Positions 1 through 64,000 of a DNA stretch of 64,000 bases are shown here, one piece after another. The notes beneath the pieces are model-generated. The model worked only from the letters and a program-made list of their open reading frames with translations, was not told where the DNA came from and ran no database searches. Location: positions 7,581 to 71,580 of the forward strand of contig JBIISM010000006.1 of assembly GCA_044341025.1 (NCBI GenBank). Reading direction: 5' to 3'. The position numbers and the translations under genes are program-made. Origin of the DNA: Bacteroidia bacterium (lineage in GTDB: Bacteria > Bacteroidota > Bacteroidia > NS11-12g > UBA955). How positions within the stretch are numbered: the first letter of the stretch is position 1; the number at the start of each line of letters is the position of its first letter.

Positions 1-1117
1 GGGTTTTCTTTAGCACATCCATCCATTGCTTTTTTGTTCCTAAAAAATCATAACAAAGCAAATTTCCATAGGTAGCAAAACTTTCATTCAACCATATATC
101 CTTCCAGGTACCGCAGGTAATTTTATCGCCAAACCATTGATGTGCCAACTCGTGGGCAATGAGGTCGTAATTAAAATTCACCATAAAACTCATGGTTTGA
201 TGCTCCATGCCGCCTCCCCATGAAAACTGGGCGTGGCCGTATTGCTCTTTATGAAAAGGATAGGTGCCAAACAAACTGTCAAATAAGTGCATCATCTTTA
301 TGGTTTCGAATGTTTGAACCTTAACTTCATTCAGTTTGTTATGCGGGAATACATAATTTACGATATCCAAATCCTTTTGGGTTGAGCTTAAAAAAGCCTT
401 TTGGGTATAGGTATTGTATTTTGAAAAAGAAACCGCCACCAAATAATTCGCAATGGGGTAACGGTGCTTGAAACTAAATGTCCGTTTGCCACCTTCATTT
501 AAAACATTTTGCAAAACCCCGTTGGAAACAGCGGCATAAGGTGTATCAACCGTAAGCTGTACATCCAAAGAATCTATTTTATCTTTTAAATTATCGCGGC
601 AAGGCCACCAATAAGGTGCGCCATAAGGCTGAGACAGAGTAGAAATATTTGGTCCAGATGCATTAACCGAACGCGAATATGCACGGGTACCCATATTGGG
701 AGTTCCGTGGTAAAACAGCCATACTGAATCCAAAGTATTTTGAGGCAAGACATTGGGCAAACTGATATTAACAATATGGTTGGTTCCGTGAAGAAAGCCA
801 ATTTTTGCACCATGGTAAACAACACTGTCAACGCTCAATTCTTTGCGCAAATCAAATGACAAAGCATTTAAGTTGGTCAAAACTTTAAAGGTAAATCCAA
901 CAGATGCAGAGACAATAGCTCCAGTATTCATGTTAGGCTCTAGTGCAAGTTTTGCATAAACAAGATCAATATTTTCATCTACAGTTCGTTTTTGAGCAAA
1001 CTGATTTAAAACATTGTAGCGGTATAATTCAGACTTAGCCATACTCTCTTGAATGGGCTGCGAAAAGCTTTTAAAACTAAGACACAGAAAAAACAATATC
1101 GTGGTGAATCTGAACAT
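1..1117 (-). CDS. M1-family zinc metallopeptidase (aminopeptidase N-like), secreted. The C-terminus runs off the window edge (gene 3' end beyond position 1).
   Basis: The minus-strand frame from ATG at 1117 opens with signal peptide [20 protein letters not shown]. Around 120-180 it reads MEHQTMSF...[15 protein letters not shown], which is the GxMEN plus HEXXH gluzincin signature of the M1 family. There is no stop before the window edge. It is absent from the ORF track because that track lists only complete ORFs. Confidence 0.8.
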
Positions 1118-1191
1118 GAATTTATCAATAAACAAAAATAAACAAAAAAAAGCAGTTTTAAAACTGATAAAAGTCGGACTTTTGCAGTGAA

Positions 1192-2376
1192 ATGAATACG
1201 TATCCAATTCTCAAATTAAAACCAGGCAAAGAAAAATCATTGCAAAGAAGACACCCTTGGGTGTTCAGCGGCGCATTGATGCAAGAGATAAAAAAAACAC
1301 CAGAAGGCACTTTGGTGAATGTTTGCGATATCAATGGAAGCTACCTAGCGACAGGCTATGCGCAACATGGCAGTATCGCGGTGAGAATTTTGTCATTTGA
1401 TGAAGAAACCATAGACCAAAAATTTTGGGAAAAGAAAATAAAAGAAAGCTACGAAATTAGAATTAAGCTTGGCATAGCAGGAAGCAAAGAAACCAATTGC
1501 TTCCGATTAATGCACGGCGAAGGCGATGGAATTCCAGGACTAATTGTCGATGTGTACGCCAGCACGGCTGTTATTCAATGCCATAGCAGTGGAATATTTC
1601 AACACATTGAAGCCATAGCAGAAGCGATAAAATCGCAAATGGGTAACGTTATTAATGCCATATTCAACAAAAGCTCTGAGACTTTACATGGTGCAGTTGT
1701 TGGTGCTGAAAATGGATTTTTATTTGGAGAACAAAACGAAGATGTTGTTTTAGAAAATGGACACCGATTTATGGTCGATTGGCAAACAGGCCAAAAGACA
1801 GGCTTTTTCCTCGACCAAAGAGACAACAGACAATTGTTGGGACATTATGCCAAAGATAAAACAGTATTAAACACTTTTTCATACACCGGAGGATTTAGCG
1901 TTTATGCCATGCAAGCTGGTGCCAAAGAGGTTGTATCGATTGACGTTTCGAAGAATGCCATTGATATGTTGAACCGCAATATGGCCGTAAACAATGAAAC
2001 CGCAAGCAATTATGAAAGCCATGCGGAAGACACCTTTAACTTCTTTAAAAAAGACGAAAGAGAATACGACATAGTGGTGCTTGATCCACCTGCATTTGCG
2101 AAAAACATAGGGTCTAGACACAATGCCCTCATGGGATACAAACGCTTGAATATTGAAGGTCTTAAGAAAGTTAAAAAAGGTGGTTTGTTGTTTACCTTTA
2201 GTTGCTCTCAGGTTGTAGACAGCCATACGTTTAACCAAACCATATTTTCAGCTGCCATAGAGAGTGGACGTAAGATCCGCATCATACACCGTTTGAGCCA
2301 AGGTGCCGACCACCCGGTAAACATTTACCATCCAGAAGGCGAATACTTAAAGGGTTTGGTTTTGTGGGTTGAATAA
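1192..2376 (+). CDS. rlmI: 23S rRNA m5C methyltransferase RlmI-like (PUA + class I SAM-dependent methyltransferase)
   Basis: The N-terminus [20 protein letters not shown] matches the E. coli RlmI start ([19 protein letters not shown]). The central DPPAFAK motif and the 394-aa length fit the family. Confidence 0.75.
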
Positions 2377-2417
2377 TTTGAAAGCAACGTTTTTTATTTT
2401 TTAGGGTCTTAATAAAA

Positions 2418-5108
2418 ATGAAAGGACTAAAACATTTTCTATTATCATTAACTTTTGGATTAGTCGCACATTCAAATGCACAAACCATCGCAGGCGGTGA
2501 AATTTACTATGAGTTAATTTCTTCCAAGAAATACCTTGTAACCGCTAACGTTTACAGACCATGCAACAGCAATCCACTAAACAGTCTAAGCGGTTTTGTC
2601 ATTGCGGACACCTTTAAAATTCCTATAAATTTCAAGCGCACCCTAATACAAAAAATAAATGATACCTGCGGCAATCCTTGCAATATTCAAAACACAAAAT
2701 CGAATGCAGGGTTCGAACGCCACACCTTTATCGATACCGTCGATTTGAACAGTTCGCCTTACGATTCTATTTATAAAGCAGGCTTGTGTTCGGTGAAGTT
2801 TGCCATACACCAAATAGGTAGAGATACTTTGTCCACCACCATTCAAAAAACAAATTTGTTTTATCTGGATGCCGAAGTAAATACCTGTTTGAATTACACA
2901 CAAATCCACTCCCCTGTTTTTAGTTTTGACCCTAAATTCAACTTGGTTTGTAATCAAGCCATGACCTATTGCCCTGGCCCTACTGACACCTTGGATTTTG
3001 ACTCCATGTCGTTTTCTATGGATGCGCCTTTGATAGACTGGGACCAAACCGTAAACTATACTGGTAGCTACAACCAAAATATACCAATGACGCCCTATTG
3101 TCCCCCTGCTCCTGGAGTTATTAATTGTAAGGCTTTGCCAAATGCAAAACCACCAAGGGGTTTTTATTTTGATGCAGAAGTTTGTGAAATAGCACTAACA
3201 CCCACTAAATGCGATGAAATCGCACCCGTGAAAATTAGAATTACAGAATGGCGGAAAAGCAATAACACTTGGGTGAAAATTGGCTATGTGACGCGGGAAA
3301 TGAATGTTTCTGTAAAACAATACACCAACAACCCATCCATCATATTTTCCAACAGCAAATACAGCATTTGCAAAAACAATTCGATTTGTTTTAATATCCA
3401 AAGTTACGACTATCCTTATGGCTCGCAAACTGTTGGAGACACAAGCCAAATGCTTTGGAACTATGGCATAGCTAGTGCAACTTGCAAAATTGTAGACCCT
3501 ACTGCTAGAGAAAAGCAAATGCAATTTTGTTGGACACCTAAAAAAGCAGGAAAACAAGTCTTTGCCGTGATGGCCTATGACAAACTATGCAACATCAACT
3601 CTAATTCGAAAGGATTTTCTGTGAATGTAAAACCAATAGCTGAAAACAAAAGAAGATTTCAGTACAGCAACTGCAGCACCTTGGAAATGGAGTCATTCCC
3701 TACCGATACGGTCAACCATTTGCTAAGCAATTACAGTTATTCATTTACAATATTCCCTGCTGATACATTAAGTAAGGTATTGTTTACTTCTACACTTAAA
3801 AAGGCATTGTTCAAAATCCCCTATACAGGTTATTTTGCCATCAAGCACACCCTTAACAACAATGGAGTCAATTGTCCTTTGACGTATTGGGATACTTTGT
3901 ATTTGGTTAAAAACAAAATCAATACGCCTAAAAAACAATTGGCTTGCCTCAACGACATTATCTATTTGGATGCATTTTACCAAACCATGAATGCAGTAAA
4001 GTACCAATGGGAATATCCATTTGGGACCAAAAAACCTACAGATACAGCAAGCACCTATGTTGCTTCTCTTGACAAAAAGCAGATGAAGATTGCATTGTTC
4101 ATCACAGATAAAAACACCTGTACCTTTCGAGATACTTTTGAAATCAATGCCCGCGGCGCTTTTGACCTTAACCGTAAAAGTGGAAATTTGTGCAACACCC
4201 TCACCTATAATTTTTCTGCACTAAACATCAAAGGTTCTAGCCCATTTATTTACGATTGGTACCTCAACAACAAACGGTTAAACACAGCAGATTCATTTAT
4301 CAATCAAAACTTCAAACAAAACACAAAACTGGTTCTAAAAATATCAGATTCTACTTATTGTAGTTTTTCCGATACCTTGACTTTAACACCTATAGCGCCA
4401 CCGACCTTCACATTGGAGAATGATTCAAGCTGTTTGAATACCATAATTAAAATCAGTCCAAAAGTAGACCCTTATCCAGAAAAACTAATTTATGATTGGA
4501 CTTTAGATGCTGGTTTGTTAAGCAAACATGATACGAGTTTAATTTTCACTGTTACCAAAACCCATACATTAAATTTAAACTTGAGAAATGCCATCGGATG
4601 CAATGCCCAAAAAACAATTCAAATATATGCCAATCCATTGCCAACCTTTAATATTCTTGGGAACACGAGCTACAACCGATATGCGCTTGTGCAATTAAAT
4701 TTGGACAAAGTACTTGCAAGCTATTTTTGGTCAAATGGGACCACTAATCAAGACAATGTTTTTTGGGCTTCTAGTCTCGGAGGTCCCGGTAGTTATACCA
4801 TTTGGTGTAAGGCAAAAGACTATAATGGATGCGAAAACATTCAATTTAAACAAATTAGAACCGATCAATTCACAGAGGTCTTTGAAAACAATCTGCTACA
4901 ATGTCAACTGTATCCGAATCCGAGTAGAAACAGTATTATCATTAATAGCAATTTAGATTCTGAATATCAAATCCAAACCCTTGATGGCAAAACCATACAG
5001 GAAGGCTTATTAAACATGGGCACACAAAGCATAGACATCCATTCTTTATCCCCCGGAATTTACATTTTTCAAATTGGCCTAAATAGGATTAAATTTGTCA
5101 AGGAGTAA
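2418..5108 (+). CDS. Large secreted Cys-rich protein of unknown function with a T9SS type A C-terminal sorting domain
   Basis: The N-terminus carries signal peptide MKGLKHFLLSLTFGLVAHSNAQ. The C-terminal ~80 aa (LYPNPSRNSIIINS...GIYIFQIG...IKFVKE) match the Por secretion C-terminal sorting domain (TIGR04183-like). The N-terminal IAGGEIYYEL...YRPC motif is typical of Flavobacteria/Cytophaga surface proteins. Confidence 0.7.
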   Translation: MKGLKHFLLSLTFGLVAHSNAQTIAGGEIYYELISSKKYLVTANVYRPCNSNPLNSLSGFVIADTFKIPINFKRTLIQKINDTCGNPCNIQNTKSNAGFERHTFIDTVDLNSSPYDSIYKAGLCSVKFAIHQIGRDTLSTTIQKTNLFYLDAEVNTCLNYTQIHSPVFSFDPKFNLVCNQAMTYCPGPTDTLDFDSMSFSMDAPLIDWDQTVNYTGSYNQNIPMTPYCPPAPGVINCKALPNAKPPRGFYFDAEVCEIALTPTKCDEIAPVKIRITEWRKSNNTWVKIGYVTREMNVSVKQYTNNPSIIFSNSKYSICKNNSICFNIQSYDYPYGSQTVGDTSQMLWNYGIASATCKIVDPTAREKQMQFCWTPKKAGKQVFAVMAYDKLCNINSNSKGFSVNVKPIAENKRRFQYSNCSTLEMESFPTDTVNHLLSNYSYSFTIFPADTLSKVLFTSTLKKALFKIPYTGYFAIKHTLNNNGVNCPLTYWDTLYLVKNKINTPKKQLACLNDIIYLDAFYQTMNAVKYQWEYPFGTKKPTDTASTYVASLDKKQMKIALFITDKNTCTFRDTFEINARGAFDLNRKSGNLCNTLTYNFSALNIKGSSPFIYDWYLNNKRLNTADSFINQNFKQNTKLVLKISDSTYCSFSDTLTLTPIAPPTFTLENDSSCLNTIIKISPKVDPYPEKLIYDWTLDAGLLSKHDTSLIFTVTKTHTLNLNLRNAIGCNAQKTIQIYANPLPTFNILGNTSYNRYALVQLNLDKVLASYFWSNGTTNQDNVFWASSLGGPGSYTIWCKAKDYNGCENIQFKQIRTDQFTEVFENNLLQCQLYPNPSRNSIIINSNLDSEYQIQTLDGKTIQEGLLNMGTQSIDIHSLSPGIYIFQIGLNRIKFVKE

Positions 5109-5248
5109 AACAGTTTTAAGAAATCATTTTATTAGTTGAACCCATACAGAAAATTGAACTAGTTGCCAAAGAATAGCCAAACATTTGCTTAAAAATTGTT
5201 GAAACTTCAACTTCTTTTAGCTATTTGAAATGCCTATTTTTGCAACAA

Positions 5249-7459
5249 ATGGAAGCAACCCTGGAACAAGCCCAACAACTTGGCCTTTTGCCTGAAGAAT
5301 TTGACAAAATCAAATCGATACTCGGCCGCACCCCTAATTTCACCGAATTGAGTATTTACTCAGTGATGTGGAGCGAACACTGTTCATACAAAAACTCTAT
5401 TACCTGGTTAAAAACCTTACCTAAAGAGGGTCCTGCTATGCTAGCAAAAGCGGGTGAAGAAAACGCAGGTTTGGTAGACATTGGCGACGGCTTGGCTTGT
5501 TGCTTCAAAATTGAATCACACAACCACCCATCTGCAATTGAACCTTACCAAGGTGCTGCAACTGGTGTTGGTGGAATTAACCGCGATATTTTCTCAATGG
5601 GCGCAAGACCCATTGCCCAATTAAATTCTTTGCGTTTTGGAAACATAGACACCGCTAGAACCAAATGGTTGGTAAAAGGTGTAACCAAAGGTATTGGCGA
5701 TTATGGCAATGCATTCGGTATTCCTACCGTTGGAGGTGAAGTATACTTCGACGATTGTTACGAAACCAATATTCTAGTAAATGCTATGAGTGTTGGCATC
5801 GCTAAAGTTGGAACCACCATCTCTGCAATTTCAGAAGGCATTGGCAATCCTGTTTACATCTTCGGTGCCGCTACTGGCAAAGACGGTATCCACGGTGCTG
5901 CATTCGCAAGTAAAGACATTTCTGAAGACAGTGTAAACGATTTGCCTAGTGTTCAAGTTGGTGACCCTTTTTGGGAAAAACTAATTCTTGAAGCGAGTAT
6001 GGAATTAATCGATACTGGATCTATTATTGGTATGCAAGACATGGGAGCAGCAGGTATTACTTGCAGTACCAGTGAAATGGCTGCCAAAAGCAAAACCGGC
6101 ATGAAAGTACATTTGGACAAAGTGCCTATGCGTCAAGAGAACATGAAAGGTTGGGAAATCCTTCTTTCTGAAAGTCAAGAACGCATGTTGGTGATTTTGA
6201 AAAAAGGCACTGAAAAAGAAGCCGAAGCCATTTTCAAAAAATGGGAATTAACCTATGCTCAAATCGGCGAGGTAACTGAAGGCGACCGCGTTCAATACTA
6301 TATGAATGGCGAATTGGAAGCCGATATCCCTGCCGAAAGCTTGGTGCTTGGTGGAGGCGCTCCAATCTACAAACGCGAGTGGACCGTACCAACCTATTTC
6401 GAAAAAATAAAAGCCTATAAATTCGATGCCATTGAGCAGCCGAGTGATTTAAAAGCAGTGGCTGAATTCTTATTGTGCGAACCAAATATTGCATCAAAAA
6501 ATTGGGTATTTACCCAATACGACAGCATGGTTGGAACCGTTAACCAAAGCACCAACAAAGCAAGTGATGCTGCAGTTGTTAAAGTAAGAGGCAGCAACAA
6601 ATCATTGGCATTAACCGTAGATTGCAACAGCCGTTATGTGTATGCAGATCCTGAAACAGGATGTGCCATTGCAGTGGCTGAAGCCGCTAGAAACATTGTT
6701 TGTACAGGAGGTGTCCCAGGTGCTGTAACCAATTGTTTAAACTTTGGCAACCCTTACGACACAGAAGTTTACTACCAATTCAAACACAGTATTGATGGTA
6801 TGGGAAAAGCTTGTTTAAAATTCGGAACCCCAGTTACTGGTGGTAACGTCAGTTTTTACAACCAAAGCACTGAAGGTGTTGCTGTATTCCCTACCCCAAC
6901 CATTGGTATGGTGGGAATTATAGAAAAACCAGAACACCATATGGGTTCTGCATTTCAAGCTGAAGGTGATTTCATCTTCTTAATTGGAAAATCACAAAAC
7001 GACATCAGCAGCAGCCAATATTTAGCAAAATACCACAAGGTAAATTTCTCACCAGCTCCTTATTTCAATTTGGATGAAGAGAAACAAATGCAAGACGCTT
7101 TGTACGCCGCAATTTGCAGTGGCAAGGTACATTCTGCACACGATGTGAGTGAAGGTGGCTTATTTGTTACCTTGGCTGAATCAGCGATGCAAGGAAAAAC
7201 TGGATTTGACATTTGCACCGATGCCCACATCAGAAAAGATGCTTTTTTATTCGGAGAAGCGCAAGGCAGAGCGGTTATCAGCATTAGTCCTTCAAACAAA
7301 GAAAGCATTGAGAAGCACTTTGCAGACATGGGTGTCGAATGCTTGCACATTGGTTCTGTAAAAGGAAACAGCATGGTCATCGATTCAGAAGATTTCGGAT
7401 CTACCGCAGACATCAAAAACCTTTACCACAATGCATTGGCATTGCGCTTAGGGGCTTAA
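5249..7459 (+). CDS. purL: Phosphoribosylformylglycinamidine synthase subunit PurL (small-type FGAM synthase II)
   Basis: The sequence reads [38 protein letters not shown] and continues with the AIR-synthase-like repeats. The ORF track opens at a TTG at 5225. ATG 5249 ([13 protein letters not shown]) is the more likely start. Confidence 0.9.
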   Translation: [736 protein letters not shown]

Positions 7460-7509
7460 TCAATAAAACATTTTTGAAGCAAGACTTGTGTGTATGCGCA
7501 GGTCTTTCT

Positions 7510-8283
7510 TTATTTAAGCGCTTTCGCTTCCACCCACCACTCATCCATTTGACGCAATCCCAACGATTTTAAATCCAAGTTCTTTGCTTCTGCTTTGGCT
7601 TCTATATATTCGAAACGTTTCTTAAACTTCTGGTTGGTTTTTTCCAAGGCATCGTCAGGGTTTATGTTTTCAAAACGGGCGTAATTAATCAAAGAGAACA
7701 ACAAATCGCCAAACTCTTCCTCACGGTCTTTGGCATTGCTAGCGGTTTTAAATTCATTTAACTCCTCCTCTACCTTTTCCCATACCTGATTTTTGTTTTC
7801 CCAATCAAATCCAACTTGTGCAGCCTTGTCTTGCATGCGCAAAGCTTTCACCAAAGACGGCATTGAATTGGGCACCCCACTTAAGACTGACTTTTTAGCA
7901 TTTCCCTTTTCTTTGAGTTTGATCTGTTCCCAATTTTGCTTAACGACATCTGAATTTTCCGCTTGAACATCTCCGTATATGTGAGGGTGACGACGGATCA
8001 ATTTTTCACACAATTGATTGATGACCGATTCAATATCATAAAGCCCAGTTTCAGAACCAATTTTGGCATAAAAAACAATATGCAAAAGAATATCCCCCAA
8101 CTCTTTTTTTACCTCTTCGTGGTCGCCTTTTAAAATGGCATCACTCAACTCATACGTTTCTTCGATTGTAAGGTGGCGAATAGACTCGGTGGTTTGTTCT
8201 TTGTCCCAAGGGCACTTAGCTCTTAACTCATCCATGATATCCAAAAGCCTTTTAAAAGCATCCAATCTGCTGTTGTTTTGCAT
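7510..8283 (-). CDS. mazG: Nucleoside triphosphate pyrophosphohydrolase MazG
   Basis: The N-terminus LRAKCPWDKEQTTESIRHLTIEETYELSDAI and the duplicated MazG EEXXE motifs fit. Length is 257 aa. Confidence 0.85.
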   Translation of the reverse strand: MQNNSRLDAFKRLLDIMDELRAKCPWDKEQTTESIRHLTIEETYELSDAILKGDHEEVKKELGDILLHIVFYAKIGSETGLYDIESVINQLCEKLIRRHPHIYGDVQAENSDVVKQNWEQIKLKEKGNAKKSVLSGVPNSMPSLVKALRMQDKAAQVGFDWENKNQVWEKVEEELNEFKTASNAKDREEEFGDLLFSLINYARFENINPDDALEKTNQKFKKRFEYIEAKAEAKNLDLKSLGLRQMDEWWVEAKALK

Positions 8284-8444
8284 GGTGCAAATCTACGAAA
8301 ACTTGTTTAGCATTTGCTTAGAAAATCGATGATCAAAGCAATTGAATGGCTATCAACAATTAAAGGATAACTTTTTGTGCCGTCTGCCTGGTAAAATTTG
8401 TAATTTCGTAACAATTTCGGAACCAAAATGCCGTTAACCCAAAA

Positions 8445-9728
8445 ATGAAACGTTTACTATTTGTACTGACATATATTTTAAGCATTGGCTTAACCCAAGC
8501 TGAATCAAACGATTCGAGCTATTTGAAAGATCCCTATTTCGTTAAATTATTAAAGACCAATTCAAAGGTTCCAATATTCTATAACGACCAGGTAAAACGT
8601 CAAATAGCAAACTATATCAGAAACCTGAACAACAGCACTGCAATTTTAATTGGAAAGACTCAATACTACAACCAACTCTACAATTCTAATTTTGAAACTT
8701 CGGGCATACCGAAACAATTGTTTTTGAGTACAGCAGCTTACAGCAATTCTGACCCTCTATATATAGACCAAGACGGAGGTAGCGGCATGTGGGCATTAAA
8801 TTATGCCATTGCAAAAAAATACAATTTAAGCACCAGCAGTTACGTTGATGAGCGCAGAAATCCGGCAAAAAGCTGTGAAGTCGCTGCCAATTATTTCAAA
8901 GACTTAAATTTAATTTACCAAGATTGGTTAAAAACCTTGGTAGCCTTCAGAACCGGCCCCATCAACATGAATATGGCCATTCATAAAGCCAACAGCAGTT
9001 TAGATTACGCCAAAATACACAATCAACTTTCACTTGAACATCAAAACGCAGCGGTAAATTATATTGCATTTTGGTATATCTGGAATTTTTACACCGACCA
9101 CAAAATCATTCCTGTTCGCTACAAATTACCTGATACCGATACCGTTCATGTTGAAAGAGAAATTGGCTTGAACGCCATTGCCTACAACTTAAATTTATCT
9201 GAAGATGTTTTGAGGTTAAGCAATTCAGAACTTCGATTAGACATTGTTCCTGTCTCATACAACAAAAAGGGTTTAAAACTGCCCAAAGACAAGGTATTAG
9301 AATACCATAGCAAATTGAGCATACTCTTCCCAGCACCTGTTAAAAATATAGATACGACCTTAAGCGATTCTTTGATTATGGACAACAACGCCATGGTTAT
9401 AAAACCAATGCTTCCGAGAGATTCTATCAATGCTGAGAACAATGAAGAGGTAGACAATGGAGAAGATTCTCCAAAACCAAAAGCTGCAAGTGAAAGCAAA
9501 ACAGTAACCATTACCTATGTGGTAAAAAAAGGGGATGGCTTGTTGTTAATAGCCGATTTATTTGATTGTAGAGTTAGTGATATCCGTAAGTGGAATGGCA
9601 TGAAAAAAGACAATATTTTCAAAGGTCAAAAACTAAAAATAAAAGTGCCTAAAAACAAAGCTGCGGTTTACAAAAAGATAAATACCATGACCACAGCCCA
9701 GAAAAAGAAGTTGGCAAAGAGAAGTTAA
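8445..9728 (+). CDS. Lytic transglycosylase (SLT domain) with C-terminal LysM domain, MltD-like
   Basis: Carries a signal peptide. The segment DGGSGMWALNYAIAKKYNL...ERRNPAKSCEVAANYFKDL resembles the SLT catalytic core. The C-terminal YVVKKGDGLLLIADLFDCRVSDIRKWNGM is a LysM repeat. Confidence 0.6.
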   Translation: MKRLLFVLTYILSIGLTQAESNDSSYLKDPYFVKLLKTNSKVPIFYNDQVKRQIANYIRNLNNSTAILIGKTQYYNQLYNSNFETSGIPKQLFLSTAAYSNSDPLYIDQDGGSGMWALNYAIAKKYNLSTSSYVDERRNPAKSCEVAANYFKDLNLIYQDWLKTLVAFRTGPINMNMAIHKANSSLDYAKIHNQLSLEHQNAAVNYIAFWYIWNFYTDHKIIPVRYKLPDTDTVHVEREIGLNAIAYNLNLSEDVLRLSNSELRLDIVPVSYNKKGLKLPKDKVLEYHSKLSILFPAPVKNIDTTLSDSLIMDNNAMVIKPMLPRDSINAENNEEVDNGEDSPKPKAASESKTVTITYVVKKGDGLLLIADLFDCRVSDIRKWNGMKKDNIFKGQKLKIKVPKNKAAVYKKINTMTTAQKKKLAKRS

Positions 9729-9816
9729 TTTAATCATTCCAAAGGCAAGAACAACACAAATTAATTCACCTTGCTTTTGCCTAATTTTTCCTTAATATTG
9801 TTGGTGTAATTCTATT

Positions 9817-10428
9817 ATGGCTAAGCGGATTCTATATTATTCCTTTATTGTTTTAAGTTTGATAATGTTTTTCAGTGCTTGTCAAAACAAACAAGACAAG
9901 GCATTTGAAGATTATAAAAAGGAAATTAAAAAAAGCCGCCATGAAGGCGATATTTATATGCTTACCCAAGGCATCATTGAGCCGCAAGACACTGCTAATT
10001 ACAAAGGATTAAACTACTTCGATGTAGACAGCAACTTCCGAATCAAGGCACGCATTAAGGAATTACCTCCTTTACCTATAGAATTTAAAACCAATACAGA
10101 ACGCTCCCCATTATATTATGTCTTTTGTTTATTGGAATTTAATGTTGGAGATTCATTATGCACCTTAATTGCTTATTCTGAAAAAGATAAAGATGTGCGT
10201 CAATTGTTTGTCCCTTTTAAAGATGTCAGCGGCAATGCTGAAACCTATGGTGGAGGCCGTTATCTGGACATTGAATACAAGGGAGAAAAAGATTTTTTAA
10301 CCCTCGATTTTAATAAGGCATACAACCCATATTGCCACTACAACCACAGCTACAGCTGCCCGCTGGTTCCCGAGCAGAACAGATTAAAAGTCAGCATCAA
10401 AGCTGGAGAGAAAAAATTCCATGAATAA
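9817..10428 (+). CDS. DUF1684-like lipoprotein (uncharacterised)
   Basis: Carries a signal peptide and lipobox (FFSACQ). The C-terminal GGGRYLDIEY...NKAYNPYCHYNHSYSCPLVPEQNRL matches the conserved DUF1684 C-terminus, recalled from memory. Confidence 0.4.
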   Translation: MAKRILYYSFIVLSLIMFFSACQNKQDKAFEDYKKEIKKSRHEGDIYMLTQGIIEPQDTANYKGLNYFDVDSNFRIKARIKELPPLPIEFKTNTERSPLYYVFCLLEFNVGDSLCTLIAYSEKDKDVRQLFVPFKDVSGNAETYGGGRYLDIEYKGEKDFLTLDFNKAYNPYCHYNHSYSCPLVPEQNRLKVSIKAGEKKFHE

Positions 10429-10903
10429 ACGCATTGCATTATTTTGTTTAATTATAAGCTTAGGATTTACGCAAATTCAGGCTCAAGATAAATCGTCTTT
10501 AAACATCGATTTCAAAAACAAAAAAGACATTCAAATTGATAACTTTAAAAAGTTTAGTTTTCAAGACAAGAACAACAATACCCAATCAGGTAAAATTAAA
10601 ATTTTAAACGACAGTCAGTTTTGCTTTGTAAATTACTTTTTAGAACCGGTAGGTGAAACCTACCATATTAATGACATTCACAAGGTATTTATACAAGGTT
10701 CAAATGGAATGAAGTATAAAATCCCAGCGCTTGCGGCCATAGGCATTACATTATTTATACCTGGCGGAATTTATTTTCTAGTTATTCGTGAAGCTGTTAG
10801 GAAAATAAAACTTAGAAAAAATCGCCAAAATGCTTCATTAAATGGCTGGGTTGATAAGACGAATTTTGAAGCTAAAATTATTAGTTACTATCCTCAGACT
10901 TAA
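10421..10903 (+). CDS. Hypothetical secreted/membrane protein
   Basis: Has a signal peptide and one C-terminal TM segment (ALAAIGITLFIPGGIYFLVI). Its start overlaps the stop of the previous gene by 8 nt. No recognisable domain. Confidence 0.4.
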   Translation: MNKRIALFCLIISLGFTQIQAQDKSSLNIDFKNKKDIQIDNFKKFSFQDKNNNTQSGKIKILNDSQFCFVNYFLEPVGETYHINDIHKVFIQGSNGMKYKIPALAAIGITLFIPGGIYFLVIREAVRKIKLRKNRQNASLNGWVDKTNFEAKIISYYPQT

Positions 10904-11535
10904 TGTTTGGTTTTCTTAGGGAATTCTATATGTTCAAAGATGTCTTTAAGAGAATCATAGGTATCGAAATCCTTGGCTTTTATAAAATCCTTATCAACCC
11001 AAACGACTTCAGTAATGTCTTCTTCAACTTGTGGAACGACCGAATGATCTCCCCAGGCCACCATTCTGAACCAAGCCGTTTTCTTTAGTATCCATCGACC
11101 TTTTAGCCAATAAACGTGGTAGGTGTTTGATACTTTCCCAAGAATCCCCAAGAAATTAAGACCACATTCTTCGTGCACCTCGCGCAGGGCAGCAAGACGC
11201 AAGTCTTCTCCTTCTTCAAGTTTGCCTTTGGGCAAATCCCATTTACCCAAACGCTTTATGAGCAACAATTGCCCACGTTCATTGAACACAACACCTCCCG
11301 CGGCCTTAATGAGTTTAAATTGCTTCTTAATGGCTGCATAAAGAACATTCGGTTGCTCAGTTTTGAACAACAAACAACTTGGACCTTCGAATACGCCCGA
11401 GGTAAGTTGTTGAACCACTGTATTTAAATCAGACGCATTAAAAACAGCACAATCTTTCTTGTTTACAAATTGATTATTATTTGTAAAAACAATGGTGTGT
11501 GCGTTGATGAATATTTTATAGCTTTGCTGCGACAT
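10900..11535 (-). CDS. NUDIX hydrolase
   Basis: Nudix box GKWDLPKGKLEEGEDLRLAALREVHEECG. The ORF track extends to 11634, but the first ATG consistent with the neighbouring gene is at 11535 (MSQQSY...). Confidence 0.7.
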   Translation of the reverse strand: MSQQSYKIFINAHTIVFTNNNQFVNKKDCAVFNASDLNTVVQQLTSGVFEGPSCLLFKTEQPNVLYAAIKKQFKLIKAAGGVVFNERGQLLLIKRLGKWDLPKGKLEEGEDLRLAALREVHEECGLNFLGILGKVSNTYHVYWLKGRWILKKTAWFRMVAWGDHSVVPQVEEDITEVVWVDKDFIKAKDFDTYDSLKDIFEHIEFPKKTKH

Positions 11536-12193
11536 GGTATCAAAAGAAATCAGTGCAAAAATAGCACAATCTTTGCTTGAAAGCGAAGCTGTTAAATTGA
11601 ATGTTGAAAATCCTTTTACATGGACCAGTGGCATGCGTTCGCCTGTTTACTGTGACAACCGTGTAACGCTCTCTTACCCCGTAATTCGCAAGTACATCAC
11701 CAACTGCTTAAGCGAGGTGATCAAAAACGAATACCCGTCTTTAAAAGGCGTAGTAGGTGTTGCAACAGCGGGTATTCCTCAAGGTGCTTTGATTGCAGAT
11801 GAATTAAATATTCCATTTGCATACATCCGTGCGGAAGCAAAAAAGCATGGTTTAAAGAACGCCATTGAAGGTCATTTGACGGCAGGATGTAAAGTTGTTG
11901 TGGTGGAAGATTTGATTAGCACGGGCAAAAGCAGTTTGAAAGCTGTTGAAGATTTAAGGGAAAACGGTTTTGAAGTGGTAGGCTTGGTTTCCATATTTAA
12001 TTATGGATTTGCAGCGACCCATCAAAAATTCTTAGATGCCCAGTGTCCTTATGTGTCCTTATGTGATTTTAACACCTTAGCTGAAGAAGCTGCAAAAACC
12101 AATTACATCAGTGAAGAAGCCCAAGTGAAAGTTTCAGAGTGGAACAAAGATGCCCAGGCTTGGAGCGATGCATTTAGCGCTAAGAACGCTTAA
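11534..12193 (+). CDS. pyrE: Orotate phosphoribosyltransferase
   Basis: PRPP-binding motif VVVVEDLISTGKSSL. Length (219 aa) and overall similarity fit PyrE. Confidence 0.9.
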   Translation: MVSKEISAKIAQSLLESEAVKLNVENPFTWTSGMRSPVYCDNRVTLSYPVIRKYITNCLSEVIKNEYPSLKGVVGVATAGIPQGALIADELNIPFAYIRAEAKKHGLKNAIEGHLTAGCKVVVVEDLISTGKSSLKAVEDLRENGFEVVGLVSIFNYGFAATHQKFLDAQCPYVSLCDFNTLAEEAAKTNYISEEAQVKVSEWNKDAQAWSDAFSAKNA

Positions 12194-12322
12194 GCTTTCC
12201 CTTTTATTTTTGATTGTGCCTGAAGAGGCGAACACACCAAATGCCCCTTTTGAAAACGCAGTGAAATCCTGTACTTGAGCATTTTTTTCAGAAAACCGAA
12301 GCAATCCGAGTTGTAAAAGATC

Positions 12323-13105
12323 TTATTTTGAGATGTAGCCTTTCATGATACCACGATCAGAAGCCTTAATAAATTGAAGGATTTCGTCCCTTTCAGGGGT
12401 AGCAGGCATATTGGCTTCAATGTGGGAGATGGCCTTGTTGTTGTTTAGACCACGCACATAAAGCGTTCTGTATATTTCTTGAATTTCAGCTATTTTATCG
12501 GGAGTGAAAGCGCGGCGTCTTAGGCCAATTGAATTTACGCCCTCGTAACTAAGTGGTTCACGTGCTGCCTTTGTATAAGGGGGTACATCTTTACGCACCA
12601 AGCTGCCACCACTGATCATGGCATGGCGCCCGATGTGAACAAATTGGTGAACAAGAGTTGCCCCGCCAAGTATTGCAGATTCGCCAATAACGACATGGCC
12701 TGCCACTTGGGTGCTGTTTGCAAGAATGACATGGTCGCCAATAACACAATCGTGCGCTACGTGGCTGTATGCCATAATTAAACAGTTTGCACCAATTTCG
12801 GTTTGTCCTCTGTCTTTAGTGCCACGGTTAATGGTAGCACATTCGCGAATGGTGGTATTGTCGCCAATAATGGTAAGAGAATCTTCGCCATCAAATTTTA
12901 AATCTTGTGGGATTGCGGAGATAATAGCACCCGGAAATATTTTTACATTTTTTCCGATTCGGGCACCTTCAAAAATGGTTACACCTGAACCTATCCAGGT
13001 ACCTTCACCAATTTCTACATTTTTATGAATGGTAACGAAAGGATCGATTACCACATTTTCTGCAACCTTCGATTGCGGATGAACATAAGCTAGGGGTTGA
13101 ATCAT
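12323..13105 (-). CDS. lpxA: Acyl-ACP--UDP-N-acetylglucosamine O-acyltransferase
   Basis: The N-terminus MIQPLAYVHPQSKVAENVVIDPFVTI is typical of LpxA. Hexapeptide repeats are present and the length is 260 aa. Confidence 0.9.
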   Translation of the reverse strand: MIQPLAYVHPQSKVAENVVIDPFVTIHKNVEIGEGTWIGSGVTIFEGARIGKNVKIFPGAIISAIPQDLKFDGEDSLTIIGDNTTIRECATINRGTKDRGQTEIGANCLIMAYSHVAHDCVIGDHVILANSTQVAGHVVIGESAILGGATLVHQFVHIGRHAMISGGSLVRKDVPPYTKAAREPLSYEGVNSIGLRRRAFTPDKIAEIQEIYRTLYVRGLNNNKAISHIEANMPATPERDEILQFIKASDRGIMKGYISK

Positions 13106-13160
13106 TTTTCAGTAATTACTTCTATATACAATTTTGGAGGCCTTAGCCCCCAAAAGAAAT

Positions 13161-14555
13161 TTATTTTATTTTAACAATTTGAGCCATCATTTCTGCTTCG
13201 CTTACCAATTTCTCGCCAACGAAACATCTGCCGCGCATTAAACAGATCCCTCTTCTTACTGGCTCTAGCATTTCAAGCTTCATAACCAAAGTATCACCTG
13301 GAACAACTTTGTCTTTAAATCTTGCTTTGTCAATTTTCAAAAACAATGTGGTATAGTTTTCAGGGTCTTCAACCTCACTTAAGATAAGCACTCCACCAGC
13401 TTGAGCCATGGCTTCTAGTTGCAGTACGCCTGGGAAAATTGGATCTCCAGGGAAGTGGCCATCAAAGAAGTATTGGTCGCCTGTGATGTTTTTTATGGCA
13501 ATCACATAGGTTGGAGTCTTTTCTAAAATTTTATCCACCAACAAGAACGGATGTTTATGTGGTAAGAACTTAGAAATTTCTTTGTATTCGTATAAAGCTT
13601 TTACATTCGGGTTGTATACCGGTGCATCGCTGTTGTTTTTCTTCTTGGTTTTTTTAATTAACGCTTTAATTTTCCTTGCAAAGGCAACATTCGAAGCATG
13701 GCCAGGACGGGCTGCCATAATTTGCGCTTTTATAGGCATACCTATAAGGGCTAAGTCGCCCAATAAATCAAGTAACTTGTGACGTGCTGGCTCATTTTGG
13801 AATCTTAACTCCAAATTGTTTAAAATACCTTCTTTCCTAACTTCTACTTTTGGTTTGTTAAATACCTTAGCCAATCTTTCCATTTCCTCATCTTCAACCA
13901 CACGGTCAACAATAACGATGGCATTGTTCAAATCGCCACCTTTAATCAAATTGTTGTTCAACATCATTTCCAATTCGTGAAGGAAACAAAAGGTTCTGCA
14001 ACTTGCTATTTCTTTTTCAAACTCATTTAAATTGGTAATGGTTGCGTGCTGGCTGCCTAAAACAGGGCTGTTGTAATCAACCATTACCGTTGCACGGTAA
14101 TCGTCTAATGGCATAGCCACCATTTCAATATGGTTTTGGTTGTCGTTGTAGTGCACATTTACAGGAATATGAAAATACTCACGTTCGGCATCTTGTTCAA
14201 CGATTCCGACAGACAATAAGGCATCCACAAATGGCTTAGAACTTCCATCCATAATTGGCATCTCCGGACCATCAATTTCTAAAAGAACATTGTCTAATTC
14301 CAATCCAACCAGTGCGGCCAAGGCATGCTCAACCGTATTCACACGGGCGCCATTTTTTTCTAAAGTGGTGCCTCTGGAAGTATCAACCACCAATTCGCAA
14401 TCTGCTTCAATAATAGGCTGGCCTTCTAAATCGGTTCTTTGAAATTTATACCAATGGTTGACTGGCGCTGGAGAGAAAGTCAAATTTACAACCGCTCCGG
14501 TGTGCAAGCCAACGCCTGAAACGGTTATTGAATTTTTTATTGTGGTTTGTTTCAT
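13161..14555 (-). CDS. lpxC/fabZ: Bifunctional UDP-3-O-acyl-GlcNAc deacetylase / 3-hydroxyacyl-ACP dehydratase (LpxC-FabZ fusion)
   Basis: The N-terminal half is LpxC-like (MKQTTIKNSITVSGVGLHTG...). The C-terminal half is FabZ hot-dog (FLPHKHPFLLVDKILE...GHFPGDPIFPGVL). This fusion is characteristic of Bacteroidota. Confidence 0.9.
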   Translation of the reverse strand: MKQTTIKNSITVSGVGLHTGAVVNLTFSPAPVNHWYKFQRTDLEGQPIIEADCELVVDTSRGTTLEKNGARVNTVEHALAALVGLELDNVLLEIDGPEMPIMDGSSKPFVDALLSVGIVEQDAEREYFHIPVNVHYNDNQNHIEMVAMPLDDYRATVMVDYNSPVLGSQHATITNLNEFEKEIASCRTFCFLHELEMMLNNNLIKGGDLNNAIVIVDRVVEDEEMERLAKVFNKPKVEVRKEGILNNLELRFQNEPARHKLLDLLGDLALIGMPIKAQIMAARPGHASNVAFARKIKALIKKTKKKNNSDAPVYNPNVKALYEYKEISKFLPHKHPFLLVDKILEKTPTYVIAIKNITGDQYFFDGHFPGDPIFPGVLQLEAMAQAGGVLILSEVEDPENYTTLFLKIDKARFKDKVVPGDTLVMKLEMLEPVRRGICLMRGRCFVGEKLVSEAEMMAQIVKIK

Positions 14556-15589
14556 TTTGATGTTAATTCTTTTATGTGTTTTTCAAGTTCTTTTATCCTA
14601 TTTTCTAGTTGGGGTAAATTGCGCAAGATCACTTGGCTTTTGAATGCCTCTTTAATTGGCATTGCAGGGCTGCCAATAAATTGTTGATTCGGTTCTTTAA
14701 TGGTTTTAGGAATTCCACTCTGACCACCTATTTGAGTTCCATCGGCAATGGTGATGTGTCCAACGATACCGACTTGTGCTCCGATTACACAACCCTTGCC
14801 TACCTTGGTACTACCAGCAACACCGCTAAGTCCAGCGACAACTGTATTTTCGCCTATTTCAGCATTGTGAGCAATTTGTACCATATTGTCAAGTTTTACG
14901 CCTTTCCTAATAATGGTAGAACCCATGGTTGCTCTATCTAAGCAGCAATTTGAGCCAGTTTCCACATTGTCTTCAATGATAACATTTCCGATTTGAGGAA
15001 TTTTAGCATAAGTACCATCCGGCGTGGGCGCAAAACCAAATCCATCGGACCCAATGACAGTGCCTGCGTGGATGATGCAATTGTTTCCTACATGGCAATC
15101 AGAGTATAATTTAACCCCAGAGTAAAACAAAGTATTGTTCCCTATTTTCGCTTTTTGACCTACAAAAACATGGGGGTATAATTGGGCATTGTCTCCAACG
15201 ATGGCAGCCTCTTCAATTACAACATAAGGACCGATAAACACATTTTTTCCAATGCTTGCAGATTCAGCAATAACGGCCGTTGGGTGTATGCCTTCTCTTT
15301 GCTGGTGTGGGTTAAACCAAGCATTCAATACCATACAAAATCCATAGTATGGCATGGCATGTCGAATGATGGTACACTGAACAGGTTTTTCTAAAACCAA
15401 ATCGTTTGAAACAATAACAACTGAAGCTTTTGTTTCATAAATAAAGTTAAGGTATTTGGGATTGGCTAAAAAGCTAACCTCACCTGGACCAGCGGTTTCA
15501 ATTTTCCCAGCAGCACTAACGGATGCAGAGGCATCACCTTCAATGCTACCTTGTATAAGTTCTGCTATTTGAGCGGCATTTATCTGCAT
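14552..15589 (-). CDS. lpxD: UDP-3-O-(3-hydroxyacyl)glucosamine N-acyltransferase
   Basis: Left-handed beta-helix hexapeptide repeats, 345 aa. The N-terminus (MQINAAQIAELIQGSIEGD) is LpxD-like. The gene overlaps lpxC/fabZ by 4 nt. Confidence 0.9.
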   Translation of the reverse strand: MQINAAQIAELIQGSIEGDASASVSAAGKIETAGPGEVSFLANPKYLNFIYETKASVVIVSNDLVLEKPVQCTIIRHAMPYYGFCMVLNAWFNPHQQREGIHPTAVIAESASIGKNVFIGPYVVIEEAAIVGDNAQLYPHVFVGQKAKIGNNTLFYSGVKLYSDCHVGNNCIIHAGTVIGSDGFGFAPTPDGTYAKIPQIGNVIIEDNVETGSNCCLDRATMGSTIIRKGVKLDNMVQIAHNAEIGENTVVAGLSGVAGSTKVGKGCVIGAQVGIVGHITIADGTQIGGQSGIPKTIKEPNQQFIGSPAMPIKEAFKSQVILRNLPQLENRIKELEKHIKELTSK

Positions 15590-15613
15590 AAATATATCCT
15601 GCGAAGATAAGGC

Positions 15614-16870
15614 TTAGCGGTAATAGCATAAATAATATTTTTTCACAGTCTGATTCAAGGCTTTTAGGTTGTAATTATCGCTTGCATCTGTAACATCCAA
15701 GACCTCTCCCGACTTTTTCAAGATGCGAATACCGGTGCTCTTTTCAACTTTATACGCATCATTGGCCAGGGTGTTCATTGATGCAAAATAGACCCCTTGA
15801 TCGGGCTTAAGCTTGAATTTACTTACCATTTTTTCCTGCATTTCTGCAACATCCTTCATTGGAATGACCTTCGAAGAAAGTTGAATTTTAGGCAGATGTC
15901 TATTGACTAAGTTTTTAGCCAACAAAGCCAAAACTTTATCGTTGCAAAACTGCCAGTTTTTAATGGCAGAAATCACATCTGAATCGTCCAATTGTATGAA
16001 TTGATTCAAAACATTAGGGTCTTCCATAAATTGCTTTACATCAATATGGTTTTTCAAAAAGAAATCGAGTGCTGGAGAGGCATACAATTGCATACCTTCT
16101 TTGGATACCTCTGCGGCCCTTCGCATGGTGTTGGTGAGCAAAACATCGGCTGCAACAACGGTTTTGTGCAAATAAACTTGCCAATACATTAAGCGTCTGG
16201 CGATAATAAACTTTTCAATGCTGTATATTCCCTTCTCTTCAACCACCAATTCATCATCCACAACATCCAACATGTGAATAATGCGCTCTGAACCAATTAT
16301 ACCTTCGCTTACTCCAGTATAAAAGCTGTCACGGCCCAAATAATCAAGTCGGTCCATATCCAATTGACCAGAGATCAATTGGTGTAAAAAAGCCTTTTTA
16401 TAGCGGTTGCTGAAAATCTGAATACACAAGTCCAATTTCCCTTTAAATTGTCTGTTTAATTCCTCCATCATCATCATCGAAATACTTTCGTGTGGCACCG
16501 AATGAATGATGGTATGTTCAAGTGAGTGGCTATAAGGACCATGGCCAATATCATGCAACAAAATAGCACAGTATAGAGCCTCAGCCTCTGCATCCGATAT
16601 TTTAACATTTTTTTGGCGCAAAGTAAACACCGCATTCATCATCAAATGCAAGGCGCCTAGGGCGTGGTGAAAACGAGAATGGGTTGCTCCTGGGTATACA
16701 ATTTCAGTCATACCCAACTGACGAATGCGTCTGAGTCTTTGAACAAAAGGGTGCTCAATGAGGTCGTAGACCAATTTACTTGGAATACTCAAAAAACCAT
16801 AGACTGGGTCGTTTATAATTTTACTTTTGTTCATTATCTGCAAAATTGACGATTTATTGTCATATTTCAT
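15614..16870 (-). CDS. HD-domain phosphohydrolase, the conserved first gene of the Bacteroidota HD-lpxD-lpxC/fabZ-lpxA operon
   Basis: HD motif in HHALGALHLM...LLHDIGHGPYSH. The likely true start is MNKSKIINDPVYGF at 16834. Confidence 0.75.
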   Translation of the reverse strand: MKYDNKSSILQIMNKSKIINDPVYGFLSIPSKLVYDLIEHPFVQRLRRIRQLGMTEIVYPGATHSRFHHALGALHLMMNAVFTLRQKNVKISDAEAEALYCAILLHDIGHGPYSHSLEHTIIHSVPHESISMMMMEELNRQFKGKLDLCIQIFSNRYKKAFLHQLISGQLDMDRLDYLGRDSFYTGVSEGIIGSERIIHMLDVVDDELVVEEKGIYSIEKFIIARRLMYWQVYLHKTVVAADVLLTNTMRRAAEVSKEGMQLYASPALDFFLKNHIDVKQFMEDPNVLNQFIQLDDSDVISAIKNWQFCNDKVLALLAKNLVNRHLPKIQLSSKVIPMKDVAEMQEKMVSKFKLKPDQGVYFASMNTLANDAYKVEKSTGIRILKKSGEVLDVTDASDNYNLKALNQTVKKYYLCYYR

Positions 16871-17032
16871 TCATTATATTGCTTTAATTCTTCTTATTCA
16901 ATACTTTATTGTATTTTTAATTTATTATATTGTAGCAGGAATCCTGAGTGTACCAAAGCGAATACAAAAGAGCAAGTAATTAAAAATTTACTTGCTGAAA
17001 TCAGGCCTTGATTTCCCCTAAATTTGTAGGCC

Positions 17033-18031
17033 TTGAAAAAATACCACAAAATACCTAAAAAAATTGCAGCGCCGCAACCCAAAGCGCCTGGTTTGCACCC
17101 TCGAAATACGCACCAAGGCAGGTATGATTTAGATGCACTGAGCAAAACACTTCCCGAACTGTTGAACTTCATTGTCAAAACTGATTTTGGCGACACCTCT
17201 ATAGATTTCTTTAACCCTGAAGCAGTAAAAAACCTTAACAAAGCCATACTGTTCAAGGACTATAATATCAAATATTGGAATATTCCTAAAGGCTATTTAT
17301 GCCCCCCTATTCCTGGGCGTGCAGATTACATTCACTTCTTGGCCGATGTATTAAATGAACTTCCGCAAAAAGACACATTAACCCATCCCAATTTTAAATG
17401 TTTGGATATTGGAACCGGGGCCAATTTAATTTACCCCATCATTGGTCAATCGGCATATAAATGGAAATTTATAGCAACAGACATTGATCAAATTGCCTTA
17501 GACAATGCAAATGAAATTTTGGAAAAAAATGCCGAATTGAGCGAAGATATTGAACTTAAACTTCAAGAAAATAAAAATGTATTTTTCAAAGGTATAGTCA
17601 ACAAAGATGACTTCTTTGAAGCCAGTATTTGCAACCCGCCCTTTCATTCATCTCAAGAAGAAGCAAGCGCAGGAACCTTAAGGAAACTGAAGAATCTAAA
17701 AGCGGAAGTGGTGCAAGAAGATGCTTTAAATTTTGGCGGTCAAAACAACGAGCTGATTTACGAGGGTGGCGAACTTAAATTTATACAAGACATGGCAAAA
17801 GAAAGCACAAAATTCAACAAGAATATTCTTTGGTTTAGCAGCTTAGTTTCTAAATCTGCTCATATCCATATACTTCAACGTTTCTTAAGTGAAATAGGCG
17901 TTGCAGAACAAAGAACCATAGAGATGGGCCAAGGCAATAAAACAAGTCGCTTTATTGCATGGACATTTTTCTCGAAATCCGAGCGATTGAAACACCTAGT
18001 AGGCAAAAAAATACAGAATGATCCCAATTGA
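17033..18031 (+). CDS. rlmF: 23S rRNA (adenine1618-N6)-methyltransferase
   Basis: The stretch PGLHPRNTHQGRYDLDALSKTLPEL...IPKGYLCPPIPGRADYIHFLADVL aligns closely with E. coli RlmF (YbiN). NPPFH catalytic motif present. Confidence 0.85.
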   Translation: MKKYHKIPKKIAAPQPKAPGLHPRNTHQGRYDLDALSKTLPELLNFIVKTDFGDTSIDFFNPEAVKNLNKAILFKDYNIKYWNIPKGYLCPPIPGRADYIHFLADVLNELPQKDTLTHPNFKCLDIGTGANLIYPIIGQSAYKWKFIATDIDQIALDNANEILEKNAELSEDIELKLQENKNVFFKGIVNKDDFFEASICNPPFHSSQEEASAGTLRKLKNLKAEVVQEDALNFGGQNNELIYEGGELKFIQDMAKESTKFNKNILWFSSLVSKSAHIHILQRFLSEIGVAEQRTIEMGQGNKTSRFIAWTFFSKSERLKHLVGKKIQNDPN

Positions 18032-18431
18032 GATTCCTGAATCTGAGTATTTGTATTCAGGTATTTCTCAGATTGAAAATGCTGGAAATGGCTTATTTAC
18101 AGCCATAAAAATATACAAAGGAGAGATTATTGCAATTTTTAAAGGGAAGGTTTTAAATGAGGCGCAAATTGAAAAGCGAATTGACATGAAACAAGATCAA
18201 TATTTCATGAATTTACCCAATGGAACCATTTTAGATGCTGGGAAAACCAAAGGCTTTGCAAAACTCGCCAACGACGCCCAAGCTTTTGATAACAATCTGT
18301 TTAAAAACAATTCAATTATCAGTATAGATGAAGAAGAAAACATTTGTTTGGTTGCAAAACGTTTGATTAAATCCGGTGAAGAAATTTTCTGTAGTTATGG
18401 AAAACGCTATTGGAAAAAACACGGCAAATAA
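18018..18431 (+). CDS. Minimal SET-domain protein (putative protein-lysine methyltransferase)
   Basis: The segment GNGLFTAIKIYKGEIIAIFKGKV...AKLANDAQ...EEIFCSYGKRYW follows the SET N/C-region pattern (GxG...YxGE, NHSC-like, ELxxxYG). It is 137 aa. Its start overlaps the rlmF stop by 14 nt. Confidence 0.55.
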   Translation: MIPIEIPESEYLYSGISQIENAGNGLFTAIKIYKGEIIAIFKGKVLNEAQIEKRIDMKQDQYFMNLPNGTILDAGKTKGFAKLANDAQAFDNNLFKNNSIISIDEEENICLVAKRLIKSGEEIFCSYGKRYWKKHGK

Positions 18432-18558
18432 ATTAAATGAATCGCCATATAAATTGACATTGCGCATTTATTGGAATGTCGTCGTTTAAAGTGTTAAACT
18501 TTGAAAAATCTGTCATACCTTTGCCGAATAATTTATAACCCTTAAGCATCACAATCAT

Positions 18559-19494
18559 ATGAAAGTAACAGTCGTAGGAGCAGGAGCAGTTGGCGCAACA
18601 TGCGCAGACAACATTGCCCGCAAAGAACTTTGTTCAGAATTGGTTTTATTAGACATTAAAGAAGGAATCAGCGAAGGTAAATCTTTGGATTTATTCCAAA
18701 CCTCTTCTTTGCTTGGTTTTGACACCCGCATTACTGGTAGCACCAACGATTACACAAAAACGGCCAACAGCGATGTTGTGGTTATAACCAGTGGTATTCC
18801 GCGCAAACCGGGTATGACACGTGAAGAACTTATCGGCACCAATGCAAGTATTGTAAAAGGCGTAACAGAAAATATTTTAAAGCATTCTCCAAATGCCATC
18901 ATCATTGTTATCAGCAACCCGATGGACACCATGACCTATTTGGCCTTGAAATCAAGCGGTATTCCTAAAAACCGCATCATTGGTATGGGTGGCATCTTAG
19001 ATAGTGCGCGTTTCAAATGTTATTTATCATTGGCAACAGGAGCATCAACCAACGACATCCACGGTGTTGTGATCGGCGGTCATGGCGACACCACCATGAT
19101 TCCTTTAACCAGACTTGCTACCATCAATGGCATGCCAGTAAGTTACAAATTAAACGAAGAAGCATTGGCTAAGGTTGCAGCTGACACTATGGTAGGTGGA
19201 GCTACTTTAACCGGCATGTTGGGAACCAGCGCATGGTATGCTCCAGGAGCTGCAGGTGCTGCCTTGGTAGAAGCCATTGTTAGAGACGAGAAAAAAGTAA
19301 TGCCATGCTGCGTATACCTAGAAGGTGAATATGGTCAAAACGATATTTGCTTAGGTGTGCCAGTTATTATTGGTAAAAACGGTTGGGAAGAAATCATCGA
19401 CTATAAATTAACAGAAAGCGAGCAAGCTGCATTCAACAAATCTGCAGAAGCAGTCAGAAGCATGAACAGCATATTGGGAAGCACCAACGCTTAA
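18559..19494 (+). CDS. mdh: Malate dehydrogenase
   Basis: The N-terminus MKVTVVGAGAVGATCA is a Rossmann fold. The overall LDH/MDH-family similarity fits Bacteroidota Mdh at 311 aa. Confidence 0.9.
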   Translation: MKVTVVGAGAVGATCADNIARKELCSELVLLDIKEGISEGKSLDLFQTSSLLGFDTRITGSTNDYTKTANSDVVVITSGIPRKPGMTREELIGTNASIVKGVTENILKHSPNAIIIVISNPMDTMTYLALKSSGIPKNRIIGMGGILDSARFKCYLSLATGASTNDIHGVVIGGHGDTTMIPLTRLATINGMPVSYKLNEEALAKVAADTMVGGATLTGMLGTSAWYAPGAAGAALVEAIVRDEKKVMPCCVYLEGEYGQNDICLGVPVIIGKNGWEEIIDYKLTESEQAAFNKSAEAVRSMNSILGSTNA

Positions 19495-19511
19495 TTCAAT
19501 ACGACTATTTA

Positions 19512-19544
19512 AAAGTCCTAAGTTAAAACTTAGGACTTTTTTTT
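19512..19544 (+). terminator. Rho-independent terminator after mdh
   Basis: Perfect 9-bp stem AGTCCTAAG / CTTAGGACT with a 6-nt loop, followed by a T8 run. Confidence 0.8.
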
Positions 19545-19586
19545 ACTCAAAATTAAAGGCATTATATTTGCTTCAATTTAAGATAA

Positions 19587-20075
19587 ATGCCAATTAAAAA
19601 TTTATTTTCTATACTTCTTCTAAGCCTTGCATTGTTTGCAGCAGCAGCACTTAAGGCTCAAAAAATTAGTGTCATAAATCAAACTGAAGTAAGAAGCTTA
19701 GCCCAGATGAAAGCAGACAGTGGTCAAACCATTGTAGTAAACTTTTGGGCCACTTGGTGTGGACCATGTGTGCGGGAACTCCCCTATTTCATTCAGGCCG
19801 ATACCAGTTTAAAAGGAGAAAACTTCAAATTTATTTTTGTGTCTTTTGATCCACTAAACAACGAAAGTAAAGTCCAAAAATTTATTGACAAAAACGGTAT
19901 GCCTGGCACACACTATATTATAGGAAACTATGAGATGGGAACATTAATTGAACAAGTACATCCCAAATGGGAAGGAGGAATACCATTTACTTTGGTAATT
20001 ACCCATAAAGAAACCAAACACCACGAAGGTGCCTTTGAGAACTTTCGCCAATTTTGGCAGTTCATACGAGATTGA
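19587..20075 (+). CDS. TlpA-like thioredoxin-fold thiol-disulfide oxidoreductase, secreted
   Basis: Carries a signal peptide. Redox motif WATWCGPC. Confidence 0.7.
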   Translation: MPIKNLFSILLLSLALFAAAALKAQKISVINQTEVRSLAQMKADSGQTIVVNFWATWCGPCVRELPYFIQADTSLKGENFKFIFVSFDPLNNESKVQKFIDKNGMPGTHYIIGNYEMGTLIEQVHPKWEGGIPFTLVITHKETKHHEGAFENFRQFWQFIRD

Positions 20076-20153
20076 ACTCAATCGAATGCTTACTGCGCCA
20101 TTTGCCTTATTAAATGGCAAGGCCAAACCCTTTATTTTATATTTCTTACGCTC

Positions 20154-20828
20154 CTATTTCCAGCCATTCTCACCAAGCAAGGGCACAAAACTAAATTGTT
20201 CAAATACTTCTGTCTTGATATTTGTTGCATCTATTTTGGTGATTCGAACCATGCGCTGAATATCTTTTTCGCCGCCAACAGGAATAACCAAGCACCCGCC
20301 AACTGTCAATTGTTTGACCAATGCTTTTGGCACAGAGGGCGCTCCCGCAGTAACTATAATTTTATCGTAAGGTCCATGTTCTGACAAACCTTTGGTACCA
20401 TCACCCACATGCATTTGCAATTGAATGTTCATGCCATATGAATTTACTTTCTTGATGGTTTCAGCAGCCTGCTCAGACAATTTTGCATGCCTTTCGATAC
20501 TGAATACCACAGCTCCGCATAAAGCCAAAACAGAACCTTGGTAACCACTGCCCGTTCCAATCTCAAGAACCTTATCATTTCTTTTTAATTGAAGAAGCTG
20601 AGACTGATAAGCAACAGTGTATGGTTGAGAGATCGTTTGGTCCTCACCAATAGGGAAAGCTTTGTCCTCATAGGCATGCGATTCGAAATCATGGGGTAAG
20701 AAAAAATGCCTTGGAAGCTCAGAAATAGCGTCTAAAACCAATGGGTCTACGATGCCCTTTTGCTTAAGCAGCTCGACCAACTGAAGGCGCAAACCTTTGT
20801 GTTTATAGGTGTCTTGGTAAATATTCAA
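20154..20828 (-). CDS. pcm: Protein-L-isoaspartate O-methyltransferase
   Basis: The stretch TISQPYTVAYQSQLLQLKRNDKVLEIGTGSGYQ is the SAM-binding motif typical of Pcm. 224 aa. Confidence 0.9.
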   Translation of the reverse strand: MNIYQDTYKHKGLRLQLVELLKQKGIVDPLVLDAISELPRHFFLPHDFESHAYEDKAFPIGEDQTISQPYTVAYQSQLLQLKRNDKVLEIGTGSGYQGSVLALCGAVVFSIERHAKLSEQAAETIKKVNSYGMNIQLQMHVGDGTKGLSEHGPYDKIIVTAGAPSVPKALVKQLTVGGCLVIPVGGEKDIQRMVRITKIDATNIKTEVFEQFSFVPLLGENGWK

Positions 20829-20925
20829 AATAGTTTATGTATGTTCTTTAGTACACGGTTAATAACAAAATAGTGCCGCAAATAAGCAACTATTGCATTT
20901 TTGTAACAAATTTATTTGAACACAT

Positions 20926-21891
20926 TTGTTTAAAATTAAAGTCGGTATAGCAGGAAAACCAGAAGCAGTAGGTCAATATTTAACCTATCTGCAGAAAAAC
21001 GACTCGTTCGAAGTTATCGGATCGTTCGATAGCACGGACGCGAATAATTTCGAATCCTTCTATGGCATTTCACCATTCACTGATTTTATTAAACGGGCCG
21101 ATGCAATTATATTCTGCGGCAATGAGCATCAAAATACTTTTGATATATTAGCAGAATGCATTAAAAACTGCAAACATATTTTGTTTGATAAATTCCCTGA
21201 TCTCAGTTATACGGAATTGTCTTTGCTCAACAAATTCAAAACAGAAGCGGATACTTTATTTTATATTGCAAATATCCCTGGTTTGGGATGTGTGTATACC
21301 ACCGCTAGACAATCGGTAAGCAAACCGACCTTTATCCAATACAAAATTCAAATTCCTTTTAACACCCATTTTACAGATGGGAACAGCAAGGAACTAATGC
21401 ATGAAACCATTGATATGGTATTGCGTTGTGTAAACTCCCCTGTTCATAAAGTTAAAATCAACCGACAATACATTTTCAATCAAAGTCCAGATGAAGTGAA
21501 GGTGCACATTACTTTCGACAACAGCAGCACCTCTGAAATTGTATTAAATACGGTAAGTCAAGAAGCCAAACACGCCTTAACGCTTTACCAAAAAGGCAAA
21601 ATTATTCATGCCGACATTGCGGCTTTTAAGGTTGAAGAGACCAGATTAGATGTTAATTTAGAACACCAACTGCCTTTCGATTCCCCTGAAGCATCCCATA
21701 CTTCTATTGCTCAAAAAATGCATACATCTGAAAAAAAGATTATGTATTTTGATGTAATTCAAAAAGATTTGTTGAACTTTGTTGATTGTATAAGCAACCG
21801 CGTATCACCACTTGTTTCTATTGATGAAGCAATAAATGTGGTAAGTGTGATGCAACATTTCACCTACAGTCAGCATGAATCATTTGTTTAA
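20926..21891 (+). CDS. Hypothetical protein with degenerate Rossmann-like N-terminus
   Basis: 321-aa ORF with coding-like composition. MFKIKVGIAGKPEAVGQ is weakly Gfo/Idh/MocA-like. No confident family. Confidence 0.4.
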   Translation: MFKIKVGIAGKPEAVGQYLTYLQKNDSFEVIGSFDSTDANNFESFYGISPFTDFIKRADAIIFCGNEHQNTFDILAECIKNCKHILFDKFPDLSYTELSLLNKFKTEADTLFYIANIPGLGCVYTTARQSVSKPTFIQYKIQIPFNTHFTDGNSKELMHETIDMVLRCVNSPVHKVKINRQYIFNQSPDEVKVHITFDNSSTSEIVLNTVSQEAKHALTLYQKGKIIHADIAAFKVEETRLDVNLEHQLPFDSPEASHTSIAQKMHTSEKKIMYFDVIQKDLLNFVDCISNRVSPLVSIDEAINVVSVMQHFTYSQHESFV

Positions 21892-22771
21892 GTCGCTTTT
21901 AATTTTATTTGTTTTCTCAGGTTTGTTTCTGTCTTGCGACCAAGAGCAAGAAGCAATTCCCTCCTACTTGCACCTCAGCAAATTCACTGTTAGCAGCACC
22001 CCTTTAACACAAGGCCTGAACACCGCAGATATTATAAGCGCCAAAGTGTATGTAAACGGAAAAGAAATAGGCACCTTCGAATTGCCTGCCACTTTTCCTG
22101 TTATTGCAAGTGGTAATGCAGAAGTAGTTGTTTTTCCAAACATCAAAGAAAACGCTTCTTCCAATAGCCAAAAGTACTTTAAGCCTTACGAATCATTTAC
22201 CCAAACGGTAACTCTTGAAGCGGGTAAAATTGACAGTTTAAAACCAAGCATTTCTTATAGAAGCAACACGACCTTTAGATGGATGGAAGATTTTGAAGAC
22301 CAAGCCATCTCAATTGTCAGATCTGGCTCTAATAACACCAAAGATTCATTTTATACAATTCCTACTTCGACTTTTGGTGTCGACCAACCCTTCTCAGGAT
22401 CCAATTACTGTGGTTTTATACACGTAAGCAGCGACAGTTTTGTGGTGTTTGAACGCAGCACCCTATCAACATTTAATGACATCCCATTTTTAGGCACCGA
22501 CGTTTATGTTGAACTTGATATCAAAAGCAATATAAATGTACAAGTTGGCGTTTACTCATACATTGGTGCTGATTACGACCAAGCGCCTGTTATGGTCATA
22601 AATTCTACTGCCGGAAAATGGAAAAAGATTTATGTTAATTTGAAACCTCAAATTGGCGACCTTACCTCAGGGACACCGATTCGTTTGTTCTTTGGATTTT
22701 ACAAAGAAGACAATGACAGCGCAGACTACAAAGTATATTTAGACAATTTGAAACTCGTATACGTTAATTAA
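21875..22771 (+). CDS. Hypothetical lipoprotein
   Basis: Signal peptide plus lipobox (LFLSCDQ). Overlaps the previous gene by 17 nt. No recognisable domain. Confidence 0.45.
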   Translation: MNHLFKSLLILFVFSGLFLSCDQEQEAIPSYLHLSKFTVSSTPLTQGLNTADIISAKVYVNGKEIGTFELPATFPVIASGNAEVVVFPNIKENASSNSQKYFKPYESFTQTVTLEAGKIDSLKPSISYRSNTTFRWMEDFEDQAISIVRSGSNNTKDSFYTIPTSTFGVDQPFSGSNYCGFIHVSSDSFVVFERSTLSTFNDIPFLGTDVYVELDIKSNINVQVGVYSYIGADYDQAPVMVINSTAGKWKKIYVNLKPQIGDLTSGTPIRLFFGFYKEDNDSADYKVYLDNLKLVYVN

Positions 22772-22779
22772 TTCACACT

Positions 22780-24195
22780 TTGAATAAGGCCAAACAAACC
22801 ATAAAATACCTTCTTTCAGATTACTTAAGTGCAGCTGTCGTTTGGTTTTTATTGTTTTGGTTTCGGAAAAACTATATCGATACCGCCCACAGCGACTACC
22901 AAATTCCGTTAAGCAGAGACATCAAATTAATTTTAGGCATTATCGCCATTCCCACATTTTGGCTGGTCTTATACTACTTCACCGGTTATTACAGAAACAT
23001 CTTCAGACGCTCGCGCCTAAGAGAACTTAAGCAAACCATCTACACCTCTTTCTTTGGTTCATTAATTATCTTCTTTGCCTTATTGCTCGACGACAGCGTA
23101 AGCAATTACAGAGCGTATTATCAAACTTTTTTCTTGCTAATCTCCCTGCAATGTTTGGTTACCTATATTGGACGTTTCATTTTATCAAGCCGCACCAACC
23201 ACAGAATACAAAAACGCGTATATGGGTTCAACACCATTTTGGTTGGGTCCAATGAAAAAGCGCTAAAACTTTTTGATGATCTTCAAAATGCTAAAACCAC
23301 CAATGGCTTTAAATTCCTTGGATTTGTTACCGTTAATGGCGAAGACACCTCGCAAATGCAAAAGAACTTGCCCCTATTAGGCAATTACAAAGATCTGCCA
23401 GCTTTAATTCACAGCATGGAAATTGAAGAATTGGTTATTGCTTTGGAAACCACAGAACACAGCAAGTTAAATGCTGTGTTTAATATGGTTGAAAATGAAA
23501 ATGTATTCATTAAAATCATCCCTGACATGTATTCCATTTTTACCCGCATGGTGAAAATGAACAATATTTTAGGTGCCGTATTGATTGAAGTTGATTTTGA
23601 AGTAATGCCTGAGTGGCAAAAAAATGCCAAACGTGTGTTTGATATTTTGTTTTCTATTTTGGTTTTGGTTTTAAGTTTTCCCTTTATGCTCATCATTGCA
23701 CTGATGATTAAGTTGAGCAGCAAAGGTCCAATATTCTACCAACAAGAGCGCATTGGCTTGAAAGGCAAACCGTTTAGCATCATTAAATTTAGAAGCATGC
23801 GCACCGATGCGGAAGCCGCGGGGCCACAATTATCCAAAGAAGATGATCCAAGAATCACCAAGGTTGGTAAAATTTTGCGCAAAACCCGTTTGGATGAATT
23901 TCCTCAATTTTGGAATGTATTAAAAGGCGAAATGAGTGTGGTTGGCCCAAGACCAGAACGTGCCTTCTTTATAGAAAAAATCATTGAAAAAGCACCTTAT
24001 TACAGACGTTTGCAAAAAGTAAGACCCGGCATTACCAGTTGGGGACAAGTAAAATATGGTTATGCCGAAAACCTAGATCAGATGATAGAACGCTTGTACT
24101 ACGATATCTTATATATTGAAAACAACAGTTTGGCCCTCGATTTTAAAATCATGGCCTATACCATTTTAATTATGGTGCAAGGCAGAGGGAAATAA
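22780..24195 (+). CDS. Polyprenyl-phosphate sugar phosphotransferase (exopolysaccharide/O-antigen priming transferase, WbaP/EpsL-like)
   Basis: Several N-terminal TM helices. The C-terminal bacterial sugar transferase domain reads FSIIKFRSMRTDAE...DEFPQFWNVLKGEMSVVGPRPE. Confidence 0.85.
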   Translation: MNKAKQTIKYLLSDYLSAAVVWFLLFWFRKNYIDTAHSDYQIPLSRDIKLILGIIAIPTFWLVLYYFTGYYRNIFRRSRLRELKQTIYTSFFGSLIIFFALLLDDSVSNYRAYYQTFFLLISLQCLVTYIGRFILSSRTNHRIQKRVYGFNTILVGSNEKALKLFDDLQNAKTTNGFKFLGFVTVNGEDTSQMQKNLPLLGNYKDLPALIHSMEIEELVIALETTEHSKLNAVFNMVENENVFIKIIPDMYSIFTRMVKMNNILGAVLIEVDFEVMPEWQKNAKRVFDILFSILVLVLSFPFMLIIALMIKLSSKGPIFYQQERIGLKGKPFSIIKFRSMRTDAEAAGPQLSKEDDPRITKVGKILRKTRLDEFPQFWNVLKGEMSVVGPRPERAFFIEKIIEKAPYYRRLQKVRPGITSWGQVKYGYAENLDQMIERLYYDILYIENNSLALDFKIMAYTILIMVQGRGK

Positions 24196-24309
24196 TTTCC
24201 TTTAATTAACTCTAATCAACTGATTGGTATCACCAAAGTCCTCCTTTTCTCGATAAAATTCTTAGCCGATAAAAGCAAGTAATGTGTATATTTGCGCAGC
24301 AATAAAACG

Positions 24310-25560
24310 ATGCGTAAATTATTAGAAAAATTCGAAAATAAGCAACCTGAGATTGTCTTTGAATGGAAAGACAGCGAGACAGAAGCTGAAGGTTGGGTGG
24401 TAATCAATTCTCTTAGAAATGGTGCTGCAGGTGGCGGAACAAGAATGCGTAAAGGATTAGACAAACGCGAAGTTGAAAGCTTGGCCAAAACCATGGAAGT
24501 TAAATTTTCAGTTTGTGGACCTCCAATCGGTGGTGCAAAATCAGGCATTAATTTCGATCCGGCTGACCCGCGTAAAAAAGGTGTGCTTGAGCGCTGGTAC
24601 AAAGCGGTATATCCGATATTGAAAAACTATTATGGTACAGGCGGTGACTTGAACGTGGATGAAATTCACGAGGTTATTCCGATGACTGCTGCCAATGGGT
24701 TATTGCATCCTCAAGAAGGAATTGTTAATGGACATTTGAATTACAGTTCTGAAGAAAAATTAAAAAGCATTAGCCGTTTACAAACCGGTGTGTTGTTGCC
24801 AATAGTTGACGAGCGTTTTACCCCAGATGTAGCAAAAGCCTACACCATTGCCGACATGATTACAGGTTGGGGTGTTGCAGAAGCCGTAAGACACTATTAT
24901 GAATTATGGGGCGGTAATATGAATGGCAAATTTGCTGTTATTCAAGGTTGGGGAAATGTGGCGGCAGCGGCAGCATTCTATTTGGCTAAGCACGGTGTGT
25001 TAATCAATGGAATTATTGACCGCGATGGTGGTTTGATCAATGAAAAAGGATTTACTTTTGAAGAAATCAGAGACTTATTCTTAAACAGAAAAGGCAACAC
25101 CTTGAACCATCCTGATATGTTAAGTGCAGAAGAAGTAAATGCTAAAATATGGGATTTACCTATGGAAATATTCATACCTGGCGCAGCATCGAGATTAATT
25201 ACACAAAACCAAGCAGAACGAATGGTTGCTGCAGGTGTTGAAGTTATTAGCTGTGGAGCTAATGTTCCATTTGCAGATAAAGAAATCTTTATGGGACCAA
25301 TTTCAGAATACATGGACAACAATACCGCCGTAATTCCTGATTTCATAGCCAATTGTGGTATGGCAAGAGTGTTTGCTTACTTAATGAAGCAAGGTTCTGA
25401 GGTTAACGACTTGGCCATTTTGAAAGATGTTTCTGATATTATTAGACAAGCATTAATACGTGTACACCAATTCAACCCTAAAACCACTGGCATCAGTGCA
25501 AAAGGCTTGGAATTGAGTTTAACCGACTTGGTTAGCAGTGCAGCTGTAGCAAGCAGATAA
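24310..25560 (+). CDS. Glu/Leu/Phe/Val dehydrogenase family protein
   Basis: The catalytic-lysine region reads PIGGAKSGINFDP. The C-terminal NAD-binding Rossmann motif is GWGNVAAAAA. The ORF begins at 24292. MRKLLEKF at 24310 is the likely start. Confidence 0.75.
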   Translation: MRKLLEKFENKQPEIVFEWKDSETEAEGWVVINSLRNGAAGGGTRMRKGLDKREVESLAKTMEVKFSVCGPPIGGAKSGINFDPADPRKKGVLERWYKAVYPILKNYYGTGGDLNVDEIHEVIPMTAANGLLHPQEGIVNGHLNYSSEEKLKSISRLQTGVLLPIVDERFTPDVAKAYTIADMITGWGVAEAVRHYYELWGGNMNGKFAVIQGWGNVAAAAAFYLAKHGVLINGIIDRDGGLINEKGFTFEEIRDLFLNRKGNTLNHPDMLSAEEVNAKIWDLPMEIFIPGAASRLITQNQAERMVAAGVEVISCGANVPFADKEIFMGPISEYMDNNTAVIPDFIANCGMARVFAYLMKQGSEVNDLAILKDVSDIIRQALIRVHQFNPKTTGISAKGLELSLTDLVSSAAVASR

Positions 25561-25589
25561 GCATCAAATAAGAAAAATTTAAAAGCCTA

Positions 25590-25863
25590 ATGTTGTTGTT
25601 TATTCCAAATGCCTTTAGTCCAAACAATGACCAGTTAAACGACTTTTTTAATCCGAGTGGACGAATAAGCGTTAAACAATACCATCTCTCTATTTACAAC
25701 CGTTGGGCGAATTGTTGTTTGAGAGCAATGACCACAAGCGCGCCTGGGATGGCAATTATAACAATGCCATGTGCCCGCAAGACGTTTACACATATTGGAT
25801 AAACTTAGTAGATGTCTTTGGCAAACGGAAAACCTATAGAGGTACTTTTACCTTAGTGCATTA
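25590..25863 (+). pseudogene. Orphan remnant of a T9SS type B (gliding motility-associated) C-terminal domain, frameshifted
   Basis: The first frame reads FIPNAFSPNNDQLNDFF...LSIYNRW. After a 1-nt deletion near 25700 the adjacent frame continues GELLFESNDHKRAWDGNYNN...YTYWINLVDVFGKRKTYRGTFTLVH*. Together these are a complete ~90-aa type B CTD. No protein body lies upstream, because the dehydrogenase gene ends 30 nt earlier. Confidence 0.6.
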
Positions 25864-25917
25864 AAACTGCTAAAAAAAGTAGCTTTAAAAACCATAATTT
25901 AACAATAAATTTGCACT

Positions 25918-26673
25918 ATGTTTTGGCTCGAACATCCGAAAACCTTTGCACTGATCGTATTGATTGTGGCTCTGTACAGTTTAAAAACCACAGCGCTATT
26001 TGTATACAGACGACGCAACCACATAAAAGGTAAAGACAATTTTACCATTGGCATAAATACCATCTACTATATTTTCATTATTATTTTAATGATCATATTA
26101 GCCATGGCATTGCTAAGGGTCAATCTTCGTGAGTTCTTTACCTCCATTTCAATATTGGCTGCTGCCATTGCCATCCTAGCAAAGGACTATATTTCCAACG
26201 CCATCAATGGTATGATTTTGATGTTTAACAATCAAATTTCTATTGGCGACCGCATACAAATAGGCGGACATAAAGGAAAAATCACCCATATTAGTTTGCT
26301 CAATTTGCAAATCATTAATGAAGAAGATGATTTAATTTACATCCCCAACACCAATGTCTTAAGTCAGGACATCATAAATTACACCAAGGCAGAGAGTTTA
26401 AAAGTAAGTATTGAGTTTGTTGCCAAGGCTAATAATATGGAATCAATTGAGGCACTTGAACAATATTTCTCCAATGTTTTTGCCAGCAATCCCAATGTAG
26501 AAAAAGATACCTTTCGCTTAAAAGTAGTTCACTTAAAATACAAGAACATTGATTTCAGGGCAGAAGCCAACCTTGTAAAACGGGATTCAAAATCGGAACG
26601 TCAATTCAAAAGACAATTGGTGAATGCTTGGTTTAAATATTTACAAAATGCAGAGGATAAAACATCCCATTAA
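25918..26673 (+). CDS. Small mechanosensitive ion channel (MscS family)
   Basis: Three TM helices, then ISNAINGMILMFNNQISIGDRIQIGGHKGKITHISLLNLQI, the MscS pore helix and beta-domain signature. Confidence 0.75.
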   Translation: MFWLEHPKTFALIVLIVALYSLKTTALFVYRRRNHIKGKDNFTIGINTIYYIFIIILMIILAMALLRVNLREFFTSISILAAAIAILAKDYISNAINGMILMFNNQISIGDRIQIGGHKGKITHISLLNLQIINEEDDLIYIPNTNVLSQDIINYTKAESLKVSIEFVAKANNMESIEALEQYFSNVFASNPNVEKDTFRLKVVHLKYKNIDFRAEANLVKRDSKSERQFKRQLVNAWFKYLQNAEDKTSH

Positions 26674-26700
26674 TTCTGCCGCATTATCGCGCTAATTTCT

Positions 26701-27894
26701 TTGAAAAAAAACATATCAATTATTGGCGGAGGTTCAGCTGCCATAGCCTTTGCAGCCCATATTGACACTAAAAAGTTTGATGTCGTTTTATACGAAAAAA
26801 ACAAAAGCCCATCCCGAAAGTTTTTAGTGGCTGGCGATGGCGGATTTAACCTCACCCACGGCCTTAGCGTGCAGGACATGCTTAAACAATACGAACCTCT
26901 GGGTTTTTTAGATGAGGCATTGCTTCAATTTAGCAACGATGATTTTAGACTTTGGCTTAAAGAAATAGGCATTGAAACCTATGTAGGCAGCAGCGGAAGG
27001 GTATTCCCTATAAAATCCATTAAGCCAATTGAAGTTTTACAAGCCATTTTAAAAGTGCTTAAAAACACAGGTGTACAAATACAAACTGCTAAACATTGGA
27101 CTGGATGGAATGTAGATAATACCTTGCAACTAAGTAGTTCGGATTCATTAAAATCTGATATTGTAGTCTTTGCCCTTGGAGGAGCTAGCTGGAAAGTAAC
27201 TGGCTCAGATGGCACATGGTTGTCCTTATTTAAATCCAAAAACATCCCATGCATAGAATTTAAAGCAGCCAACTGTGCATTTGAAATTCAATGGCCTAAT
27301 GATTTTATAACCCATCACGCAGGTAAAGCCTTAAAAAACATTCATCTTAGTTCAGGTTTAAAAACTTGCCAAGGTGAACTAAGCGTTACTTCGTTTGGTC
27401 TTGAAGGCAATGCTATTTACCCGCTAAGCTCCAATATACAATCAGACCTTGCATCCATTGGACACGCTCAAATTTTTATCGATTTTAAACCAATGTTTTC
27501 AGAAGAAGCATTGTTAATTAAGCTTGAAAAATCAAAAGCGAAAAGCATCAATGACAAATTAAAAATAGATTTGGCCTTGAACAATACAGCCATACAAATA
27601 CTAAAAAACCATTTAAGTAAGGAAGCCTATTCTAACTATGTTTCTTTGTCTCAAGCTATAAAACATTTACCTTTAAAAATAACTGCAGCAGCGCCCATCG
27701 ACGAAGCCATTTCTACCACAGGCGGCATTGATTTAGAAGCTATTGATGAGAACTTTCAACTAAAACAAATGCCTCAGCATTATTGCATAGGAGAAATGTT
27801 GGATTGGAATGCGCCAACTGGCGGCTACTTGTTACAAGCTTGTTTTAGCATGGGGGTAAAACTAGCGCGACATTTGAACGGTCAAGCCTCTTAA
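26701..27894 (+). CDS. HI0933/BaiN-like NAD(P)/FAD-dependent flavoprotein
   Basis: The N-terminus KKNISIIGGGSAAIAFAAH...FLVAGDGGFNLTH is typical of the TIGR00275/TIGR03862 family. The start appears to be a TTG. Confidence 0.75.
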   Translation: MKKNISIIGGGSAAIAFAAHIDTKKFDVVLYEKNKSPSRKFLVAGDGGFNLTHGLSVQDMLKQYEPLGFLDEALLQFSNDDFRLWLKEIGIETYVGSSGRVFPIKSIKPIEVLQAILKVLKNTGVQIQTAKHWTGWNVDNTLQLSSSDSLKSDIVVFALGGASWKVTGSDGTWLSLFKSKNIPCIEFKAANCAFEIQWPNDFITHHAGKALKNIHLSSGLKTCQGELSVTSFGLEGNAIYPLSSNIQSDLASIGHAQIFIDFKPMFSEEALLIKLEKSKAKSINDKLKIDLALNNTAIQILKNHLSKEAYSNYVSLSQAIKHLPLKITAAAPIDEAISTTGGIDLEAIDENFQLKQMPQHYCIGEMLDWNAPTGGYLLQACFSMGVKLARHLNGQAS

Positions 27895-28062
27895 GACAGC
27901 ATATTGTAAGCACCCAAACTTAAAACATCCATTACGGTATTGCCAATTGAATCAGTGGAAAAGATGGATTCAAAAAATGGATTGGTCATATGATTTACCT
28001 TATCTATAAATATATTCACAAACATATCATTTAAATGAGATATGAAATAATTATTTATTGTC

Positions 28063-28674
28063 TTAATAATTGTATATCCGTTCTGCGACAAAAGTATCTC
28101 TTAAAATACCAAATGCTACGGTATAAAAATCTCCTCTACCCCCTCTTTCTTTCTCTTCATAAACGAGAATTTTAAAATACCTCTTAGACTTTGGGGTTAA
28201 AAACCAATTAAAGCCAATTACGTCATTACGATCAGCAAAAAGATTATAAACCCATTTATCAAGATCGTTAAATGGCAATTCATGAATCAATTCATATTCC
28301 TTCATTAAGACACGATTAGAGTCAGGACAATTTAAAAAAATTTTATTCGCATATAAGGAATCAAACTTTTTTAACCAGTTGGTATCTTTATTGACATATC
28401 CAGGTTTTCCTTGAAAGTACAATGCTCTATCCAATATCCCTACATAATATATACCATTACTATCTAAGACGGATTCTAAATTAGAACCTACGTTATAAAG
28501 ATCTCCAATTCTGCCAGGACGCATATAAGCAAATGAATCAAACTTTGTTGGGTGTTTTTTTGAAAAAAAATTGATTTTTGAAGCATATCCATTCATTGTA
28601 AATATTCCAATCACTAAGTATTGAAATATTTTAATCATTGTTGATTGCTTTAATATTTTATAATTCAACCTCAT
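28063..28674 (-). CDS. Hypothetical secreted protein (low-GC islet)
   Basis: 203-aa ORF at about 30-33% GC. It has an N-terminal hydrophobic segment (MIKIFQYLVIGIFTMNGYAS) and no recognisable domain. Confidence 0.4.
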   Translation of the reverse strand: MRLNYKILKQSTMIKIFQYLVIGIFTMNGYASKINFFSKKHPTKFDSFAYMRPGRIGDLYNVGSNLESVLDSNGIYYVGILDRALYFQGKPGYVNKDTNWLKKFDSLYANKIFLNCPDSNRVLMKEYELIHELPFNDLDKWVYNLFADRNDVIGFNWFLTPKSKRYFKILVYEEKERGGRGDFYTVAFGILRDTFVAERIYNY

Positions 28675-28681
28675 ATATTTA

Positions 28682-29554
28682 TTAGAAAGCTATGACATTT
28701 GCTGCTGCATAAAAGTCCCCATTCGGACATAATCGCAAAGAAACACCTACAAAGAAATTATTAGGATCAAAAACCTCACTCAATAAAATGACTCTATGTG
28801 GCAATGATCCATACCAAGCAATAACAGCACGTTCAGCAATTGATTCATAAGAATTAATACCGTAAAATTTGTAATAACTTCTACGCATAAGATAAGCGAC
28901 TTCGGTATAGCGTAGATTTTCCCAGCAGTTCAGTTTATATGGACTGGGTAATTCACAATTTATAAAAGATGAATCTAATAGAATTAAATGTTCCTTAAAT
29001 ATGCATTTAACATTTTGTTTAAGGGCTTCATCTGTTTCCCAAGGAAATTCTGGATGATGTAAATATCCTTTTTGATACATTATTAGCGTATTTCTTGAAG
29101 AGATATATTTTGAAACAGTTTTGGAATATTTATACGGCCTTAATCCAAGTTTCACTCTAAATGCATTGATTTTTATGTATAAAATTGAATCCATTAAAAC
29201 TTGGTTAAAATGATAGAAATCAATCCAATGACAACTACTTGAATCAAACAATTTTATCAATCCAATTTGAATACTATCCTTTCTTGTCAATGGTTTGTAA
29301 GGATTGGGGGATGAAAACACTATAGCCTCATTAGACATTTTTTTAAGATCCGATTCAAATGGTTTAATGGCTATTTTCATACACTTTAAAACGGCATTAT
29401 AACTACTACAACCCATAGCATCAAATAATCCAGTTGGCCTAAATGCAAAAGTATATAATACACTATCAGTAGATTTTGTAATAGTTCCATCATATTGAGC
29501 CTTTAGAAAAAATGGCGACAAATTCAAAACAATATAAATGACCAATCTTTTCAT
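28682..29554 (-). CDS. Secreted protein with a C-terminal CAP/SCP/PR-1-like (YkwD-like) domain
   Basis: Signal peptide MKRLVIYIVLNLSPFFLKAQ. The C-terminal AERAVIAWYGSLPHRVILLSEVFDPNNFFVGVSL...GDFYAAANV follows the bacterial CAP pattern (A..AW.NSPGHR.NIL...F...GVG....YW). GC content is low. Confidence 0.45.
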   Translation of the reverse strand: MKRLVIYIVLNLSPFFLKAQYDGTITKSTDSVLYTFAFRPTGLFDAMGCSSYNAVLKCMKIAIKPFESDLKKMSNEAIVFSSPNPYKPLTRKDSIQIGLIKLFDSSSCHWIDFYHFNQVLMDSILYIKINAFRVKLGLRPYKYSKTVSKYISSRNTLIMYQKGYLHHPEFPWETDEALKQNVKCIFKEHLILLDSSFINCELPSPYKLNCWENLRYTEVAYLMRRSYYKFYGINSYESIAERAVIAWYGSLPHRVILLSEVFDPNNFFVGVSLRLCPNGDFYAAANVIAF

Positions 29555-29714
29555 AACAACATGCTTTAATTGTCAACGTAAAACATTTAAAAATATTACA
29601 ACAATTCCCACACAATATTTAATCCGTTTGATCGTTAGAAATTTAATTGCCTATGACTTAAGCCTTACCTTTTATCGTTTTAATCTTTTTAAACTAATAA
29701 ACAGGAGGTAAATT

Positions 29715-31478
29715 ATGTTGTATGTAATGTTAATGGCCAGCTTAGCCTTTGAATCAAGCCAAAGCAATCAGTCAAAACCATCCATTGACTGGGAACAAAC
29801 CAACTACTTCAACAAATTTGGCAAAATCAAAAAACAGGTATTGATTTTATATCCCAACAAGCAATACAGCTATTACCAGATTGGGGTTAACAATAAATTG
29901 CATTTCGATACTGGAACATATAAGTATAAAAGCTTTGCGCACAAACTCCAATTCAACAGTGTACAAAGCCAGTCGAGTTTTAATCCGATGACACAACAAC
30001 CCATTAAAGTGAATGGCGATGAAGTCTATCTATCGAAAGACAAAATAAGTTTTAAGCACTCAAACATATCCGACATCACTTCTGTATTATCTATATTTTC
30101 ATCACTCAAACGCATCGAGATAAAAAACAAACCATTGGATCGCGTCAGCCTTAAAAGAGGATATCAATTACAAAACAGCACAGATTTAAGCCCATATAAA
30201 CAGTCGATTAAAACACCTGAGAGCAATGCCCTAGTATACCAAAAAGGACAACACATTGCTGACAGTCTCTATGCCATCGAATTAAAAAAAGGAAAAGACA
30301 AGAGCAATCAAGCAGTTTATGATTTAGCTAGACAACTGACTAAACAGGCAAGCACTGATTCCGCTAAATTAAGGTTGTTATGCGATTGGATGACCCTCAA
30401 CTTTGAATACGACTTGGAAGGACCTGTTAATCCTTCGGAGTTAATAAAAGTCAAAGCCACCAGATGTGAAGGTTACGCCAATTTTATCTTGGCGTTATGC
30501 AAAGAGCTCAATATTCCTAACATTAAAGTAATTGGCACTGCCGATAATGGCAGTTTAAAACGCTATTCATTCAATGAAATATCAGGCGGACACGCATGGA
30601 ATTTGGTTAAAATACAAGGCGCTTGGAGACCATTAGACGTCACTTGGTTAGACCCCACTTGGCCCAAAGATTATAAAAAAGACAACCGTGTGTATGGCAA
30701 TGAGCACTATTTCAATCCTGATCTAGAACAATTGAGCTTAACACATATGCCAGATATTGCAGCATTGGCCTTGACCAATTTTAGTTCTTTGGGTCAAAAA
30801 GCATTTTGTGAAAACCCTGTCATAGAACAAAAGGGCTATGCCATTCAGTATGTTGGATCAAACAGCAACCGGATTAAAACCCAAAACCCTAGCATTCAAT
30901 TTGAGTTTTATGCAACAGAAGAAATGGAAGTGACCATATCCAGAGGCAAACATGAGTCAACCTATACCATCCGTTTAAAGTCAGGCATTAATACCATCCT
31001 CATGCCCACACCAGCATTACTGTCAGAATATACTTTTAAATGTGGCGGTTTGAAAGCTCAGTTTTACATAAATCCAAGTAAAGGCAATTTAAGTGCATTA
31101 AACGCAGCCCTAAAAGAGGTTAGATCATACAATTGGGCTTATCAGATAGAATTTTATGAATACATGATCAAATTGATTCAAACCAAAAACATTCAAATCA
31201 GATATACCAATGACAGCAATGGTCAAATCACCAGTATGGCCAAAAACATTATTGAAACATATGATGGGCTTTGTCCTGTAGGTGCTTGGTATCTCAAATG
31301 GGATGCTAAAAAGGCAGGCGATTCTCCTGTATTTATGCGTTATTACTTCACAGATCAACGCATTAATGGTAAACGCCTATTTGTTGAATGTAAAGTGGAC
31401 TGTAAATTCAGTGAGACCAAAATGCTCAATCCAAAAAAGTTTACTTGTAGTAATTGGGGCATTGGGTTGGACTATTGA
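29715..31478 (+). CDS. Transglutaminase-like cysteine protease superfamily protein
   Basis: A Cys-His-Asp core is present in RCEGYANFILALCKELNIP...GGHAWNLVKIQGAWRPLDVTW. Unusually for Bacteroidota, a canonical AGGAGGT Shine-Dalgarno sits 6 nt upstream of the ATG (29703-29709). Confidence 0.65.
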   Translation: MLYVMLMASLAFESSQSNQSKPSIDWEQTNYFNKFGKIKKQVLILYPNKQYSYYQIGVNNKLHFDTGTYKYKSFAHKLQFNSVQSQSSFNPMTQQPIKVNGDEVYLSKDKISFKHSNISDITSVLSIFSSLKRIEIKNKPLDRVSLKRGYQLQNSTDLSPYKQSIKTPESNALVYQKGQHIADSLYAIELKKGKDKSNQAVYDLARQLTKQASTDSAKLRLLCDWMTLNFEYDLEGPVNPSELIKVKATRCEGYANFILALCKELNIPNIKVIGTADNGSLKRYSFNEISGGHAWNLVKIQGAWRPLDVTWLDPTWPKDYKKDNRVYGNEHYFNPDLEQLSLTHMPDIAALALTNFSSLGQKAFCENPVIEQKGYAIQYVGSNSNRIKTQNPSIQFEFYATEEMEVTISRGKHESTYTIRLKSGINTILMPTPALLSEYTFKCGGLKAQFYINPSKGNLSALNAALKEVRSYNWAYQIEFYEYMIKLIQTKNIQIRYTNDSNGQITSMAKNIIETYDGLCPVGAWYLKWDAKKAGDSPVFMRYYFTDQRINGKRLFVECKVDCKFSETKMLNPKKFTCSNWGIGLDY

Positions 31479-31533
31479 TACAGAGTGTTTATGATAGCAT
31501 TATGCATTAGGTTATTTCCCTTAATTTTACCAC

Positions 31534-31784
31534 ATGAAGTCTTACATCATAGCTGGTGAAGCCCGTGGTGATTTGCACGGTGCCAATTGATGAAACAAAT
31601 CAAATTATCTGACCCAAATGCAGAGATGCGCTTTTGGGGTGGCAATTTGATGTTAAAAGAATCGTCGGCATTGGTGCTTCTTTCGCGGTTTCGCTCTGTG
31701 CGGTTGTCAAAACCTAAATCATTTTTGGCCATTTGTCTTGAATGGTTGCTCATAATGGTTTTGTGCTTTGCTGCAAACAATTAG
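31534..31784 (+). pseudogene. lpxB: Remnant of lipid-A-disaccharide synthase gene lpxB (N-terminal ~80 codons, frameshifted and truncated)
   Basis: Frame 1 reads MKSYIIAGEARGDLHGAN then TGA. After a 1-nt deletion (AATTTG->AATTG at ~31586) the next frame reads MKQIKLSDPNAEMRFWGGNLM, matching the LpxB N-terminus (IAGEASGDLHGSNLMKALK..DPEAEFRFWGGDLM). Similarity decays after that. No ORF follows for 400 nt. Confidence 0.6.
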
Positions 31785-32201
31785 ATTTGTGATGCATTGA
31801 TGCGAAAGTAGTAAATTATCTTTGACTCTATTGCAATTGAAGGTCGCAATAGAATATTTTTTATCAATGTCCTTGACATCCATTTTTTTGTTTTTTTAAA
31901 AAAAATAGATAAATTCGTAAATTATTAATTACAAAATATTGCATCGCTATTTATTGCCTTCGGTAAATTGAAAACAATACTGAAATTATAAAATTGGGAT
32001 AGGACATTAAATTAAACAAAGAACAACTTTATAAATATGGGTAAATTTGGATTTTCATTTTCTTGGAAAAGGTTATTAGGTATAACGGCATTTAAAAATT
32101 CCATAGCCAGAAAGACAGGCATACCAACAACAAAAGGCGGCATTGAGCGTAAAGTTGGCAGGACAATTATCAAAGCAATATTTGGTAAATAATATTTTGC
32201 G

Positions 32202-32537
32202 ATGAGAAAAAACAAGCACCTGTCCGGTGATTCAGGATCACCACTACGCACTTTAGTACTCTTTTTATTGTCGTCCTGCTTGGGTGGTTTGCTGTTTAGT
32301 ATACTCGCGTTAAGGGCTAAAAGAAAACAAAAAACAGTATTTTGGTGGTTTTTACTTTCCTTAATATTTATTGCAATATTTGGTTTTTTGTCCTATACAT
32401 TGGTGTTAACATCAAGCCCTACAAAAGATTCCAGTTACTATTATTTAGGCATGGTAAGTTTGGTTTCTAATTCAATTGCATTGATCATATTAATCGCTAC
32501 GTTATTTTCAAAAAATTCAAACGATAAGGTCAAATAG
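32202..32537 (+). CDS. Possible small membrane protein (3 predicted TM helices); may instead be a spurious ORF in decayed sequence
   Basis: 111-aa ORF with hydrophobic stretches. It lies in the AT-rich region between the lpxB remnant and the glmS 3' end. Confidence 0.25.
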   Translation: MRKNKHLSGDSGSPLRTLVLFLLSSCLGGLLFSILALRAKRKQKTVFWWFLLSLIFIAIFGFLSYTLVLTSSPTKDSSYYYLGMVSLVSNSIALIILIATLFSKNSNDKVK

Positions 32538-32619
32538 AGAATTGCGTTAAGAATTAATTATAAATCATTCGAATCAAGCCCTCCCCGATCATAAAAGCTT
32601 ATGTCATCCGTGTTCGGGA

Positions 32620-34464
32620 CTACTCCACCGTAACCGACTTCGCCAAGTTTCTCGGCTGATCGACATTACAGCCTCTCAAAACTGCAATGTGGTAACTTAA
32701 CAATTGCAAAGGAATGGTAGACAATAAAGGCGTCAAAGCTTCCTCGGTGTCAGGTATTTCAATAACGTGGTCGGCCATTGCGCGCACTTGGGTATCGCCT
32801 TCAGTAACGATTGCAATAATTTTGCCTTTACGGGCTTTAACCTCTTGGATATTGCTCATTACTTTTTCGTACATGCCGCGTTTTGGTGCAATTACCACCA
32901 CTGGCATTTCTTCGTCAATCAAAGCAATAGGACCGTGCTTCATTTCTGCGGCAGGATACCCTTCAGCGTGTATGTAAGAGATTTCTTTTAGTTTTAATGC
33001 ACCTTCTAAAGCCACAGGGAAATTAACCCCTCTGCCTAGGTATAAGAAATTGCGGGCATCTTTGTAAATAGCCGCTATTTTCATTACCTCGTCATTGGTT
33101 TTTAAGCAACGTTCAACCAATTGAGGAATGGCTTCTAATTCGCTTAACGTTGTTCTTAAGCGTTCTTGAGAAATTACACCTCTAATCTGGGCAACAGACA
33201 AGGCCATCAAGGTTAAAACAGAAACTTGAGCCGTAAAAGCTTTGGTTGATGCTACCCCAATTTCTGGACCTGCGTGTGTGTATGCCCCAGCATGGCTCAT
33301 ACGCGGGATGGAAGAACCAACCACATTGCAAACCCCAAATACCGTAGCGCCTTTTTCTTTTGCCAATTCCATAGCGGCAAGGGTATCTGCAGTTTCACCA
33401 CTTTGTGAAATGGCAATCACCAAATCATCTGGATAGATAATTGGATTGCGGTATCTAAACTCAGAAGCGTACTCAACTTCAACAGGAATACGCGCATACT
33501 CTTCAAACAAATACTCCCCCACCAAAGCGGCATGCCAACTGGTTCCACAACCGATTAAAATAAGGCGTTTAACATTGCGCAATTTGTCTTCGTATTCATG
33601 TATGCTGCGCATGACAAATTTGCCTTGAATAGAATCAATACGACCGCGGATACTATCCTGGATAGACTTAGGTTGCTCGTAAATCTCCTTCAACATAAAG
33701 TGGGGATACCCACCCTTTTCAATTTGTTCTAAATTAATTTCAAGTTTTTGAATAAATGGGGTCTTGGTCACATTATCGATGGTCTTAACGCTCAAATTAC
33801 CATCTTTAATAATTGCGATTTCACCATCATTTAAATAAAATACATCACGCGTGTATTCAACTATTGGCGTTGCATCACTTGCCATAAAATACTCCCCTGG
33901 CTGATCGCCAATACCAACCACCAAAGGACTGCCTTTGCGAGCTGCTATAAGCTTAGCTGGTTCATTCTTAACCAAGATTACAATAGCATATGCGCCGATA
34001 ACTTGATTAAGGGCCAAGCGCACAGATTCGTCAATTGAAATATTCTCGTTCAGTTGAATATCTTCAATCAAATGAATCAATACTTCTGTATCGGTATCAC
34101 TTTCAAAAATGTGACCACGCTGCTGCAATTCTGCTTTGATGGTAGCGTAATTTTCAATGATTCCATTATGAATAACTGCTAAATTTTTAGATTGGGACAA
34201 ATGTGGATGGGCATTGGCATTGTTAGGCTCTCCATGGGTTGCCCAACGTGTATGACCCATACCAATGTTGCCAGACACGTCTTTTCCCTCAACAGATTCT
34301 TCTAAATCAGCAACTTTGCCTTTGGTTTTATAGATGTTTAATTCATCGTTGTGAATTAAAGCGACACCGGCACTATCATAACCTCTGTATTCAAGTCTTT
34401 TAAGACCTTTTACGATAATAGGATAAGCTTCTTTGGGTCCAATATAAGATACGATTCCACACAT
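32620..34464 (-). CDS. glmS: Glutamine--fructose-6-phosphate aminotransferase (isomerising)
   Basis: The N-terminus MCGIVSYIGPKEAYPIIVKGLKRLEYRGYDSAGVA shows the Ntn Cys2. Two SIS domains follow. 614 aa. Confidence 0.95.
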   Translation of the reverse strand: MCGIVSYIGPKEAYPIIVKGLKRLEYRGYDSAGVALIHNDELNIYKTKGKVADLEESVEGKDVSGNIGMGHTRWATHGEPNNANAHPHLSQSKNLAVIHNGIIENYATIKAELQQRGHIFESDTDTEVLIHLIEDIQLNENISIDESVRLALNQVIGAYAIVILVKNEPAKLIAARKGSPLVVGIGDQPGEYFMASDATPIVEYTRDVFYLNDGEIAIIKDGNLSVKTIDNVTKTPFIQKLEINLEQIEKGGYPHFMLKEIYEQPKSIQDSIRGRIDSIQGKFVMRSIHEYEDKLRNVKRLILIGCGTSWHAALVGEYLFEEYARIPVEVEYASEFRYRNPIIYPDDLVIAISQSGETADTLAAMELAKEKGATVFGVCNVVGSSIPRMSHAGAYTHAGPEIGVASTKAFTAQVSVLTLMALSVAQIRGVISQERLRTTLSELEAIPQLVERCLKTNDEVMKIAAIYKDARNFLYLGRGVNFPVALEGALKLKEISYIHAEGYPAAEMKHGPIALIDEEMPVVVIAPKRGMYEKVMSNIQEVKARKGKIIAIVTEGDTQVRAMADHVIEIPDTEEALTPLLSTIPLQLLSYHIAVLRGCNVDQPRNLAKSVTVE

Positions 34465-34577
34465 GGTTTTAAAAGTTATTAATTATGCAAAAATAATTAA
34501 AAGTCTTTTTAAATTTAATTCCATTTATAAACAATATCCGGCGTATGATCCTATAGAATGATTAAAAAAGAGAGCAC

Positions 34578-34606
34578 AAAAAAAGGGATGCGTTACATCC
34601 CTTTTA
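34578..34606 (-). terminator. Rho-independent terminator at the end of the accC-operon transcript (minus strand)
   Basis: Stem AAGGGATG / CATCCCTT with a 5-nt loop. It is flanked by an A7 run on the plus strand, which gives a T7 run after the hairpin when read on the minus strand. Confidence 0.6.
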
Positions 34607-34623
34607 AATATTTGTACCGCTGG

Positions 34624-35043
34624 CTATTGTTTGACCATTACAAAGGTTTCAAGATTACCCTTTGGCATAAAACTCAAAGGTCTTTCTTTGTCACCTTCGC
34701 CAAATCGAATTCTAACCTTTCCTGGCCCCATAAATTCAAACAGGCCTTTGTAATTGTATAACTTGTCTCCAGTTACTTTGTCAATTTGAACCATTTCTAT
34801 CTTTTTAGGCCATGCCGCAGCCGTATCAATCTTATATTTATAAGTCATGGTATCGGCATTGTTCACAATATTTACAAGGTTTAAAACACTGTCATTAACA
34901 AAGTGATACAAATACATATCTCCTCTTTTAGAGACCTTCCAATACCCCTTTAGTGTGTCAGATTCTGCAGCCTTAGCAAAAACAGCTAAACACATGAAAC
35001 TTAACAGAAATAAATATTTCATATTCTTATGGTTTGAATTCAA
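34624..35043 (-). CDS. Hypothetical small secreted protein
   Basis: Signal peptide [18 protein letters not shown] (alternative start at 35022). It lies directly downstream of accC. No recognisable domain. Confidence 0.5.
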
Positions 35044-36367
35044 AGGTATTCATAAAGGCTGTTGTGAAGTTGCCTTCTCTAAAGTCTTTATTTGCCATTA
35101 TTTGTCTTTGTAATGGAATGGAAGTATGAACACCTTCAATCACAAATTCCTCTAAGGCTCTTTCCATTTTTACGATACATTCTTCACGGGTTTGAGCACT
35201 TACAATTAATTTGGCAATCATGCTGTCGTAGTTTGCAGGAATTACATAATTTGCATATGCATGGGTGTCAACACGGATACCGTGACCACCAGGAATATGA
35301 AAATTAACAATTTTACCTGGACTCGGTCTGAAATTATTATATGGATCTTCTGCATTGATACGACACTCGATGGCGTGTTTCATTGGCTCATAATCTTTAC
35401 CAGATATTGGCTGACCAGCAGCGATTAATATTTGCTCTTTAACTAAGTCGTAATTGATTACTTCTTCGGTTACAGGATGCTCAACTTGAATACGGGTATT
35501 CATTTCCATGAAATAGAAATTACGGTGCTTGTCTACCAAAAATTCAACTGTACCAACGCCCTCGTAATTGATGCATTGAGCCGCCTTCTTGGCTGCATCT
35601 CCCATCTGCTTGCGCAATTCAGGTGTCATAAATGGAGATGGCGATTCTTCGATTAGCTTTTGATGTCTTCTTTGAATGCTGCAATCCCTTTCACTTAAAT
35701 GACACACCTTTCCATATTGATCGCCAGCTATTTGAATCTCAATGTGCCTTGGATCTTCTATGTATTTCTCCATATAAATGCCATCGTTTCCGAAAGCTGC
35801 AGCAGCCTCCGTTTTGGCTGAATCCCAAGCTTTTTCAAACTCTTCATCTTTCCAAATAATACGCATTCCTCTTCCGCCACCACCTGCCGTTGCTTTAATG
35901 ATAACAGGATATCCAATGGTTTGAGCCAATTTAATTCCTTCTTCGAATGTGCTAAGCAAACCTTCGCTACCAGGAATGGTAGGAACACCTGCTTTGATCA
36001 TGCTGTCTTTGGCATTGCTTTTATCGCCCATACCATTAATTTGTTCTGGAGTAGCGCCAATAAACTTTATGCCATGGTCTTTACAAACTTGGCTGAATTT
36101 AGCGTTTTCACTTAAAAAACCATAACCTGGATGAATTGCATCCGCATTGGTTATTTCAGCAGCAGCTATAATATTCGCAATTTTTAAATACGATTGTGCG
36201 CTTGGTGCAGGGCCAATACAAACTGCCTCATCAGCAAAACGCACGTGTAAACTTTCCTTATCCGCTGTGCTATATACCGCAACGGTTTTAATGCCCATCT
36301 CTTTACAAGTACGGATGATACGCAATGCGATTTCACCCCTATTGGCGATTAATATTTTCTTAAACAT
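35027..36367 (-). CDS. accC: Acetyl-CoA carboxylase biotin carboxylase subunit
   Basis: The N-terminus [33 protein letters not shown] is an ATP-grasp fold. The C-terminal HIEIQ...ECRINAEDP region is also present. 446 aa. Confidence 0.95.
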
Positions 36368-36450
36368 AGATTGTATTTAATTGTATTCTAAGCCAATTAC
36401 CTCTATGCAACTGCATTGGTAAATGAGTTAAAATAAAATATTGTTAAAAT

Positions 36451-36933
36451 TTAGTTAGGTTCTACTAAAAACAAAGGTTGGTCATATTCAACAGGGCTGG
36501 CATTATCAACCAATACCTTTACAATTTTACCACTCACTTCAGATTCAATTTCGTTGAACAATTTCATTGCTTCAATAATGCAAACAGCTTTACCAACTTT
36601 GACCTCATCCCCTACATTTACAAACAAAGGCTTGTCTGGAGAAGACGAACGGTAGAAGGTTCCAATCATCGGCGATTTAATGGTAATTAAGTTGCTTGCT
36701 GGAGCTTCTACTGCAGGTGCTGCGTTTACTTCTGCAACTGGCGCATGTGCACTTGCGGGCAAAGCTGCTGGTGCAGGTGCTGCTGTAGCTTGAATGTATT
36801 GAGGCGTTTGAATGACATTGGTCGTAGGTTTGCGGATTACCAATTTAAAATCTTTCTGGGCAATTTCTACTTCTCCAACATTCTTTTGTGAAGAGACAAA
36901 TCTAATTAGGTTTTCTATTTCTTTAATATCCAT
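36451..36933 (-). CDS. accB: Acetyl-CoA carboxylase biotin carboxyl carrier protein
   Basis: Ala/Pro-rich linker, then the biotinyl-lysine motif CIIEAMKLFNEIE. Confidence 0.9.
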   Translation of the reverse strand: MDIKEIENLIRFVSSQKNVGEVEIAQKDFKLVIRKPTTNVIQTPQYIQATAAPAPAALPASAHAPVAEVNAAPAVEAPASNLITIKSPMIGTFYRSSSPDKPLFVNVGDEVKVGKAVCIIEAMKLFNEIESEVSGKIVKVLVDNASPVEYDQPLFLVEPN

Positions 36934-36963
36934 AATGAAGTTGTGTTGTATGCGAATTTATAA

Positions 36964-37974
36964 TTATTTTTCGTTTGAAGGACTATCGTAAGCCCACTTA
37001 ATGTAAATACTGCCCCAAGTAAATCCTCCACCGAATGTTGCCAAGATTAAATTATCTCCCTTTTTAAATAATTTTTCAAAATCCCAGAACAGCAAAGGAA
37101 TTGTACCACTGGTGGTATTTCCATAGCGTTCAATGTTCATCAATACCTTTTCTGAAGGCAGATTCATTTTCTCTGCTGTATAATCAATAATGCGTTTGTT
37201 GGCTTGATGCGCTAATAAATAGGTCACGTCATCGGCTGTCAAACCATTTCTTTCCATAATTTTAGTTGACACATCGGCCATATTGGTGGTTGCAAACTTG
37301 AACACTGTTTTACCTTCTTGGTAAACATAATGTTCGCGGGCATCTATGGTTTCGTGTGTTGGCGGCTTTAAAGAACCTCCCGCTTTTTGATGCAAGAATT
37401 CTCTTCCAGAGCCGTCAGATTTTAAGATTGAATCGATAACACCGTATCCATCTTCATTGGGTTCTAGCAAAACTGCTCCGCCACCATCTCCAAAAATGAT
37501 GCAGGTATTTCTATCGGTGTAATCCGTAATGGCGCTCATTTTATCGCATCCACATACTACAACTTTTTTGTATTTCCCAGACTCAATGTATTTTGAACCA
37601 ATCTCCAATGAATATAAGAAACCACTGCAAGCAGCAGCAACGTCAAAACTCCAGGCATTTTTTGCGCCTACTTTATCGGCGATAATGTTAGCAGTAGATG
37701 GGAATATCATATCTCCTGTAACGGTACCTACAATTAACAAATCAATGTCTAAAGCAGATATACCTCTTTTTTGAAGCAACTCATTTACAGCATGCATAGC
37801 CATGTCTGAAGTTGCTAAACCAGGAACGTCCAATATTCTGCGCTCTTTAATGCCCGTTCTGGACATAATCCATTCATCGTTGGTATCGACCAATTTCTCT
37901 AAATCAAAATTGGTTAATTTTTTCTCAGGAACATATCCTCCGATTGCGGTAATTGCTGCAGTAATTTTGCCCAT
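36964..37974 (-). CDS. fabH: 3-oxoacyl-ACP synthase III
   Basis: The N-terminus MGKITAAITAIGGYVPEKKLTNFDLEK is FabH-like. The active-site region AACSGFLYSL is present. 336 aa. Confidence 0.9.
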   Translation of the reverse strand: MGKITAAITAIGGYVPEKKLTNFDLEKLVDTNDEWIMSRTGIKERRILDVPGLATSDMAMHAVNELLQKRGISALDIDLLIVGTVTGDMIFPSTANIIADKVGAKNAWSFDVAAACSGFLYSLEIGSKYIESGKYKKVVVCGCDKMSAITDYTDRNTCIIFGDGGGAVLLEPNEDGYGVIDSILKSDGSGREFLHQKAGGSLKPPTHETIDAREHYVYQEGKTVFKFATTNMADVSTKIMERNGLTADDVTYLLAHQANKRIIDYTAEKMNLPSEKVLMNIERYGNTTSGTIPLLFWDFEKLFKKGDNLILATFGGGFTWGSIYIKWAYDSPSNEK

Positions 37975-38031
37975 TAATGTTTAAAAGCTTGTTTTAAGCG
38001 TTGCAAATTATAAATAAGATTTGAAAAAATA

Positions 38032-38970
38032 TCAAAAAGATTGTTTTATTTTATCGATAAGCTTCGAGTTCACCACATCTTTGGCCAATCTAAACATGCT
38101 CGTGAAAGTTTCACTTTTAGAAATTCCATGACCGATAATTACCGGTTCATTAACGCCTAGAATTGCTGTTCCACCATATTGATTAAAATCAAAACGGTCT
38201 AAATACGGGTGTTCTATCTTCAATTTGCAAAGGTTGGTATAAATCCCTTCACAAACTTTCAAAATGATATTTCCAGTTGAGCCGTCACAAACAATGACAT
38301 CTGCAACATCATTAAAGATATCACGACCTTCAATATTTCCGACGAAATTGATTCGATCGTTTGATTCCAATAGAGGGTAAGTTGCTTGATGCAAAATGTT
38401 ACCCTTTTCTTTTTCTTCACCAATACTCAACAAGGCTACTTTAGGGTTATCAATGCCATAAACTTGTTGGGCATATACAGAGCCCAAAATAGCAAATTGA
38501 TTTAAAACCTCAGGCTTACAATCCGCATTGGCTCCAACATCCAACAACAAACCAAAACCTCCACTCATTTTAGGGAGCAGAGATGCGATGGTAGGTCTTT
38601 GAACCCCCTCAATAGCTTTTACTGAGAATATTGAACCAACCAACATAGCACCAGTATTTCCAGCGCCAATGAAAGCCTCAATTTGTTTTTCTGCTAAATA
38701 GCGGTAAGCAACGTTGATGCTTGAGTTTTTCTTGTGGGCAATAGCCTTGGTGGCGTGCTCGCCCATTTCGATAATCTCTTCTGCATGAACTATTTCCAAA
38801 GTACCATCTGGTAAGCCAAGTTCTTGCATACAAGCCAATATTCGGTCTTTATGACCGAACAAAACTGGAATAACATCAGGCATTTCTTGCCTTGCTGCTA
38901 CCGCACCTTTTACCGCTTCAAGAGGTGCAAAATCACCTCCCATAGCGTCTAAACCGATACGCATGGCCAT
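38032..38970 (-). CDS. plsX: Phosphate acyltransferase
   Basis: The N-terminus MRIGLDAMGGDFAP is typical of PlsX. 312 aa. Confidence 0.9.
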   Translation of the reverse strand: MAMRIGLDAMGGDFAPLEAVKGAVAARQEMPDVIPVLFGHKDRILACMQELGLPDGTLEIVHAEEIIEMGEHATKAIAHKKNSSINVAYRYLAEKQIEAFIGAGNTGAMLVGSIFSVKAIEGVQRPTIASLLPKMSGGFGLLLDVGANADCKPEVLNQFAILGSVYAQQVYGIDNPKVALLSIGEEKEKGNILHQATYPLLESNDRINFVGNIEGRDIFNDVADVIVCDGSTGNIILKVCEGIYTNLCKLKIEHPYLDRFDFNQYGGTAILGVNEPVIIGHGISKSETFTSMFRLAKDVVNSKLIDKIKQSF

Positions 38971-38976
38971 GCTTGA

Positions 38977-39159
38977 TTAGTCGTTACGACCTTTCATTAC
39001 TTTGACTCCACGGTACATACCTGTTTCCAAGTTTACACGGTGGTACAAAGAAATGTCGCCAGTTGTAGGATCAGCGATAAACTGTTTGTTGTCCAGGTTG
39101 TGGTGAGTCCTGCGTTTGTCCCTTCTGGTGCGCGATATTTTTCGTTTAGGATTTGGCAT
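38977..39159 (-). CDS. rpmF: 50S ribosomal protein L32
   Basis: The N-terminus MPNPKRKISRTRRDKRRTH matches the bL32 N-terminal signature. The gene sits in the conserved yceD-rpmF-plsX-fabH context. Confidence 0.8.
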   Translation of the reverse strand: MPNPKRKISRTRRDKRRTHHNLDNKQFIADPTTGDISLYHRVNLETGMYRGVKVMKGRND

Positions 39160-39189
39160 CTTATTTTATATTATTTTTTTAAAAAATTG

Positions 39190-39705
39190 TTATTCGTCTT
39201 CGTCTTCTTCATCAGTGTCTCTCTCAGGTTGGTCATTGGGTATGGTATCCACATCAATATAGCTGGTTATTTTGTCTGTAACCGCTGGGTCGCAAACCAA
39301 CCCAATATCCGCACATGTCTTCTTTATCGGCAATGATAAATACAAAAAATCAAATACATGTTGCGCTATATTTAATTTATAATCATGCGGTGATAAATAC
39401 ATTAAATCATCTTCATTCTCCTTTGGATGCTCCGTTATTTTAACCAACACAGTGTGTTTGCTTTTTGTCGGTAATCCAATGCGGGTTAAACATCTGTCAC
39501 AATCCAATTGAATTGTGCCTTTTAAATCAAACACCAATGTAAACATGGAATTTGACTTGATGAATAACAAGCTGAGAACAATGTCCTGCCCTGTTAAAGA
39601 ACTGTTGAACGCCTTGAAAAAAGGCTCGGATATCTGGTACTCAAAATGGTGCTCGCCCTCTTTAAGTTTAATGAACTCTATGTCAAATTCTCTTAGTACA
39701 TCCAT
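39190..39705 (-). CDS. yceD: YceD/DUF177 family protein (large-subunit ribosomal RNA accumulation protein)
   Basis: Conserved position immediately upstream of rpmF. It has the CxxC pair (LDCDRCL) and an acidic C-terminal tail, both typical of DUF177. Confidence 0.8.
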   Translation of the reverse strand: MDVLREFDIEFIKLKEGEHHFEYQISEPFFKAFNSSLTGQDIVLSLLFIKSNSMFTLVFDLKGTIQLDCDRCLTRIGLPTKSKHTVLVKITEHPKENEDDLMYLSPHDYKLNIAQHVFDFLYLSLPIKKTCADIGLVCDPAVTDKITSYIDVDTIPNDQPERDTDEEDEDE

Positions 39706-39805
39706 ATATCAGAACTCGTTTTTAAAACGGACTGCAAAGGTAATGGATGCAGTATGATTTTCCAAAATTATTATCTATCTGACTATCAGCTACTTGTGTC
39801 ATATG

Positions 39806-42394
39806 CTAAAACTGTTGTCCAATAAAGAAATGGAACTGACCTGGCTTGGTTGTTAGACCCGTATTTAAGGTTTTCCAATCAAATCCATACGCATAATCCA
39901 ATCCCAATAATCCAAACATCGGTAAGAACAATCTTATACCAACACCAGCACTTCTTTTTAAATCAAATGGATTGTAGGTTCTAGTATTTACCCATGCATT
40001 ACCCCCTTCTACAAATGCTTGCAAATAAATAGATGCACTAGGTGAATTGGTTACCGGGAATCTTAATTCACAGGTAAACTTATTAAATATCGCCGCACCT
40101 GAATTGCTAGATCCGCCAACAGCATTTTCTGTAATGGTTCTGTCAGGGTATCCACGCAATGAAATAATTTCAGTACCTATTTGTCCAAAACTGTTCAATC
40201 CGCTTCCTCCCACCATAAAACGCTCAAATGGCGACAAGCCAATGTCTTTGTTGTAATAACCCAAATAACCAAAACGCATCTTAGTGGCCAAAACAAATTT
40301 ACCAAATACTTTGTGGTACTGCTCTGCATCAAACTTCCATTTGTGGTATTCTATCCATTTGTATTTTTCGGTCAATGAAACAGCTGAATAGTCTTTATTT
40401 GTAAACTTAGATATTGGAGGCGTAGCGGCCAAACTGAATGTGAAAGTTGAGCCCCCTGTTGGAAATATCGGCTCATTTACAGAGCTCCTACTCAAAACAT
40501 ATTTAAATTCTACGTTGTTGCTTCTGCCTGTATTCAGTTGCAAACCAAATGCGCCATTTGCGTTGTTCAGTTCATATTGTTGTAAGCTGAATGAATAAAA
40601 TGAAGAGAAATAATCATCTGGCCATTTTAAACGTTTACCCAATGACAAAGAGAATCCGGTAATCTTAATAAAACGTTTGTCTGGATCTGTCCGCGGTCTA
40701 GCATCAAAAGATTGATTGGTTCTGTACAAACTGGAGGTAAACGAATTTGGCTTCTTTCCACCAAACCATGGCTCAGTGAATGAGAAATTATAAGATTGGT
40801 AGTACAATCCATTCGATTGTGCTCTGATGCTTAATTTTTGACCATCTCCAGAAGGCAATGGATTCCACATAGAAGGATGGAATAATTTACGCGTCGAAAA
40901 ATTATTCAAAGACAATCCAAGTGTTCCAACCAAACCGCCATAACCATATGACTGACCTTGGATTGCATTCCTATTGTTTCCACCCCAACCGCCCGACAAT
41001 TCAATTTGGTCGTTGGCCTTTTCAGATACAGTATATTCTATATCAACAGTACCAGCGGCAGGATTTGGAACTGGATTTACGCCCATCGCCTGAGGATCAA
41101 AATAACCCAATTGAGACAATTCTCGAATTGACCTTTGGATGTCACTTCTAGAAAATTTCTGACCTGGTCTTGTTCTTAATTCACGTAAAACAACGTGGTC
41201 GCTGGTCTTGGTGTTTCCTTTTACTATAATTTTGTTGTAAATGGCTTGCGAACGCTCAATAATTCTAACTTCTATATCAATACTATCATTCTCTACTTTT
41301 ACTTCTACTGGTGTAACACCGAAAAACAAATATCCATCATCCATATACAAACTCGAAATGTCCGTTCCGTTGGGACTGAAATACAAACGTTCATCCAACA
41401 CTGTCTGATCGTATATATCACCTTTCTTTAATCCAAGAACTCTGCCTAAATCTATACTGCTGTATTTGTTATTACCTGTAAATGTCACATTTCTAAAGTA
41501 ATACTTCCTTCCTTCGTTAACACCGATTTTGATAACCACTTTATTGGGACTGATACGCACAACCGAATCAAAAGAAATGCTTGCATCTCTATATCCCTTG
41601 CTGTTGTATTTTGTAATTACGCTTTTTAATTCCTCTTTATAGGTTTCTTCAACAAATTTTGAAGAGGCAAACAAATTGATTTTTTTACGTTGGCGCTTGG
41701 TTTTCTTTAAACTGCGTCTCAAATCCAAATCTGCCACATCGGCATTGCCAACAAACTCAATATCGTATACTTTTACCTTCTTGCCTTTGTCAATGGCAAT
41801 GCGCAAAATATCTTTATTTGGAGTTGTATCTGCTTCTTGCTTGAAATCAATTTTTACCCCATAAAACCCTTTTTTATAATAATGGCTTTTGATTTCACGT
41901 CTCAACTTGTTTAACATGTCTTCGTTAATCACCATACCCGCTTTAACGCTCAATTCTTCGCGTAAGGTTTTGGCTTCAGACTTGCCTATTCCTCTAATAC
42001 CAAAACGCGCCAAACGCGGGCGCTCTTGAACTTCTATAACCAAATATATTTTTCCGTCTACAATTTTCTTTGCATAGACACTAACAAATGAAAAATAGCC
42101 TTGCTTCCAAAGATTTTCAATGGCCTGTGATATTTCGTTTCCAGGTACTTTTATGCGCTGGTTAAAAGACAATCCAGTGTTAAAAATGACTATGTTTTTA
42201 TCAATGTATTTATTGCCTTTGGTTTCAATCGATACGATGGTATATTCTTTCGGCTTATTATAATCCAAAGGAAGATAATTCCGTGTAGAGTCTTGAGCCA
42301 TCAGTGTCGAAACACCGAAAACAGCCTGCAGGCAGAAAACAAGCGATAATGCAAAGTTTTTCCTATGGTTTAATTTGATCACTTGTTTTTCCAA
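39806..42394 (-). CDS. bamA: Outer membrane protein assembly factor BamA
   Basis: Signal peptide, then POTRA repeats and a C-terminal Omp85 beta-barrel (..GYGGLVGTLGLSLNNFS.., terminal ..FHFFIGQQF). 862 aa. Confidence 0.9.
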   Translation of the reverse strand: MEKQVIKLNHRKNFALSLVFCLQAVFGVSTLMAQDSTRNYLPLDYNKPKEYTIVSIETKGNKYIDKNIVIFNTGLSFNQRIKVPGNEISQAIENLWKQGYFSFVSVYAKKIVDGKIYLVIEVQERPRLARFGIRGIGKSEAKTLREELSVKAGMVINEDMLNKLRREIKSHYYKKGFYGVKIDFKQEADTTPNKDILRIAIDKGKKVKVYDIEFVGNADVADLDLRRSLKKTKRQRKKINLFASSKFVEETYKEELKSVITKYNSKGYRDASISFDSVVRISPNKVVIKIGVNEGRKYYFRNVTFTGNNKYSSIDLGRVLGLKKGDIYDQTVLDERLYFSPNGTDISSLYMDDGYLFFGVTPVEVKVENDSIDIEVRIIERSQAIYNKIIVKGNTKTSDHVVLRELRTRPGQKFSRSDIQRSIRELSQLGYFDPQAMGVNPVPNPAAGTVDIEYTVSEKANDQIELSGGWGGNNRNAIQGQSYGYGGLVGTLGLSLNNFSTRKLFHPSMWNPLPSGDGQKLSIRAQSNGLYYQSYNFSFTEPWFGGKKPNSFTSSLYRTNQSFDARPRTDPDKRFIKITGFSLSLGKRLKWPDDYFSSFYSFSLQQYELNNANGAFGLQLNTGRSNNVEFKYVLSRSSVNEPIFPTGGSTFTFSLAATPPISKFTNKDYSAVSLTEKYKWIEYHKWKFDAEQYHKVFGKFVLATKMRFGYLGYYNKDIGLSPFERFMVGGSGLNSFGQIGTEIISLRGYPDRTITENAVGGSSNSGAAIFNKFTCELRFPVTNSPSASIYLQAFVEGGNAWVNTRTYNPFDLKRSAGVGIRLFLPMFGLLGLDYAYGFDWKTLNTGLTTKPGQFHFFIGQQF

Positions 42395-43133
42395 ATCTTC
42401 TTTCGCGTTTTTGATAGTCTACAATAGCTCGATAAAAGGCCTCTTGGTCGAATTCCGGCCAATAGATATCGGTAAAATAAAATTCACCATAGGCCATTTC
42501 CCAAAGCATAAAATTACTGATGCGGAATTCTCCGCTGGTTCTTATTAACAAATCCAGCTCCGGTAATGCTCCAGTATTTAAACTTTCGCTGATTGTTTTT
42601 TCATTGATATCTTCAACCTTAATGCTTCCATTTTGGACGGATTCGGCAATTTGTTTGGTTGCCTGAACAATATCCCAACGGGCGCTGTAGTTTAAAGCCA
42701 ATACCAAATCCATGCTGTCATTGTTTGCAGTTAAAGCCATCGCTTCCTGCAATTCATTGTATGCGTCTTTGGGCAATGCTTCAATATTGCCAATGGTCCG
42801 CAAACGGATGTTGTTTTTTTGCAATGTTGCCACCTCTTTCCTAATGGTTCTAACCAATAAGGCCATAATGGCTTTCACTTCCAATTGGGGTCTATTCCAA
42901 TTCTCTGTGCTGAATGTATAAAGGGTTAAATACTTAACACCCAAGCGCGCTGCTGTTTCTGCCACTGTGCGAACAGATTTAACACCGTACTCGTGACCAA
43001 CAAGCCTAGGAAGTGCTCTTTTTTTTGCCCATCTCCCATTGCCATCCATGATAATGGCAATGTGTTTCGGTAATTTCTCTCGATCTATTTGAGGTAAAAG
43101 ACTATCGGTGGGCATCTGCTGAGCTCTAAGCAT
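42363..43133 (-). CDS. uppS: Isoprenyl transferase (undecaprenyl diphosphate synthase)
   Basis: The region HIAIIMDGNGRWAKKRALPRLVGHEYG is the UPP synthase catalytic motif. Confidence 0.9.
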   Translation of the reverse strand: MLRAQQMPTDSLLPQIDREKLPKHIAIIMDGNGRWAKKRALPRLVGHEYGVKSVRTVAETAARLGVKYLTLYTFSTENWNRPQLEVKAIMALLVRTIRKEVATLQKNNIRLRTIGNIEALPKDAYNELQEAMALTANNDSMDLVLALNYSARWDIVQATKQIAESVQNGSIKVEDINEKTISESLNTGALPELDLLIRTSGEFRISNFMLWEMAYGEFYFTDIYWPEFDQEAFYRAIVDYQKRERRFGKTSDQIKP

Positions 43134-43191
43134 GCAAAAGTATGATTTATTTTCCGAAAATTATAACGAAGTTAATAGCTATTAGATACAA

Positions 43192-44028
43192 CTACATACC
43201 TGAACATGGATCGCCAATAACATTCCTAAAAGTTAGCGTAATTCCGACCATAAAATACCAATCCTTTAAATTGGGGTCTCCCCGCATATTACCACCTTTT
43301 ATAGGCTTGTTGTTGTTTAAAGTTTCAGGGTGCGAATAGTCGCCCGCCCCAGCACCCTGCTTTGCAACTATTGAATTGTAATCGACATATTGTCCTTTTG
43401 TGTCGTCGAGATAATCGGTAAATGTTTTTCGGAAGCCCATTTCCAATCCGATTACCGTTCGGCGCTTCACATTAAATTTATAGCCCAAGCCCAATGTCAA
43501 GGAAGGTTGAATAAAGGCGTATTGCCTTTTGTCGTTTACATTCTGGCCTTCCGTTCCAATGTCCCTTAATTCCAATTTGTCTCCACTTGGCAAACGGTGA
43601 ACTGGATTAAACATAAACATATTAAAACCGGCAAACACAAAAGTAGTCGAATTTTCTTCGTGCTGGTTGGCGTTGATGCCAAAAGGTTTGAAATTAAATT
43701 CCACATTGTAACCCAATTCGTAAATATCACTTTCAAAAGAGATGTTCCTGTATGTATTCGCCGAAAAATTTTGATCGCTGCCTGAGATACTGGCATAGGT
43801 AAATTGATATCTGCTGCTAAAATATTTTGAGTGGTGGTATTTGTACATCAAGCCAATAGCTGGATGCGACTCAGACAAAACAATTTCAGGCGCAATGTCA
43901 CCCGTGTAATTACTTGCCCCTAAAAAAAGACCAAACTCTGTCACGCCATTCCTGAACCTTTGCGCATAAGCATCAAAGGACAACAGCAAAGACAGCAGTG
44001 TCAAAAACCTAAAATTAAAATAAAGCAC
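43192..44028 (-). CDS. Outer-membrane beta-barrel protein (DUF6089-like), paralog 1
   Basis: Signal peptide MLYFNFRFLTLLSLLLSFDAYAQ and alternating amphipathic strands. It shares motifs with the adjacent gene (G..LGGSNY.GD/E, RKTFTDYLDD, a C-terminal GDW..Y...G.TL). It sits upstream of uppS-bamA, as DUF6089 genes usually do. Confidence 0.5.
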   Translation of the reverse strand: MLYFNFRFLTLLSLLLSFDAYAQRFRNGVTEFGLFLGASNYTGDIAPEIVLSESHPAIGLMYKYHHSKYFSSRYQFTYASISGSDQNFSANTYRNISFESDIYELGYNVEFNFKPFGINANQHEENSTTFVFAGFNMFMFNPVHRLPSGDKLELRDIGTEGQNVNDKRQYAFIQPSLTLGLGYKFNVKRRTVIGLEMGFRKTFTDYLDDTKGQYVDYNSIVAKQGAGAGDYSHPETLNNNKPIKGGNMRGDPNLKDWYFMVGITLTFRNVIGDPCSGM

Positions 44029-44049
44029 GTGTAATTTTCTCCCGATAGG

Positions 44050-44943
44050 CTAGAAGTTAAAGCAAGGTTGACGTCCACCATGAATACGGTAAGTCAAAGT
44101 CAAACCGCCAATAACATACCAATCTTTGGTTGCAGAGTTTCCTCTTAAATCACCATTTTCAAATGGCGTTTGTCCCACTTCCATGCTTCTGTCTTTTAAT
44201 GCGACAGCCATTGGACCACTAGCGCCTCCAACGATAATATTGTCAACGTAGATTGATGAAACATCATCTAAATAATCTGTAAATGTTTTTCTAACGCCAA
44301 ATTCAAATCCAAACGCCCAATAGTCGTCCAATTGCCACTTCGCCCCTAAGCCTACAGGCACACTTAATTGGGTTAAAGAGTAACGTCTTTTATCATTAAA
44401 CTTGGTGGTTTCCTGTCCTTCTGTTCCCAATGGTTGCAATTCAATCCAGTCGCCATCTTGGGCCTGTAAAGAAGCGTCCATCATATACGATTGGTAGTTA
44501 AACTGGGCTTTAGGATTAAAACGGAAAACAGAAACTCCTGCGAACAAATAGGGTGACCATCCATAAGATGCTTTGGTTTGCTCATAACCTCTGATGTTCC
44601 ATTCTGCTTGAACTGAAAATTCAACGATGTCTGATTTGAAACTTAAATTTCTTCTGCCTCTGTATGCATCTGATGCAAAGTTTTTATCCGAACCTTCGAT
44701 TTTACCATAAATGGCCGTGCCTTTAAATGTCAAATAGGGACCGTAGTTGTATCGGCATATTAAGCCACCCGCAAACTTGGTCTTATTCCACAATGGCATA
44801 TAGCCATCGGTAAATTCACCCATGTAGTTTGATCCTCCTAAGTAGGGACCGAAATCAAGAGAGCTCACTTTCTTTTGAGAGAATGCCATAAATGGCACTA
44901 AAAGCAGCAGGGTTAGGGTTATAATTAATCTATTTTTCATCAA
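44050..44943 (-). CDS. Outer-membrane beta-barrel protein (DUF6089-like), paralog 2
   Basis: Signal peptide MMKNRLIITLTLLLLVPFMAFSQ. Clear paralog of 43192-44028, with RKTFTDYLDD present in both. Confidence 0.5.
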   Translation of the reverse strand: MMKNRLIITLTLLLLVPFMAFSQKKVSSLDFGPYLGGSNYMGEFTDGYMPLWNKTKFAGGLICRYNYGPYLTFKGTAIYGKIEGSDKNFASDAYRGRRNLSFKSDIVEFSVQAEWNIRGYEQTKASYGWSPYLFAGVSVFRFNPKAQFNYQSYMMDASLQAQDGDWIELQPLGTEGQETTKFNDKRRYSLTQLSVPVGLGAKWQLDDYWAFGFEFGVRKTFTDYLDDVSSIYVDNIIVGGASGPMAVALKDRSMEVGQTPFENGDLRGNSATKDWYVIGGLTLTYRIHGGRQPCFNF

Positions 44944-45032
44944 CGCACAAAAAACAATTTACGAAATTAGTACTTTTCAATGATAAAACGAAAAAACCAG
45001 GGAATTATTTTACGAATAGAAAACCTTTGACT

Positions 45033-45081
45033 TTACAAGTCTGTGGTCAAGACTTGTAAGTTTTGCTTGCGGAAGCAAAAA
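45033..45081 (-). promoter_or_regulatory. Two tandem perfect hairpins immediately 3' of the adhesin stop codon (terminator / RNA stability element)
   Basis: Hairpin 1 is TTACAAGTCT-gtggtca-AGACTTGTAA (10-bp perfect stem, 45033-45059). Hairpin 2 is TTTTGCTT-gcgg-AAGCAAAA (8-bp perfect stem, 45061-45080). No long T-run follows on the minus strand, so this is not a canonical intrinsic terminator. Confidence 0.35.
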
Positions 45082-45086
45082 TACAG

Positions 45087-48000
45087 CTATCGAATGAGGT
45101 AAAAGTAACCCCTAACATAGCGCCATGGGGTTTTCTTGCCTTTGTACTTTATTAGGTATACGAAGTAATCTGTTTGACACAATTGGCCTTTATAAGTTCC
45201 ATCCCAACCAGCACGTGCATCGTCTGTTTCAAAAACTTTCTCTCCCCAACGGTTGTAAATCTCGATATTGGCTGTTTGGATGGATCCTGAATTAATTTTA
45301 AATACATCATTGCTTCCATCGTCATTAGGCGTGAATGCAGTTGGTATAAATAAAGTAACTGTATCTAAAACACAAATCTTCACATTAAAACTATCACTGC
45401 ATCCCCCTTCATTTTTAATCTTTAAAGTAATCGTATATTCGTCCGTATCACCTTGGTAAGTATGGGAAGGATTGCTTGTTGGGTCATACGGAATTTTGGT
45501 TCCATCACCAAAATCCCAAACGCCTGTTATGCCCCCTTCACTTAAATTGATGATCTGCAAAAGCGCATTGTTGCTGTACAAACATTGCCCTGCGGGTGAA
45601 CTGTTAAAATAAGCCCTTATCCTTGAATAACCTGGTATGGTTGCAACAGTATCATAGCTGCATAAAGTTTGGGTATTTTGAACCTTTACTTTGTAGGTTG
45701 TTCCCACTGGCGCTGAAATACCCGCTGTATTTTGTACTGGTATTGTATTCCACAAGTAGCTGTATGGTCCATTTCCATTCATCACCAAGTTGGCAAATCC
45801 AATATTCCCAAAACATTGCTTAGGGCTCGTATTCACTGAACCATAAAATGGTGGATGTACATAAATTTGTTTGGTTTTTACCACTGAATCGCTGCAACCA
45901 TCTTTCAAAACCACCCTGTAATTTACCGTTGTTCTAGGCTGTATATAAATGTTTTGAACGTTATACGCCCCATTGCTCCAAAGCAAGTTGTAAGTTCCTG
46001 TTCCGCCCTTTGCATTGGTGCTTAAGGTGACAGGGACTCTAGGGCAAACCGTATCTTTATCGGCCATCAAATCCAGTTTTAAGGTATCGCCAACATCGAG
46101 GGTAAAGCTCCTGCTGTTTATGCATTTGCCTGTGCCCACTTTGTATACGATTTTATGGCTACCAGTTCCTGCTATCGATGGATTAAATGTGTTTCCAACG
46201 ATGCCTGCTCCGCTTAAAACACCTCCTATGGGACTTAGAACCAAATTCACCAACGTATCGCGCAAACAATAATTAGGAACCAAGCCTGAAATGATTGGAT
46301 TTGGCAAAGGATTCACCGTCACAAATAGTGTATCTTGGCATTTGCCTGGCAAACTAAACAATATCCTGTGCTTGCCTGCACCTGCTATAGATGGGCTAAA
46401 CATTCCGCTTACTGCATTGGTAATTCCTGTGCCTGAAAAACTCCCTTTTCCTGTATTGTTCTTTAGTTTGAACGGATCATCTGCCACACAGAACACCGTA
46501 TCCTTTTGAATGTCTGAACGCGGATAAACATAAATGATTATTGTATCCTTACACCCATTTGCATCTGCAACAATTTGATTGTATGTTCCTCTGCCTGCTA
46601 GCGATGGACTGAATTTCTGGTAATACAAACTGCTGCCAACTATGCCTTTACTTCCTGTGAAAATTGCATTCCAAGGATCGTTGTACAAATATTGATACCG
46701 CATGTAATAGGCCGTATCACTGACACAATTTTTTACAGTATCTGCATAAAAACGGGTATAGCGCAAGTACATTATCTTATCGTCTTTACAACCATTCTTT
46801 GCGTGGTAGGTTAAAATTGAATACACAAAGGTTGAACGGCTTGGGACTTTAAAAGAGTCGGCCGCAAAAGTACCCGAAAATGAATCGAGCATACCCTTTC
46901 CGGTCCAAAAACCTCCCGCGGGAAGTCCAACAGGTAATGTTCTCAAACCCGCATCAGGACATGCAATTTCATCCCAACGTGCATCCACATCTTGAATATT
47001 TCTTTGCAAAGTATCTTTACAACCGTTGATGCTGTAGATGTATAATTTATTTCCTGCGCCAGCGGCATTGGGCGAGTTAATTCCTTTGCTGCTATTGCTC
47101 ACCGAAGGACCAGTCCAAAGACCGCCTATCGGATAAAACTTAAATGTATCGGCACTTACCGACTTGCAAATGGTGTCAAATTGCCTAATAACTAGGCCAT
47201 CGATATTGATTGTTTTATTGCTGCTGCAGCCGTTCCATGTATAAGTAACCGCAAATGAACCCGCTGTATTTGTTGGCGTTATGATGCCTGATGCATTGAT
47301 GTTTGGCCCTGACCAAGTACCTCCGCTGGGTGTAAAATTTGTGACCAAAAATGGGGCTGTTCCGGGGCAGGCTGCATTCGGTGGGCCTGCATTGATTGCT
47401 TTTACTGTAACGATTACGGAATCTCTACATGACCCTACGGTGTAATACGCTTTGAAAATACCACCCCCAGAAATACCTGGATCAAAAGTACCATTGGCCG
47501 AATTGCTAATACCTATGCCAGACCAAGAACCTCCGCTCGGTTGAGCGCTTAAATTAAAGGCTGACGCAGATTGACAAACCGTGGTATCCTTTTGTGCTAC
47601 GGGGGGATCTAAAACCAAAATATCTACGGTGTCTCTACCTGGCACTGAAACACCATCGTTAACCTCCAGAATGTATTGGGTGCTGCTGCTTGGGCAAACC
47701 GTTTTTGGTGGCGCTCCCGTTAAGCCACCGCTTATCCAATTATAAGAATAGTTGCTAGAGTTCCCTCCAGTTAATGTGGCTGTCAATAGAGCACAGGAGC
47801 CTTTGCATAAAATTATTTTATTTGTTTTTAAAACCAAATTAATGGGGCAATCTGTTATTTTAAAATTGAGTTTTGCGTTAATTTTCCATAAACTGTCGCA
47901 GGCATCTTTGAAAGACGAATTGAAATTGAGCAGGTAATTTCCGCTTCTGTTTAAACCTGAAACAAAATACACATCGAAGGTATTGCTTTCGTTTTTTGAG

Positions 48001-48629
48001 TCACAATTGATAGCCGTAACATTTGATACTATAGTTGACAATACACCGCTCAATTTAAAATTGGCAGCTTTTACGGAATCGCAATGAAACTTTTGATCGA
48101 GCACCACACGAATTTTGTTTGAATTACAAGTAGGGTCAGCAATCGCAGAAAACTTCGGCTGTGGAACAGAAGTAATTTTAGCTTCCCAATTTAAATCCCA
48201 TCCATCGCAAACAATATTGATATCTGAATGGAAATAAAAAGTAACACAAGAATCGCTGGCAGTTATTGCAATGGGGTTGTTAATCGTGCCAGTATACGTT
48301 CTGATTAAGGTCCCTGAGGTGTCCTTCCCTTTGTAAACCCGCAAATAATCTGAAATCGATTCACAACAAAACGGGCCATTAAACTTAATGTTAATGGTAC
48401 TCGCTCCTTTAACACAAATGGTGAAAATCAAATTTTCGTTGTTGGCATATTTTTTTGCCGATTGTTTATTCCCTTCGCTATCTGTGAGTTTGCCTTTGCA
48501 TGCATAGACCTTTGCATTGGCCATTTTATAGGTGGTTTGGGCAAAACCAAATTGAACAAAACAAATGCACAAAAACAGAATCAGGTAATGATTCGAGGCT
48601 TTCATTCTATATGTCTTTTCACTTTTCAA
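45087..48629 (-). CDS. Giant cell-surface adhesin-like protein with Ig-like/PKD repeats and a T9SS type B (gliding motility-associated) C-terminal domain
   Basis: Signal peptide (..HYLILFLCICFVQFGFAQ). Many ~80-aa repeats with the G.W.G.GI....G.F.P pattern. A PKD motif WDFGDGTKIPYDPTSNPSHTYQ is present. The C-terminus FIPTAFTPNDDGSNDVFKI...IEIYNRWGEKVFET...WDGTYKG is type B CTD, TIGR04131-like. Confidence 0.8.
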   Translation of the reverse strand: MKSEKTYRMKASNHYLILFLCICFVQFGFAQTTYKMANAKVYACKGKLTDSEGNKQSAKKYANNENLIFTICVKGASTINIKFNGPFCCESISDYLRVYKGKDTSGTLIRTYTGTINNPIAITASDSCVTFYFHSDINIVCDGWDLNWEAKITSVPQPKFSAIADPTCNSNKIRVVLDQKFHCDSVKAANFKLSGVLSTIVSNVTAINCDSKNESNTFDVYFVSGLNRSGNYLLNFNSSFKDACDSLWKINAKLNFKITDCPINLVLKTNKIILCKGSCALLTATLTGGNSSNYSYNWISGGLTGAPPKTVCPSSSTQYILEVNDGVSVPGRDTVDILVLDPPVAQKDTTVCQSASAFNLSAQPSGGSWSGIGISNSANGTFDPGISGGGIFKAYYTVGSCRDSVIVTVKAINAGPPNAACPGTAPFLVTNFTPSGGTWSGPNINASGIITPTNTAGSFAVTYTWNGCSSNKTINIDGLVIRQFDTICKSVSADTFKFYPIGGLWTGPSVSNSSKGINSPNAAGAGNKLYIYSINGCKDTLQRNIQDVDARWDEIACPDAGLRTLPVGLPAGGFWTGKGMLDSFSGTFAADSFKVPSRSTFVYSILTYHAKNGCKDDKIMYLRYTRFYADTVKNCVSDTAYYMRYQYLYNDPWNAIFTGSKGIVGSSLYYQKFSPSLAGRGTYNQIVADANGCKDTIIIYVYPRSDIQKDTVFCVADDPFKLKNNTGKGSFSGTGITNAVSGMFSPSIAGAGKHRILFSLPGKCQDTLFVTVNPLPNPIISGLVPNYCLRDTLVNLVLSPIGGVLSGAGIVGNTFNPSIAGTGSHKIVYKVGTGKCINSRSFTLDVGDTLKLDLMADKDTVCPRVPVTLSTNAKGGTGTYNLLWSNGAYNVQNIYIQPRTTVNYRVVLKDGCSDSVVKTKQIYVHPPFYGSVNTSPKQCFGNIGFANLVMNGNGPYSYLWNTIPVQNTAGISAPVGTTYKVKVQNTQTLCSYDTVATIPGYSRIRAYFNSSPAGQCLYSNNALLQIINLSEGGITGVWDFGDGTKIPYDPTSNPSHTYQGDTDEYTITLKIKNEGGCSDSFNVKICVLDTVTLFIPTAFTPNDDGSNDVFKINSGSIQTANIEIYNRWGEKVFETDDARAGWDGTYKGQLCQTDYFVYLIKYKGKKTPWRYVRGYFYLIR

Positions 48630-48632
48630 TAC

Positions 48633-49082
48633 CTATTTTGTTATGGTTATGTTTGGCGTATTTATAGAATTAGACCAATTACCAGCCCTGTCTCGCAGTT
48701 TAAGATTAAATTGGGTCAACTCTGAATTTCCTGTACCCAATAAAAATGTATTTTTAATTTGCACGCTTATAATCCCTGTTATTTTAATTTCCGAGCCTGG
48801 CGGTGACAATGGCTTAACAAAGTAATAATCCGCATTGGCCAATCGTCTGTCTTTTACAAACAAATCATTTTTATCAGGGTTATCTTCACCTATATCGCCA
48901 TCGGCATCGGTGTACTCAAACCGAATAACCAAGCTGTCCTTGAATTCTTTAATAGAAGTGGAATTCACATCCAAAAATTTTATCACAGGAACCGAACTGA
49001 GCGATGAATCCTTGCTGCAAGACACAAAGGCAAGCAAAACCAAAAAAACAATAAAAGACGTTAGATATTTATTGATCTTCAT
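48633..49082 (-). CDS. Hypothetical lipoprotein (operon with DUF1501 cluster)
   Basis: Signal peptide plus lipobox (LLAFVSCSKD). Separated by 3 nt from the adhesin start codon. Confidence 0.5.
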   Translation of the reverse strand: MKINKYLTSFIVFLVLLAFVSCSKDSSLSSVPVIKFLDVNSTSIKEFKDSLVIRFEYTDADGDIGEDNPDKNDLFVKDRRLANADYYFVKPLSPPGSEIKITGIISVQIKNTFLLGTGNSELTQFNLKLRDRAGNWSNSINTPNITITK

Positions 49083-49084
49083 AA

Positions 49085-50035
49085 TCAGTTAAGCCTTAAG
49101 GCAAAATATTTAACAAAATTGAATGAGGTGCTAGAAGAAGGAATGAATACTTTGGGATTCACCTTGTCGGAGGTCTGGGTTCTTACCCAAATAACATCGC
49201 CTGAAGTGCCTATATCGGCTATATTTACCGTGATACTGTGCCAATAATCTACATTGGTTCCTGATATCCCTTTTGAATTAAATGCATTGGTTTCTAATGC
49301 CATATTTTGAACCTTACTTGAATCGTAATTATTAGGGTTTAAAGAAAAATTGATATTGGTGCCAAAAAACTGATTGACAGGTGTTTTATCGTCGGTATAA
49401 GCCACCCAAATTTTTAAAGTGCTTGTTCCGCTTGGAACCACTAAAGGATTGTATCCATTTCTTGTAATGGGCGAACTAGATCCATTTGCAAAAGCTATTA
49501 AGCCTCCAATCTGAGGAATAAAATCGATGCTGTTGGCTGTATTTCCAAATTGGTCTTTGGCACCTGCGTTAATCCAATTGCTGATATTTTGAATGTACTC
49601 GTTTTTCTTAGCTTCCCAATCGCTGCCCGGATCGATGGTTAATGGCATAACGCCTTGGGATCCTGGAATAAAAACATTTAGTCGATGCAGCAACATGCTT
49701 TTAGCCGCATCGCCCGGAACCACACGCAAATTATACTGCGGATTATTCGGATCGGTATTGGTGCTAAGACGGTTAATTATCGAATTGTATGAACTTTCAA
49801 CCGAACGAAAATCAGGTTCAAAATTGCCATCGTGGCAACCACTGTTTGAACAGGTTGGCTTGAAAATATTTTTATGCAACCCTTCAATAGAGTTTGGGTC
49901 AATTGGTTTGTCGCTGAGCACAGGCCCTTTGTTGGTGTTGTCCCAATTGTCGTATGGATTTCTAGAGTTGGAACCCTTTTTACACGCAATTAAAGCCGTC
50001 AGAAGAAAAAGACTAAAAATAAATTTCATCTTCAT
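49085..50035 (-). CDS. Lipoprotein with a PSCyt1-like (Planctomycete cytochrome c-like) segment with a degenerate heme motif
   Basis: Lipobox LTALIACKK. The segment IFKPTCSNSGCHDGNFEP...NLRVVPGDAAKSMLLHRL resembles the PSCyt1 pattern C..CH...G.L.L...V.PG.P..S.L. However, the Cys spacing is CxxxxCH rather than CxxCH. Confidence 0.45.
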   Translation of the reverse strand: MKMKFIFSLFLLTALIACKKGSNSRNPYDNWDNTNKGPVLSDKPIDPNSIEGLHKNIFKPTCSNSGCHDGNFEPDFRSVESSYNSIINRLSTNTDPNNPQYNLRVVPGDAAKSMLLHRLNVFIPGSQGVMPLTIDPGSDWEAKKNEYIQNISNWINAGAKDQFGNTANSIDFIPQIGGLIAFANGSSSPITRNGYNPLVVPSGTSTLKIWVAYTDDKTPVNQFFGTNINFSLNPNNYDSSKVQNMALETNAFNSKGISGTNVDYWHSITVNIADIGTSGDVIWVRTQTSDKVNPKVFIPSSSTSFNFVKYFALRLN

Positions 50036-51372
50036 ATACGGTCAAATAAACTCATGGATTCAAAATCGATCAAACCGGCCGCTTTAACTTCGTCTTTAAA
50101 CCCTAAGATATCGGCAATGGTTAAAGCCATATCGGTTACTTTTCCTACAGGATTGGTTTCATTGCCTACTAAAAGATTAGAGGGTACATTTTGCCCAACC
50201 ATACCACCAAATACACGCAATGAATTGCTGTCTCCGTGGTCGTAACCATACCAATCATTCTCGTCTTGAATGGGGTTGTGCTGTAAGTTACGGCCACATT
50301 CTGGCGCAAAAGCCATAATGGTCTTGCCACTCATTTCAGGAATTTGGGTTTGTATGTAATTCCATAAAAAGCCCATGGCATGATCCGCTCTGTGCATGGC
50401 TTGCAAGTAGCCCGTATAATTGCCGTGGCATCCGTCAATATTGCTAAGGTTTACCACCAATAATTTTGGTTTAAACACGCGCAATACCTCTGCTGCATAG
50501 CCAATGGTTGAACCATCACCTCCTGAAACCGGCGGCATAGGCAATAAACCTGAGGCTTGTCTTTGAAACGTATTGGCTATAAATTCCTTGATTTGTGTCT
50601 TCTCATCGTCGGTATTCCTAATACCTGGCATATCTCCTTTTTTGATGTTAAAGGTATTGTCCAGAAAATTTTTCATTTTATAAACAGGCTCTAGCTCTTC
50701 TTGTGGATGGTAAATTTTAGCGTTAGAAAGCGCTGCATACCCATCGCTTCCAAAGGTTATTCCCGGAGCGAAAAAATTAGCGCCATATTGCAAACCAAAA
50801 TCTGGATGCTTGCTCGAATTTAACAAGGGAACGGAATTGGATATGGTGTTGCCAATAAACCAAGTTTCGGTGGCTTTAAACCCACCAAATCGCCTTGCAT
50901 ATTCAAAAATTGTTGGGTTCATCGGTCTAACTTTCAAACCCTGGCCCTGCACTCTGCTGCCCGTAATCAATGAATTCAAACCACCATAATGCCCTCCAGA
51001 TATGGCCCGCATTTCTTGAAAAATAGTGCCTTGTTTTTGCAAAGACTGTGAAAGAATTCTTGGAATGGGTTGGCTGCCATTAGTCTGTCCTGCCGGTGTC
51101 AGTCCATAGGCTATTTTAGATGCAGGGGCAGCGCCTTCAAGCATATTGTACAAAATATTCCCTTCAACATTATAGCCTTGGCTATCGGCCAAGTAACGCT
51201 GTAAAATGGAGTCTTGTTGACGCAATCCGCCTCCGAATATCACCAACACCACATGGTCGGCTTTGGGTGCATTGGTCCGGGCAAACAAACGTCCCGAAGG
51301 AAGGATGTAGGGCAAGACCATACCGCCTGCGGCAAGTGTTGCTGATTTGATGACAAATTCTCTTCTTTTCAT
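50032..51372 (-). CDS. DUF1501 family protein (alkaline-phosphatase/sulfatase-like fold) with twin-arginine signal
   Basis: Tat motif in MKRREFVIKSATLAAGGMVL. DUF1501 blocks are present: HVVLVIFGGGLRQQD, LLVVNLSNIDGCHGNY and IMAFAPECGRNL...GYDHGD...VFGGMVGQN (the SEFGR...GTDHG-like region). Confidence 0.7.
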   Translation of the reverse strand: MKRREFVIKSATLAAGGMVLPYILPSGRLFARTNAPKADHVVLVIFGGGLRQQDSILQRYLADSQGYNVEGNILYNMLEGAAPASKIAYGLTPAGQTNGSQPIPRILSQSLQKQGTIFQEMRAISGGHYGGLNSLITGSRVQGQGLKVRPMNPTIFEYARRFGGFKATETWFIGNTISNSVPLLNSSKHPDFGLQYGANFFAPGITFGSDGYAALSNAKIYHPQEELEPVYKMKNFLDNTFNIKKGDMPGIRNTDDEKTQIKEFIANTFQRQASGLLPMPPVSGGDGSTIGYAAEVLRVFKPKLLVVNLSNIDGCHGNYTGYLQAMHRADHAMGFLWNYIQTQIPEMSGKTIMAFAPECGRNLQHNPIQDENDWYGYDHGDSNSLRVFGGMVGQNVPSNLLVGNETNPVGKVTDMALTIADILGFKDEVKAAGLIDFESMSLFDRI

Positions 51373-51381
51373 AGGTTTGAT

Positions 51382-51885
51382 TTAATAGAACATATATTCA
51401 TCGGATGCGGCAAACGCTGTGTAAACGAGCTCCGGTCTAAAATTAGGATTGGATTTATTGGCGTTTATAAAATTGGTAAACCAAGTTTTCTCTGCCTCGG
51501 TTGGTCTGCGGATAAAAAACCGGATAAAGGTTTCTTCAATAAACCTTTCGGTGCTGTCTGTCATCATTTTACGGCTTGGCAATTTGACATTTGCACTATT
51601 CATGTAATTGCTAATGATAACTTCATTGATTAGCGCCTTATCACCACAGCTTTGCATAACCCTATCGATGCGACTCAGTTCATTGATTGAAGAAGGCCTT
51701 TGAAATAAATTGGTTCTTAAGATGCTGTGAAATTCTATGTTTGATTTCGATTTATCTTTATCTAAATTATTCCCATAGGTATTGGTATCAATTACTTCGT
51801 AGTTATTGTTATCCTTTTTTTTGCAGGCCGAAAGCCCAATCAAAAACAGCAGGAAAAAAGCCAGTTTAAAAGTGTGCATATTCAT
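51382..51885 (-). CDS. Lipoprotein with DUF1549/DUF1800-like L-x-x-R-x-P-T-x-x-E motif
   Basis: Lipobox LIGLSACKKK. It carries the motif FFIRRPTEAEKTWFTNFI, related to the motifs in the upstream gene. Its start overlaps the upstream gene by 20 nt. Confidence 0.5.
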   Translation of the reverse strand: MNMHTFKLAFFLLFLIGLSACKKKDNNNYEVIDTNTYGNNLDKDKSKSNIEFHSILRTNLFQRPSSINELSRIDRVMQSCGDKALINEVIISNYMNSANVKLPSRKMMTDSTERFIEETFIRFFIRRPTEAEKTWFTNFINANKSNPNFRPELVYTAFAASDEYMFY

Positions 51886-52777
51886 CGCTTGTTAAAATAT
51901 TTTCTTGTACGTTTTGTAAACTCTTATCGGTGTAAAAATCCAATATCAGGTTATATGTCTCTTGGGTTGTTGGTTCTCTGCCCACTAAAGTTAAATAGCA
52001 CCATTTGATCATCCCTTCGTAGTACTCTCGAGAATTGCAAAGCATTTGGCAATAAGAGGGTTTGTTGTCAGCAAAAGCACCAAACAAACTACCGCCTTTT
52101 CCAGATTCTATTATGGGATAAGAAATTGCGAATTCATCGCGGGTTGGAAAACGGAAGAACAAATCATCGAACGATGCATTCACAAAATTCAAGGTATTCA
52201 TATTGATGACGTCGTAAATTGGATTATCCAACATGGCGGCATACATGTCGGAAATGCCAATAATGCCTAACTGATAAAGCCGTCTCGATTTCAGAACATT
52301 TTGACAACGGTTAATAGTCACCATGGCAGAAAACACCCCTACAGAATCGCCGTTTAGTCGGGATACCAGAACAGCAAACTGGGCATTGCCAATTGCTCCG
52401 TAAAACTCCTCTTCTCCAGCGCCTTCTAATAGCCGTGCTTTACTTAAATCGTATAGTCTTTGGTAGTATGCTTTTTTATAAGACGAATCACCTGGCACAT
52501 AAATAGAATCCGTCATGAGTCTTTTAATCAATGACTTTCGAACACCATAGTTTAAATCACCGCCACGCAAAACCGCCACGTCTCTAATGACTTCGATGTC
52601 GAGCGGTTCGCGCCCCAACAAATCAATGTACAATCGGTTGATGTAATTCTCTACTTTAACCGTTGGAACATCGTCGTAATTTTTGGGCGTATTGTTAGGT
52701 ACAAGAACCTCTTTATTCTTACAAGAAACAAGCATTAATAGAAAAATAAAAAATAACCACTGTCTGTTTTTGTTCAT
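51866..52777 (-). CDS. Lipoprotein with repeated DUF1549/DUF1800-like L-x-G-R-x-P-T-x-x-E motifs
   Basis: Lipobox LMLVSCKNK. Two copies of the motif are present: YIDLLGREPLDIEVIRDV and YLTLVGREPTTQETYNLILDFY. This is the first gene of the operon. Confidence 0.5.
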   Translation of the reverse strand: MNKNRQWLFFIFLLMLVSCKNKEVLVPNNTPKNYDDVPTVKVENYINRLYIDLLGREPLDIEVIRDVAVLRGGDLNYGVRKSLIKRLMTDSIYVPGDSSYKKAYYQRLYDLSKARLLEGAGEEEFYGAIGNAQFAVLVSRLNGDSVGVFSAMVTINRCQNVLKSRRLYQLGIIGISDMYAAMLDNPIYDVINMNTLNFVNASFDDLFFRFPTRDEFAISYPIIESGKGGSLFGAFADNKPSYCQMLCNSREYYEGMIKWCYLTLVGREPTTQETYNLILDFYTDKSLQNVQENILTSDEYAHF

Positions 52778-52891
52778 AGGTCAAACTGAATTTTATTCTT
52801 TCCTAATTACAAACGTATGGAATTATTTTAAGATAAACAAATTACTGAAAGAAAACCATTTGTATAAACAACTGATTTTTAGAAAATAAGC

Positions 52892-52919
52892 AAAAGGAGC
52901 AGTTTTAAATACTCCTTTT
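52892..52919 (-). terminator. Hairpin terminator downstream of the E1 alpha/beta gene
   Basis: Stem AAAAGGAG / CTCCTTTT with a 12-nt loop. On the minus strand it is followed by the T-rich stretch TTGCTTATTTTCT. Confidence 0.35.
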
Positions 52920-52934
52920 ATTGGGAAATATTTT

Positions 52935-55016
52935 TTAGCTGTACAGCAATTCTTCAATTGCCTTGGCAACTTTATCTGCATTTGGCAACATTTCTTTTTC
53001 CAAGCCGATGTTCAAAGGAATTGCTGGCAAGTTGGCCGAGCCTATAGTTTCTACAGGTGCATCCAAATACTTAAAACAGTTCTTCTGGATACGTCCTGCT
53101 ATGGCTTCGGCAAACGAATTTTTCAAAGTCTCTTCTGTCAAGACCATTACTTTTCCGTGTCTTTTTGCTGAAGCATAGATGGCCTCATCGTCACAGGGAT
53201 TCAAGGTTCTTAAATCCAATATTTCTACATTGCCTTCAAATTGCTTAGACGCATTTAAGGCCCAATGCACACCCATTCCGTAGGTAATAATAGCCATCGA
53301 TTCTCCATACTTCAAAGCTTTTTCTGAGGCTTCTTGCACAATACGCGCTTTACCCAAAGGCACCACATAATCTTCAGATGGCTCTGGGCATTTAGCGGCA
53401 TCGGTTCCAGGAACTTTGCTCCAATACAAGCCTTTGTGTTCAAACATCACCACAGGATTTGGATCGTAGAATGCGGCTTTTAGCAAACCTTTCATATCGG
53501 CGGCATTGCTTGGGTACACCACCTTAATGCCTTTAATTTGTAAAATGCTGCTTTCAACCGTTCCAGAGTGGTAAGGACCTCCACCACCATAAGCCCCTGT
53601 TGGTATTCTTATTAACGATTGAATTGGAAACTTTCCGTTCGATAAATAACAGCTCTTAGACAGTTCTTCCACCAATTGGTTGATGCCCGGCCATATATAA
53701 TCGGCAAATTGAATTTCAACAATTGGCTTGCAACCAACAGCGCTCATTCCGGCTGTTGAACCAACAATATAGGCTTCCTGAATTGGCGTGTTAAACACCC
53801 TGTCTTTTCCATATTTTTTTGCTAAAGTGGCCGCTTCTCTAAACACACCACCCAAGCGCACGCCAACGTCTTGTCCATACAACAAGGCTTCTGGATGCTT
53901 ATTTAAAATCTCATCACAGGCAAACAAAGCAGCATCCACCATAACGATGGGTTCTCTGCCCTCTGGAGATCGAGTTCCTTGTTCTTCTGTTATCGGGCTT
54001 GGGGCAAATTCATGCAAATACAAGGTTTCTGGCGCAGGATCAGCTGCATCTACAGCGCGCGCAAAACTGTCGTCAATAAACAGCCGAGCATCTTTTTGAA
54101 TTTGGTCTAAGCTCGATTCTGAAACCGCCAAATCTAACAATACATTTCTTAGTTTTGGATACGGATCGTCTTTTAAATCGATTTCCAAATCGTCTCGGTA
54201 CCATTCGCTTCTAACGCCACTTGTGTGATGACCGAGTAAGGGCACCTTGGCATGAAGCAACATTGGTTTTCTGTTTTTACGCACCCAGTCTATGGCAGAC
54301 TTCATGTCTTCGTAGCTTTCTACAAAATCGCTTCCGTCGGTACGAGCGCGTTTAAGACCTTTGAAACCGGCGGCAAATTCATAGGCATCCATGGCGCGCA
54401 TTTCGTCGCCACTGGCAGAAATACCCCAATCGTTGTCTTGCACCAAATACAAAATTGGCAGTTCTTTCAAAACCGCCATTTGTAAAGCTTCACTCACCTC
54501 CCCTTCGGTCATACTGCCGTCTCCTATGCTGCATAAAACAATTGGTTTTTCAGCGGTGGTAATTAAGTTTTGTGACTCCTTGTATTTGATAGCATGGGCC
54601 ATGCCCGTGGCAGGAATGGCTTGCATACCGGTTGCACTACTTTGGTGGGGCATGGTAGGCATGTTGTCGCGCCTTAAGGAAGGATGCGAATAATAAGTAC
54701 GTCCACCTGAAAAAGGATCATCGGCTTTGGCCAAAAGCTGCAACATCAATTCGTAAGGCTCCATTCCCATTGACAGGAGCAAACTCTCGTCGCGGTAATA
54801 AGGCGCAGCGTAATCTATTGATTTCAACAAAAAACCGCAAGCAATCTGAATGGCTTCATGGCCTTTACTGGTTGAATGCACATATTTTGTAATCGGCCTA
54901 TTTTCATCGTATACATCAGCCATTGCTCTGGCTTTGCAAATGAGGGTATAAGCCTCTAATAATGTTTCTTTGGTTACCATTTCGCGTTCACTCTTATCAT
55001 CAAAAACGATTTGCAA
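52935..55016 (-). CDS. Fused alpha/beta TPP-dependent 2-oxoacid dehydrogenase E1 component
   Basis: The N-terminal half is E1-alpha-like, with a TPP-binding GDG...NN region (SIGDGSMTEGE...VQDNDWGIS). The C-terminal half is E1-beta/transketolase-like. At 693 aa it matches the fused Bacteroidota form. Confidence 0.85.
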   Translation of the reverse strand: MQIVFDDKSEREMVTKETLLEAYTLICKARAMADVYDENRPITKYVHSTSKGHEAIQIACGFLLKSIDYAAPYYRDESLLLSMGMEPYELMLQLLAKADDPFSGGRTYYSHPSLRRDNMPTMPHQSSATGMQAIPATGMAHAIKYKESQNLITTAEKPIVLCSIGDGSMTEGEVSEALQMAVLKELPILYLVQDNDWGISASGDEMRAMDAYEFAAGFKGLKRARTDGSDFVESYEDMKSAIDWVRKNRKPMLLHAKVPLLGHHTSGVRSEWYRDDLEIDLKDDPYPKLRNVLLDLAVSESSLDQIQKDARLFIDDSFARAVDAADPAPETLYLHEFAPSPITEEQGTRSPEGREPIVMVDAALFACDEILNKHPEALLYGQDVGVRLGGVFREAATLAKKYGKDRVFNTPIQEAYIVGSTAGMSAVGCKPIVEIQFADYIWPGINQLVEELSKSCYLSNGKFPIQSLIRIPTGAYGGGGPYHSGTVESSILQIKGIKVVYPSNAADMKGLLKAAFYDPNPVVMFEHKGLYWSKVPGTDAAKCPEPSEDYVVPLGKARIVQEASEKALKYGESMAIITYGMGVHWALNASKQFEGNVEILDLRTLNPCDDEAIYASAKRHGKVMVLTEETLKNSFAEAIAGRIQKNCFKYLDAPVETIGSANLPAIPLNIGLEKEMLPNADKVAKAIEELLYS

Positions 55017-55289
55017 TGTTACAAAAATAAACCCAAATAAAGCGCCTTTAGCCCTACTTCTTATGGACTTTTAATCTCCTTAATGCAATTAATCCTGATT
55101 ATTTTATGCAATTTCATTAATATTCAAGTTATTGCCAATAACACCTTTTCAAACAAGTTCAATATCTTTATTAAAAACATTGAAAGTTTAAACTCAAAAA
55201 ATATTCGATTCTGAACGCCCTTTTCTTTAATTTTGCATTCAGAAATCTAATTAGGGTTTCAAATAAGAACAAGAACAACAATTTAATTT

Positions 55290-55835
55290 ATGGATTATAC
55301 CAACAAAGAAGAAGGTCTATACGCAGAAATGCAGACCAACAAAGGCACCATAGTGCTGCAATTAGAACATTTAAAAACACCTCTTACCGTTGCCAATTTT
55401 ATTGGCTTGGCTGAAGGAAAAATCCAAAACAAAGCGAAAGAAATGGGCGTTCCATACTACGATGGCATTATCTTTCACCGTGTAATCAATGATTTCATGG
55501 TTCAAGGTGGCGACCCTTATGGCGATGGACGTGGCGGACCTGGCTACAGATTCAAAGACGAGTTTCACCCATCATTAATGCACACTGAACCAGGCATATT
55601 GAGTATGGCAAATGCTGGTCCTGGAACCAATGGCAGCCAATTTTTCATCACCCACGTTCCTACCCCATGGTTGGATGGCAAGCACAGTGTTTTCGGTAAA
55701 GTTATTGAAGGCATGGACATTGTTAACAGCATCGTTCAAGGCGATAAAATCGAAAAACTTAGCATCGTAAGACACGGCGCTAGCGTGGCTTCTTACGACG
55801 CTACGGCTATAGCAACGCCAGCAGCTTTTATGTAA
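55290..55835 (+). CDS. Peptidyl-prolyl cis-trans isomerase (cyclophilin type)
   Basis: The stretch [14 protein letters not shown]...[17 protein letters not shown] is a cyclophilin signature. Confidence 0.9.
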
Positions 55836-55855
55836 GCTAAAATATTATTAATTTA

Positions 55856-55887
55856 AAAAGCCCCGAAGTATTTCGGGGCTTTTTTTG
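55856..55887. terminator. Bidirectional rho-independent terminator between the convergent PPIase and TonB-C-like genes
   Basis: Stem AGCCCCGAA / TTCGGGGCT (9 bp, GC-rich) with loop GTAT. It is flanked by an A6 run upstream and a T7 run downstream, so it can terminate on both strands. Confidence 0.8.
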
Positions 55888-55893
55888 TGATTT

Positions 55894-56457
55894 TTATTTC
55901 ATCGACGAAATAATCCACAATGTAACAGCAACCAAAATGGTTCCGGCCATAATAAATATTTTAATTTCCTTGGTCTTGTCGGTATACTCCACCCTGTTGC
56001 TGTTCATGGTAATTTGCACTGGCGGAAAATCATTAACAGGTTTAATGGATAAATTATAAACCATCAAGGTTTTCTTTTTCTTGCCTTGCAAAAGGCCCGG
56101 CAACCATTTCGGCATGCTGCTTACAATGCGCTCAAACTCACTTGAAACAATGGCATTGCTGCCCGACAAGTGCGTGTACTCGGATACCGAGCCATCTTTG
56201 TTCACAAAGAATGAAAATTTGATGGTTTCTCCAGTAAATTCAAGACTTTGTGCATTGGTTCTTAAATTAAAACGCGTTTCAATAAACCTGAAAAAATCTT
56301 GATCGCCACCCTCGAAAATTGGTGAGCGGGTAATGGTGTCTTCGGGCGCGATGTAGCTCGAAGTATCCACATTGTTGCGAAACACTTCAACTTGAGCGCT
56401 AAGCAATACGCCCTTTGAGAATAAAATTATAAGCCCTAGTTTCTTTAATGAAATCAT
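55894..56457 (-). CDS. TonB C-terminal-domain-like protein (energy transducer TonB family)
   Basis: The N-terminus is hydrophobic. The segment SPIFEGGDQDFFRFIETRF is typical of Bacteroidota TonB-C domain proteins. A C-terminal TM segment is present. Its start overlaps the upstream T9SS cargo gene stop by 4 nt. Confidence 0.5.
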   Translation of the reverse strand: MISLKKLGLIILFSKGVLLSAQVEVFRNNVDTSSYIAPEDTITRSPIFEGGDQDFFRFIETRFNLRTNAQSLEFTGETIKFSFFVNKDGSVSEYTHLSGSNAIVSSEFERIVSSMPKWLPGLLQGKKKKTLMVYNLSIKPVNDFPPVQITMNSNRVEYTDKTKEIKIFIMAGTILVAVTLWIISSMK

Positions 56458-59252
56458 TGCTTCACAAACACCTGCGGCTTATGGTTTTGTATACTCAATA
56501 AATATAAGCCTACAGGCAATTCACTTAAATTCAGGCCCGATTCCAACAATTCTGTATTGAAGATATTTTGCATTAAAAGCATACCAGTTAAACTGTAAAC
56601 TTTAAAGTTCAAACCATCCAAATCCATATCAGATTCGATGTGTAAATTGTTTTGTGTAGGATTAGGAAACAGTTTTAATCCAGCTTGATTGTATTGGGTT
56701 TCGATTCCACTTGGATCAACTTGCACCTCAACCAAAGTTGAATCTTTACAGCCATTGCTCAAAGAGGTCATAACCAAACGGATGGTATACTTACCCGTAT
56801 TGGCATATCGATGGGTTACATTGCTGTTATTGCTCGTTGTTCCATCTCCAAAATACCATTTAATGCTCGCGCCAGAACTGTTGATTGGCGATACACGCAC
56901 TTGCTGCCAGGTTAAGACTTCAAATGAAAACCCACTAAATGGCACTGGCTTTACCAAAGGTTGAACCGAAGACATTGGACCAATACAGCCGGCGTATGCT
57001 GGTCGAACAAAATATTTTCTGCCACCATTTAATGTTGGCGTCTTAAAAGTATTTCCTGATCCTAAGGCAATTGTGGAGGTATCTGCATCAAACCAAAGCA
57101 TGCTTCCCTTTCCTGTGAATTTAGATTTTAAGGTAGCCGGATTTTTTGCACAAATGGTATCACCCCATACCTTAATAATTGCAGGATAGGTATTTACCAA
57201 GGTGCTAATTTTTGTTCTGTTCGGATTGACACAAACAGAGCTAACTGTTTCAATGTAGTAATCGGTGCTGCTTGTTGGCGCAGAAGTATATTGGCTTCCT
57301 GTATGTAATAAGTTTCCAGATGTTTGTGCGTCATACCAATTGGCTTCACCGAAGTTCAAGGCAAAGCCAACACGGGCTGAATCGCCTTTGCAAATGGTGT
57401 CTGTTAGGATTTTGCTGATGCTAGGATAATCTTCCACAGTAACATTAATTGGCACCCTGGTGCTTCCGCAAACCCCATTAAAGGCATCTGCGTATAAGGT
57501 TTTTATTTCGCGTTTTGTTGGCAAGAAATAGTAGATTTTGCCTGCTTGTATGCTGCTGCCTCCGCTGGCCACATCGAACCAACGCACGGCCAAACTAGAA
57601 CCCACAGTTGCCATTAATGCAATTGCATTCCCAGAGGCTAGACACACCGTGGTATCATTTGACATAATTGGTGCCGTTGGGGCAAAATTAGACCCCACCA
57701 AAGCCCTTACCAATTTCTTAGGATTTAAGGCACAACCATTGTTGACCGCTTGAACATAGAAACTTGTGTCATTGCTCAATACAGGTGTTTGGTATACATT
57801 GCCAGAATAAAAAGGCAAAGGCGCATTTTGATTGGAATACCACTGAATGGTTCCAATATCAGACAAAGCTTTTAAGTTGGCTTTAGAACCTGCGCAAATT
57901 GAATCATTCACCACATTACAATAGCTTGGATAATCATTCACTTTTATGATGATCGTGCGCAACCCACTCATACAACCATTGTTGTTGGCCCTTAAATAAA
58001 AGGTGTCGTTTTGGATTAATGGATATTTTAAATACGTTTTACCTGTAAAAAAAGGCGTACTTGAATTTGGCTTTGCCAACCATTCAAAGGCTACCCCAGG
58101 GTCGGAGCTTATGGCTAAAAACTGAGCCGTATCGCCTTTGCAAACATTGGTTAAGCCCGAAAAAGTTGGGATATCAGGTTTGAATGACAATGTTTTGATG
58201 CTGGTATCAGAACAACCATACTGCATAGATCCTTTATAGCCATAGATGGTCGAAATTAAGCGTACCTGATAATTTTGCTTGCTGCTGTATTTTACCTTGT
58301 TGTCAACGGTGTATTGAGATCCTGAAAAATTACCCAAATCCCACAAATGACAGAAATATCCTAAATTGTAGCGCAGGTATCTGTTGTACATTTTACTACC
58401 AGCCAAATTATATGGTGCAGCATTGGTAAATTTAATAGAATCGTTGATGTTGTAGCAATTGTTCTTGATTGTAAAATCAGTACCAAAATTGTATTTCACA
58501 TGGGGATGTAAAAGGATGTCGCAGTCAAATGGGGAACCGCCAATATTTAAATTTCTACCGCTATACCATAAGCCGCTAATTGAACCGCAATTTAAATTTT
58601 CACGTGCACCATCTCTGCTGGTATAACTATTGGTTACCACACCACAGGTCAAGGTATCATCGTTGGTTTCTACCGTTATAATGTAATTACTATCCAAAGT
58701 AATTGAAGACCATTTTGCATGTTTTTCAATCACAGTTAACACACCACCACCGAGCGTTGAATCGATGTTCATTGAATCCACACGCAAGGCTGCACCTCTT
58801 GGCAAACTGTCTAAACCGGCCTTGTACAATTTGCAATAAATCTTCATTTTTTTAGACGTCTTAAATGAAGGCAGGACAAAGGCGTAAAAAGTGAAACCAG
58901 TTACAGAAAGAGATTTTGGACAGGAGTATAATTGGCCCAATGAACGGCCTTTTCCAACAGTAATTGTCACTAAGCTACTTGCTTTATATCTTGGATACTC
59001 TATGGTATCTTTAGAACAAGCTGTTGGCTTCTGAATACTTCTTTTTGCAGAACTGTTATTAACGCCGACCTTAGCGATATTATCGGTAATTTTAATGTTT
59101 ACAGGCTGCAGCTGTCCATAAGACAAAGGAGCAAGTAGTATTAACAAAGATAAAGTGAAGTAATTTTTAAGCATAGAAGTAAAATTATTAACGAATCTAT
59201 AATTAAAAAAACAATTTACCAAACAATCAATGTAAAATTTCATTGATGGCAC
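56454..59252 (-). CDS. Large secreted protein with PKD domain and T9SS type A C-terminal sorting domain
   Basis: The likely start is MLKNYFTLSLLILLAPLSYGQ at 59174. PKD motif IKWYFGDGTTSNNSNVTHRY. The C-terminus LKLFPNPTQNNLHIES...VYSLTGMLL...GLYLLSIQ is type A CTD. Confidence 0.75.
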   Translation of the reverse strand: MPSMKFYIDCLVNCFFNYRFVNNFTSMLKNYFTLSLLILLAPLSYGQLQPVNIKITDNIAKVGVNNSSAKRSIQKPTACSKDTIEYPRYKASSLVTITVGKGRSLGQLYSCPKSLSVTGFTFYAFVLPSFKTSKKMKIYCKLYKAGLDSLPRGAALRVDSMNIDSTLGGGVLTVIEKHAKWSSITLDSNYIITVETNDDTLTCGVVTNSYTSRDGARENLNCGSISGLWYSGRNLNIGGSPFDCDILLHPHVKYNFGTDFTIKNNCYNINDSIKFTNAAPYNLAGSKMYNRYLRYNLGYFCHLWDLGNFSGSQYTVDNKVKYSSKQNYQVRLISTIYGYKGSMQYGCSDTSIKTLSFKPDIPTFSGLTNVCKGDTAQFLAISSDPGVAFEWLAKPNSSTPFFTGKTYLKYPLIQNDTFYLRANNNGCMSGLRTIIIKVNDYPSYCNVVNDSICAGSKANLKALSDIGTIQWYSNQNAPLPFYSGNVYQTPVLSNDTSFYVQAVNNGCALNPKKLVRALVGSNFAPTAPIMSNDTTVCLASGNAIALMATVGSSLAVRWFDVASGGSSIQAGKIYYFLPTKREIKTLYADAFNGVCGSTRVPINVTVEDYPSISKILTDTICKGDSARVGFALNFGEANWYDAQTSGNLLHTGSQYTSAPTSSTDYYIETVSSVCVNPNRTKISTLVNTYPAIIKVWGDTICAKNPATLKSKFTGKGSMLWFDADTSTIALGSGNTFKTPTLNGGRKYFVRPAYAGCIGPMSSVQPLVKPVPFSGFSFEVLTWQQVRVSPINSSGASIKWYFGDGTTSNNSNVTHRYANTGKYTIRLVMTSLSNGCKDSTLVEVQVDPSGIETQYNQAGLKLFPNPTQNNLHIESDMDLDGLNFKVYSLTGMLLMQNIFNTELLESGLNLSELPVGLYLLSIQNHKPQVFVKQ

Positions 59253-60246
59253 CCCGAACTTGGTCGTTCGTTATCATTTCTATGCAGGGATTTTCGGGCT
59301 GCACACAATGCATTTGGTCGCATGGATTGCATTTTAAAACATGGTGTATGACTATTGATTTTTGAGACAAGGGATAAAAAATGTCTGGAACTCCTGGACC
59401 GAACAAACCAATCACCGGAATCCCCATAGCCGATGCAATTTGCAAAGGACCACTTTCATTCCCTAAATAAATTGTGGCCTGCTTACAAAGTGCCGAAAAC
59501 TGCGACAGGCTATAGCCTTGGGTAAATGTATAGGTCTGAAAATTAAGCCCCTTTTTTATGTCTTCGATATCGGCTTCGTCTTCAGCAGTTCCTGCAAATA
59601 CAATATCCAATTGGTAAACGTTTTTTAAATAGTCTAGCGCTTTTGCAAATCTATCTTTCGGCCATTGTCTCAGTTTTTTTCGTGCACCAGCATGCACCAC
59701 TACAAAGCGTTTGATTTGATTTTCTTCTAAAAACTTATGGACCACCGCCTCATCATCCTTGCTGTAAAACAATGGTGTTTGGGGTATTTCAATATTTCCT
59801 GTTATTGGCCAAACAGTTTCAGTATTCGTTATGGTTTCATGCAGTTGCTTGCCCTTGTTGCGCAAACGGACCTCTGCTCGAGATGTGCGGTATTTTATCC
59901 CATAGCGAAATGACTTCCATAAGGTTTTCCAATTGCCCCTCATTTCAATAACCGCATCGTATGGTTTGCTAAAATCATCTAGGCTACAAAGCACTTCATC
60001 AATGCTTGGATCGTTTTCTATTAATGGTTTTACAAATGGTTTGCACAAAACGGTTAATTGTGCTTCAGGAAAGCTTTTTTTAATGGCTGTAAAAACATGG
60101 GCAGAAGCCGCCATATCGCCAATTTCATCCCAACGCAGAACCAAAATTGACTTCAAGGTTTTAGGATTCTGTTTAAACCAGAACCGATTAACCAACACAT
60201 TGGCTAAAAATAAAATCTGCTCGCTGCTTGGGAGTTTTATACGCAT
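59227..60246 (-). CDS. Glycosyltransferase family 9 (LPS heptosyltransferase-like)
   Basis: The region ILVLRWDEIGDMAASAHVFTAIKKSFPEAQLTVLCKPFVKPLIENDPSIDEV is typical of GT9. The donor-binding motif GNESGPLQIASAMGIPVIGLFGP is in the C-terminal half. Confidence 0.8.
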   Translation of the reverse strand: MRIKLPSSEQILFLANVLVNRFWFKQNPKTLKSILVLRWDEIGDMAASAHVFTAIKKSFPEAQLTVLCKPFVKPLIENDPSIDEVLCSLDDFSKPYDAVIEMRGNWKTLWKSFRYGIKYRTSRAEVRLRNKGKQLHETITNTETVWPITGNIEIPQTPLFYSKDDEAVVHKFLEENQIKRFVVVHAGARKKLRQWPKDRFAKALDYLKNVYQLDIVFAGTAEDEADIEDIKKGLNFQTYTFTQGYSLSQFSALCKQATIYLGNESGPLQIASAMGIPVIGLFGPGVPDIFYPLSQKSIVIHHVLKCNPCDQMHCVQPENPCIEMITNDQVRGAINEILH

Positions 60247-60980
60247 GGATACACTAAAATGCGCGAAGGCACTGCATCTGTCTCAATTTTTGGCACTTGA
60301 ATATTTAAAACATAATTTCCGTCTGCAATAGAATTTGGAACGTAAATTAATTCTGTAATGGTTCTATTTGCAGGGGCTTTGCCATCCACTAAAAACCAAT
60401 TTTTATGCGCAGCCAAACGGCCTTCATCGCTTTCTTTGTCAATACTTGGCAAGTCGGTTAAAATGTGCTTGAAACCCAAATTTTGCAAATAACTTAAAAC
60501 TTCCGGATCGAAATAAACAGGATTTTTTCCTGAATAATTCTGATAAGATTTATCGGCTTCATTTGGCAAAGTTCTGAACACAATGGCTTCAAAGTTTTCA
60601 AGATTGTTCAAAGCTTCGATGGCATTCATATCAATGCAAGAATCCTCTCCAATTTGAGAGGGCTGTACACTGAAAATTTTACACATTTGCAGAACAGGGA
60701 TTTGAATATTGCGCATATCGAAGTCCACCGGCAGCACATGCAATGCACATTCGGTGTGCGTAGCAGAGGCATGCGGGTAGAAGCTAATGCGTTCGCAATT
60801 AACGCTGCCACCGGCGGTCAAACTGCCCACAAATGCTTCACTTTTAAAATACTCGAAAGTTGGGCCATCCAAGTAGTAACAATTCACATTGTCATGCTTA
60901 TTAAGTGCGAGACTTAAATCGATAAAATTATTGGCCTCAAATTTATAGACCTTTGAATGCTGTTCAAATTGTATCCACAT
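60237..60980 (-). CDS. Cyclase-family protein (kynurenine formamidase-like fold)
   Basis: The region HASATHTECALH resembles the HxGTHxDxPxH motif of the putative cyclase family. Overlaps the GT9 gene by 10 nt. Confidence 0.55.
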   Translation of the reverse strand: MWIQFEQHSKVYKFEANNFIDLSLALNKHDNVNCYYLDGPTFEYFKSEAFVGSLTAGGSVNCERISFYPHASATHTECALHVLPVDFDMRNIQIPVLQMCKIFSVQPSQIGEDSCIDMNAIEALNNLENFEAIVFRTLPNEADKSYQNYSGKNPVYFDPEVLSYLQNLGFKHILTDLPSIDKESDEGRLAAHKNWFLVDGKAPANRTITELIYVPNSIADGNYVLNIQVPKIETDAVPSRILVYPCV

Positions 60981-61046
60981 TTAAGGGCGAAAGTAATGTT
61001 TTTAAATGAAATTGTTTAAATTTGAGGCGCAGATACGTGCATTGAA

Positions 61047-62198
61047 TTGAATAATTACACCATAAAAAAATACATCAAAATCATACTCTTGCTGATGGCA
61101 CTTGCCATTGGATTGTTTTCTTTGCACTATTCAAACCGAATGGTTGTAAAACTTTCTAAAGAGGAAAGAAAAAAAATCAGCCAATGGGCTGAGGCACAAG
61201 AACTCATTGCAAAGGCAGATCCAGAACAAGACATTTCCTTTTATGCCAAAATCGTAGAATCTAACACCACCATCCCTGTCTTTCTTGCTGATGAATCGGG
61301 TTATTTGACTTTCCGGAATATAGACACAAGTCTGATCCGATCAAAACGACAGATAAAAAATTATTTCGAAGAGTTAAAAGCCGAAACCGCTCCGATTGAA
61401 ATAAAAATCACAAACGACTATAGCCAATATGTGTACCACGACGAATCGTCTATTCTCAAACAACTTAAAATCTATCCTTTTATTCAACTCGGCATAGTCG
61501 GTTTGTTTGTTGTTGTAAGCTATTTTGCATTCAGTTACAGCCGCAGGGCTGAAGAAAACCAAGTTTGGGTTGGCTTGGCTAAAGAAACCGCCCATCAACT
61601 CGGAACACCAATGAGTTCATTGATGGGTTGGGTCGAATTAATTGAAACCGACAAGAGTTTTGCCACCTCCGAATCTTTGGGTGAAATGCGCAAAGACCTT
61701 GACCGTTTAAAAGTGATTACCGAGCGTTTTTCAAAAATTGGCTCAGTGCCCATTATTGCAAAAAGCGATATTTCACAGCAGCTGCAGTTGGCCATCGAAT
61801 ACATCAAAACCAGGAGTTCAGATGAGGTGGTATACCTTTACGAGTCGCAAGCCATTGGCGCCATGGCTAACATCAATGTTCCATTGTTCGATTGGGTTAT
61901 AGAAAATATTTGCAAAAATGCCATGGATGCAATGGAAGGCCGGGGAACCATTACCATTAAATGTACAAGCAAAGGCGAGAACATTGTTATTGACATTACA
62001 GACACCGGAAAGGGCATGCCGAAAGGCTTTTTTAAGCGGGTCTTTAAGCCAGGATTTACAACCAAACGCAGAGGTTGGGGACTTGGATTGTCTTTGGTAA
62101 AAAGAATCGTAGAAAATTACCACGAGGGACATATTTTTGTGAGCGAAAGTATACCCAACAAAAAAACCACTTTTAGAATCATATTGAAACAAGCATGA
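61047..62198 (+). CDS. Sensor histidine kinase (2 TM + periplasmic domain + HisKA + HATPase_c), orphan
   Basis: H-box AHQLGTPMSSLMGWVELI. The ATP lid reads DTGKGMP...GWGLGLSLV. No response regulator is encoded nearby. Confidence 0.8.
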   Translation: MNNYTIKKYIKIILLLMALAIGLFSLHYSNRMVVKLSKEERKKISQWAEAQELIAKADPEQDISFYAKIVESNTTIPVFLADESGYLTFRNIDTSLIRSKRQIKNYFEELKAETAPIEIKITNDYSQYVYHDESSILKQLKIYPFIQLGIVGLFVVVSYFAFSYSRRAEENQVWVGLAKETAHQLGTPMSSLMGWVELIETDKSFATSESLGEMRKDLDRLKVITERFSKIGSVPIIAKSDISQQLQLAIEYIKTRSSDEVVYLYESQAIGAMANINVPLFDWVIENICKNAMDAMEGRGTITIKCTSKGENIVIDITDTGKGMPKGFFKRVFKPGFTTKRRGWGLGLSLVKRIVENYHEGHIFVSESIPNKKTTFRIILKQA

Positions 62199-62788
62199 AC
62201 AAATATTATATAAGTTTAATTTCGCTTTGTGCAGCACTGCCATTTGCCCAGGCCCAGGTAACAGATACGATTGTTGCAGAGCCCTTTATAGAATCGGCAG
62301 ATGAAATGCCTCCGCCAATGATGATGGATGGCGACGCATGGGACCAAGCAGTCGCAGTTGAAGCACCTGCAGAGGCATATGAACCCTTTAACCAAATCAA
62401 AACCAATTATAAATTAAAGCCAGTAAGCAACCCAGATAAAAAAGCGCATTACAGCGAAGGTGTCCGTGCTTTATTGGACAATATTTACTTGAATTTAAGA
62501 ATGCCTTATTACGGTGTTTCGAATATGAAATTAGGGGATGCCCAATTTGTCTTATTTCAAGTAACTGTTGGAAAAGATTCTTCTTTATACAATGCGGAAA
62601 CCCTCAGCACTCCAGGATCAACTTACACAAACAACGCCAAAGAATGTTTGGAAAATTTGCCATTCAAATTTATCCCCGCCACAAAAAACGGCAAGCCAGT
62701 AGACAGCATTCTTATTATCCCTTTCAGATTTGAAGGGAATTTAGATTACTACCAGATCTATGACGTTTACGGAAATATAGAAAAATAA
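62195..62788 (+). CDS. Secreted TonB-C-like domain protein
   Basis: Signal peptide MNKYYISLISLCAALPFAQAQ. The C-terminal ~90 aa follow the TonB-C pattern (..VLFQVTVGKDSSLYNAETLS...PFKFIPATKNGKPVDSILIIPFRFE). Overlaps the kinase stop by 4 nt. Confidence 0.45.
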   Translation: MNKYYISLISLCAALPFAQAQVTDTIVAEPFIESADEMPPPMMMDGDAWDQAVAVEAPAEAYEPFNQIKTNYKLKPVSNPDKKAHYSEGVRALLDNIYLNLRMPYYGVSNMKLGDAQFVLFQVTVGKDSSLYNAETLSTPGSTYTNNAKECLENLPFKFIPATKNGKPVDSILIIPFRFEGNLDYYQIYDVYGNIEK

Positions 62789-62801
62789 AGCCCATTTACT
62801 G

Positions 62802-63578
62802 ATGCCAGAATTTATACTCATAAACAAGCAAGTGGCGCCTTTTGTCGCGCACGTGCAACTGAACAGACCTAAAGAACTTAACGCACTCAACCTCGAGTTG
62901 ATGTTGGAAATAAAGCAAGCTTTAATCGATTTGGACAACGACCCAGAGGTTAGAGCCATTGTATTAAGCGGCAACGAACGCGCATTTGCGGCAGGTGCCG
63001 ACATCAAACAAATGGCAGGACGCACGGCCATTGACATGCTAAAAATTGATCAGTTTTCAACTTGGGACAGCATCCGTAAAACAAAAAAACCGATGGTTGC
63101 TGCCATCAGCGGATTTGCGCTTGGTGGTGGATGCGAATTGGCCATGATTTGCGACATGATTGTTGCCAGTGAAACCGCCCAGTTCGGGCAACCCGAAATC
63201 AACATCGGCATAATGCCCGGAGCCGGGGGCACACAAAGATTAACCAGAATAGTTGGAAAAAACAAGGCCATGGAAATGGTTTTAACTGGTACATTTATTT
63301 CTGCTGAACAAGCCAAAGAATATGGCTTGGTAAACAAAATAGTGCCTGTTGAATTTTATCTTTCTGAAGCCATCAAAATGGCAGCTTTGATTGCAGAGAA
63401 ATCGCCAATAGCAGTTCAAATGGCCAAAGAAAGTGTATTGCGTGCCTACGAAATGCCTTTGCAAGAAGCCTTGTATTTTGAACGCAAAAACTTTTATTTG
63501 TTGTTTGCCACAGAAGACCAAAAAGAAGGCATGGCGGCTTTTGTTGAAAAACGAAAAGCCAATTTCCAAGGCAAGTAA
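62802..63578 (+). CDS. Enoyl-CoA hydratase/isomerase family protein (crotonase)
   Basis: The region RPKELNALN...ERAFAAGADIKQM and the catalytic GGGCELAMICD are the crotonase signature. Confidence 0.9.
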   Translation: MPEFILINKQVAPFVAHVQLNRPKELNALNLELMLEIKQALIDLDNDPEVRAIVLSGNERAFAAGADIKQMAGRTAIDMLKIDQFSTWDSIRKTKKPMVAAISGFALGGGCELAMICDMIVASETAQFGQPEINIGIMPGAGGTQRLTRIVGKNKAMEMVLTGTFISAEQAKEYGLVNKIVPVEFYLSEAIKMAALIAEKSPIAVQMAKESVLRAYEMPLQEALYFERKNFYLLFATEDQKEGMAAFVEKRKANFQGK

Positions 63579-63580
63579 TT

Positions 63581-64000
63581 CTAAAGGGATTGGATAATAC
63601 CCAAACTGTGGTAAGCACTTAAAATTGCTTTTTGGTTTTTAACCTGCAATTCTATCCACTTTATTTTTGCATTCAAATAGCTTATTTCTCGGGCATTGAT
63701 CATAAACAATGAACTTTCGCCAGCATTAAATATTTGCTTTTCAGCTTCTAACATTTGGGCATACTGTTTCACCGTTTCTGTATACAATTTCAATTGCTCA
63801 GCGCTTAAAACACATTCGTTGATATTGGCTTGCGCTTTGTTGTTCAACTCTAGATTTTTTTGTTTAATAGCCAATTCTGTTTCTTGAATAATCAGCTCCA
63901 TCACACGCAAATCACCACGCTCCTTGCGCAGTAAAATTGGCATACTTAACCCAATTCCCCAATTGTAATTATTGCTCGAATAATTGGCAAAAGGCGCACT
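63581..64000 (-). CDS. TolC-family outer membrane efflux protein (C-terminal part; N-terminus lies beyond the window end)
   Basis: The C-terminal coiled-coil/beta-strand region reads ...PFANYSSNNYNWGIGLSMPILL...AQANINECVLSAEQLKLYTE. The frame is open to position 64000. Confidence 0.7.
   Translation of the reverse strand, partial: SAPFANYSSNNYNWGIGLSMPILLRKERGDLRVMELIIQETELAIKQKNLELNNKAQANINECVLSAEQLKLYTETVKQYAQMLEAEKQIFNAGESSLFMINAREISYLNAKIKWIELQVKNQKAILSAYHSLGIIQSL

Follow-up and report, generated by a model that had tools for sequence, protein, structure and literature searches.

The stretch of DNA considered here, a window of 64 kb, carries between a flavoprotein gene and glmS an accessory islet of 3.84 kb (27964-31805), smaller than the segment of 27895-32619 that a sequence-only reading had set apart. 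Four elements make up its contents: orf203, a CAP/SCP-like gene, a divergently transcribed transglutaminase-like gene and what remains of the 5' end of lpxB, a frameshifted stub of 43 codons (Table 1). The three open reading frames named in that reading all exist, and so does the decayed lpxB fragment. The flavoprotein gene on the left, which scores 341 bits against NCBIfam TIGR03862 (cut-off 243), is common to strains with and without the islet. On the right, the islet had been thought to extend into an AT-rich stretch free of open reading frames; this proved to be native backbone (31806-32619) containing genes for proteins of 51 and 111 aa, and the islet ends at about 31805. Differences between strains in these two genes lie almost all at third codon positions, as do all seven of the differences between the 51-aa gene and its counterpart in L093, and the 111-aa protein has a far-sub-threshold NCBIfam match to a transporter family.

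Table 1. Features of the islet and its flanks (positions within the window; a dot marks features without a strand)
Feature	Position	Strand	Evidence
TIGR03862-family (HI0933-like) flavoprotein gene, left backbone flank	26701-27894	+	Pfam PF03486, E 8e-55
Left junction zone	27944-27963	.	Alignments and blastn
Left non-coding islet end, 99 bp	27964-28062	.	Matches islet-bearing loci only
orf203, small, probably secreted orphan protein	28063-28674	-	Hydrophobic N-terminus
CAP/SCP-like protein, 290 aa, predicted secreted	28682-29554	-	PF00188, E 1.1e-3; N-terminus MKRLVIYIVLNLSPFFLKAQ
Shine-Dalgarno AGGAGGT, 5 nt before the transglutaminase ATG	29703-29709	+	Only AGGAGG in the upstream 25 nt of 53 ORFs
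Transglutaminase-like protein, 587 aa, Cys251-His293-Asp308 triad	29715-31478	+	PF01841, 45.7 bits (cut-off 23)
Dead 5' lpxB stub, ~43 codons, 1-nt deletion, stop at 31588-31590	31534-31661	+	tblastn; blastn against L010 ends at 31661
Right non-coding islet end, ~144 bp	31662-31805	.	Matches islet-bearing loci only
AT-rich intergenic region, native backbone outside the islet	31806-32036	.	Aligns to L100, L105, L106, L081 and L093
Conserved 51-aa backbone gene	32037-32192	+	98-100% identity whether or not the islet is present
Conserved 111-aa membrane-protein backbone gene	32202-32537	+	No family above any cut-off (Pfam, NCBIfam)
glmS, right backbone flank	32620-34464	-	SIS and GATase domains

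The two genes on the left of the islet are poorly represented elsewhere. Translation of orf203 likely starts at Met13 (28638), giving a protein of 191 aa that belongs to no family in Pfam, NCBIfam, PADLOC or PHROGs and has only eight relatives among 1.84 billion representative proteins. Its AlphaFold model (pLDDT 75) is of alpha+beta type and matches nothing significantly in the PDB; its dN/dS is 0.55, and the L101 copy carries a nonsense codon. The neighbouring gene had been taken to encode a secreted CAP/SCP-like protein, an assignment that is weak for this protein taken alone, which falls just under the PF00188 cut-off (20.2 bits against 21.1); all six members of the family match the profile at E <= 0.1 (best E 2.9e-6). 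Only five clusters of relatives were found among 5.8 billion proteins, and sequence and profile searches of the PDB returned nothing significant. An AlphaFold model built from the six-sequence alignment, in which the alpha-beta-alpha sandwich of the CAP fold was looked for, was unusable (pLDDT 35). The gene has a dN/dS of 0.61, and divergence peaks in its 3' part, locally at about 28560-28960.

As had been remarked, these two genes are low in GC: no other 1.5-kb stretch of the window has as little GC as 28063-29554, which at 30.0% lies some 3.8 sd under the mean for stretches of this length (38.7%, sd 2.4%), and the GC3 values of orf203 and the CAP-like gene (0.23 and 0.22; z -2.7 and -3.0) are the lowest of 55 ORFs (mean 0.37). 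The flanks had been put at 40-45% GC and were measured at 37.9% (flavoprotein gene) and 41.4% (glmS). The transglutaminase-like gene, which makes up half of the islet, is typical of the window (37.4% GC, normal GC3), and the CAP-like gene has 30-31.5% GC in every lineage that carries it, including the presumed donor. Since the CAP-like gene is equally low in the donor and the co-transferred transglutaminase gene is normal, the low GC finds no support as the mark of this transfer that it had been taken for. We find it reasonably likely that the patch is the composition intrinsic to two genes for secreted proteins that evolve fast, are weakly constrained and mutate with a bias towards AT, a view with which their dN/dS values and the nonsense allele in one strain also agree. 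This explanation concerns composition only, however; it is compatible with the insertion evident from the empty sites described below and leaves room for orf203 and the CAP-like gene to have come from a foreign source at an earlier time. Low GC can thus be a poor marker of transfer, given that half of the transferred DNA is typical in composition.

The transglutaminase-like protein had been recognised correctly. Its match to Transglut_core lies above the Pfam cut-off (E 8.7e-12), and it also matches PDB 9crn (E 1.9e-5), with which C251, H293 and D308 align; none of these three residues varies among four alleles that are as little as 61% identical. A match to an NCBIfam transglutaminase-related lipoprotein family is far below threshold (36 bits, cut-off 450). 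We regard the protein as a putative Cys-His-Asp enzyme of the transglutaminase fold. It is 95% identical to the L010 protein, and the alleles of the other lineage that carries this gene are 61-63% identical to the islet copy. Within genomes that are otherwise 97-100% identical, transglutaminase alleles can be only ~63% identical, a contrast indicative of strong selection, diversifying or frequency-dependent, on this envelope-related module.

The canonical AGGAGGT reported upstream of this gene is indeed present and is the one unusual feature of the islet. It is conserved in all transglutaminase alleles (L003, L006, L010, L012, L097, L101 and L104), some of them only 61% identical, and in each it offers 7-9 bp of pairing at a spacer of 4-5 nt. 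Calculated with an assumed 16S 3' tail, which may not be the organism's own, the duplex energy comes to -11.7 kcal/mol for the allele in the window and to -12.7 to -16.2 kcal/mol for the other alleles, whereas the median over 53 ORFs is -1.2. The Bacteroidota -7 promoter motif (TAnnTTTG) was absent from the divergent intergenic region.

The site between the flavoprotein gene and glmS is filled in some strains of this freshwater Bacteroidota species and empty in others. Five independent contigs (L081/L103, L093, L100, L105 and L106) lack the islet genes and run from the flavoprotein gene through ~26 bp and the AT-rich intergenic region to the 51-aa and 111-aa genes. Two of the five, L081/L103 and L093, continue to glmS, which is 99.7-100% identical. 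The MscS protein is identical in L081/L103, L100, L105 and L106, and the last 34 residues, which are all that L093 holds of it, are identical as well. The islet itself is present in the window, L001-L005, L101 and L104, and islet-bearing contigs occur in at least eight assemblies (NCBI, JGI, ENA and Logan). A single JGI sample, 3300042466, yields both an empty site (L106) and an islet identical to that of the window (L002). The relatives thus differ in gene content at this locus, and the suspicion that the segment is accessory, horizontally acquired DNA is supported both by these conspecific contigs, which lack the islet cleanly, and by its closeness to the thiolase-lpxB locus of another lineage. 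The region also holds several further structural variants.

Alignment to the empty sites places the junctions closely. Backbone homology ends on the left at 27943 against L100-type and at 27963 against L081-type empty sites and restarts on the right at 31806; between the homology ends the empty sites have a filler of ~26 bp, homologous between both empty-site types and missing from islet-bearing strains. Between the window and L003 the left non-coding islet end is 87% identical, which is consistent with neutral drift, and the right one 81%. Searches for an integration signature found no tRNA and no Rfam match at the islet, neither direct nor inverted terminal repeats, and no recombinase among the islet ORFs in Pfam and NCBIfam scans; a resolvase fragment occurs in L003 only, outside the islet. 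The integrase or recombinase, the tRNA or att target and the flanking direct repeats of an integrase-mediated island are accordingly absent. With the islet proteins and the two small backbone genes as queries, PADLOC and PHROGs gave no match and NCBIfam gave matches far below threshold only; neither the transglutaminase nor the CAP-like alignment found relatives on viral contigs. By these measures, the islet does not qualify as anti-phage defence or prophage cargo.

The origin of the segment is indicated by its gene order, the ancestral form of which survives in relatives. In L006, L007, L010, L079, L096-L098 and L116, the transglutaminase gene is followed by an intact lpxB and an M61 peptidase gene, and stands divergent to the CAP-like gene, which is in turn followed by a thiolase gene. 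Against L010, the window shows 92.9% DNA identity over a segment that begins exactly at the CAP-like stop codon (28677) and ends at codon 43 of lpxB (31661). The stub covers LpxB residues 1 to ~43 and is 83-89% identical to the LpxB of a relative, with a 1-nt deletion that leads to a stop after codon 18; it is therefore far from the full-length ORF of ~370 aa of a functional LpxB (PF02684, lipid-A-disaccharide synthase), and tblastn found no intact lpxB within the 64-kb window. It lies directly 3' of the transglutaminase gene, with a short spacer like that before the intact lpxB of the relatives, and this position and spacing indicate that it came with the islet. Alignment with intact lpxB genes reveals that the frameshift shared by the window, L101 and L104 is different from that of L003, and the stub decays INDEPENDENTLY. 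Only two lineages with the thiolase-M61 locus are known, and their mutual dS is 1.1-2.5 (thiolase, S46, LNT, lpxB and M61), against 0.15 for the transglutaminase gene between the window and the L010-type lineage, in a comparison that drew on the window and the sampled loci of these lineages. Gene order, identity and divergence together mark the stub as a passenger from the donor locus.

Taken together, we think it probable that the islet represents ordinary gene transfer, in which an L010-like thiolase-M61 neighbourhood entered the flavoprotein-glmS site of a different species. A segment would have been copied, in a related species, from the CAP-like/transglutaminase/lpxB block between the thiolase and M61 peptidase genes, its end falling within lpxB at about codon 43 so that a non-functional 5' stub came with it as a passenger; the islet also has orf203 and, at either end, ~100-140 bp of DNA without a match. 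Joining to the flavoprotein-glmS intergenic region would have been by illegitimate, non-site-specific recombination, with replacement of ~26 bp, and later homologous recombination in the flanks could have shuffled the islet among strains. The host would retain its own intact lpxB elsewhere in the genome. The cargo may be an envelope or extracellular module, fast-evolving and dispensable, in which the Cys-His-Asp enzyme, its gene translated from the conserved strong Shine-Dalgarno sequence, is accompanied by two small, putatively secreted proteins.

The donor is likely to have been near the L010-type lineage (MAG JBEIKN01) and of another species than the host. None of the donor-type loci sampled contains anything corresponding to orf203 or the two islet ends, so the exact donor is not among the L010-type genomes sampled; the 7% DNA divergence from L010 calls for a closer lineage outside the present sample. 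A tblastx comparison of the 21-kb L097 locus with the window found no shared housekeeping genes. The host was placed in the abundant 'L012-type' lineage (JBIPPH01) solely through co-occurrence in the same sample series.

If the islet were instead a duplication or translocation of the host's own thiolase-side transglutaminase/CAP-like/lpxB block, then no transfer between species would be needed. The block and stub do stand in exactly the order of the native locus, donor and host are alike in GC, and the host's native locus would lie outside the window. We nevertheless consider this unlikely, given how the relatives of L010-type LpxB and M61 are distributed among 5.8 billion proteins: at >=60% identity these fall into two groups only, at ~99-100% and 76-79%, with no INTERMEDIATE lineage. 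No M61 or LpxB at 80-98% identity to the L010 type was seen except on Logan contig L080, the DNA of which is less similar to the islet (86%). Furthermore, the L010-type M61 cluster (seven members, from ENA and one NCBI MAG) has no member from the JGI and Logan samples in which the window type is common, and the other lineage's transglutaminase alleles are, as noted above, only 61-63% identical to the islet copy.

It is less likely again that the islet was once fixed in the species and that the empty sites are secondary deletions, reflecting loss rather than gain. Each of the two flavoprotein alleles is found alongside the islet as well as in its absence, and the dS of the islet between the window and L003 (0.09) is near that of the flanks (0.11-0.18), which makes the islet about as old as the split between these two and not a very recent arrival. 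The ~26-bp filler shared by both empty-site types would, however, be hard to make by deletion, and an original insertion would still be needed to explain a stub that derives from another locus. In the more distant relatives L083-L086 the surroundings are rearranged and provide no usable outgroup for the insertion site, so the polarity of gain and loss rests on the lpxB stub and the 26-bp filler, without an independent outgroup.

The original proposal that foreign DNA had inserted into or rearranged a resident lpxB beside glmS, which the lpxB fragment at the glmS-side end of the islet and the want of an intact copy in the window might suggest, is scarcely credible, since the five conspecific empty-site contigs hold no lpxB between the flavoprotein gene and glmS, so that no resident gene was destroyed, and since the stub is contiguous at 93% with a block in which relatives have their intact lpxB immediately downstream of the transglutaminase gene at the same spacing. 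The lpxB scrap is, therefore, no evidence for the loss of an essential lipid A gene and is better read as the footprint of a copied neighbourhood. Among freshwater bacteria that have not been cultured, such passenger fragments can help to establish where transferred chromosomal DNA came from.

Aquatic bacteria are known to carry small islets and flexible genomic islands, strain-variable segments at fixed chromosomal positions. The present islet resembles them in being polymorphic among near-identical strains within a structurally variable region, and in a cargo of fast-evolving proteins of secreted or surface type, but it differs in having no integrase, tRNA target or direct repeats and in carrying a copied chromosomal neighbourhood of a sister lineage rather than a dedicated mobile element. 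Naturally transformable bacteria can incorporate foreign chromosomal DNA after uptake by illegitimate or homology-facilitated illegitimate recombination. The ~26-bp target deletion, the lack of a target duplication and the truncated passenger gene at one islet end are all like the products of such recombination, but no homologous anchor was found between donor fragment and insertion site, and the viral contig scans found no phage relatives.

The islet proteins can be compared in the same way with known families. The transglutaminase-like protein is like the bacterial transglutaminase-like cysteine proteases (PF01841) in its above-cut-off domain match and conserved Cys-His-Asp triad, but ~200 N-terminal and ~280 C-terminal residues are without a known domain. 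The CAP-like protein is like the CAP/SCP/PR-1 superfamily (bacterial YkwD-like) in that its C-terminal half matches the CAP profile, as in six of six family members, and in its W..S.PHR..LL....F...GVS motif, whereas its N-terminal ~120 aa are without assignment and its own score is just below the Pfam cut-off.

A final comparison concerns the Shine-Dalgarno sequence. In Flavobacteriia, rpsU (bS21) is the one gene with a strong Shine-Dalgarno sequence, and is preferentially translated by ribosomes that lack bS21 (PMC9976891, PMC13000453); the criterion used there for pairing energy was < -13 kcal/mol (PMC9976891). The transglutaminase-like gene is like rpsU in that its Shine-Dalgarno sequence is strong and conserved in a class with ribosomes that as a rule disregard it, but it is not a ribosomal protein gene and, with the assumed 16S tail, the Shine-Dalgarno sequence of the window is weaker than this criterion. 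We raise, as a speculative and on balance doubtful idea drawn from this analogy, that the Bacteroidia 'SD-blind ribosome' system might have a second natural client in this gene, with its Shine-Dalgarno sequence under purifying selection across alleles in which synonymous sites are saturated. If this is the case, then it would be translated mainly by bS21-lacking ribosomes, a behaviour so far shown for rpsU only, and the output of a hypervariable envelope enzyme would be coupled to ribosome composition. A conserved, strong Shine-Dalgarno sequence on a non-ribosomal gene, in a class with ribosomes that normally ignore it, could in any case be worth following up.

The window does carry an accessory islet between the flavoprotein gene and glmS, and it is an ordinary one, probably a piece of chromosome that came from a sister lineage. 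An acquired islet had been proposed from the sequence alone, and same-species contigs that lack it at the same site bear this out. These contigs (L-numbers are our handles for contigs compared with the window) were gathered through the neighbouring MscS protein, by similarity and by exact sequence, and among the many returned five have no islet (L081/L103, L093, L100, L105 and L106), the flavoprotein gene being followed directly by a 51-aa gene and then a 111-aa gene, with no islet genes at all. MscS is 100% identical to that of the window in L081/L103, L100, L105 and L106 (L093 has only its last 34 residues), and glmS, reached by L081/L103 and L093, is 99.7-100% identical. The islet is carried by L001/L102 and L002, which are identical to the window, and by L003-L005, L101 and L104; one JGI sample yielded both L106 (empty) and L002 (islet). 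An assembly chimera is excluded, since at least eight independent assemblies contain the islet-bearing form.

Backbone homology stops on the left at 27943 (against L100-type empty sites) or 27963 (against L081-type) and restarts on the right at 31806, which therefore defines the islet as 27964-31805 (3.84 kb); about 26 bp found in empty sites are missing from islet-bearing strains. The sequence-only reading had extended the islet to 32619, through an AT-rich stretch thought to be free of ORFs, but the DNA beyond 31805 is native and the stretch holds two real small genes, in which strains differ almost only at third codon positions. The three ORFs it had placed in the islet do exist, and the decayed lpxB fragment is real. 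No tRNA, Rfam match, terminal direct or inverted repeat or recombinase gene was found in the islet, and the join looks illegitimate rather than site-specific.

Features of the islet and its immediate surroundings (window positions)
Feature	Position	Strand	Remark
Flavoprotein gene	26701-27894	+	flank
Islet left end, 99 bp			seen in islet-bearing strains only
orf203	28063-28674	-	
CAP-like protein, 290 aa	28682-29554	-	
AGGAGGT Shine-Dalgarno	29703-29709		5 nt upstream of transglutaminase ATG
Transglutaminase-like protein, 587 aa	29715-31478	+	divergent from CAP-like gene
lpxB fragment	31534-31661		codes for about the first 43 residues of LpxB
Islet right end, 144 bp	31662-31805		seen in islet-bearing strains only
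AT-rich intergenic region	31806-32036		native backbone, outside islet
51-aa and 111-aa ORFs	32037-32537		backbone genes
glmS	32620-34464	-	flank

Relatives of the CAP-like protein fall into only five clusters among 5.8 billion proteins. Gene order, read from the contigs of these relatives, is shared by related genomes: the transglutaminase gene, followed by an intact lpxB (369-370 aa) and an M61 peptidase gene, diverges from the CAP-like gene, which is followed by a thiolase gene. Against the L010 type (L010, L079 and L096-L099), one of the lineages that own this native locus, the window has 92.9% DNA identity from exactly the CAP-like stop codon (28677) to lpxB codon 43 (31661). The spacer between the transglutaminase gene and the lpxB stub is as short as that before the intact lpxB of the relatives, and the stub is therefore the cut end of a copied segment, not a former neighbour of glmS; the idea that insertion or rearrangement had destroyed a resident lpxB thus finds no support. 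The stub is 83-89% identical to a relative's LpxB and has a 1-nt deletion leading to a stop after codon 18. Decay of the stub has been independent in different strains, with one frameshift common to the window, L101 and L104 and another in L003. Both islet ends and orf203 occur in islet-bearing strains only and have no counterpart in any sampled native locus, so that the donor is related to the sampled L010-type genomes but is not one of them. In a more distant relative, L084, a 24-residue match to the glmS C-terminus (13011-13082) lies beside the flavoprotein gene and may be another passenger stub.

Transfer between lineages has to be weighed against internal duplication. With L010-type LpxB and M61 proteins as queries, only two groups of relatives were found at 60% identity or above: the L010 type (99-100% identity, 7-9 members, from ENA plus one NCBI MAG, JBEIKN01) and the L012/L006 type (76-79%, 39-49 members, from JGI, Logan, ENA and NCBI), below which a gap extends to 65% (LpxB) and 56% (M61). 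The sole intermediate, L080, has a 95% identical LpxB, the native gene order and 86% DNA similarity to the islet, below that of L010. Housekeeping genes of the two types differ at dS 1.1-2.5, and the islet differs from the L010 type at dS 0.15 in the transglutaminase gene and 0.30 in the CAP-like gene. The window-type backbone is frequent in samples from JGI and Logan, none of which yielded an L010-type M61 or LpxB; in the project series KRAE22-1, ERZ219xxxxx, JGI 3300042xxx and SRR274xxxxx this backbone is found together with the L012/L006 type. Taken together, the lineage groups, dS figures and sample co-occurrence suggest that the host is not of L010 type, and it is probably of L012 type or something more distant. 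We propose that a fragment from an L010-like donor was inserted illegitimately and then kept as a polymorphism, and that the host's own lpxB is presumably still whole in its native place.

Between the window and L003, dS is 0.09 in the islet and 0.11-0.18 in the flanks, and the islet has therefore been in the species about as long as these two sublineages have been apart. The flavoprotein gene has two alleles, 83% identical (dS 0.76), in strains whose MscS and glmS are more than 99% identical, and all four combinations of allele and islet presence were found, a mix that points to shuffling by homologous recombination. Further upstream, L100 and L101 carry a full gene for an RCC1/PKD/CHU_C protein of 1296-1298 aa between the glutamate dehydrogenase gene and MscS; L100 1111-4935 is missing from the window, a clean 3.8-kb deletion, and window 25590-25864 represents no more than the final ~92 codons of a gene (CHU_C domain). 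In L003 (6182-7520) a resolvase fragment with 49-aa and 150-aa ORFs replaces the 51-aa/111-aa pair, and L100 (8100-16021) has, after the pair, a PKD/Por_Secre_tail gene, DUF6291, GmrSD and a type I restriction-modification methylase. From glutamate dehydrogenase to glmS the whole interval is a hot spot of structural variation.

Low GC had been offered as a sign of the transfer. The stretch 28063-29554 is indeed, at 30.0% GC, the lowest of 1.5 kb in the window (38.7% GC), about 3.8 sd under the mean of 1.5-kb windows, but the flanking genes are at 37.9% and 41.4% and not the 40-45% first given. Low GC and low GC3 coincide only in orf203 and the CAP-like gene, the transglutaminase gene being normal in GC (37.4%) and GC3, and in all lineages where the CAP-like gene occurs its GC is 30.4-31.5%, also at the native locus of the L010 and L006 types. 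As dN/dS is moreover 0.55-0.61 for orf203 and the CAP-like gene, compared with 0.01-0.02 for glmS and accC, low GC is a long-standing property of weakly constrained genes and not a mark of this insertion. The 3' part of the CAP-like gene (~28560-28960) is a divergence hot spot with at least three alleles, the window and L104 being 88-93% identical there and 99-100% over most other islet DNA.

The cargo may be a module of a transglutaminase-fold Cys-His-Asp enzyme with one or two small secreted proteins. The enzyme has a clear Transglut_core domain (Pfam, E 8.7e-12), matches PDB 9crn and has an invariant Cys251-His293-Asp308 triad. The CAP-like protein has a typical signal-like N-terminus and scores just under the Pfam cut-off (20.2 against 21.1 bits), and all six members of its small family match PF00188 (best E-value 2.9e-6); its structure model failed and was not usable. 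For orf203 there was no family match in Pfam, NCBIfam, PADLOC or PHROGs, and no significant structural match to its model (pLDDT 75); comparison with its relatives, only eight among 1.84 billion representative proteins, suggests Met13 as the true start, giving a hydrophobic N-terminus. The islet-bearing L101 has an in-frame stop in orf203 (9544-10155, Leu85 to stop), and so the gene is dispensable. Searches of phage and defence families gave no link to the cargo. At the native locus the transglutaminase gene, directly upstream of lpxB, appears to be a replaceable cassette. Two alleles in the L012/L006 lineage (L109/L012 8201-9949 compared with L006 8060-9820 and L116 2067-3818) are only 63% identical (dS about 3) in flanks that are 97-100% identical (dS 0.14-0.23), and the CAP-like gene accompanies one and is absent with the other. 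Envelope or surface functions that are under diversifying selection would typically show such divergent alleles in near-identical flanks.

The AGGAGGT Shine-Dalgarno (SD) reported for the transglutaminase gene is present, and among 53 larger ORFs this gene alone has AGGAGG within 25 nt upstream. If the 16S 3' tail is taken to be canonical, the SD of the window is predicted to pair at -11.7 kcal/mol and those of the other alleles at -12.7 to -16.2; the window's other ORFs have a median of -1.2 and a next best of -7.4. A strong SD with a 4-5 nt spacer precedes every transglutaminase allele (L003, L006, L010, L012, L097, L101 and L104), and is kept even in 61%-identical alleles with otherwise different intergenic DNA and saturated synonymous divergence. 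In published work, Flavobacteriales ribosomes are described as ignoring SD sequences, and Flavobacteriales genomes as typically having one strong-SD gene, rpsU, which is better translated by ribosomes lacking bS21 (PMC9976891; PMC13000453). Given that rpsU is usually the only such gene there, it is unusual to find a strong SD conserved on an accessory gene that is not ribosomal.

Follow-up and report, generated by a model that had tools for sequence, protein, structure and literature searches.

Bacteria that carry lipid A genes possess at least lpxA, lpxC, lpxD, and lpxB (PMC3087551). LpxB is the lipid-A-disaccharide synthase (GT19, PF02684), for which structures of the E. coli enzyme are available (5W8S, 5W8N, and 5W8X). 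Residues 5–334 of LpxB from a sister species of the organism studied here, referred to as S, align with residues 11–350 of the E. coli protein. In a 64,000-nt stretch of DNA from a Bacteroidia bacterium (the window), we analyzed a short sequence, the stub, whose first ~48 residues align with the N-terminus of LpxB, including the AGEASGDLHG motif. It differs from LpxB in that it comprises ~13% of the protein, lacks the C-terminal and most of the N-terminal domain of the GT-B fold, has a broken reading frame, and carries arginine instead of serine in the motif. With truncated passenger genes at island borders, the stub shares the position of a partial gene at a block edge, conserved flanks enclosing variable content, a lower G+C content, an integrase in some strains, and neutral drift. 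It departs from them in that its breakpoint shows neither a recombinase gene nor an att repeat, and the donor locus is deduced from the sister species. The region further resembles the glmS 3′-end sites known as attTn7, as mobile DNA enters at or overlapping the glmS stop codon and the inserts carry a copy of the glmS end. However, no Tn7-type genes were seen, and the recombinase found here is a large serine integrase. The likeness to attTn7 of Proteobacteria is one of position only.

The preliminary description had recognized an LpxB-like N-terminus at position 31534, interrupted by a 1-nt deletion that creates an in-frame TGA, and had regarded the sequence as a disabled, frameshifted lpxB remnant. 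Our alignments support each of these points. With the intact LpxB of S (contig L096) as the query, tblastn joined both pieces of the stub with an E value of 2e-13, and a Flavobacterium LpxB matched the window with an E value of 4e-11. Codons 1–18 (31534–31587) are read in frame 1 from the ATG and translate to MKSYIIAGEARGDLHGAN, and codons 19–48 (31587 to ~31678) follow in the +1 frame. Frame 3 of 31587–31688 translates to LMKQIKLSDPNAEMRFWGGNLMLKESSALV, and the shifted frame after the deletion runs on to the stop at 31784. The identity to L096 LpxB is 83% for residues 1–18, 73% for residues 19–48, and 77% for all 48 codons. DNA alignment placed the deletion in a T run at 31587–31588, where CCAATTTGATG of the relatives is CCAATTGATG in the window, which results in two consecutive TGA codons (Table 1). 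The extra T is present in all other relatives aligned, including contigs L013 and L014, which are 98–99% identical to the window.

The profile searches agreed with this assignment. Pfam PF02684 matched at profile positions 2–43 of 374 (E 0.0037), and the score of 16.6 bits remained below the cut-off of 22.6 owing to the shortness of the match. NCBIfam PRK01021 reached an E value of 8e-5 (21.3 bits, cut-off 1033), and TIGR00215 scored 14.3 bits (cut-off 190.25). The stub thus stays below the curated family cut-offs that mark a functional LpxB (PF02684 and TIGR00215) and does not contain a single open frame of ~360–390 aa for a two-domain GT-B protein. Its N-terminal motif, (I/L)AGE(A/T/P)SGDLHG in LpxB, reads IAGEARGDLHG and is recognizable and already mutating; other strains have IAGEASGDLHG (L013) or ISGEASGDLHG (L004). 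The N-terminus is nearest to S-type LpxB (37 of 48 residues identical; no other lineage of the clade exceeds 33 of 48), which fits the S-specific adjacency of lpxB and a transglutaminase-like (TGase) gene. Besides the significant homology, the stub has an orthologous neighborhood, with the same TGase and CAP-like genes upstream and a spacer of 51–55 nt, and it has lost ~322 of 370 codons in addition to the frameshifts. On these grounds, the feature is a dead 5′ fragment of lpxB, disabled and frameshifted. As ~87% of the GT-B glycosyltransferase is missing, it should be without enzymatic function.

Table 1. Features of the lpxB remnant and its surroundings (positions refer to the window)
Feature	Position	Strand	Evidence and remarks
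MscS-type channel gene, conserved left island flank	25918–26673	+	Pfam MS_channel_2nd
CAP-like gene, 290 aa	28682–29554	−	Left end of shared block; weak Pfam CAP match
Transglutaminase-like (TGase) gene, intact	29715–31478	+	Pfam Transglut_core, E 9e-12; immediately upstream of the remnant
TGase–lpxB intergenic spacer, presumably retained from the donor locus	31479–31533	+	TCCCTTAATTTT motif at 31517–31528
lpxB 5′ remnant, codons 1 to ~48	31534–31678	+	tblastn, Pfam, NCBIfam, DNA alignment
Two consecutive in-frame TGA codons from 1-nt deletion	31588–31593	+	31588–31590 and 31591–31593; sequence read
Non-LpxB tail of fused ORF (83 aa without the frameshift)	31679–31784	+	No LpxB match; 81.2% identity between strains
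Two-ORF cassette, 51 aa and 111-aa membrane protein	32037–32537	+	Unrelated to lpxB; between stub and glmS
Putative insertion hot spot overlapping the glmS stop, att-like	32604–32631		Strain breakpoints; repeat copies
glmS, conserved right island flank	32620–34464	−	614-aa ORF, named glucosamine-fructose-6-phosphate aminotransferase in public sources

LpxB similarity had been proposed to extend over about 80 codons, and the entire interval of 31534–32619 to represent a decayed lpxB. Neither proposal was confirmed. The similarity ends at about codon 48 (window ~31677–31683). DNA identity to the sister lpxB amounts to 11–14 of 15 positions up to ~nt 120 after the ATG, and protein similarity reaches codon 48 (LKESSAL versus LQESSQM). 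From nt 150 onwards, identity drops to the random level of 4–5 of 15 positions, compared to 11–12 of 15 for two intact lpxB genes in the same region. The loss of identity at the breakpoint is abrupt, not gradual. Using two LpxB queries, tblastn revealed no LpxB similarity in any frame of 31689–32619, even at E values up to 50–100, and none besides the stub within the 64 kb. Only about 145 nt of the interval derive from lpxB; the remainder down to glmS consists of a nonhomologous tail, an AT-rich spacer, and a strain-variable two-ORF cassette. The tail is best described as junction DNA and seems to be the fastest-diverging stretch.

The cassette ORFs (51 aa and 111 aa) matched no curated family in Pfam or NCBIfam, and the 51-aa ORF had no match in PHROG either. 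In contig L004 the cassette is 95% conserved, and in L008 and L010 it is replaced by other genes. The 51-aa ORF itself (32037–32192; MGKFGFSFSWKRLLGITAFKNSIARKTGIPTTKGGIERKVGRTIIKAIFGK) encodes a basic protein that is 95% conserved between strains. Two 38-nt AT-rich direct repeats (31903–31940 and 32532–32569, 76% identical) bracket the cassette and may either mark its boundaries or, given the AT-rich sequence, match by chance. A minus-strand ORF at 31547–31780 might have been the beginning of a different gene at an inversion junction, but this reading was discarded, as the ORF matched no family and is poorly conserved between strains. Scanning of 31300–32750 yielded no Rfam family and nothing convincing in terms of sigma-70 promoters or terminators. 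Around the breakpoint of the stub, a search for repeats, att-like ones included, gave just weak AT-rich matches, and there is no integrase gene at this point.

The locus was compared between strains on the basis of 14 public metagenome contigs and one NCBI MAG (GCA_947491885.1), whose copy of the stub lies on CANLLJ010000006.1, all with 94–99% DNA identity to the window. The names of the protein clusters suggest a freshwater member of the Bacteroidota, possibly one of the Chitinophagaceae. The truncation is common to fourteen independent contigs produced by several assemblers. As L013 and L014, at 98–99% identity, have the intact T run CCAATTTGATG and neither frameshift, the −1 deletion at codon 19 appears to be specific to the window's strain. 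The preliminary description had considered that an intact ORF might emerge upon restoring the T. In the T-bearing strains, however, we found merely an 83-aa ORF (P0001, L013/L014), in which the 48 LpxB codons are fused to unrelated sequence. This is the longest version in any strain. Contigs L004–L011 (94–95% identity) carry a separate +1 T at about codon 35, leaving an ORF of 61 aa (P0003). Between window and L004, the stub is 89.0% identical with two indels, the sequence just past the junction 81.2%, and the following spacer 86.1%. The corresponding values are 96.2% for the TGase gene, 96.6% for glmS, 94.0% for the CAP-like gene, and 94–98% for the flanking genes in general. Thus, the stub region has diverged by 11–19% between strains versus 4–6% in neighboring genes. 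The codon differences in the stub comprise 3 synonymous and 12 non-synonymous changes, a small sample from 52 codons. Both the identity values and the codon changes indicate evolution in the absence of purifying selection, and the stub is most readily understood as a truncated relic in neutral drift.

In S, the arrangement is different. Contigs L095 and L096 contain a TGase gene followed, after 51 nt, by an intact lpxB of 370 aa and then by an M61 peptidase gene. Upstream of the TGase gene lies a divergent thiolase gene and, in L096 but not in L095, also a CAP-like gene, so that the CAP-like(−)/TGase(+) pair is common to the window and L096. Two NCBI MAGs with the locus tags RLZZ60 and RLZZ318 combine an S-type GlmS with S-type genes of the thiolase–lpxB locus, namely thiolase and S46 in both MAGs and LpxB and M61 in RLZZ60. 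Their GlmS shares 99% identity with the GlmS of contig L102 and 91% with that of the window. Orthologues of the window and L102 are 46% to 96% identical, with 96% for AccC, 92% for FabH, 91.5% for GlmS, and 83% for BamA. A MAG from Lake Mendota (L017) has the order thiolase(−), lpxB, M61, S46, without TGase. Metagenome contigs were additionally scanned with the back-translated clade motif TALLNCPQVV, which is common to S and L017 and absent from 199 other LpxB sequences. The scan returned 25 loci, which belong to S and six further lineages, and the five lineages beyond S and L017 display the same arrangement. The order thiolase(−), lpxB(+), M61, S46 is therefore found in seven lineages (S, L017/L127, L105, L111, L121/L129, L125, and L126), and in most lineages of the clade lpxB adjoins the thiolase gene without TGase. 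Because seven lineages keep lpxB there, we consider the interval between the thiolase and M61 peptidase genes to be the probable ancestral site of lpxB.

Within S, the TGase alleles are only ~63% identical (L096 2444–4204 versus L095 10001–11755 and L128 4498–6252), whereas the thiolase, lpxB, and M61 genes flanking them are 97–100% identical. The S TGase locus hence looks hypervariable or often replaced. DNA exchange at this locus is evidently frequent, and a piece of the adjoining lpxB would naturally be carried along.

The window shares with this sister locus a block of ~3 kb that comprises the CAP-like gene, the TGase gene, and lpxB codons 1–48 (about 28682–31680). The CAP-like protein is 58% identical over its full length to the product of L096 1433–2263, which is encoded between thiolase and TGase there. 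The window TGase is 61% identical to P0208 and P0209, each of which is encoded next to an intact downstream lpxB. Among 5.8 billion proteins, its relatives formed a cluster of the window's own species and three clusters with 58–61% identity, two of which are represented on L095 and L096. The TGase–lpxB spacer measures 55 nt in the window, compared to 51 nt in L095/L096. Its identity between strains is 98.2%, and in both species it contains the TCCCTTAATTTT motif just 5′ of the ATG, which we interpret as a putative Bacteroidota −7 box. The G+C content falls from a window mean of 38.7% to 29–32% over 28000–30000, where a 203-aa ORF and the CAP-like gene are located and the TGase gene begins.

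In the window, however, the block does not lie between thiolase and M61 genes but in an interval bounded by MscS and glmS. The window MscS is 75.7% identical to the MscS bounding the equivalent interval in L102, and glmS is 91.5% identical to, and syntenic with, its counterpart in this sister contig. Between the two genes, the window's species carries an HI0933-like gene, the 203-aa ORF, the CAP-like and TGase genes, the stub, and the 51-aa and 111-aa ORFs. The same interval in S encodes a 963-aa PKD/Por_Secre_tail protein and four small ORFs and contains neither TGase nor lpxB. Conserved flanks with differing content, as seen for the window versus L102/L103, characterize the interval as a flexible island. 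The glmS locus of S, with neither TGase nor lpxB between MscS and glmS, speaks against a native lpxB in situ. The resident gene decaying in place that the preliminary description implied is likewise difficult to reconcile with an ancestral site between thiolase and M61 (S and six further lineages) and a stub located in the MscS–glmS island. As both flanks are conserved, the block would have been inserted and not moved by a single inversion. Judged from the gene order, the segment from the stop of the CAP-like gene to about codon 48 of lpxB must have been inserted between the flanks.

Two further observations concern the left part of the island. A second gene remnant at 25585–25861 corresponds to the last ~90 codons, frameshifted, of a gene for a 1287-aa RCC1/PKD/CHU_C protein, and the full gene is located between glutamate dehydrogenase and MscS in L004–L006 and in the sister species. 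For the MscS and HI0933-like genes (25585–27964), identity to L004–L006 is only ~87%, compared to 94–98% for most of the surrounding DNA, and an indel of ~115 nt relative to these contigs is present at 27960–27964.

The right border of the island is variable between strains. The apparent hot spot covers ~28 bp, consisting of the last glmS codons, the stop codon, and about 16 nt more. Imperfect ~28-bp copies occur at both ends of the inserts in L002 (2922–2949 and 4086–4113) and likewise in L006 (~9255–9280 and ~10300–10325), as if each incoming element regenerated the glmS end. In L002, a 1.1-kb insert at 32604–32631 codes for a Por_Secre_tail protein. L006 and L007 have about 1 kb extra at 32622, and in L008/L010 an 89-aa resolvase fragment, together with other ORFs, takes the place of the sequence from 32035 to 32604. 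The similarity of L001 to the window, 99.6% identity through glmS, breaks off at 32613, and ~290 nt past the glmS stop L001 has a gene for a large phage-type serine integrase (9146–10642), with Pfam Resolvase and Recombinase domains and a match to PHROG 95 (E 3e-61). No relatives of this integrase were found in viral contigs. Recombinase genes at this site are accordingly represented by the L001 integrase and the L008/L010 resolvase fragment, and the window has none. No Tn7-type genes (TnsABC(D)) occurred among the precomputed Pfam matches of called genes at the glmS-adjacent loci. Taken together, the strain breakpoints suggest that the 3′ end of glmS is a recurrent integration site in this group of freshwater Bacteroidota, which integrase-bearing elements and small cassettes enter. 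The distance of 1.1 kb between the stub and glmS had been taken as matching a full-length lpxB. Because the cassette content differs among strains, we regard it as a coincidence: strains with 94–99% identity are ~1 kb longer (L002, L006, and L007) or have a different content (L008 and L010). In L005 (11084–12947), the 614-aa glmS ORF was called in two parts of 408 aa and 220 aa, which reflects either a frameshift or an assembly error.

The other lipid A genes in the window are complete, in agreement with the preliminary description. lpxA (12323–13105), lpxC/fabZ (13161–14555), and lpxD (14552–15589) have full length, carry these names in public sources, and are identical across dozens of contigs. 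From this intactness and replication across strains, from the presence of lpxB in lipid A bacteria in general (PMC3087551), and from the conservation of the thiolase–lpxB locus in all seven related lineages, we infer that an intact lpxB very likely exists elsewhere in the genome. We expect it at a thiolase–M61 locus outside the window, where it would support lipid A synthesis. Neither lpxB nor a thiolase or M61 gene was present within 10 kb beyond each end of the window. When proteins were searched with the repaired 50-aa stub, no full-length paralogue was retrieved but only four short proteins, two of them LpxB fragments at contig ends and the others the same stub in other strains. With a full-length Flavobacterium LpxB rebuilt from L012, only Flavobacterium-type enzymes appeared among the 120 matches listed. 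Scanning of genome contigs with the stub (motifs EASGDLHG and RFWGG..LM) yielded, among the matches listed, at least 80 generic Bacteroidota lpxB loci and none from the window's species, to which none of the 25 loci of the TALLNCPQVV metagenome scan could be attributed either. In L012, an old JGI draft contig, a frameshift in a T run, probably a sequencing error, divides the Flavobacterium lpxB (4697–5813) into ORFs of 64 aa and 310 aa, which explains its appearance as a short protein in the search with the stub.

We propose that the stub is a passenger fragment that was copied or imported together with the CAP-like/TGase block into the flexible island, where it has decayed without function ever since; we assign this reading a probability of roughly 0.7. 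The source would be a locus with the gene order thiolase, CAP-like, TGase, lpxB, M61, either in the organism's own genome or in that of a related donor. About 3 kb would have been copied, from the CAP-like gene through the TGase gene and the promoter-proximal spacer into the first ~145 nt of the adjoining lpxB, and inserted into the island bounded by MscS and glmS. The border of the transferred DNA would have fallen within lpxB, and the piece carried along would then have drifted neutrally, with separate frameshifts arising from strain to strain. What the data show is the LpxB homology and where it ends, the lesions particular to individual strains, neutral divergence, conserved gene order among relatives, and a variable island; copying or import, like the intact lpxB elsewhere, is inferred. 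As the window TGase is only 61% identical to the known sister alleles, the transfer event would be old. On its left, the block ends where the CAP-like gene ends, which is slightly surprising for a random fragment and counts against our proposal, as do the lack of an integrase gene or clear att repeat at the stub's own breakpoint and the absence of an intact lpxB of the window's species from the matches obtained. Instead of a single insertion, several separate rearrangements may have taken place.

Alternatively, the stub could be the 5′ end of the species' own functional lpxB, torn from the thiolase–M61 locus when the CAP-like and TGase genes moved in a cut-and-paste or multi-step event, with a second lpxB, duplicated or horizontally acquired, being active. 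The spacing between TGase and stub and the upstream motif are exactly as in the intact sister locus, and the single TGase cluster found for the species gives no sign of a second copy at the native locus. Yet breaking an essential single-copy gene would be lethal unless a spare copy was already there, and the MscS and glmS flanks conserved with S demand at least two breakpoints plus an insertion anyway. Moreover, most lineages of the clade have the thiolase–lpxB arrangement without TGase, so a TGase-free native locus is plausible here, too. We therefore consider this scenario unlikely. Improbable to a higher degree is a new role of the fragment, with the lpxB promoter/leader driving the downstream 51-aa and 111-aa ORFs or the 83-aa fusion acting as a small protein. 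The 98.2% conservation of the spacer, the open 83-aa frame in some strains, and the same-strand orientation of the downstream ORFs would be compatible with such a role. Two independent frameshifts, the 3:12 ratio of synonymous to non-synonymous changes, and the 11–19% divergence speak against coding, no Rfam family and no convincing promoter or terminator pattern was recognized, and the downstream cassette is replaced in L008/L010.

The species might also possess no functional LpxB at all, with the lipid A pathway interrupted or bypassed and the stub as its last trace, in line with the absence of an intact lpxB of the window's species from the matches obtained. These searches, however, covered listed matches from protein and contig collections and the window with 10 kb on either side, and this scope accounts for the absence. 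The three intact lpxA, lpxC/fabZ, and lpxD genes, identical across dozens of contigs, the minimal gene set of lipid A bacteria (PMC3087551), and the presence of BamA and a GT9 heptosyltransferase-like gene in the window or in syntenic relatives make this reading very improbable. If it were true, an unknown enzyme would join the lipid A halves, or the envelope would be built from monosaccharide lipid X-type precursors, remarkable in a free-living freshwater member of the Bacteroidota that keeps lpxA, lpxC/fabZ, and lpxD. That the whole interval of 31534–32619 is one lpxB decayed in place beyond recognition is scarcely credible. Its 1086 nt are close to the length of lpxB and its 5′ end is clearly LpxB-like, but a stub whose 48 codons are still 77% identical is incompatible with a random remainder. 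Past about codon 48 there is no residual similarity in any frame up to E 50–100, identity is lost abruptly, and the interval harbors the 95%-conserved 51-aa/111-aa cassette, swapped or extended in other strains. Practically negligible is the probability that a sequencing or assembly artefact removed the T from an intact gene. The lesion does lie in a short T run, and strains with 98–99% identity have the extra T; restoring it, however, gives only the 83-aa fused ORF (P0001/L013/L014), and the truncation recurs in fourteen independent contigs from several assemblers.

We conclude that the stub is an ordinary truncated gene at the edge of transferred DNA, a relic of the LpxB family and not a working member, and that it is no evidence of a lipid A defect. 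The case calls for caution in annotation: an N-terminal match combined with a frameshift invites the label of an lpxB pseudogene and of an impaired lipid A pathway, whereas the context argues for a passenger fragment. As such, the stub would serve as a fossil marker indicating that the TGase block came from a TGase–lpxB locus. It also draws notice to the recurrent integration at the 3′ end of glmS and to the hypervariable TGase gene in this group of freshwater Bacteroidota.

Follow-up and report, generated by a model that had tools for sequence, protein, structure and literature searches.

DUF1501 proteins occur in pairs with DUF1800 proteins in Proteobacteria. In Planctomycetes, Verrucomicrobia and Lentisphaerae, DUF1501 is found in modules with PSCyt1, PSCyt2 and PSD1, and the descriptions of this PVC module propose a membrane-targeted system for electron transport whose function is unknown (Kamneva et al. 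2012, PMC3542564; He et al. 2017, PMC5615132). Type-B cargo of the T9SS is held via PorP-like proteins, by an anchoring mechanism that is not fully understood (PMC9143113). In the literature, as far as searched, no type-B cargo is described whose gene shares a fixed operon with genes for a Tat enzyme and for four lipoproteins. Here we describe such a locus in a 64,000-nucleotide stretch of contig JBIISM010000006.1 from a Bacteroidia bacterium (hereafter the window, to which all positions refer).

Six minus-strand open reading frames, G1 to G6, run from 52777 to 45087 exactly where the first-pass annotation had placed a tight co-directional block (Table 1), and the tightness it described is borne out by the junctions: G1 and G2 overlap by 20 nt, G2 and G3 are separated by 9 nt, G3 and G4 overlap by 4 nt, G4 and G5 are 2 nt apart, and G5 and G6 are 3 nt apart, or 27 nt if G6 begins, as is likely, with the ATG at 48605 rather than at 48629. 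G1, G2, G4 and G5 each carry a signal peptide with a lipobox at its end, and the lipobox cysteine is invariant among their 24-26 orthologues. The upstream edge of the unit is marked by a terminator-like hairpin and the downstream edge by an inverted repeat 3' of the G6 stop codon; within the block, terminator-like sites occur at chance level (13 found, 12.4 expected). The promoter-like site before G1, assigned by consensus match only, is the sole occurrence of the TTG-N19-TAnnTTTG pattern on the minus strand between 45087 and 52940, and the TAnnTTTG box is present in seven of eight aligned upstream regions, the window among them. G1 to G6 form a tight unit that is probably co-transcribed.

Table 1. 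Genes and features of the six-gene block, in window positions
Feature	Position	Strand	Remarks
Terminator-like hairpin	52891..52920	-	11-pair stem then T run; 3' of upstream 2-oxoacid dehydrogenase E1 gene
Bacteroidetes-type promoter-like site	52810..52840	-	TTG-N19-TACGTTTG; ends 33 nt 5' of G1 ATG
G1	51866-52777	-	303 aa; lipoprotein, lipobox LVSC
G2	51382-51885	-	167 aa; lipoprotein, lipobox LSAC
G3	50032-51372	-	446 aa; twin-arginine signal, alkaline-phosphatase-superfamily fold
Twin-arginine motif of G3	51346..51372	-	MKRREFVIK; family consensus MKRREFIKK
G4	49085-50035	-	316 aa; lipoprotein, lipobox LIAC
CSNSGCH, C-x4-CH motif of G4	49832..49852	-	invariant; candidate haem-attachment site
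G5	48633-49082	-	149 aa; lipoprotein, lipobox FVSC
Acidic loop of G5, YTDADGDIGEDNPD	48867..48923	-	DGDGD motif; D, G, D positions invariant
G6	45087-48629	-	1180 aa; T9SS type-B cargo
CUB domain of G6, aa 44-147	48189..48500	-	E 2.7e-8; 34.5 bits vs cut-off 21.4
PKD domain of G6, aa 1030-1080	45390..45542	-	domain search
Type-B T9SS C-terminal sorting domain of G6, aa 1095-1180	45090..45347	-	TIGR04131 E 4.5e-17, CHU_C E 8e-18
Inverted repeat, terminator-like	45032..45060	.	27-55 nt 3' of G6 stop codon

The order and strand of G1-G6 are maintained in 80 loci from species-representative genomes, and order, sizes and overlaps are preserved in about 70 species-level genomes, with median junctions from G1/G2 to G5/G6 of -20, +11, -4, -1 and 0 nt. 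G6 lies directly 3' of G5 in 54 of the 55 loci whose sequence continues for at least 3.7 kb beyond G5, its start is present in 13 of 15 truncated loci, and the adjacency holds even where G3 identity falls to 57% and G6 identity to 32%. Synteny between G3 and a type-B-CTD gene extends across genomes, and the claimed coupling of type-B cargo to four lipoproteins and a sulfatase-fold protein with a Tat signal is conserved. Given that order, strand, junctions and G6 adjacency are all preserved, the arrangement is far beyond chance, and the six genes constitute a single conserved unit. The flanking genes vary by clade, and the block is located among housekeeping genes. All family members found come from uncultured genomes.

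G6 is composed, in this order, of a signal peptide, a CUB domain, a long repeated region of cysteine-paired segments that we read as Ig-like, a PKD domain and a type-B sorting domain. The CUB domain, absent from the first-pass annotation, is also present in orthologues from three loci (L082, L083 and L086). That annotation had spoken of a giant T9SS type-B adhesin; the type-B and PKD domains stand, but G6 is neither "giant" nor variable in the manner of SprB, since it has 1180 aa and is conserved in length (1153-1186 aa across orthologues). Among 52 orthologues conservation is uniform, indels are nearly absent and 30 of the 38 cysteines are conserved. No PorP/SprF gene adjoins G6 in the window; in one distant locus a PorP_SprF gene is directly 3' of it. 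Two beta-barrel genes downstream of G6 encode DUF6089 proteins and are present only in the closest relatives.

For G3, both the Tat signal and the sulfatase fold are supported, by the twin-arginine motif and by an AlphaFold model (pLDDT 79, pTM 0.84) for which Foldseek finds sulfatases, alkaline phosphatases, phosphonate monoester hydrolases and LtaS-type enzymes with E-values of 1e-8 to 1e-6. Its earlier assignment to DUF1501, however, is rejected: PF07394 does not match at E<=1, hhalign against genuine DUF1501 gives a non-significant 0.5-8%, and among 42 distant relatives Sulfatase (14), Phosphodiest (11) and Metalloenzyme (8) are matched more often than DUF1501 (7), with TAT_signal matched by 3. 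None of the 120 homologues listed has a Pfam domain, and in BLAST G3 lies closer to proteins that are labelled "alkaline phosphatase family" or sulfatase-like than to DUF1501. Comparison of consensus sequences reveals motifs that DUF1501 proper also has (beta1-GG-x-x-Q, E-x-G-R, D-H and D-x-x-x-T-I-x-x-x-L-G), and G3 has conserved Asp, His, Glu and Arg residues (DxxH, D-H, E-x-G-R, D-H). It belongs to an unnamed family with the alkaline-phosphatase-superfamily fold. The aspartate after strand 1 typical of classical enzymes of this superfamily is missing and no nucleophile can be named, and G3 may therefore be a non-hydrolase. Distant relatives adjoin, or are fused to, proteins with cytochrome or DUF4214/PSCyt2 motifs; one distant homologue adjoins a GH2 glycosidase.

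The fold invites a reading in terms of nutrient scavenging, in which G6 would bind an external polymer or particle via its CUB and PKD domains, G3, as a phosphatase, sulfatase or phosphodiesterase, would free phosphate or sulfate, and the lipoproteins would act in binding. This would agree with the Sulfatase and Phosphodiest models that distant G3 relatives pass, with the GH2 neighbour, with the commonness of CUB and PKD domains in secreted binding proteins and with the inferred freshwater and marine habitats of the carriers, where phosphate is often limiting. We nevertheless consider it unlikely, because none of the clades has a TonB-dependent transporter, a SusD-like gene or a regulator within the block or next to it, no riboswitch was seen upstream of it, its surroundings are housekeeping genes, G3 has neither the metal-binding aspartate after strand 1 nor an identifiable nucleophile, and the conserved cytochrome-like partner would be left unexplained.

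That partner is G4, in which a four-helix, cytochrome-c-like N-terminal domain (aa ~50-156; model pLDDT 86) precedes an Ig-like sandwich (aa ~175-316). Its invariant pattern reads PTCxNSGCHDGxFEPDFR ... RVxPG..S ... G.MPL ... WIxxGA; all 236 family members keep the C-x4-CH spacing of 4 as well as a G-x-MP 60 residues further on, and 17 of 26 orthologues give weak matches to a dihaem c-type cytochrome family. The N-terminal domain resembles both a class-I c-type cytochrome and the planctomycete PSCyt1 domain, and is a candidate for haem binding. The PSCyt1-like segment proposed earlier holds as far as the alignment goes, hhalign giving 85% (E 6.6e-6) against PSCyt1 as it occurs in a genuine PSD1/PSCyt protein from Singulisphaera, over the second half of the domain only, and 51% against an alignment of two such proteins; it fails in the motif, C-x4-CH instead of C-x2-CH, and Pfam PSCyt1 matched none of the G4 orthologues. 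The cysteine spacing of 4 in Bacteroidota versus 6 in a Myxococcales homologue is odd for a haem site.

G1 is built of helical repeats of the DUF4214 or phycobilisome-linker type, including the motif LLGREPxxxE. Among 24 orthologues, 15 match DUF4214, 11 PBS_linker (best E 5e-7) and 7 PSCyt2, all below curated cut-offs, and G1 compares with phycobilisome linker chains at E 0.007-0.05. G2 has two repeats of the same kind (DUF4214 in 15 of 26 orthologues, best E 3.6e-6; hhalign with G1, 81%). The DUF1549-like repeats attributed to two lipoproteins are thus recovered in the (L)GRxPTxxE motif of both proteins and in the sub-threshold PSCyt2 matches, whereas DUF4214 and phycobilisome linkers match better. 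G5, a small and, from its sequence pattern, mostly beta-strand lipoprotein for which no family match was found, has an acidic loop that resembles a calcium-binding loop and is also aligned in the Myxococcales homologue.

A new point to emerge from the analysis of the cluster is that G1-G5 occur without G6. A Myxococcales MAG has the same five-gene block (301-180-483-310-182 aa), its proteins matching G1, G2, G4 and G5 by hhalign at 95%, 98%, 98% and 90%; smaller G1-G5 subsets without G6 are found on other contigs, one Bacteroidia genome has G2-G5 but neither G1 nor G6, and G3 stands alone in some genomes. We know of no T9SS in the Myxococcales lineage. G1-G5 are the core of a cell-envelope module that extends beyond Bacteroidota, to which G6 was added in these Bacteroidota. 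The first-pass annotation had G1-G5 as a periplasmic or outer-leaflet module acting on or with the adhesin. Spelled out, this would be a machine with G6 as its substrate for modification, maturation or anchoring, for example through transfer or removal of a phosphoester-linked group as by LtaS/EptA-type members of the G3 fold. The presence of G6 beside G1-G5 in 54 of 55 loci, with stop and start codons that overlap, the envelope-polymer transferases within this fold (LtaS-type Foldseek matches) and the incomplete understanding of type-B anchoring (PMC9143113) would all suit such a machine. However, the blocks and subsets without G6 argue against G6 as the ancestral target and against its processing as the ancestral job of the module, and no place is left for the cytochrome-like G4; a role in modifying or anchoring the adhesin is accordingly weakened, and we hold it to be improbable. 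The same subsets could be taken to mean that G6 has no functional tie to G1-G5 and merely shares their transcription unit. This seems to us very improbable, since the adjacency persists across clades in which all flanking genes have changed, the start/stop overlap is preserved, G6 keeps its narrow length range, and unrelated neighbours are not normally preserved in such a way.

The best explanation as a whole, to which we give a probability of about one half, is an envelope module with a surface arm that is a split and distant relative of the DUF1501-PSCyt modules. In this explanation G3 would fold in the cytoplasm, probably with a metal or cofactor, and be exported by Tat to the periplasm, where it could serve as the catalytic subunit acting on an ester-type or redox substrate. 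G4 would be its membrane-tethered, haem-binding (His/Met) partner, and G1, G2 and G5 may be lipid-anchored scaffold or substrate-binding subunits. G6, after export by the T9SS, would be retained at the surface by a PorP/SprF-like protein whose gene lies elsewhere and would act as the ligand-binding arm, equivalent to the carbohydrate- or protein-binding domains fused to PVC PSCyt proteins.

Set beside described systems, G6 shares the type-B domain and a repetitive body with SprB-SprF of Flavobacterium johnsoniae and PG1035-PorP of Porphyromonas gingivalis (PMC9143113, PMC12618676), and its one distant orthologue with a PorP_SprF neighbour recalls such cargo-anchor pairs; it differs from them in its N-terminal CUB domain and in having no PorP/SprF gene beside it in the window, and from SprB in being much shorter and in keeping its length, cysteine pattern and sequence. 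With the alkaline-phosphatase superfamily (sulfatases, NPP/phosphodiesterases, LtaS/EptA-type transferases and cofactor-independent mutases) G3 shares the fold and a D-x-x-H ... D-H pattern at the C-terminal end, as well as the Pfam models that its distant relatives match, but it falls in no named family, lacks the strand-1 aspartate and the Cys/Ser-x-x-x-R sulfatase signature, and combines predicted Tat export with a constant cytochrome-like neighbour. The G1/G2 repeats resemble DUF4214 and phycobilisome linkers (PF00427) in their sub-threshold matches to these models, seen for most orthologues, and in ending in a common (S/T)DEY-x-x-F motif; they score under the curated cut-offs, and, unlike the linkers, belong to lipoproteins of non-photosynthetic bacteria with no sign of bilin or phycobiliprotein binding.

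As for the DUF1501 + PSCyt modules, which often have added binding domains, the differences are considerable: none of G1-G5 passes the Pfam models, G3 does not align significantly with DUF1501, the partner is four small lipoproteins here and one 800-1000-aa protein there, the G4 cysteine motif is wider, a PSD1/DUF1553 domain is missing, the binding arm is a separate T9SS-exported surface protein, and it is Bacteroidota and one Myxococcales MAG, rather than PVC bacteria, that carry the genes. The likeness lies in a Tat-signal protein of the alkaline-phosphatase clade, with GG-x-x-Q after strand 1, E-x-G-R and D-H as in DUF1501 proteins, that stands beside a partner function with a cytochrome-c-like domain, in G4 aligning to PSCyt1, and with helical motifs of the (L)GRxPTxxE type. 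The idea of a split DUF1501 partner function is therefore retained in part, favored by the G4-PSCyt1 alignment, the G1/G2 motif and the neighbours of G3 relatives, and opposed by the position of G3 outside DUF1501 and of the repeats nearer DUF4214. Taken together, we infer that the G1-G6 unit is related, in split form and at great divergence, to the DUF1501 + PSCyt/PSD modules of Planctomycetes and Verrucomicrobia, and we read the Bacteroidota cluster as a DUF1501-PSCyt-like module with an added surface arm.

The six minus-strand genes, designated G1 (first) to G6 (last), form a selected unit rather than a chance neighbourhood, since their order, sizes and junctions are kept while their flanks differ between clades. 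Relatives of G3, whose homologue alignment (A1) was scanned against one genome per species, occur in at least 534 species-level genomes. The 80 best loci were retrieved, all of them from MAGs labelled Bacteroidia, Flavobacteriales, Saprospiraceae, Lewinellaceae and similar. Searched by tblastn with the window proteins, nearly all loci that are long enough carry G1-G2-G3-G4-G5-G6 in the same order and on one strand, even where identity has fallen to 57% in G3 and 32% in G6, and the matches span the whole proteins, sorting domain included; one fetched locus (L001) is 97-100% identical to the window. Across loci the six proteins measure ~296-314, 157-171, 442-449, 310-324, 143-155 and 1153-1184 aa if a few outlying ORF calls are set aside, and the median junctions over ~70 loci are -20, +11, -4, -1 and 0 nt. 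In the window, neighbouring genes overlap by 20 nt (G1/G2) and 4 nt (G3/G4) and are separated by 9 nt (G2/G3), 2 nt (G4/G5) and 3 nt (G5/G6); the last distance becomes 27 nt with an alternative G6 start (ATG at 48605) that yields a normal signal peptide and is also the start in a public gene call.

The linkage to a gene with a type-B sorting domain, which the first-pass annotation had read from the window alone, extends to 54 of the 55 loci with at least 3.7 kb of sequence downstream of G5, and the beginning of G6 is visible in 13 of the 15 loci whose sequence ends early after G5. The idea that G6 is a mere passenger of the cluster is hard to square with such constancy in clades that otherwise differ in what surrounds the block: the gene for the 2-oxoacid dehydrogenase E1 component, the two DUF6089 barrels, UppS and BamA adjoin the block in the closest relatives only, another clade has rpsI-rpsB-tsf-pyrH downstream of G6, and further clades have different genes again. 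No seventh gene conserved across clades was found beside the block. The six genes are also intact in more distant Bacteroidota contigs, including L086, with a PorP_SprF gene directly 3' of G6, and L082, where the otherwise complete block holds a short, 161-aa G4 (10001-10486) that lacks the Ig domain. A cultured carrier was sought, and every named member came from a MAG; judging by their record titles, several of these MAGs derive from the Lake Mendota time series and from lakes in Switzerland and the Czech Republic.

Genes of the cluster and the elements that flank it
Feature	Coordinates	Strand	Description
G1	51866-52777	-	303 aa ORF
G2	51382-51885	-	167 aa ORF
G3	50032-51372	-	446 aa ORF
G4	49085-50035	-	316 aa ORF
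G5	48633-49082	-	149 aa ORF
G6	45087-48629	-	1180 aa ORF
Terminator-like hairpin	52920-52891	-	3' of the preceding 2-oxoacid dehydrogenase E1 gene
Inverted repeat	45060-45032		3' of the G6 stop

The layout is that of an operon. A Bacteroidetes-type promoter pattern (TTG-N19-TAnnTTTG) has its sole match on the cluster strand within 45087-52940 at a position ending 33 nt before the G1 ATG, and its TAnnTTTG box is present in seven of eight aligned upstream regions, the window being counted among the eight. Terminator-like matches within the cluster genes do not exceed the frequency in shuffled sequence. The six genes are probably transcribed together, as proposed earlier, and Rfam returned no riboswitch or leader RNA in the cluster or upstream of it. 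The surroundings are ordinary chromosome of ~39% G+C, with genes for GlmS, biotin carboxylase, FabH, PlsX, LpxD, BamA and UppS. After G6, 39806-44943 (minus strand) holds the two DUF6089 beta-barrel genes and then UppS and BamA, which overlap each other by 32 nt. Upstream of the cluster by 3.7 kb lies a second T9SS cargo gene (56454-59252, minus strand), which overlaps a family-9 glycosyltransferase gene (59227-60246, minus strand); its 932-aa product combines five Ig_7 domains with a PKD domain and ends in the type-A sorting domain Por_Secre_tail. Elsewhere in the window, 28001-30000 has a G+C of 0.30 against ~0.38 outside it; two minus-strand ORFs in this stretch (28063-28674 and 28682-29554) are without a Pfam match, and the next gene (29715-31478) is transglutaminase-like.

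G3 had been taken for a DUF1501 protein, an assignment that we do not retain. It matches neither PF07394 (gathering score 27 bits) nor any other Pfam or NCBIfam family at E<=1, none of the 120 G3 homologues listed has a Pfam annotation, and PDB sequence searches gave no significant relative. Its AlphaFold model (pLDDT 79, pTM 0.84) is matched by Foldseek to sulfatases, alkaline phosphatases, an LtaS-type enzyme and phosphonate monoester hydrolases (E 1e-8 to 1e-6, TM 0.35-0.45), which places the predicted fold in the alkaline-phosphatase superfamily. An exhaustive profile search produced 848 cluster representatives in total, and among 42 distant relatives the domain matches were Sulfatase (14), Phosphodiest (11), Metalloenzyme (8), DUF1501 (7, best E 1e-6) and TAT_signal (3), DUF1501 being thus less frequent than Sulfatase or Phosphodiest. 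When proteins from the Singulisphaera acidiphila plasmid pSINAC01 were used as genuine DUF1501 references, hhalign gave 0.5% with one protein and 8% with three, neither of them significant. The aligned stretches contain GG..Q after strand 1 and E-x-G-R ... D-H, and the short motifs common to both families are GG-x-x-Q after strand 1, where it takes the place of the usual Asp in both, E-(C/F)-G-R, (Y/R)-D-H and D-x-x-x-T-I-x-x-x-L-G. In our reading G3 would represent a family of its own within the alkaline-phosphatase clade, with DUF1501-like motifs and yet no member of DUF1501. A tblastn search of plasmids with G3 returned just ‘alkaline phosphatase family’ or sulfatase-like proteins in unrelated contexts.

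A fold of this kind is compatible with the cluster being a phosphate or sulfate scavenging set, but the catalytic Asp and the nucleophile are missing from G3, no transporter or regulator accompanies the cluster, and such a role would leave the cytochrome-like partner G4 unaccounted for. The N-terminus of G3, MKRREFVIK, with the family consensus MKRREFIKK, is a textbook twin-arginine motif. Further along, at the expected Tat cleavage region (residues 22-30, window 51283-51309), PYILPSGRLFA is invariant or nearly so among 26 homologues; because such conservation is unusual for a signal peptide, the Tat signal may stay uncleaved or have a second role.

The C..CH segment of G4, described in the first-pass annotation as PSCyt1-like, may bear a remote likeness to that family but does not belong to it: none of 26 G4 orthologues matches PSCyt1 (PF07635) at E<=0.5 or any other Pfam family, and the spacing is C-x4-CH. 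By hhalign, the G4 N-domain gave 85% (E 6.6e-6) with residues 80-131 of a Singulisphaera ‘PSD1 and planctomycete cytochrome C domain-containing protein’ and 51% with an alignment of two such proteins, the match being confined to the second half of the domain (RVVPG..S..MP..WI..GA). The alignment invariants are PTC-x-N-x-G-C-H-D-G-x-F-E-P-D-F-R, R-V-x-P-G...S...R, G-x-M-P-L and W-I-x-x-G-A. All 236 family members have C-x4-C-H followed by G-x-MP, a homologue from Myxococcales has C-x6-C-H, and the canonical C-x-x-C-H is absent from all six cluster proteins. Profile searches with the N-domain returned only members of the same family, among them forms of 155-170 aa that lack the Ig domain, with no PSCyt1-annotated protein among the 120 listed, and PDB sequence searches with G4 or its N-domain gave no significant match. 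On the strength of the hhalign match and the invariant motifs, the N-domain appears to be both cytochrome-c-like and PSCyt1-like, with a His and a Met suitably placed and a non-canonical attachment motif, and we hypothesize that G4 binds haem. About half of the recovered G4 family (~119 proteins listed) consists of forms of 155-230 aa without the Ig-like C-domain.

The four predicted lipoproteins are confirmed as such: G1, G2, G4 and G5 each have a signal peptide and a lipobox (LVSC, LSAC, LIAC and FVSC, respectively) whose Cys is invariant in all four alignments. G1 and G2 share a helical repeat that contains (L)-G-R-x-P-T-x-x-E and ends in (S/T)-D-E-Y-x-x-F, and hhalign aligns the two proteins over this motif at 81%. 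These repeats had been likened to DUF1549, and both proteins fall short of the PSCyt2/DUF1549 (PF07583) gathering score of 29.8 bits: G1 of the window reaches 14.7 bits (E 0.03), seven of 24 G1 orthologues match (best E 9e-4), none of 26 G2 orthologues does, and hhalign of G1 with a PSD1/PSCyt protein gave 7-8%. Two other helical families were tried for G1 and G2, and the window protein scores below the cut-offs for both, PBS_linker (PF00427; 18.4 against 28.7 bits) and DUF4214 (PF13946; 13.8 against 23.2 bits). Counted by E-value only, DUF4214 is matched by 15 of 24 G1 and 15 of 26 G2 orthologues (best E 3.6e-6) and the phycobilisome linker domain by 11 of 24 G1 orthologues (best E 5e-7), and a PDB search with the G1 profile yields phycobilisome linker chains with borderline E-values of 0.007-0.05. 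G5 has an invariant acidic loop, Y-x-D-x-D-G-D-x-G...D, and no match in the PDB or in Pfam/NCBIfam scans of its orthologues; PDB sequence searches likewise gave no significant match for G2. Altogether, Pfam and NCBIfam scans of the window proteins and of 24-26 orthologues each yielded nothing above threshold for G1-G5.

The identification of G6 as a T9SS type-B cargo is upheld by TIGR04131 (62 bits, cut-off 35) and CHU_C (PF13585; 64.7 bits, cut-off 27). Translated from the ATG at 48605, G6 starts with MKASNHYLILFLCICFVQFGFAQ, which by eye reads as a Sec signal peptide. Next come a CUB domain (34.5 bits, cut-off 21.4) and a stretch of ~900 residues in which every repeat carries a conserved cysteine pair and a G-G-x-W-(S/T)-G-x-G motif, followed by a PKD domain and the type-B sorting domain. 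Among 52 orthologues conservation is even from end to end with hardly any indels, and of the 38 cysteines, 30 are shared by at least 90% of the sequences; this is the signature of a constrained structural component and not a fast-evolving adhesin, and a variable adhesin was rejected on account of the uniform conservation. An electron conduit was also considered for G6 and rejected for the lack of haem motifs in its sequence. Type-B cargo usually has a PorP/SprF-like outer-membrane partner encoded close by; in the window no PorP_SprF gene lies beside G6, its neighbours being the DUF6089 barrels, and a partner elsewhere in the genome is possible.

G1-G5 also occur independently of G6. In a MAG labelled Myxococcales (GCA_009692535.1), a 483-aa relative of G3 sits in a 301-180-483-310-182 aa block with the same overlaps, and its neighbours correspond by hhalign to G1 (95%, full length), G2 (98%), G4 (98%) and G5 (90%), with no G6 downstream. 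Other contigs have gene sets of 278-187-452-326-137-134 aa or 302-459-171-325 aa, or G1-G2-G3 only, and a complete Bacteroidia chromosome has G2-G5 without G1 and without G6. Because G1-G5 and subsets of them exist without G6, also in the Myxococcales MAG, G6 appears to be a later addition in these Bacteroidota that was kept in lockstep once added. The first-pass annotation had proposed that the upstream module modifies or anchors the adhesin; the coupling itself stands, as the 54 of 55 loci attest, but the version in which G1-G5 act on G6 is weakened by the blocks that lack it.

G3-like genes are found in further settings. The JGI 3300048834 contig (L085, 1-11800) has two of them, for proteins of 425 and 427 aa, and behind each comes a short G4-like gene, for 176 and 165 aa respectively (hhalign 99%); G1/G2-like genes are also present. 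Judging from their sequences, three large multi-pass GT-C-like membrane proteins and an SGNH-like protein are encoded around them, sugar-nucleotide enzymes are also among the neighbours, and Pfam identifies a GT2 and epimerases further downstream; this hints at a possible link of the G3/G4-like genes to envelope glycan work in that lineage. G3 also occurs alone, adjoining OmpA-family genes: in L059 (9056-11338) a 310-aa protein, judged by its sequence to consist of thrombospondin-type-3 repeats and an OmpA-like C-terminus, ends 13 nt before G3, and in L089 (6418-9254) a PF00691 OmpA gene adjoins G3 from the opposite strand. Two distant G3-like genes lie beside a 1120-aa protein with LVIVD repeats and multihaem-cytochrome motifs (L092, 7282-10644) and a 1153-aa protein with PKD domains and DUF4214 and PSCyt2 motifs (L091, 2529-5990), and a distant G3-like protein of 997 aa (P0360) is fused to a cytochrome c7/c3-like tail. 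Across these gene sets, the stable partnership is that of the predicted enzyme with helical-repeat proteins, usually joined by a cytochrome-like protein.

How the cluster could work may be pictured as follows. G3 would be the catalytic subunit, folded and probably loaded with a metal or cofactor before Tat export; G4 would be its haem-binding partner, and G1, G2 and G5 anchored scaffold or substrate-binding subunits. G6 would be exported by the T9SS and then held by a PorP/SprF-like protein encoded elsewhere (cf. PMC9143113), presenting its CUB domain at the far end of the long repeat region, in the role that fused carbohydrate- or protein-binding domains have in the PSCyt proteins of Planctomycetes and Verrucomicrobia (PMC3542564, PMC5615132). 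We would give this overall picture a probability of about 0.5, and any particular chemistry for G3 far less than that: the constant cytochrome-like partner and Tat export favour a redox-linked enzyme, and the modelled fold favours ester chemistry. A wider proposal, which we consider unlikely, is that G1-G5 constitute an unrecognised, phylogenetically wide (Bacteroidota and Myxococcota) periplasmic system in which the Tat-exported alkaline-phosphatase-fold protein would be an enzyme of redox or redox-coupled type whose dedicated partner is a mono-haem cytochrome lipoprotein with C-x4-CH, that the same biochemistry underlies the many unexplained DUF1501-PSCyt modules of Planctomycetes and Verrucomicrobia, and that in Bacteroidota a surface rod, delivered by the T9SS and tipped with the CUB domain, is physically attached to the system across the outer membrane, making a trans-envelope capture-and-process device.

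For the T9SS field, the cluster provides a type-B cargo whose gene belongs to a fixed operon along with a periplasmic module, which suggests that some T9SS cargo proteins, instead of acting as free-standing adhesins, form the surface part of assemblies that span the envelope. The cluster could serve to define five protein families outside Pfam and NCBIfam coverage, with conservation that is striking and carriers that are all uncultured. In full-text literature searches, no account of a cluster of this type came up, nor did functional data on DUF1501 or DUF1800. Among described systems, the nearest is the module that pairs DUF1501 with PSCyt1/PSCyt2/PSD1 proteins, reported to be conserved, multiplied, membrane-targeted, possibly involved in electron transport and of unknown function (PMC3542564), with PSCyt genes reported to be paired with unknown families (PMC5615132). 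In Planctomycetes and Verrucomicrobia these modules rank with the most multiplied of all gene sets, and they have been without an assigned function since their description in 2012 (PMC3542564, PMC5615132). The split, small version in the cluster offers separable parts, namely enzyme, cytochrome-like domain and helical repeats on proteins of 150-450 aa, each of which can be checked individually for haem binding, metal content and activity. Taken together, the cluster resembles the DUF1501-PSCyt module in its logic and in remote sequence features, whereas it falls outside every Pfam family tried (DUF1501, PSCyt1 and PSCyt2), has a C-x4-CH motif and no PSD1 domain, divides the partner among four lipoproteins, is found in other phyla, and is tied to a T9SS cargo.
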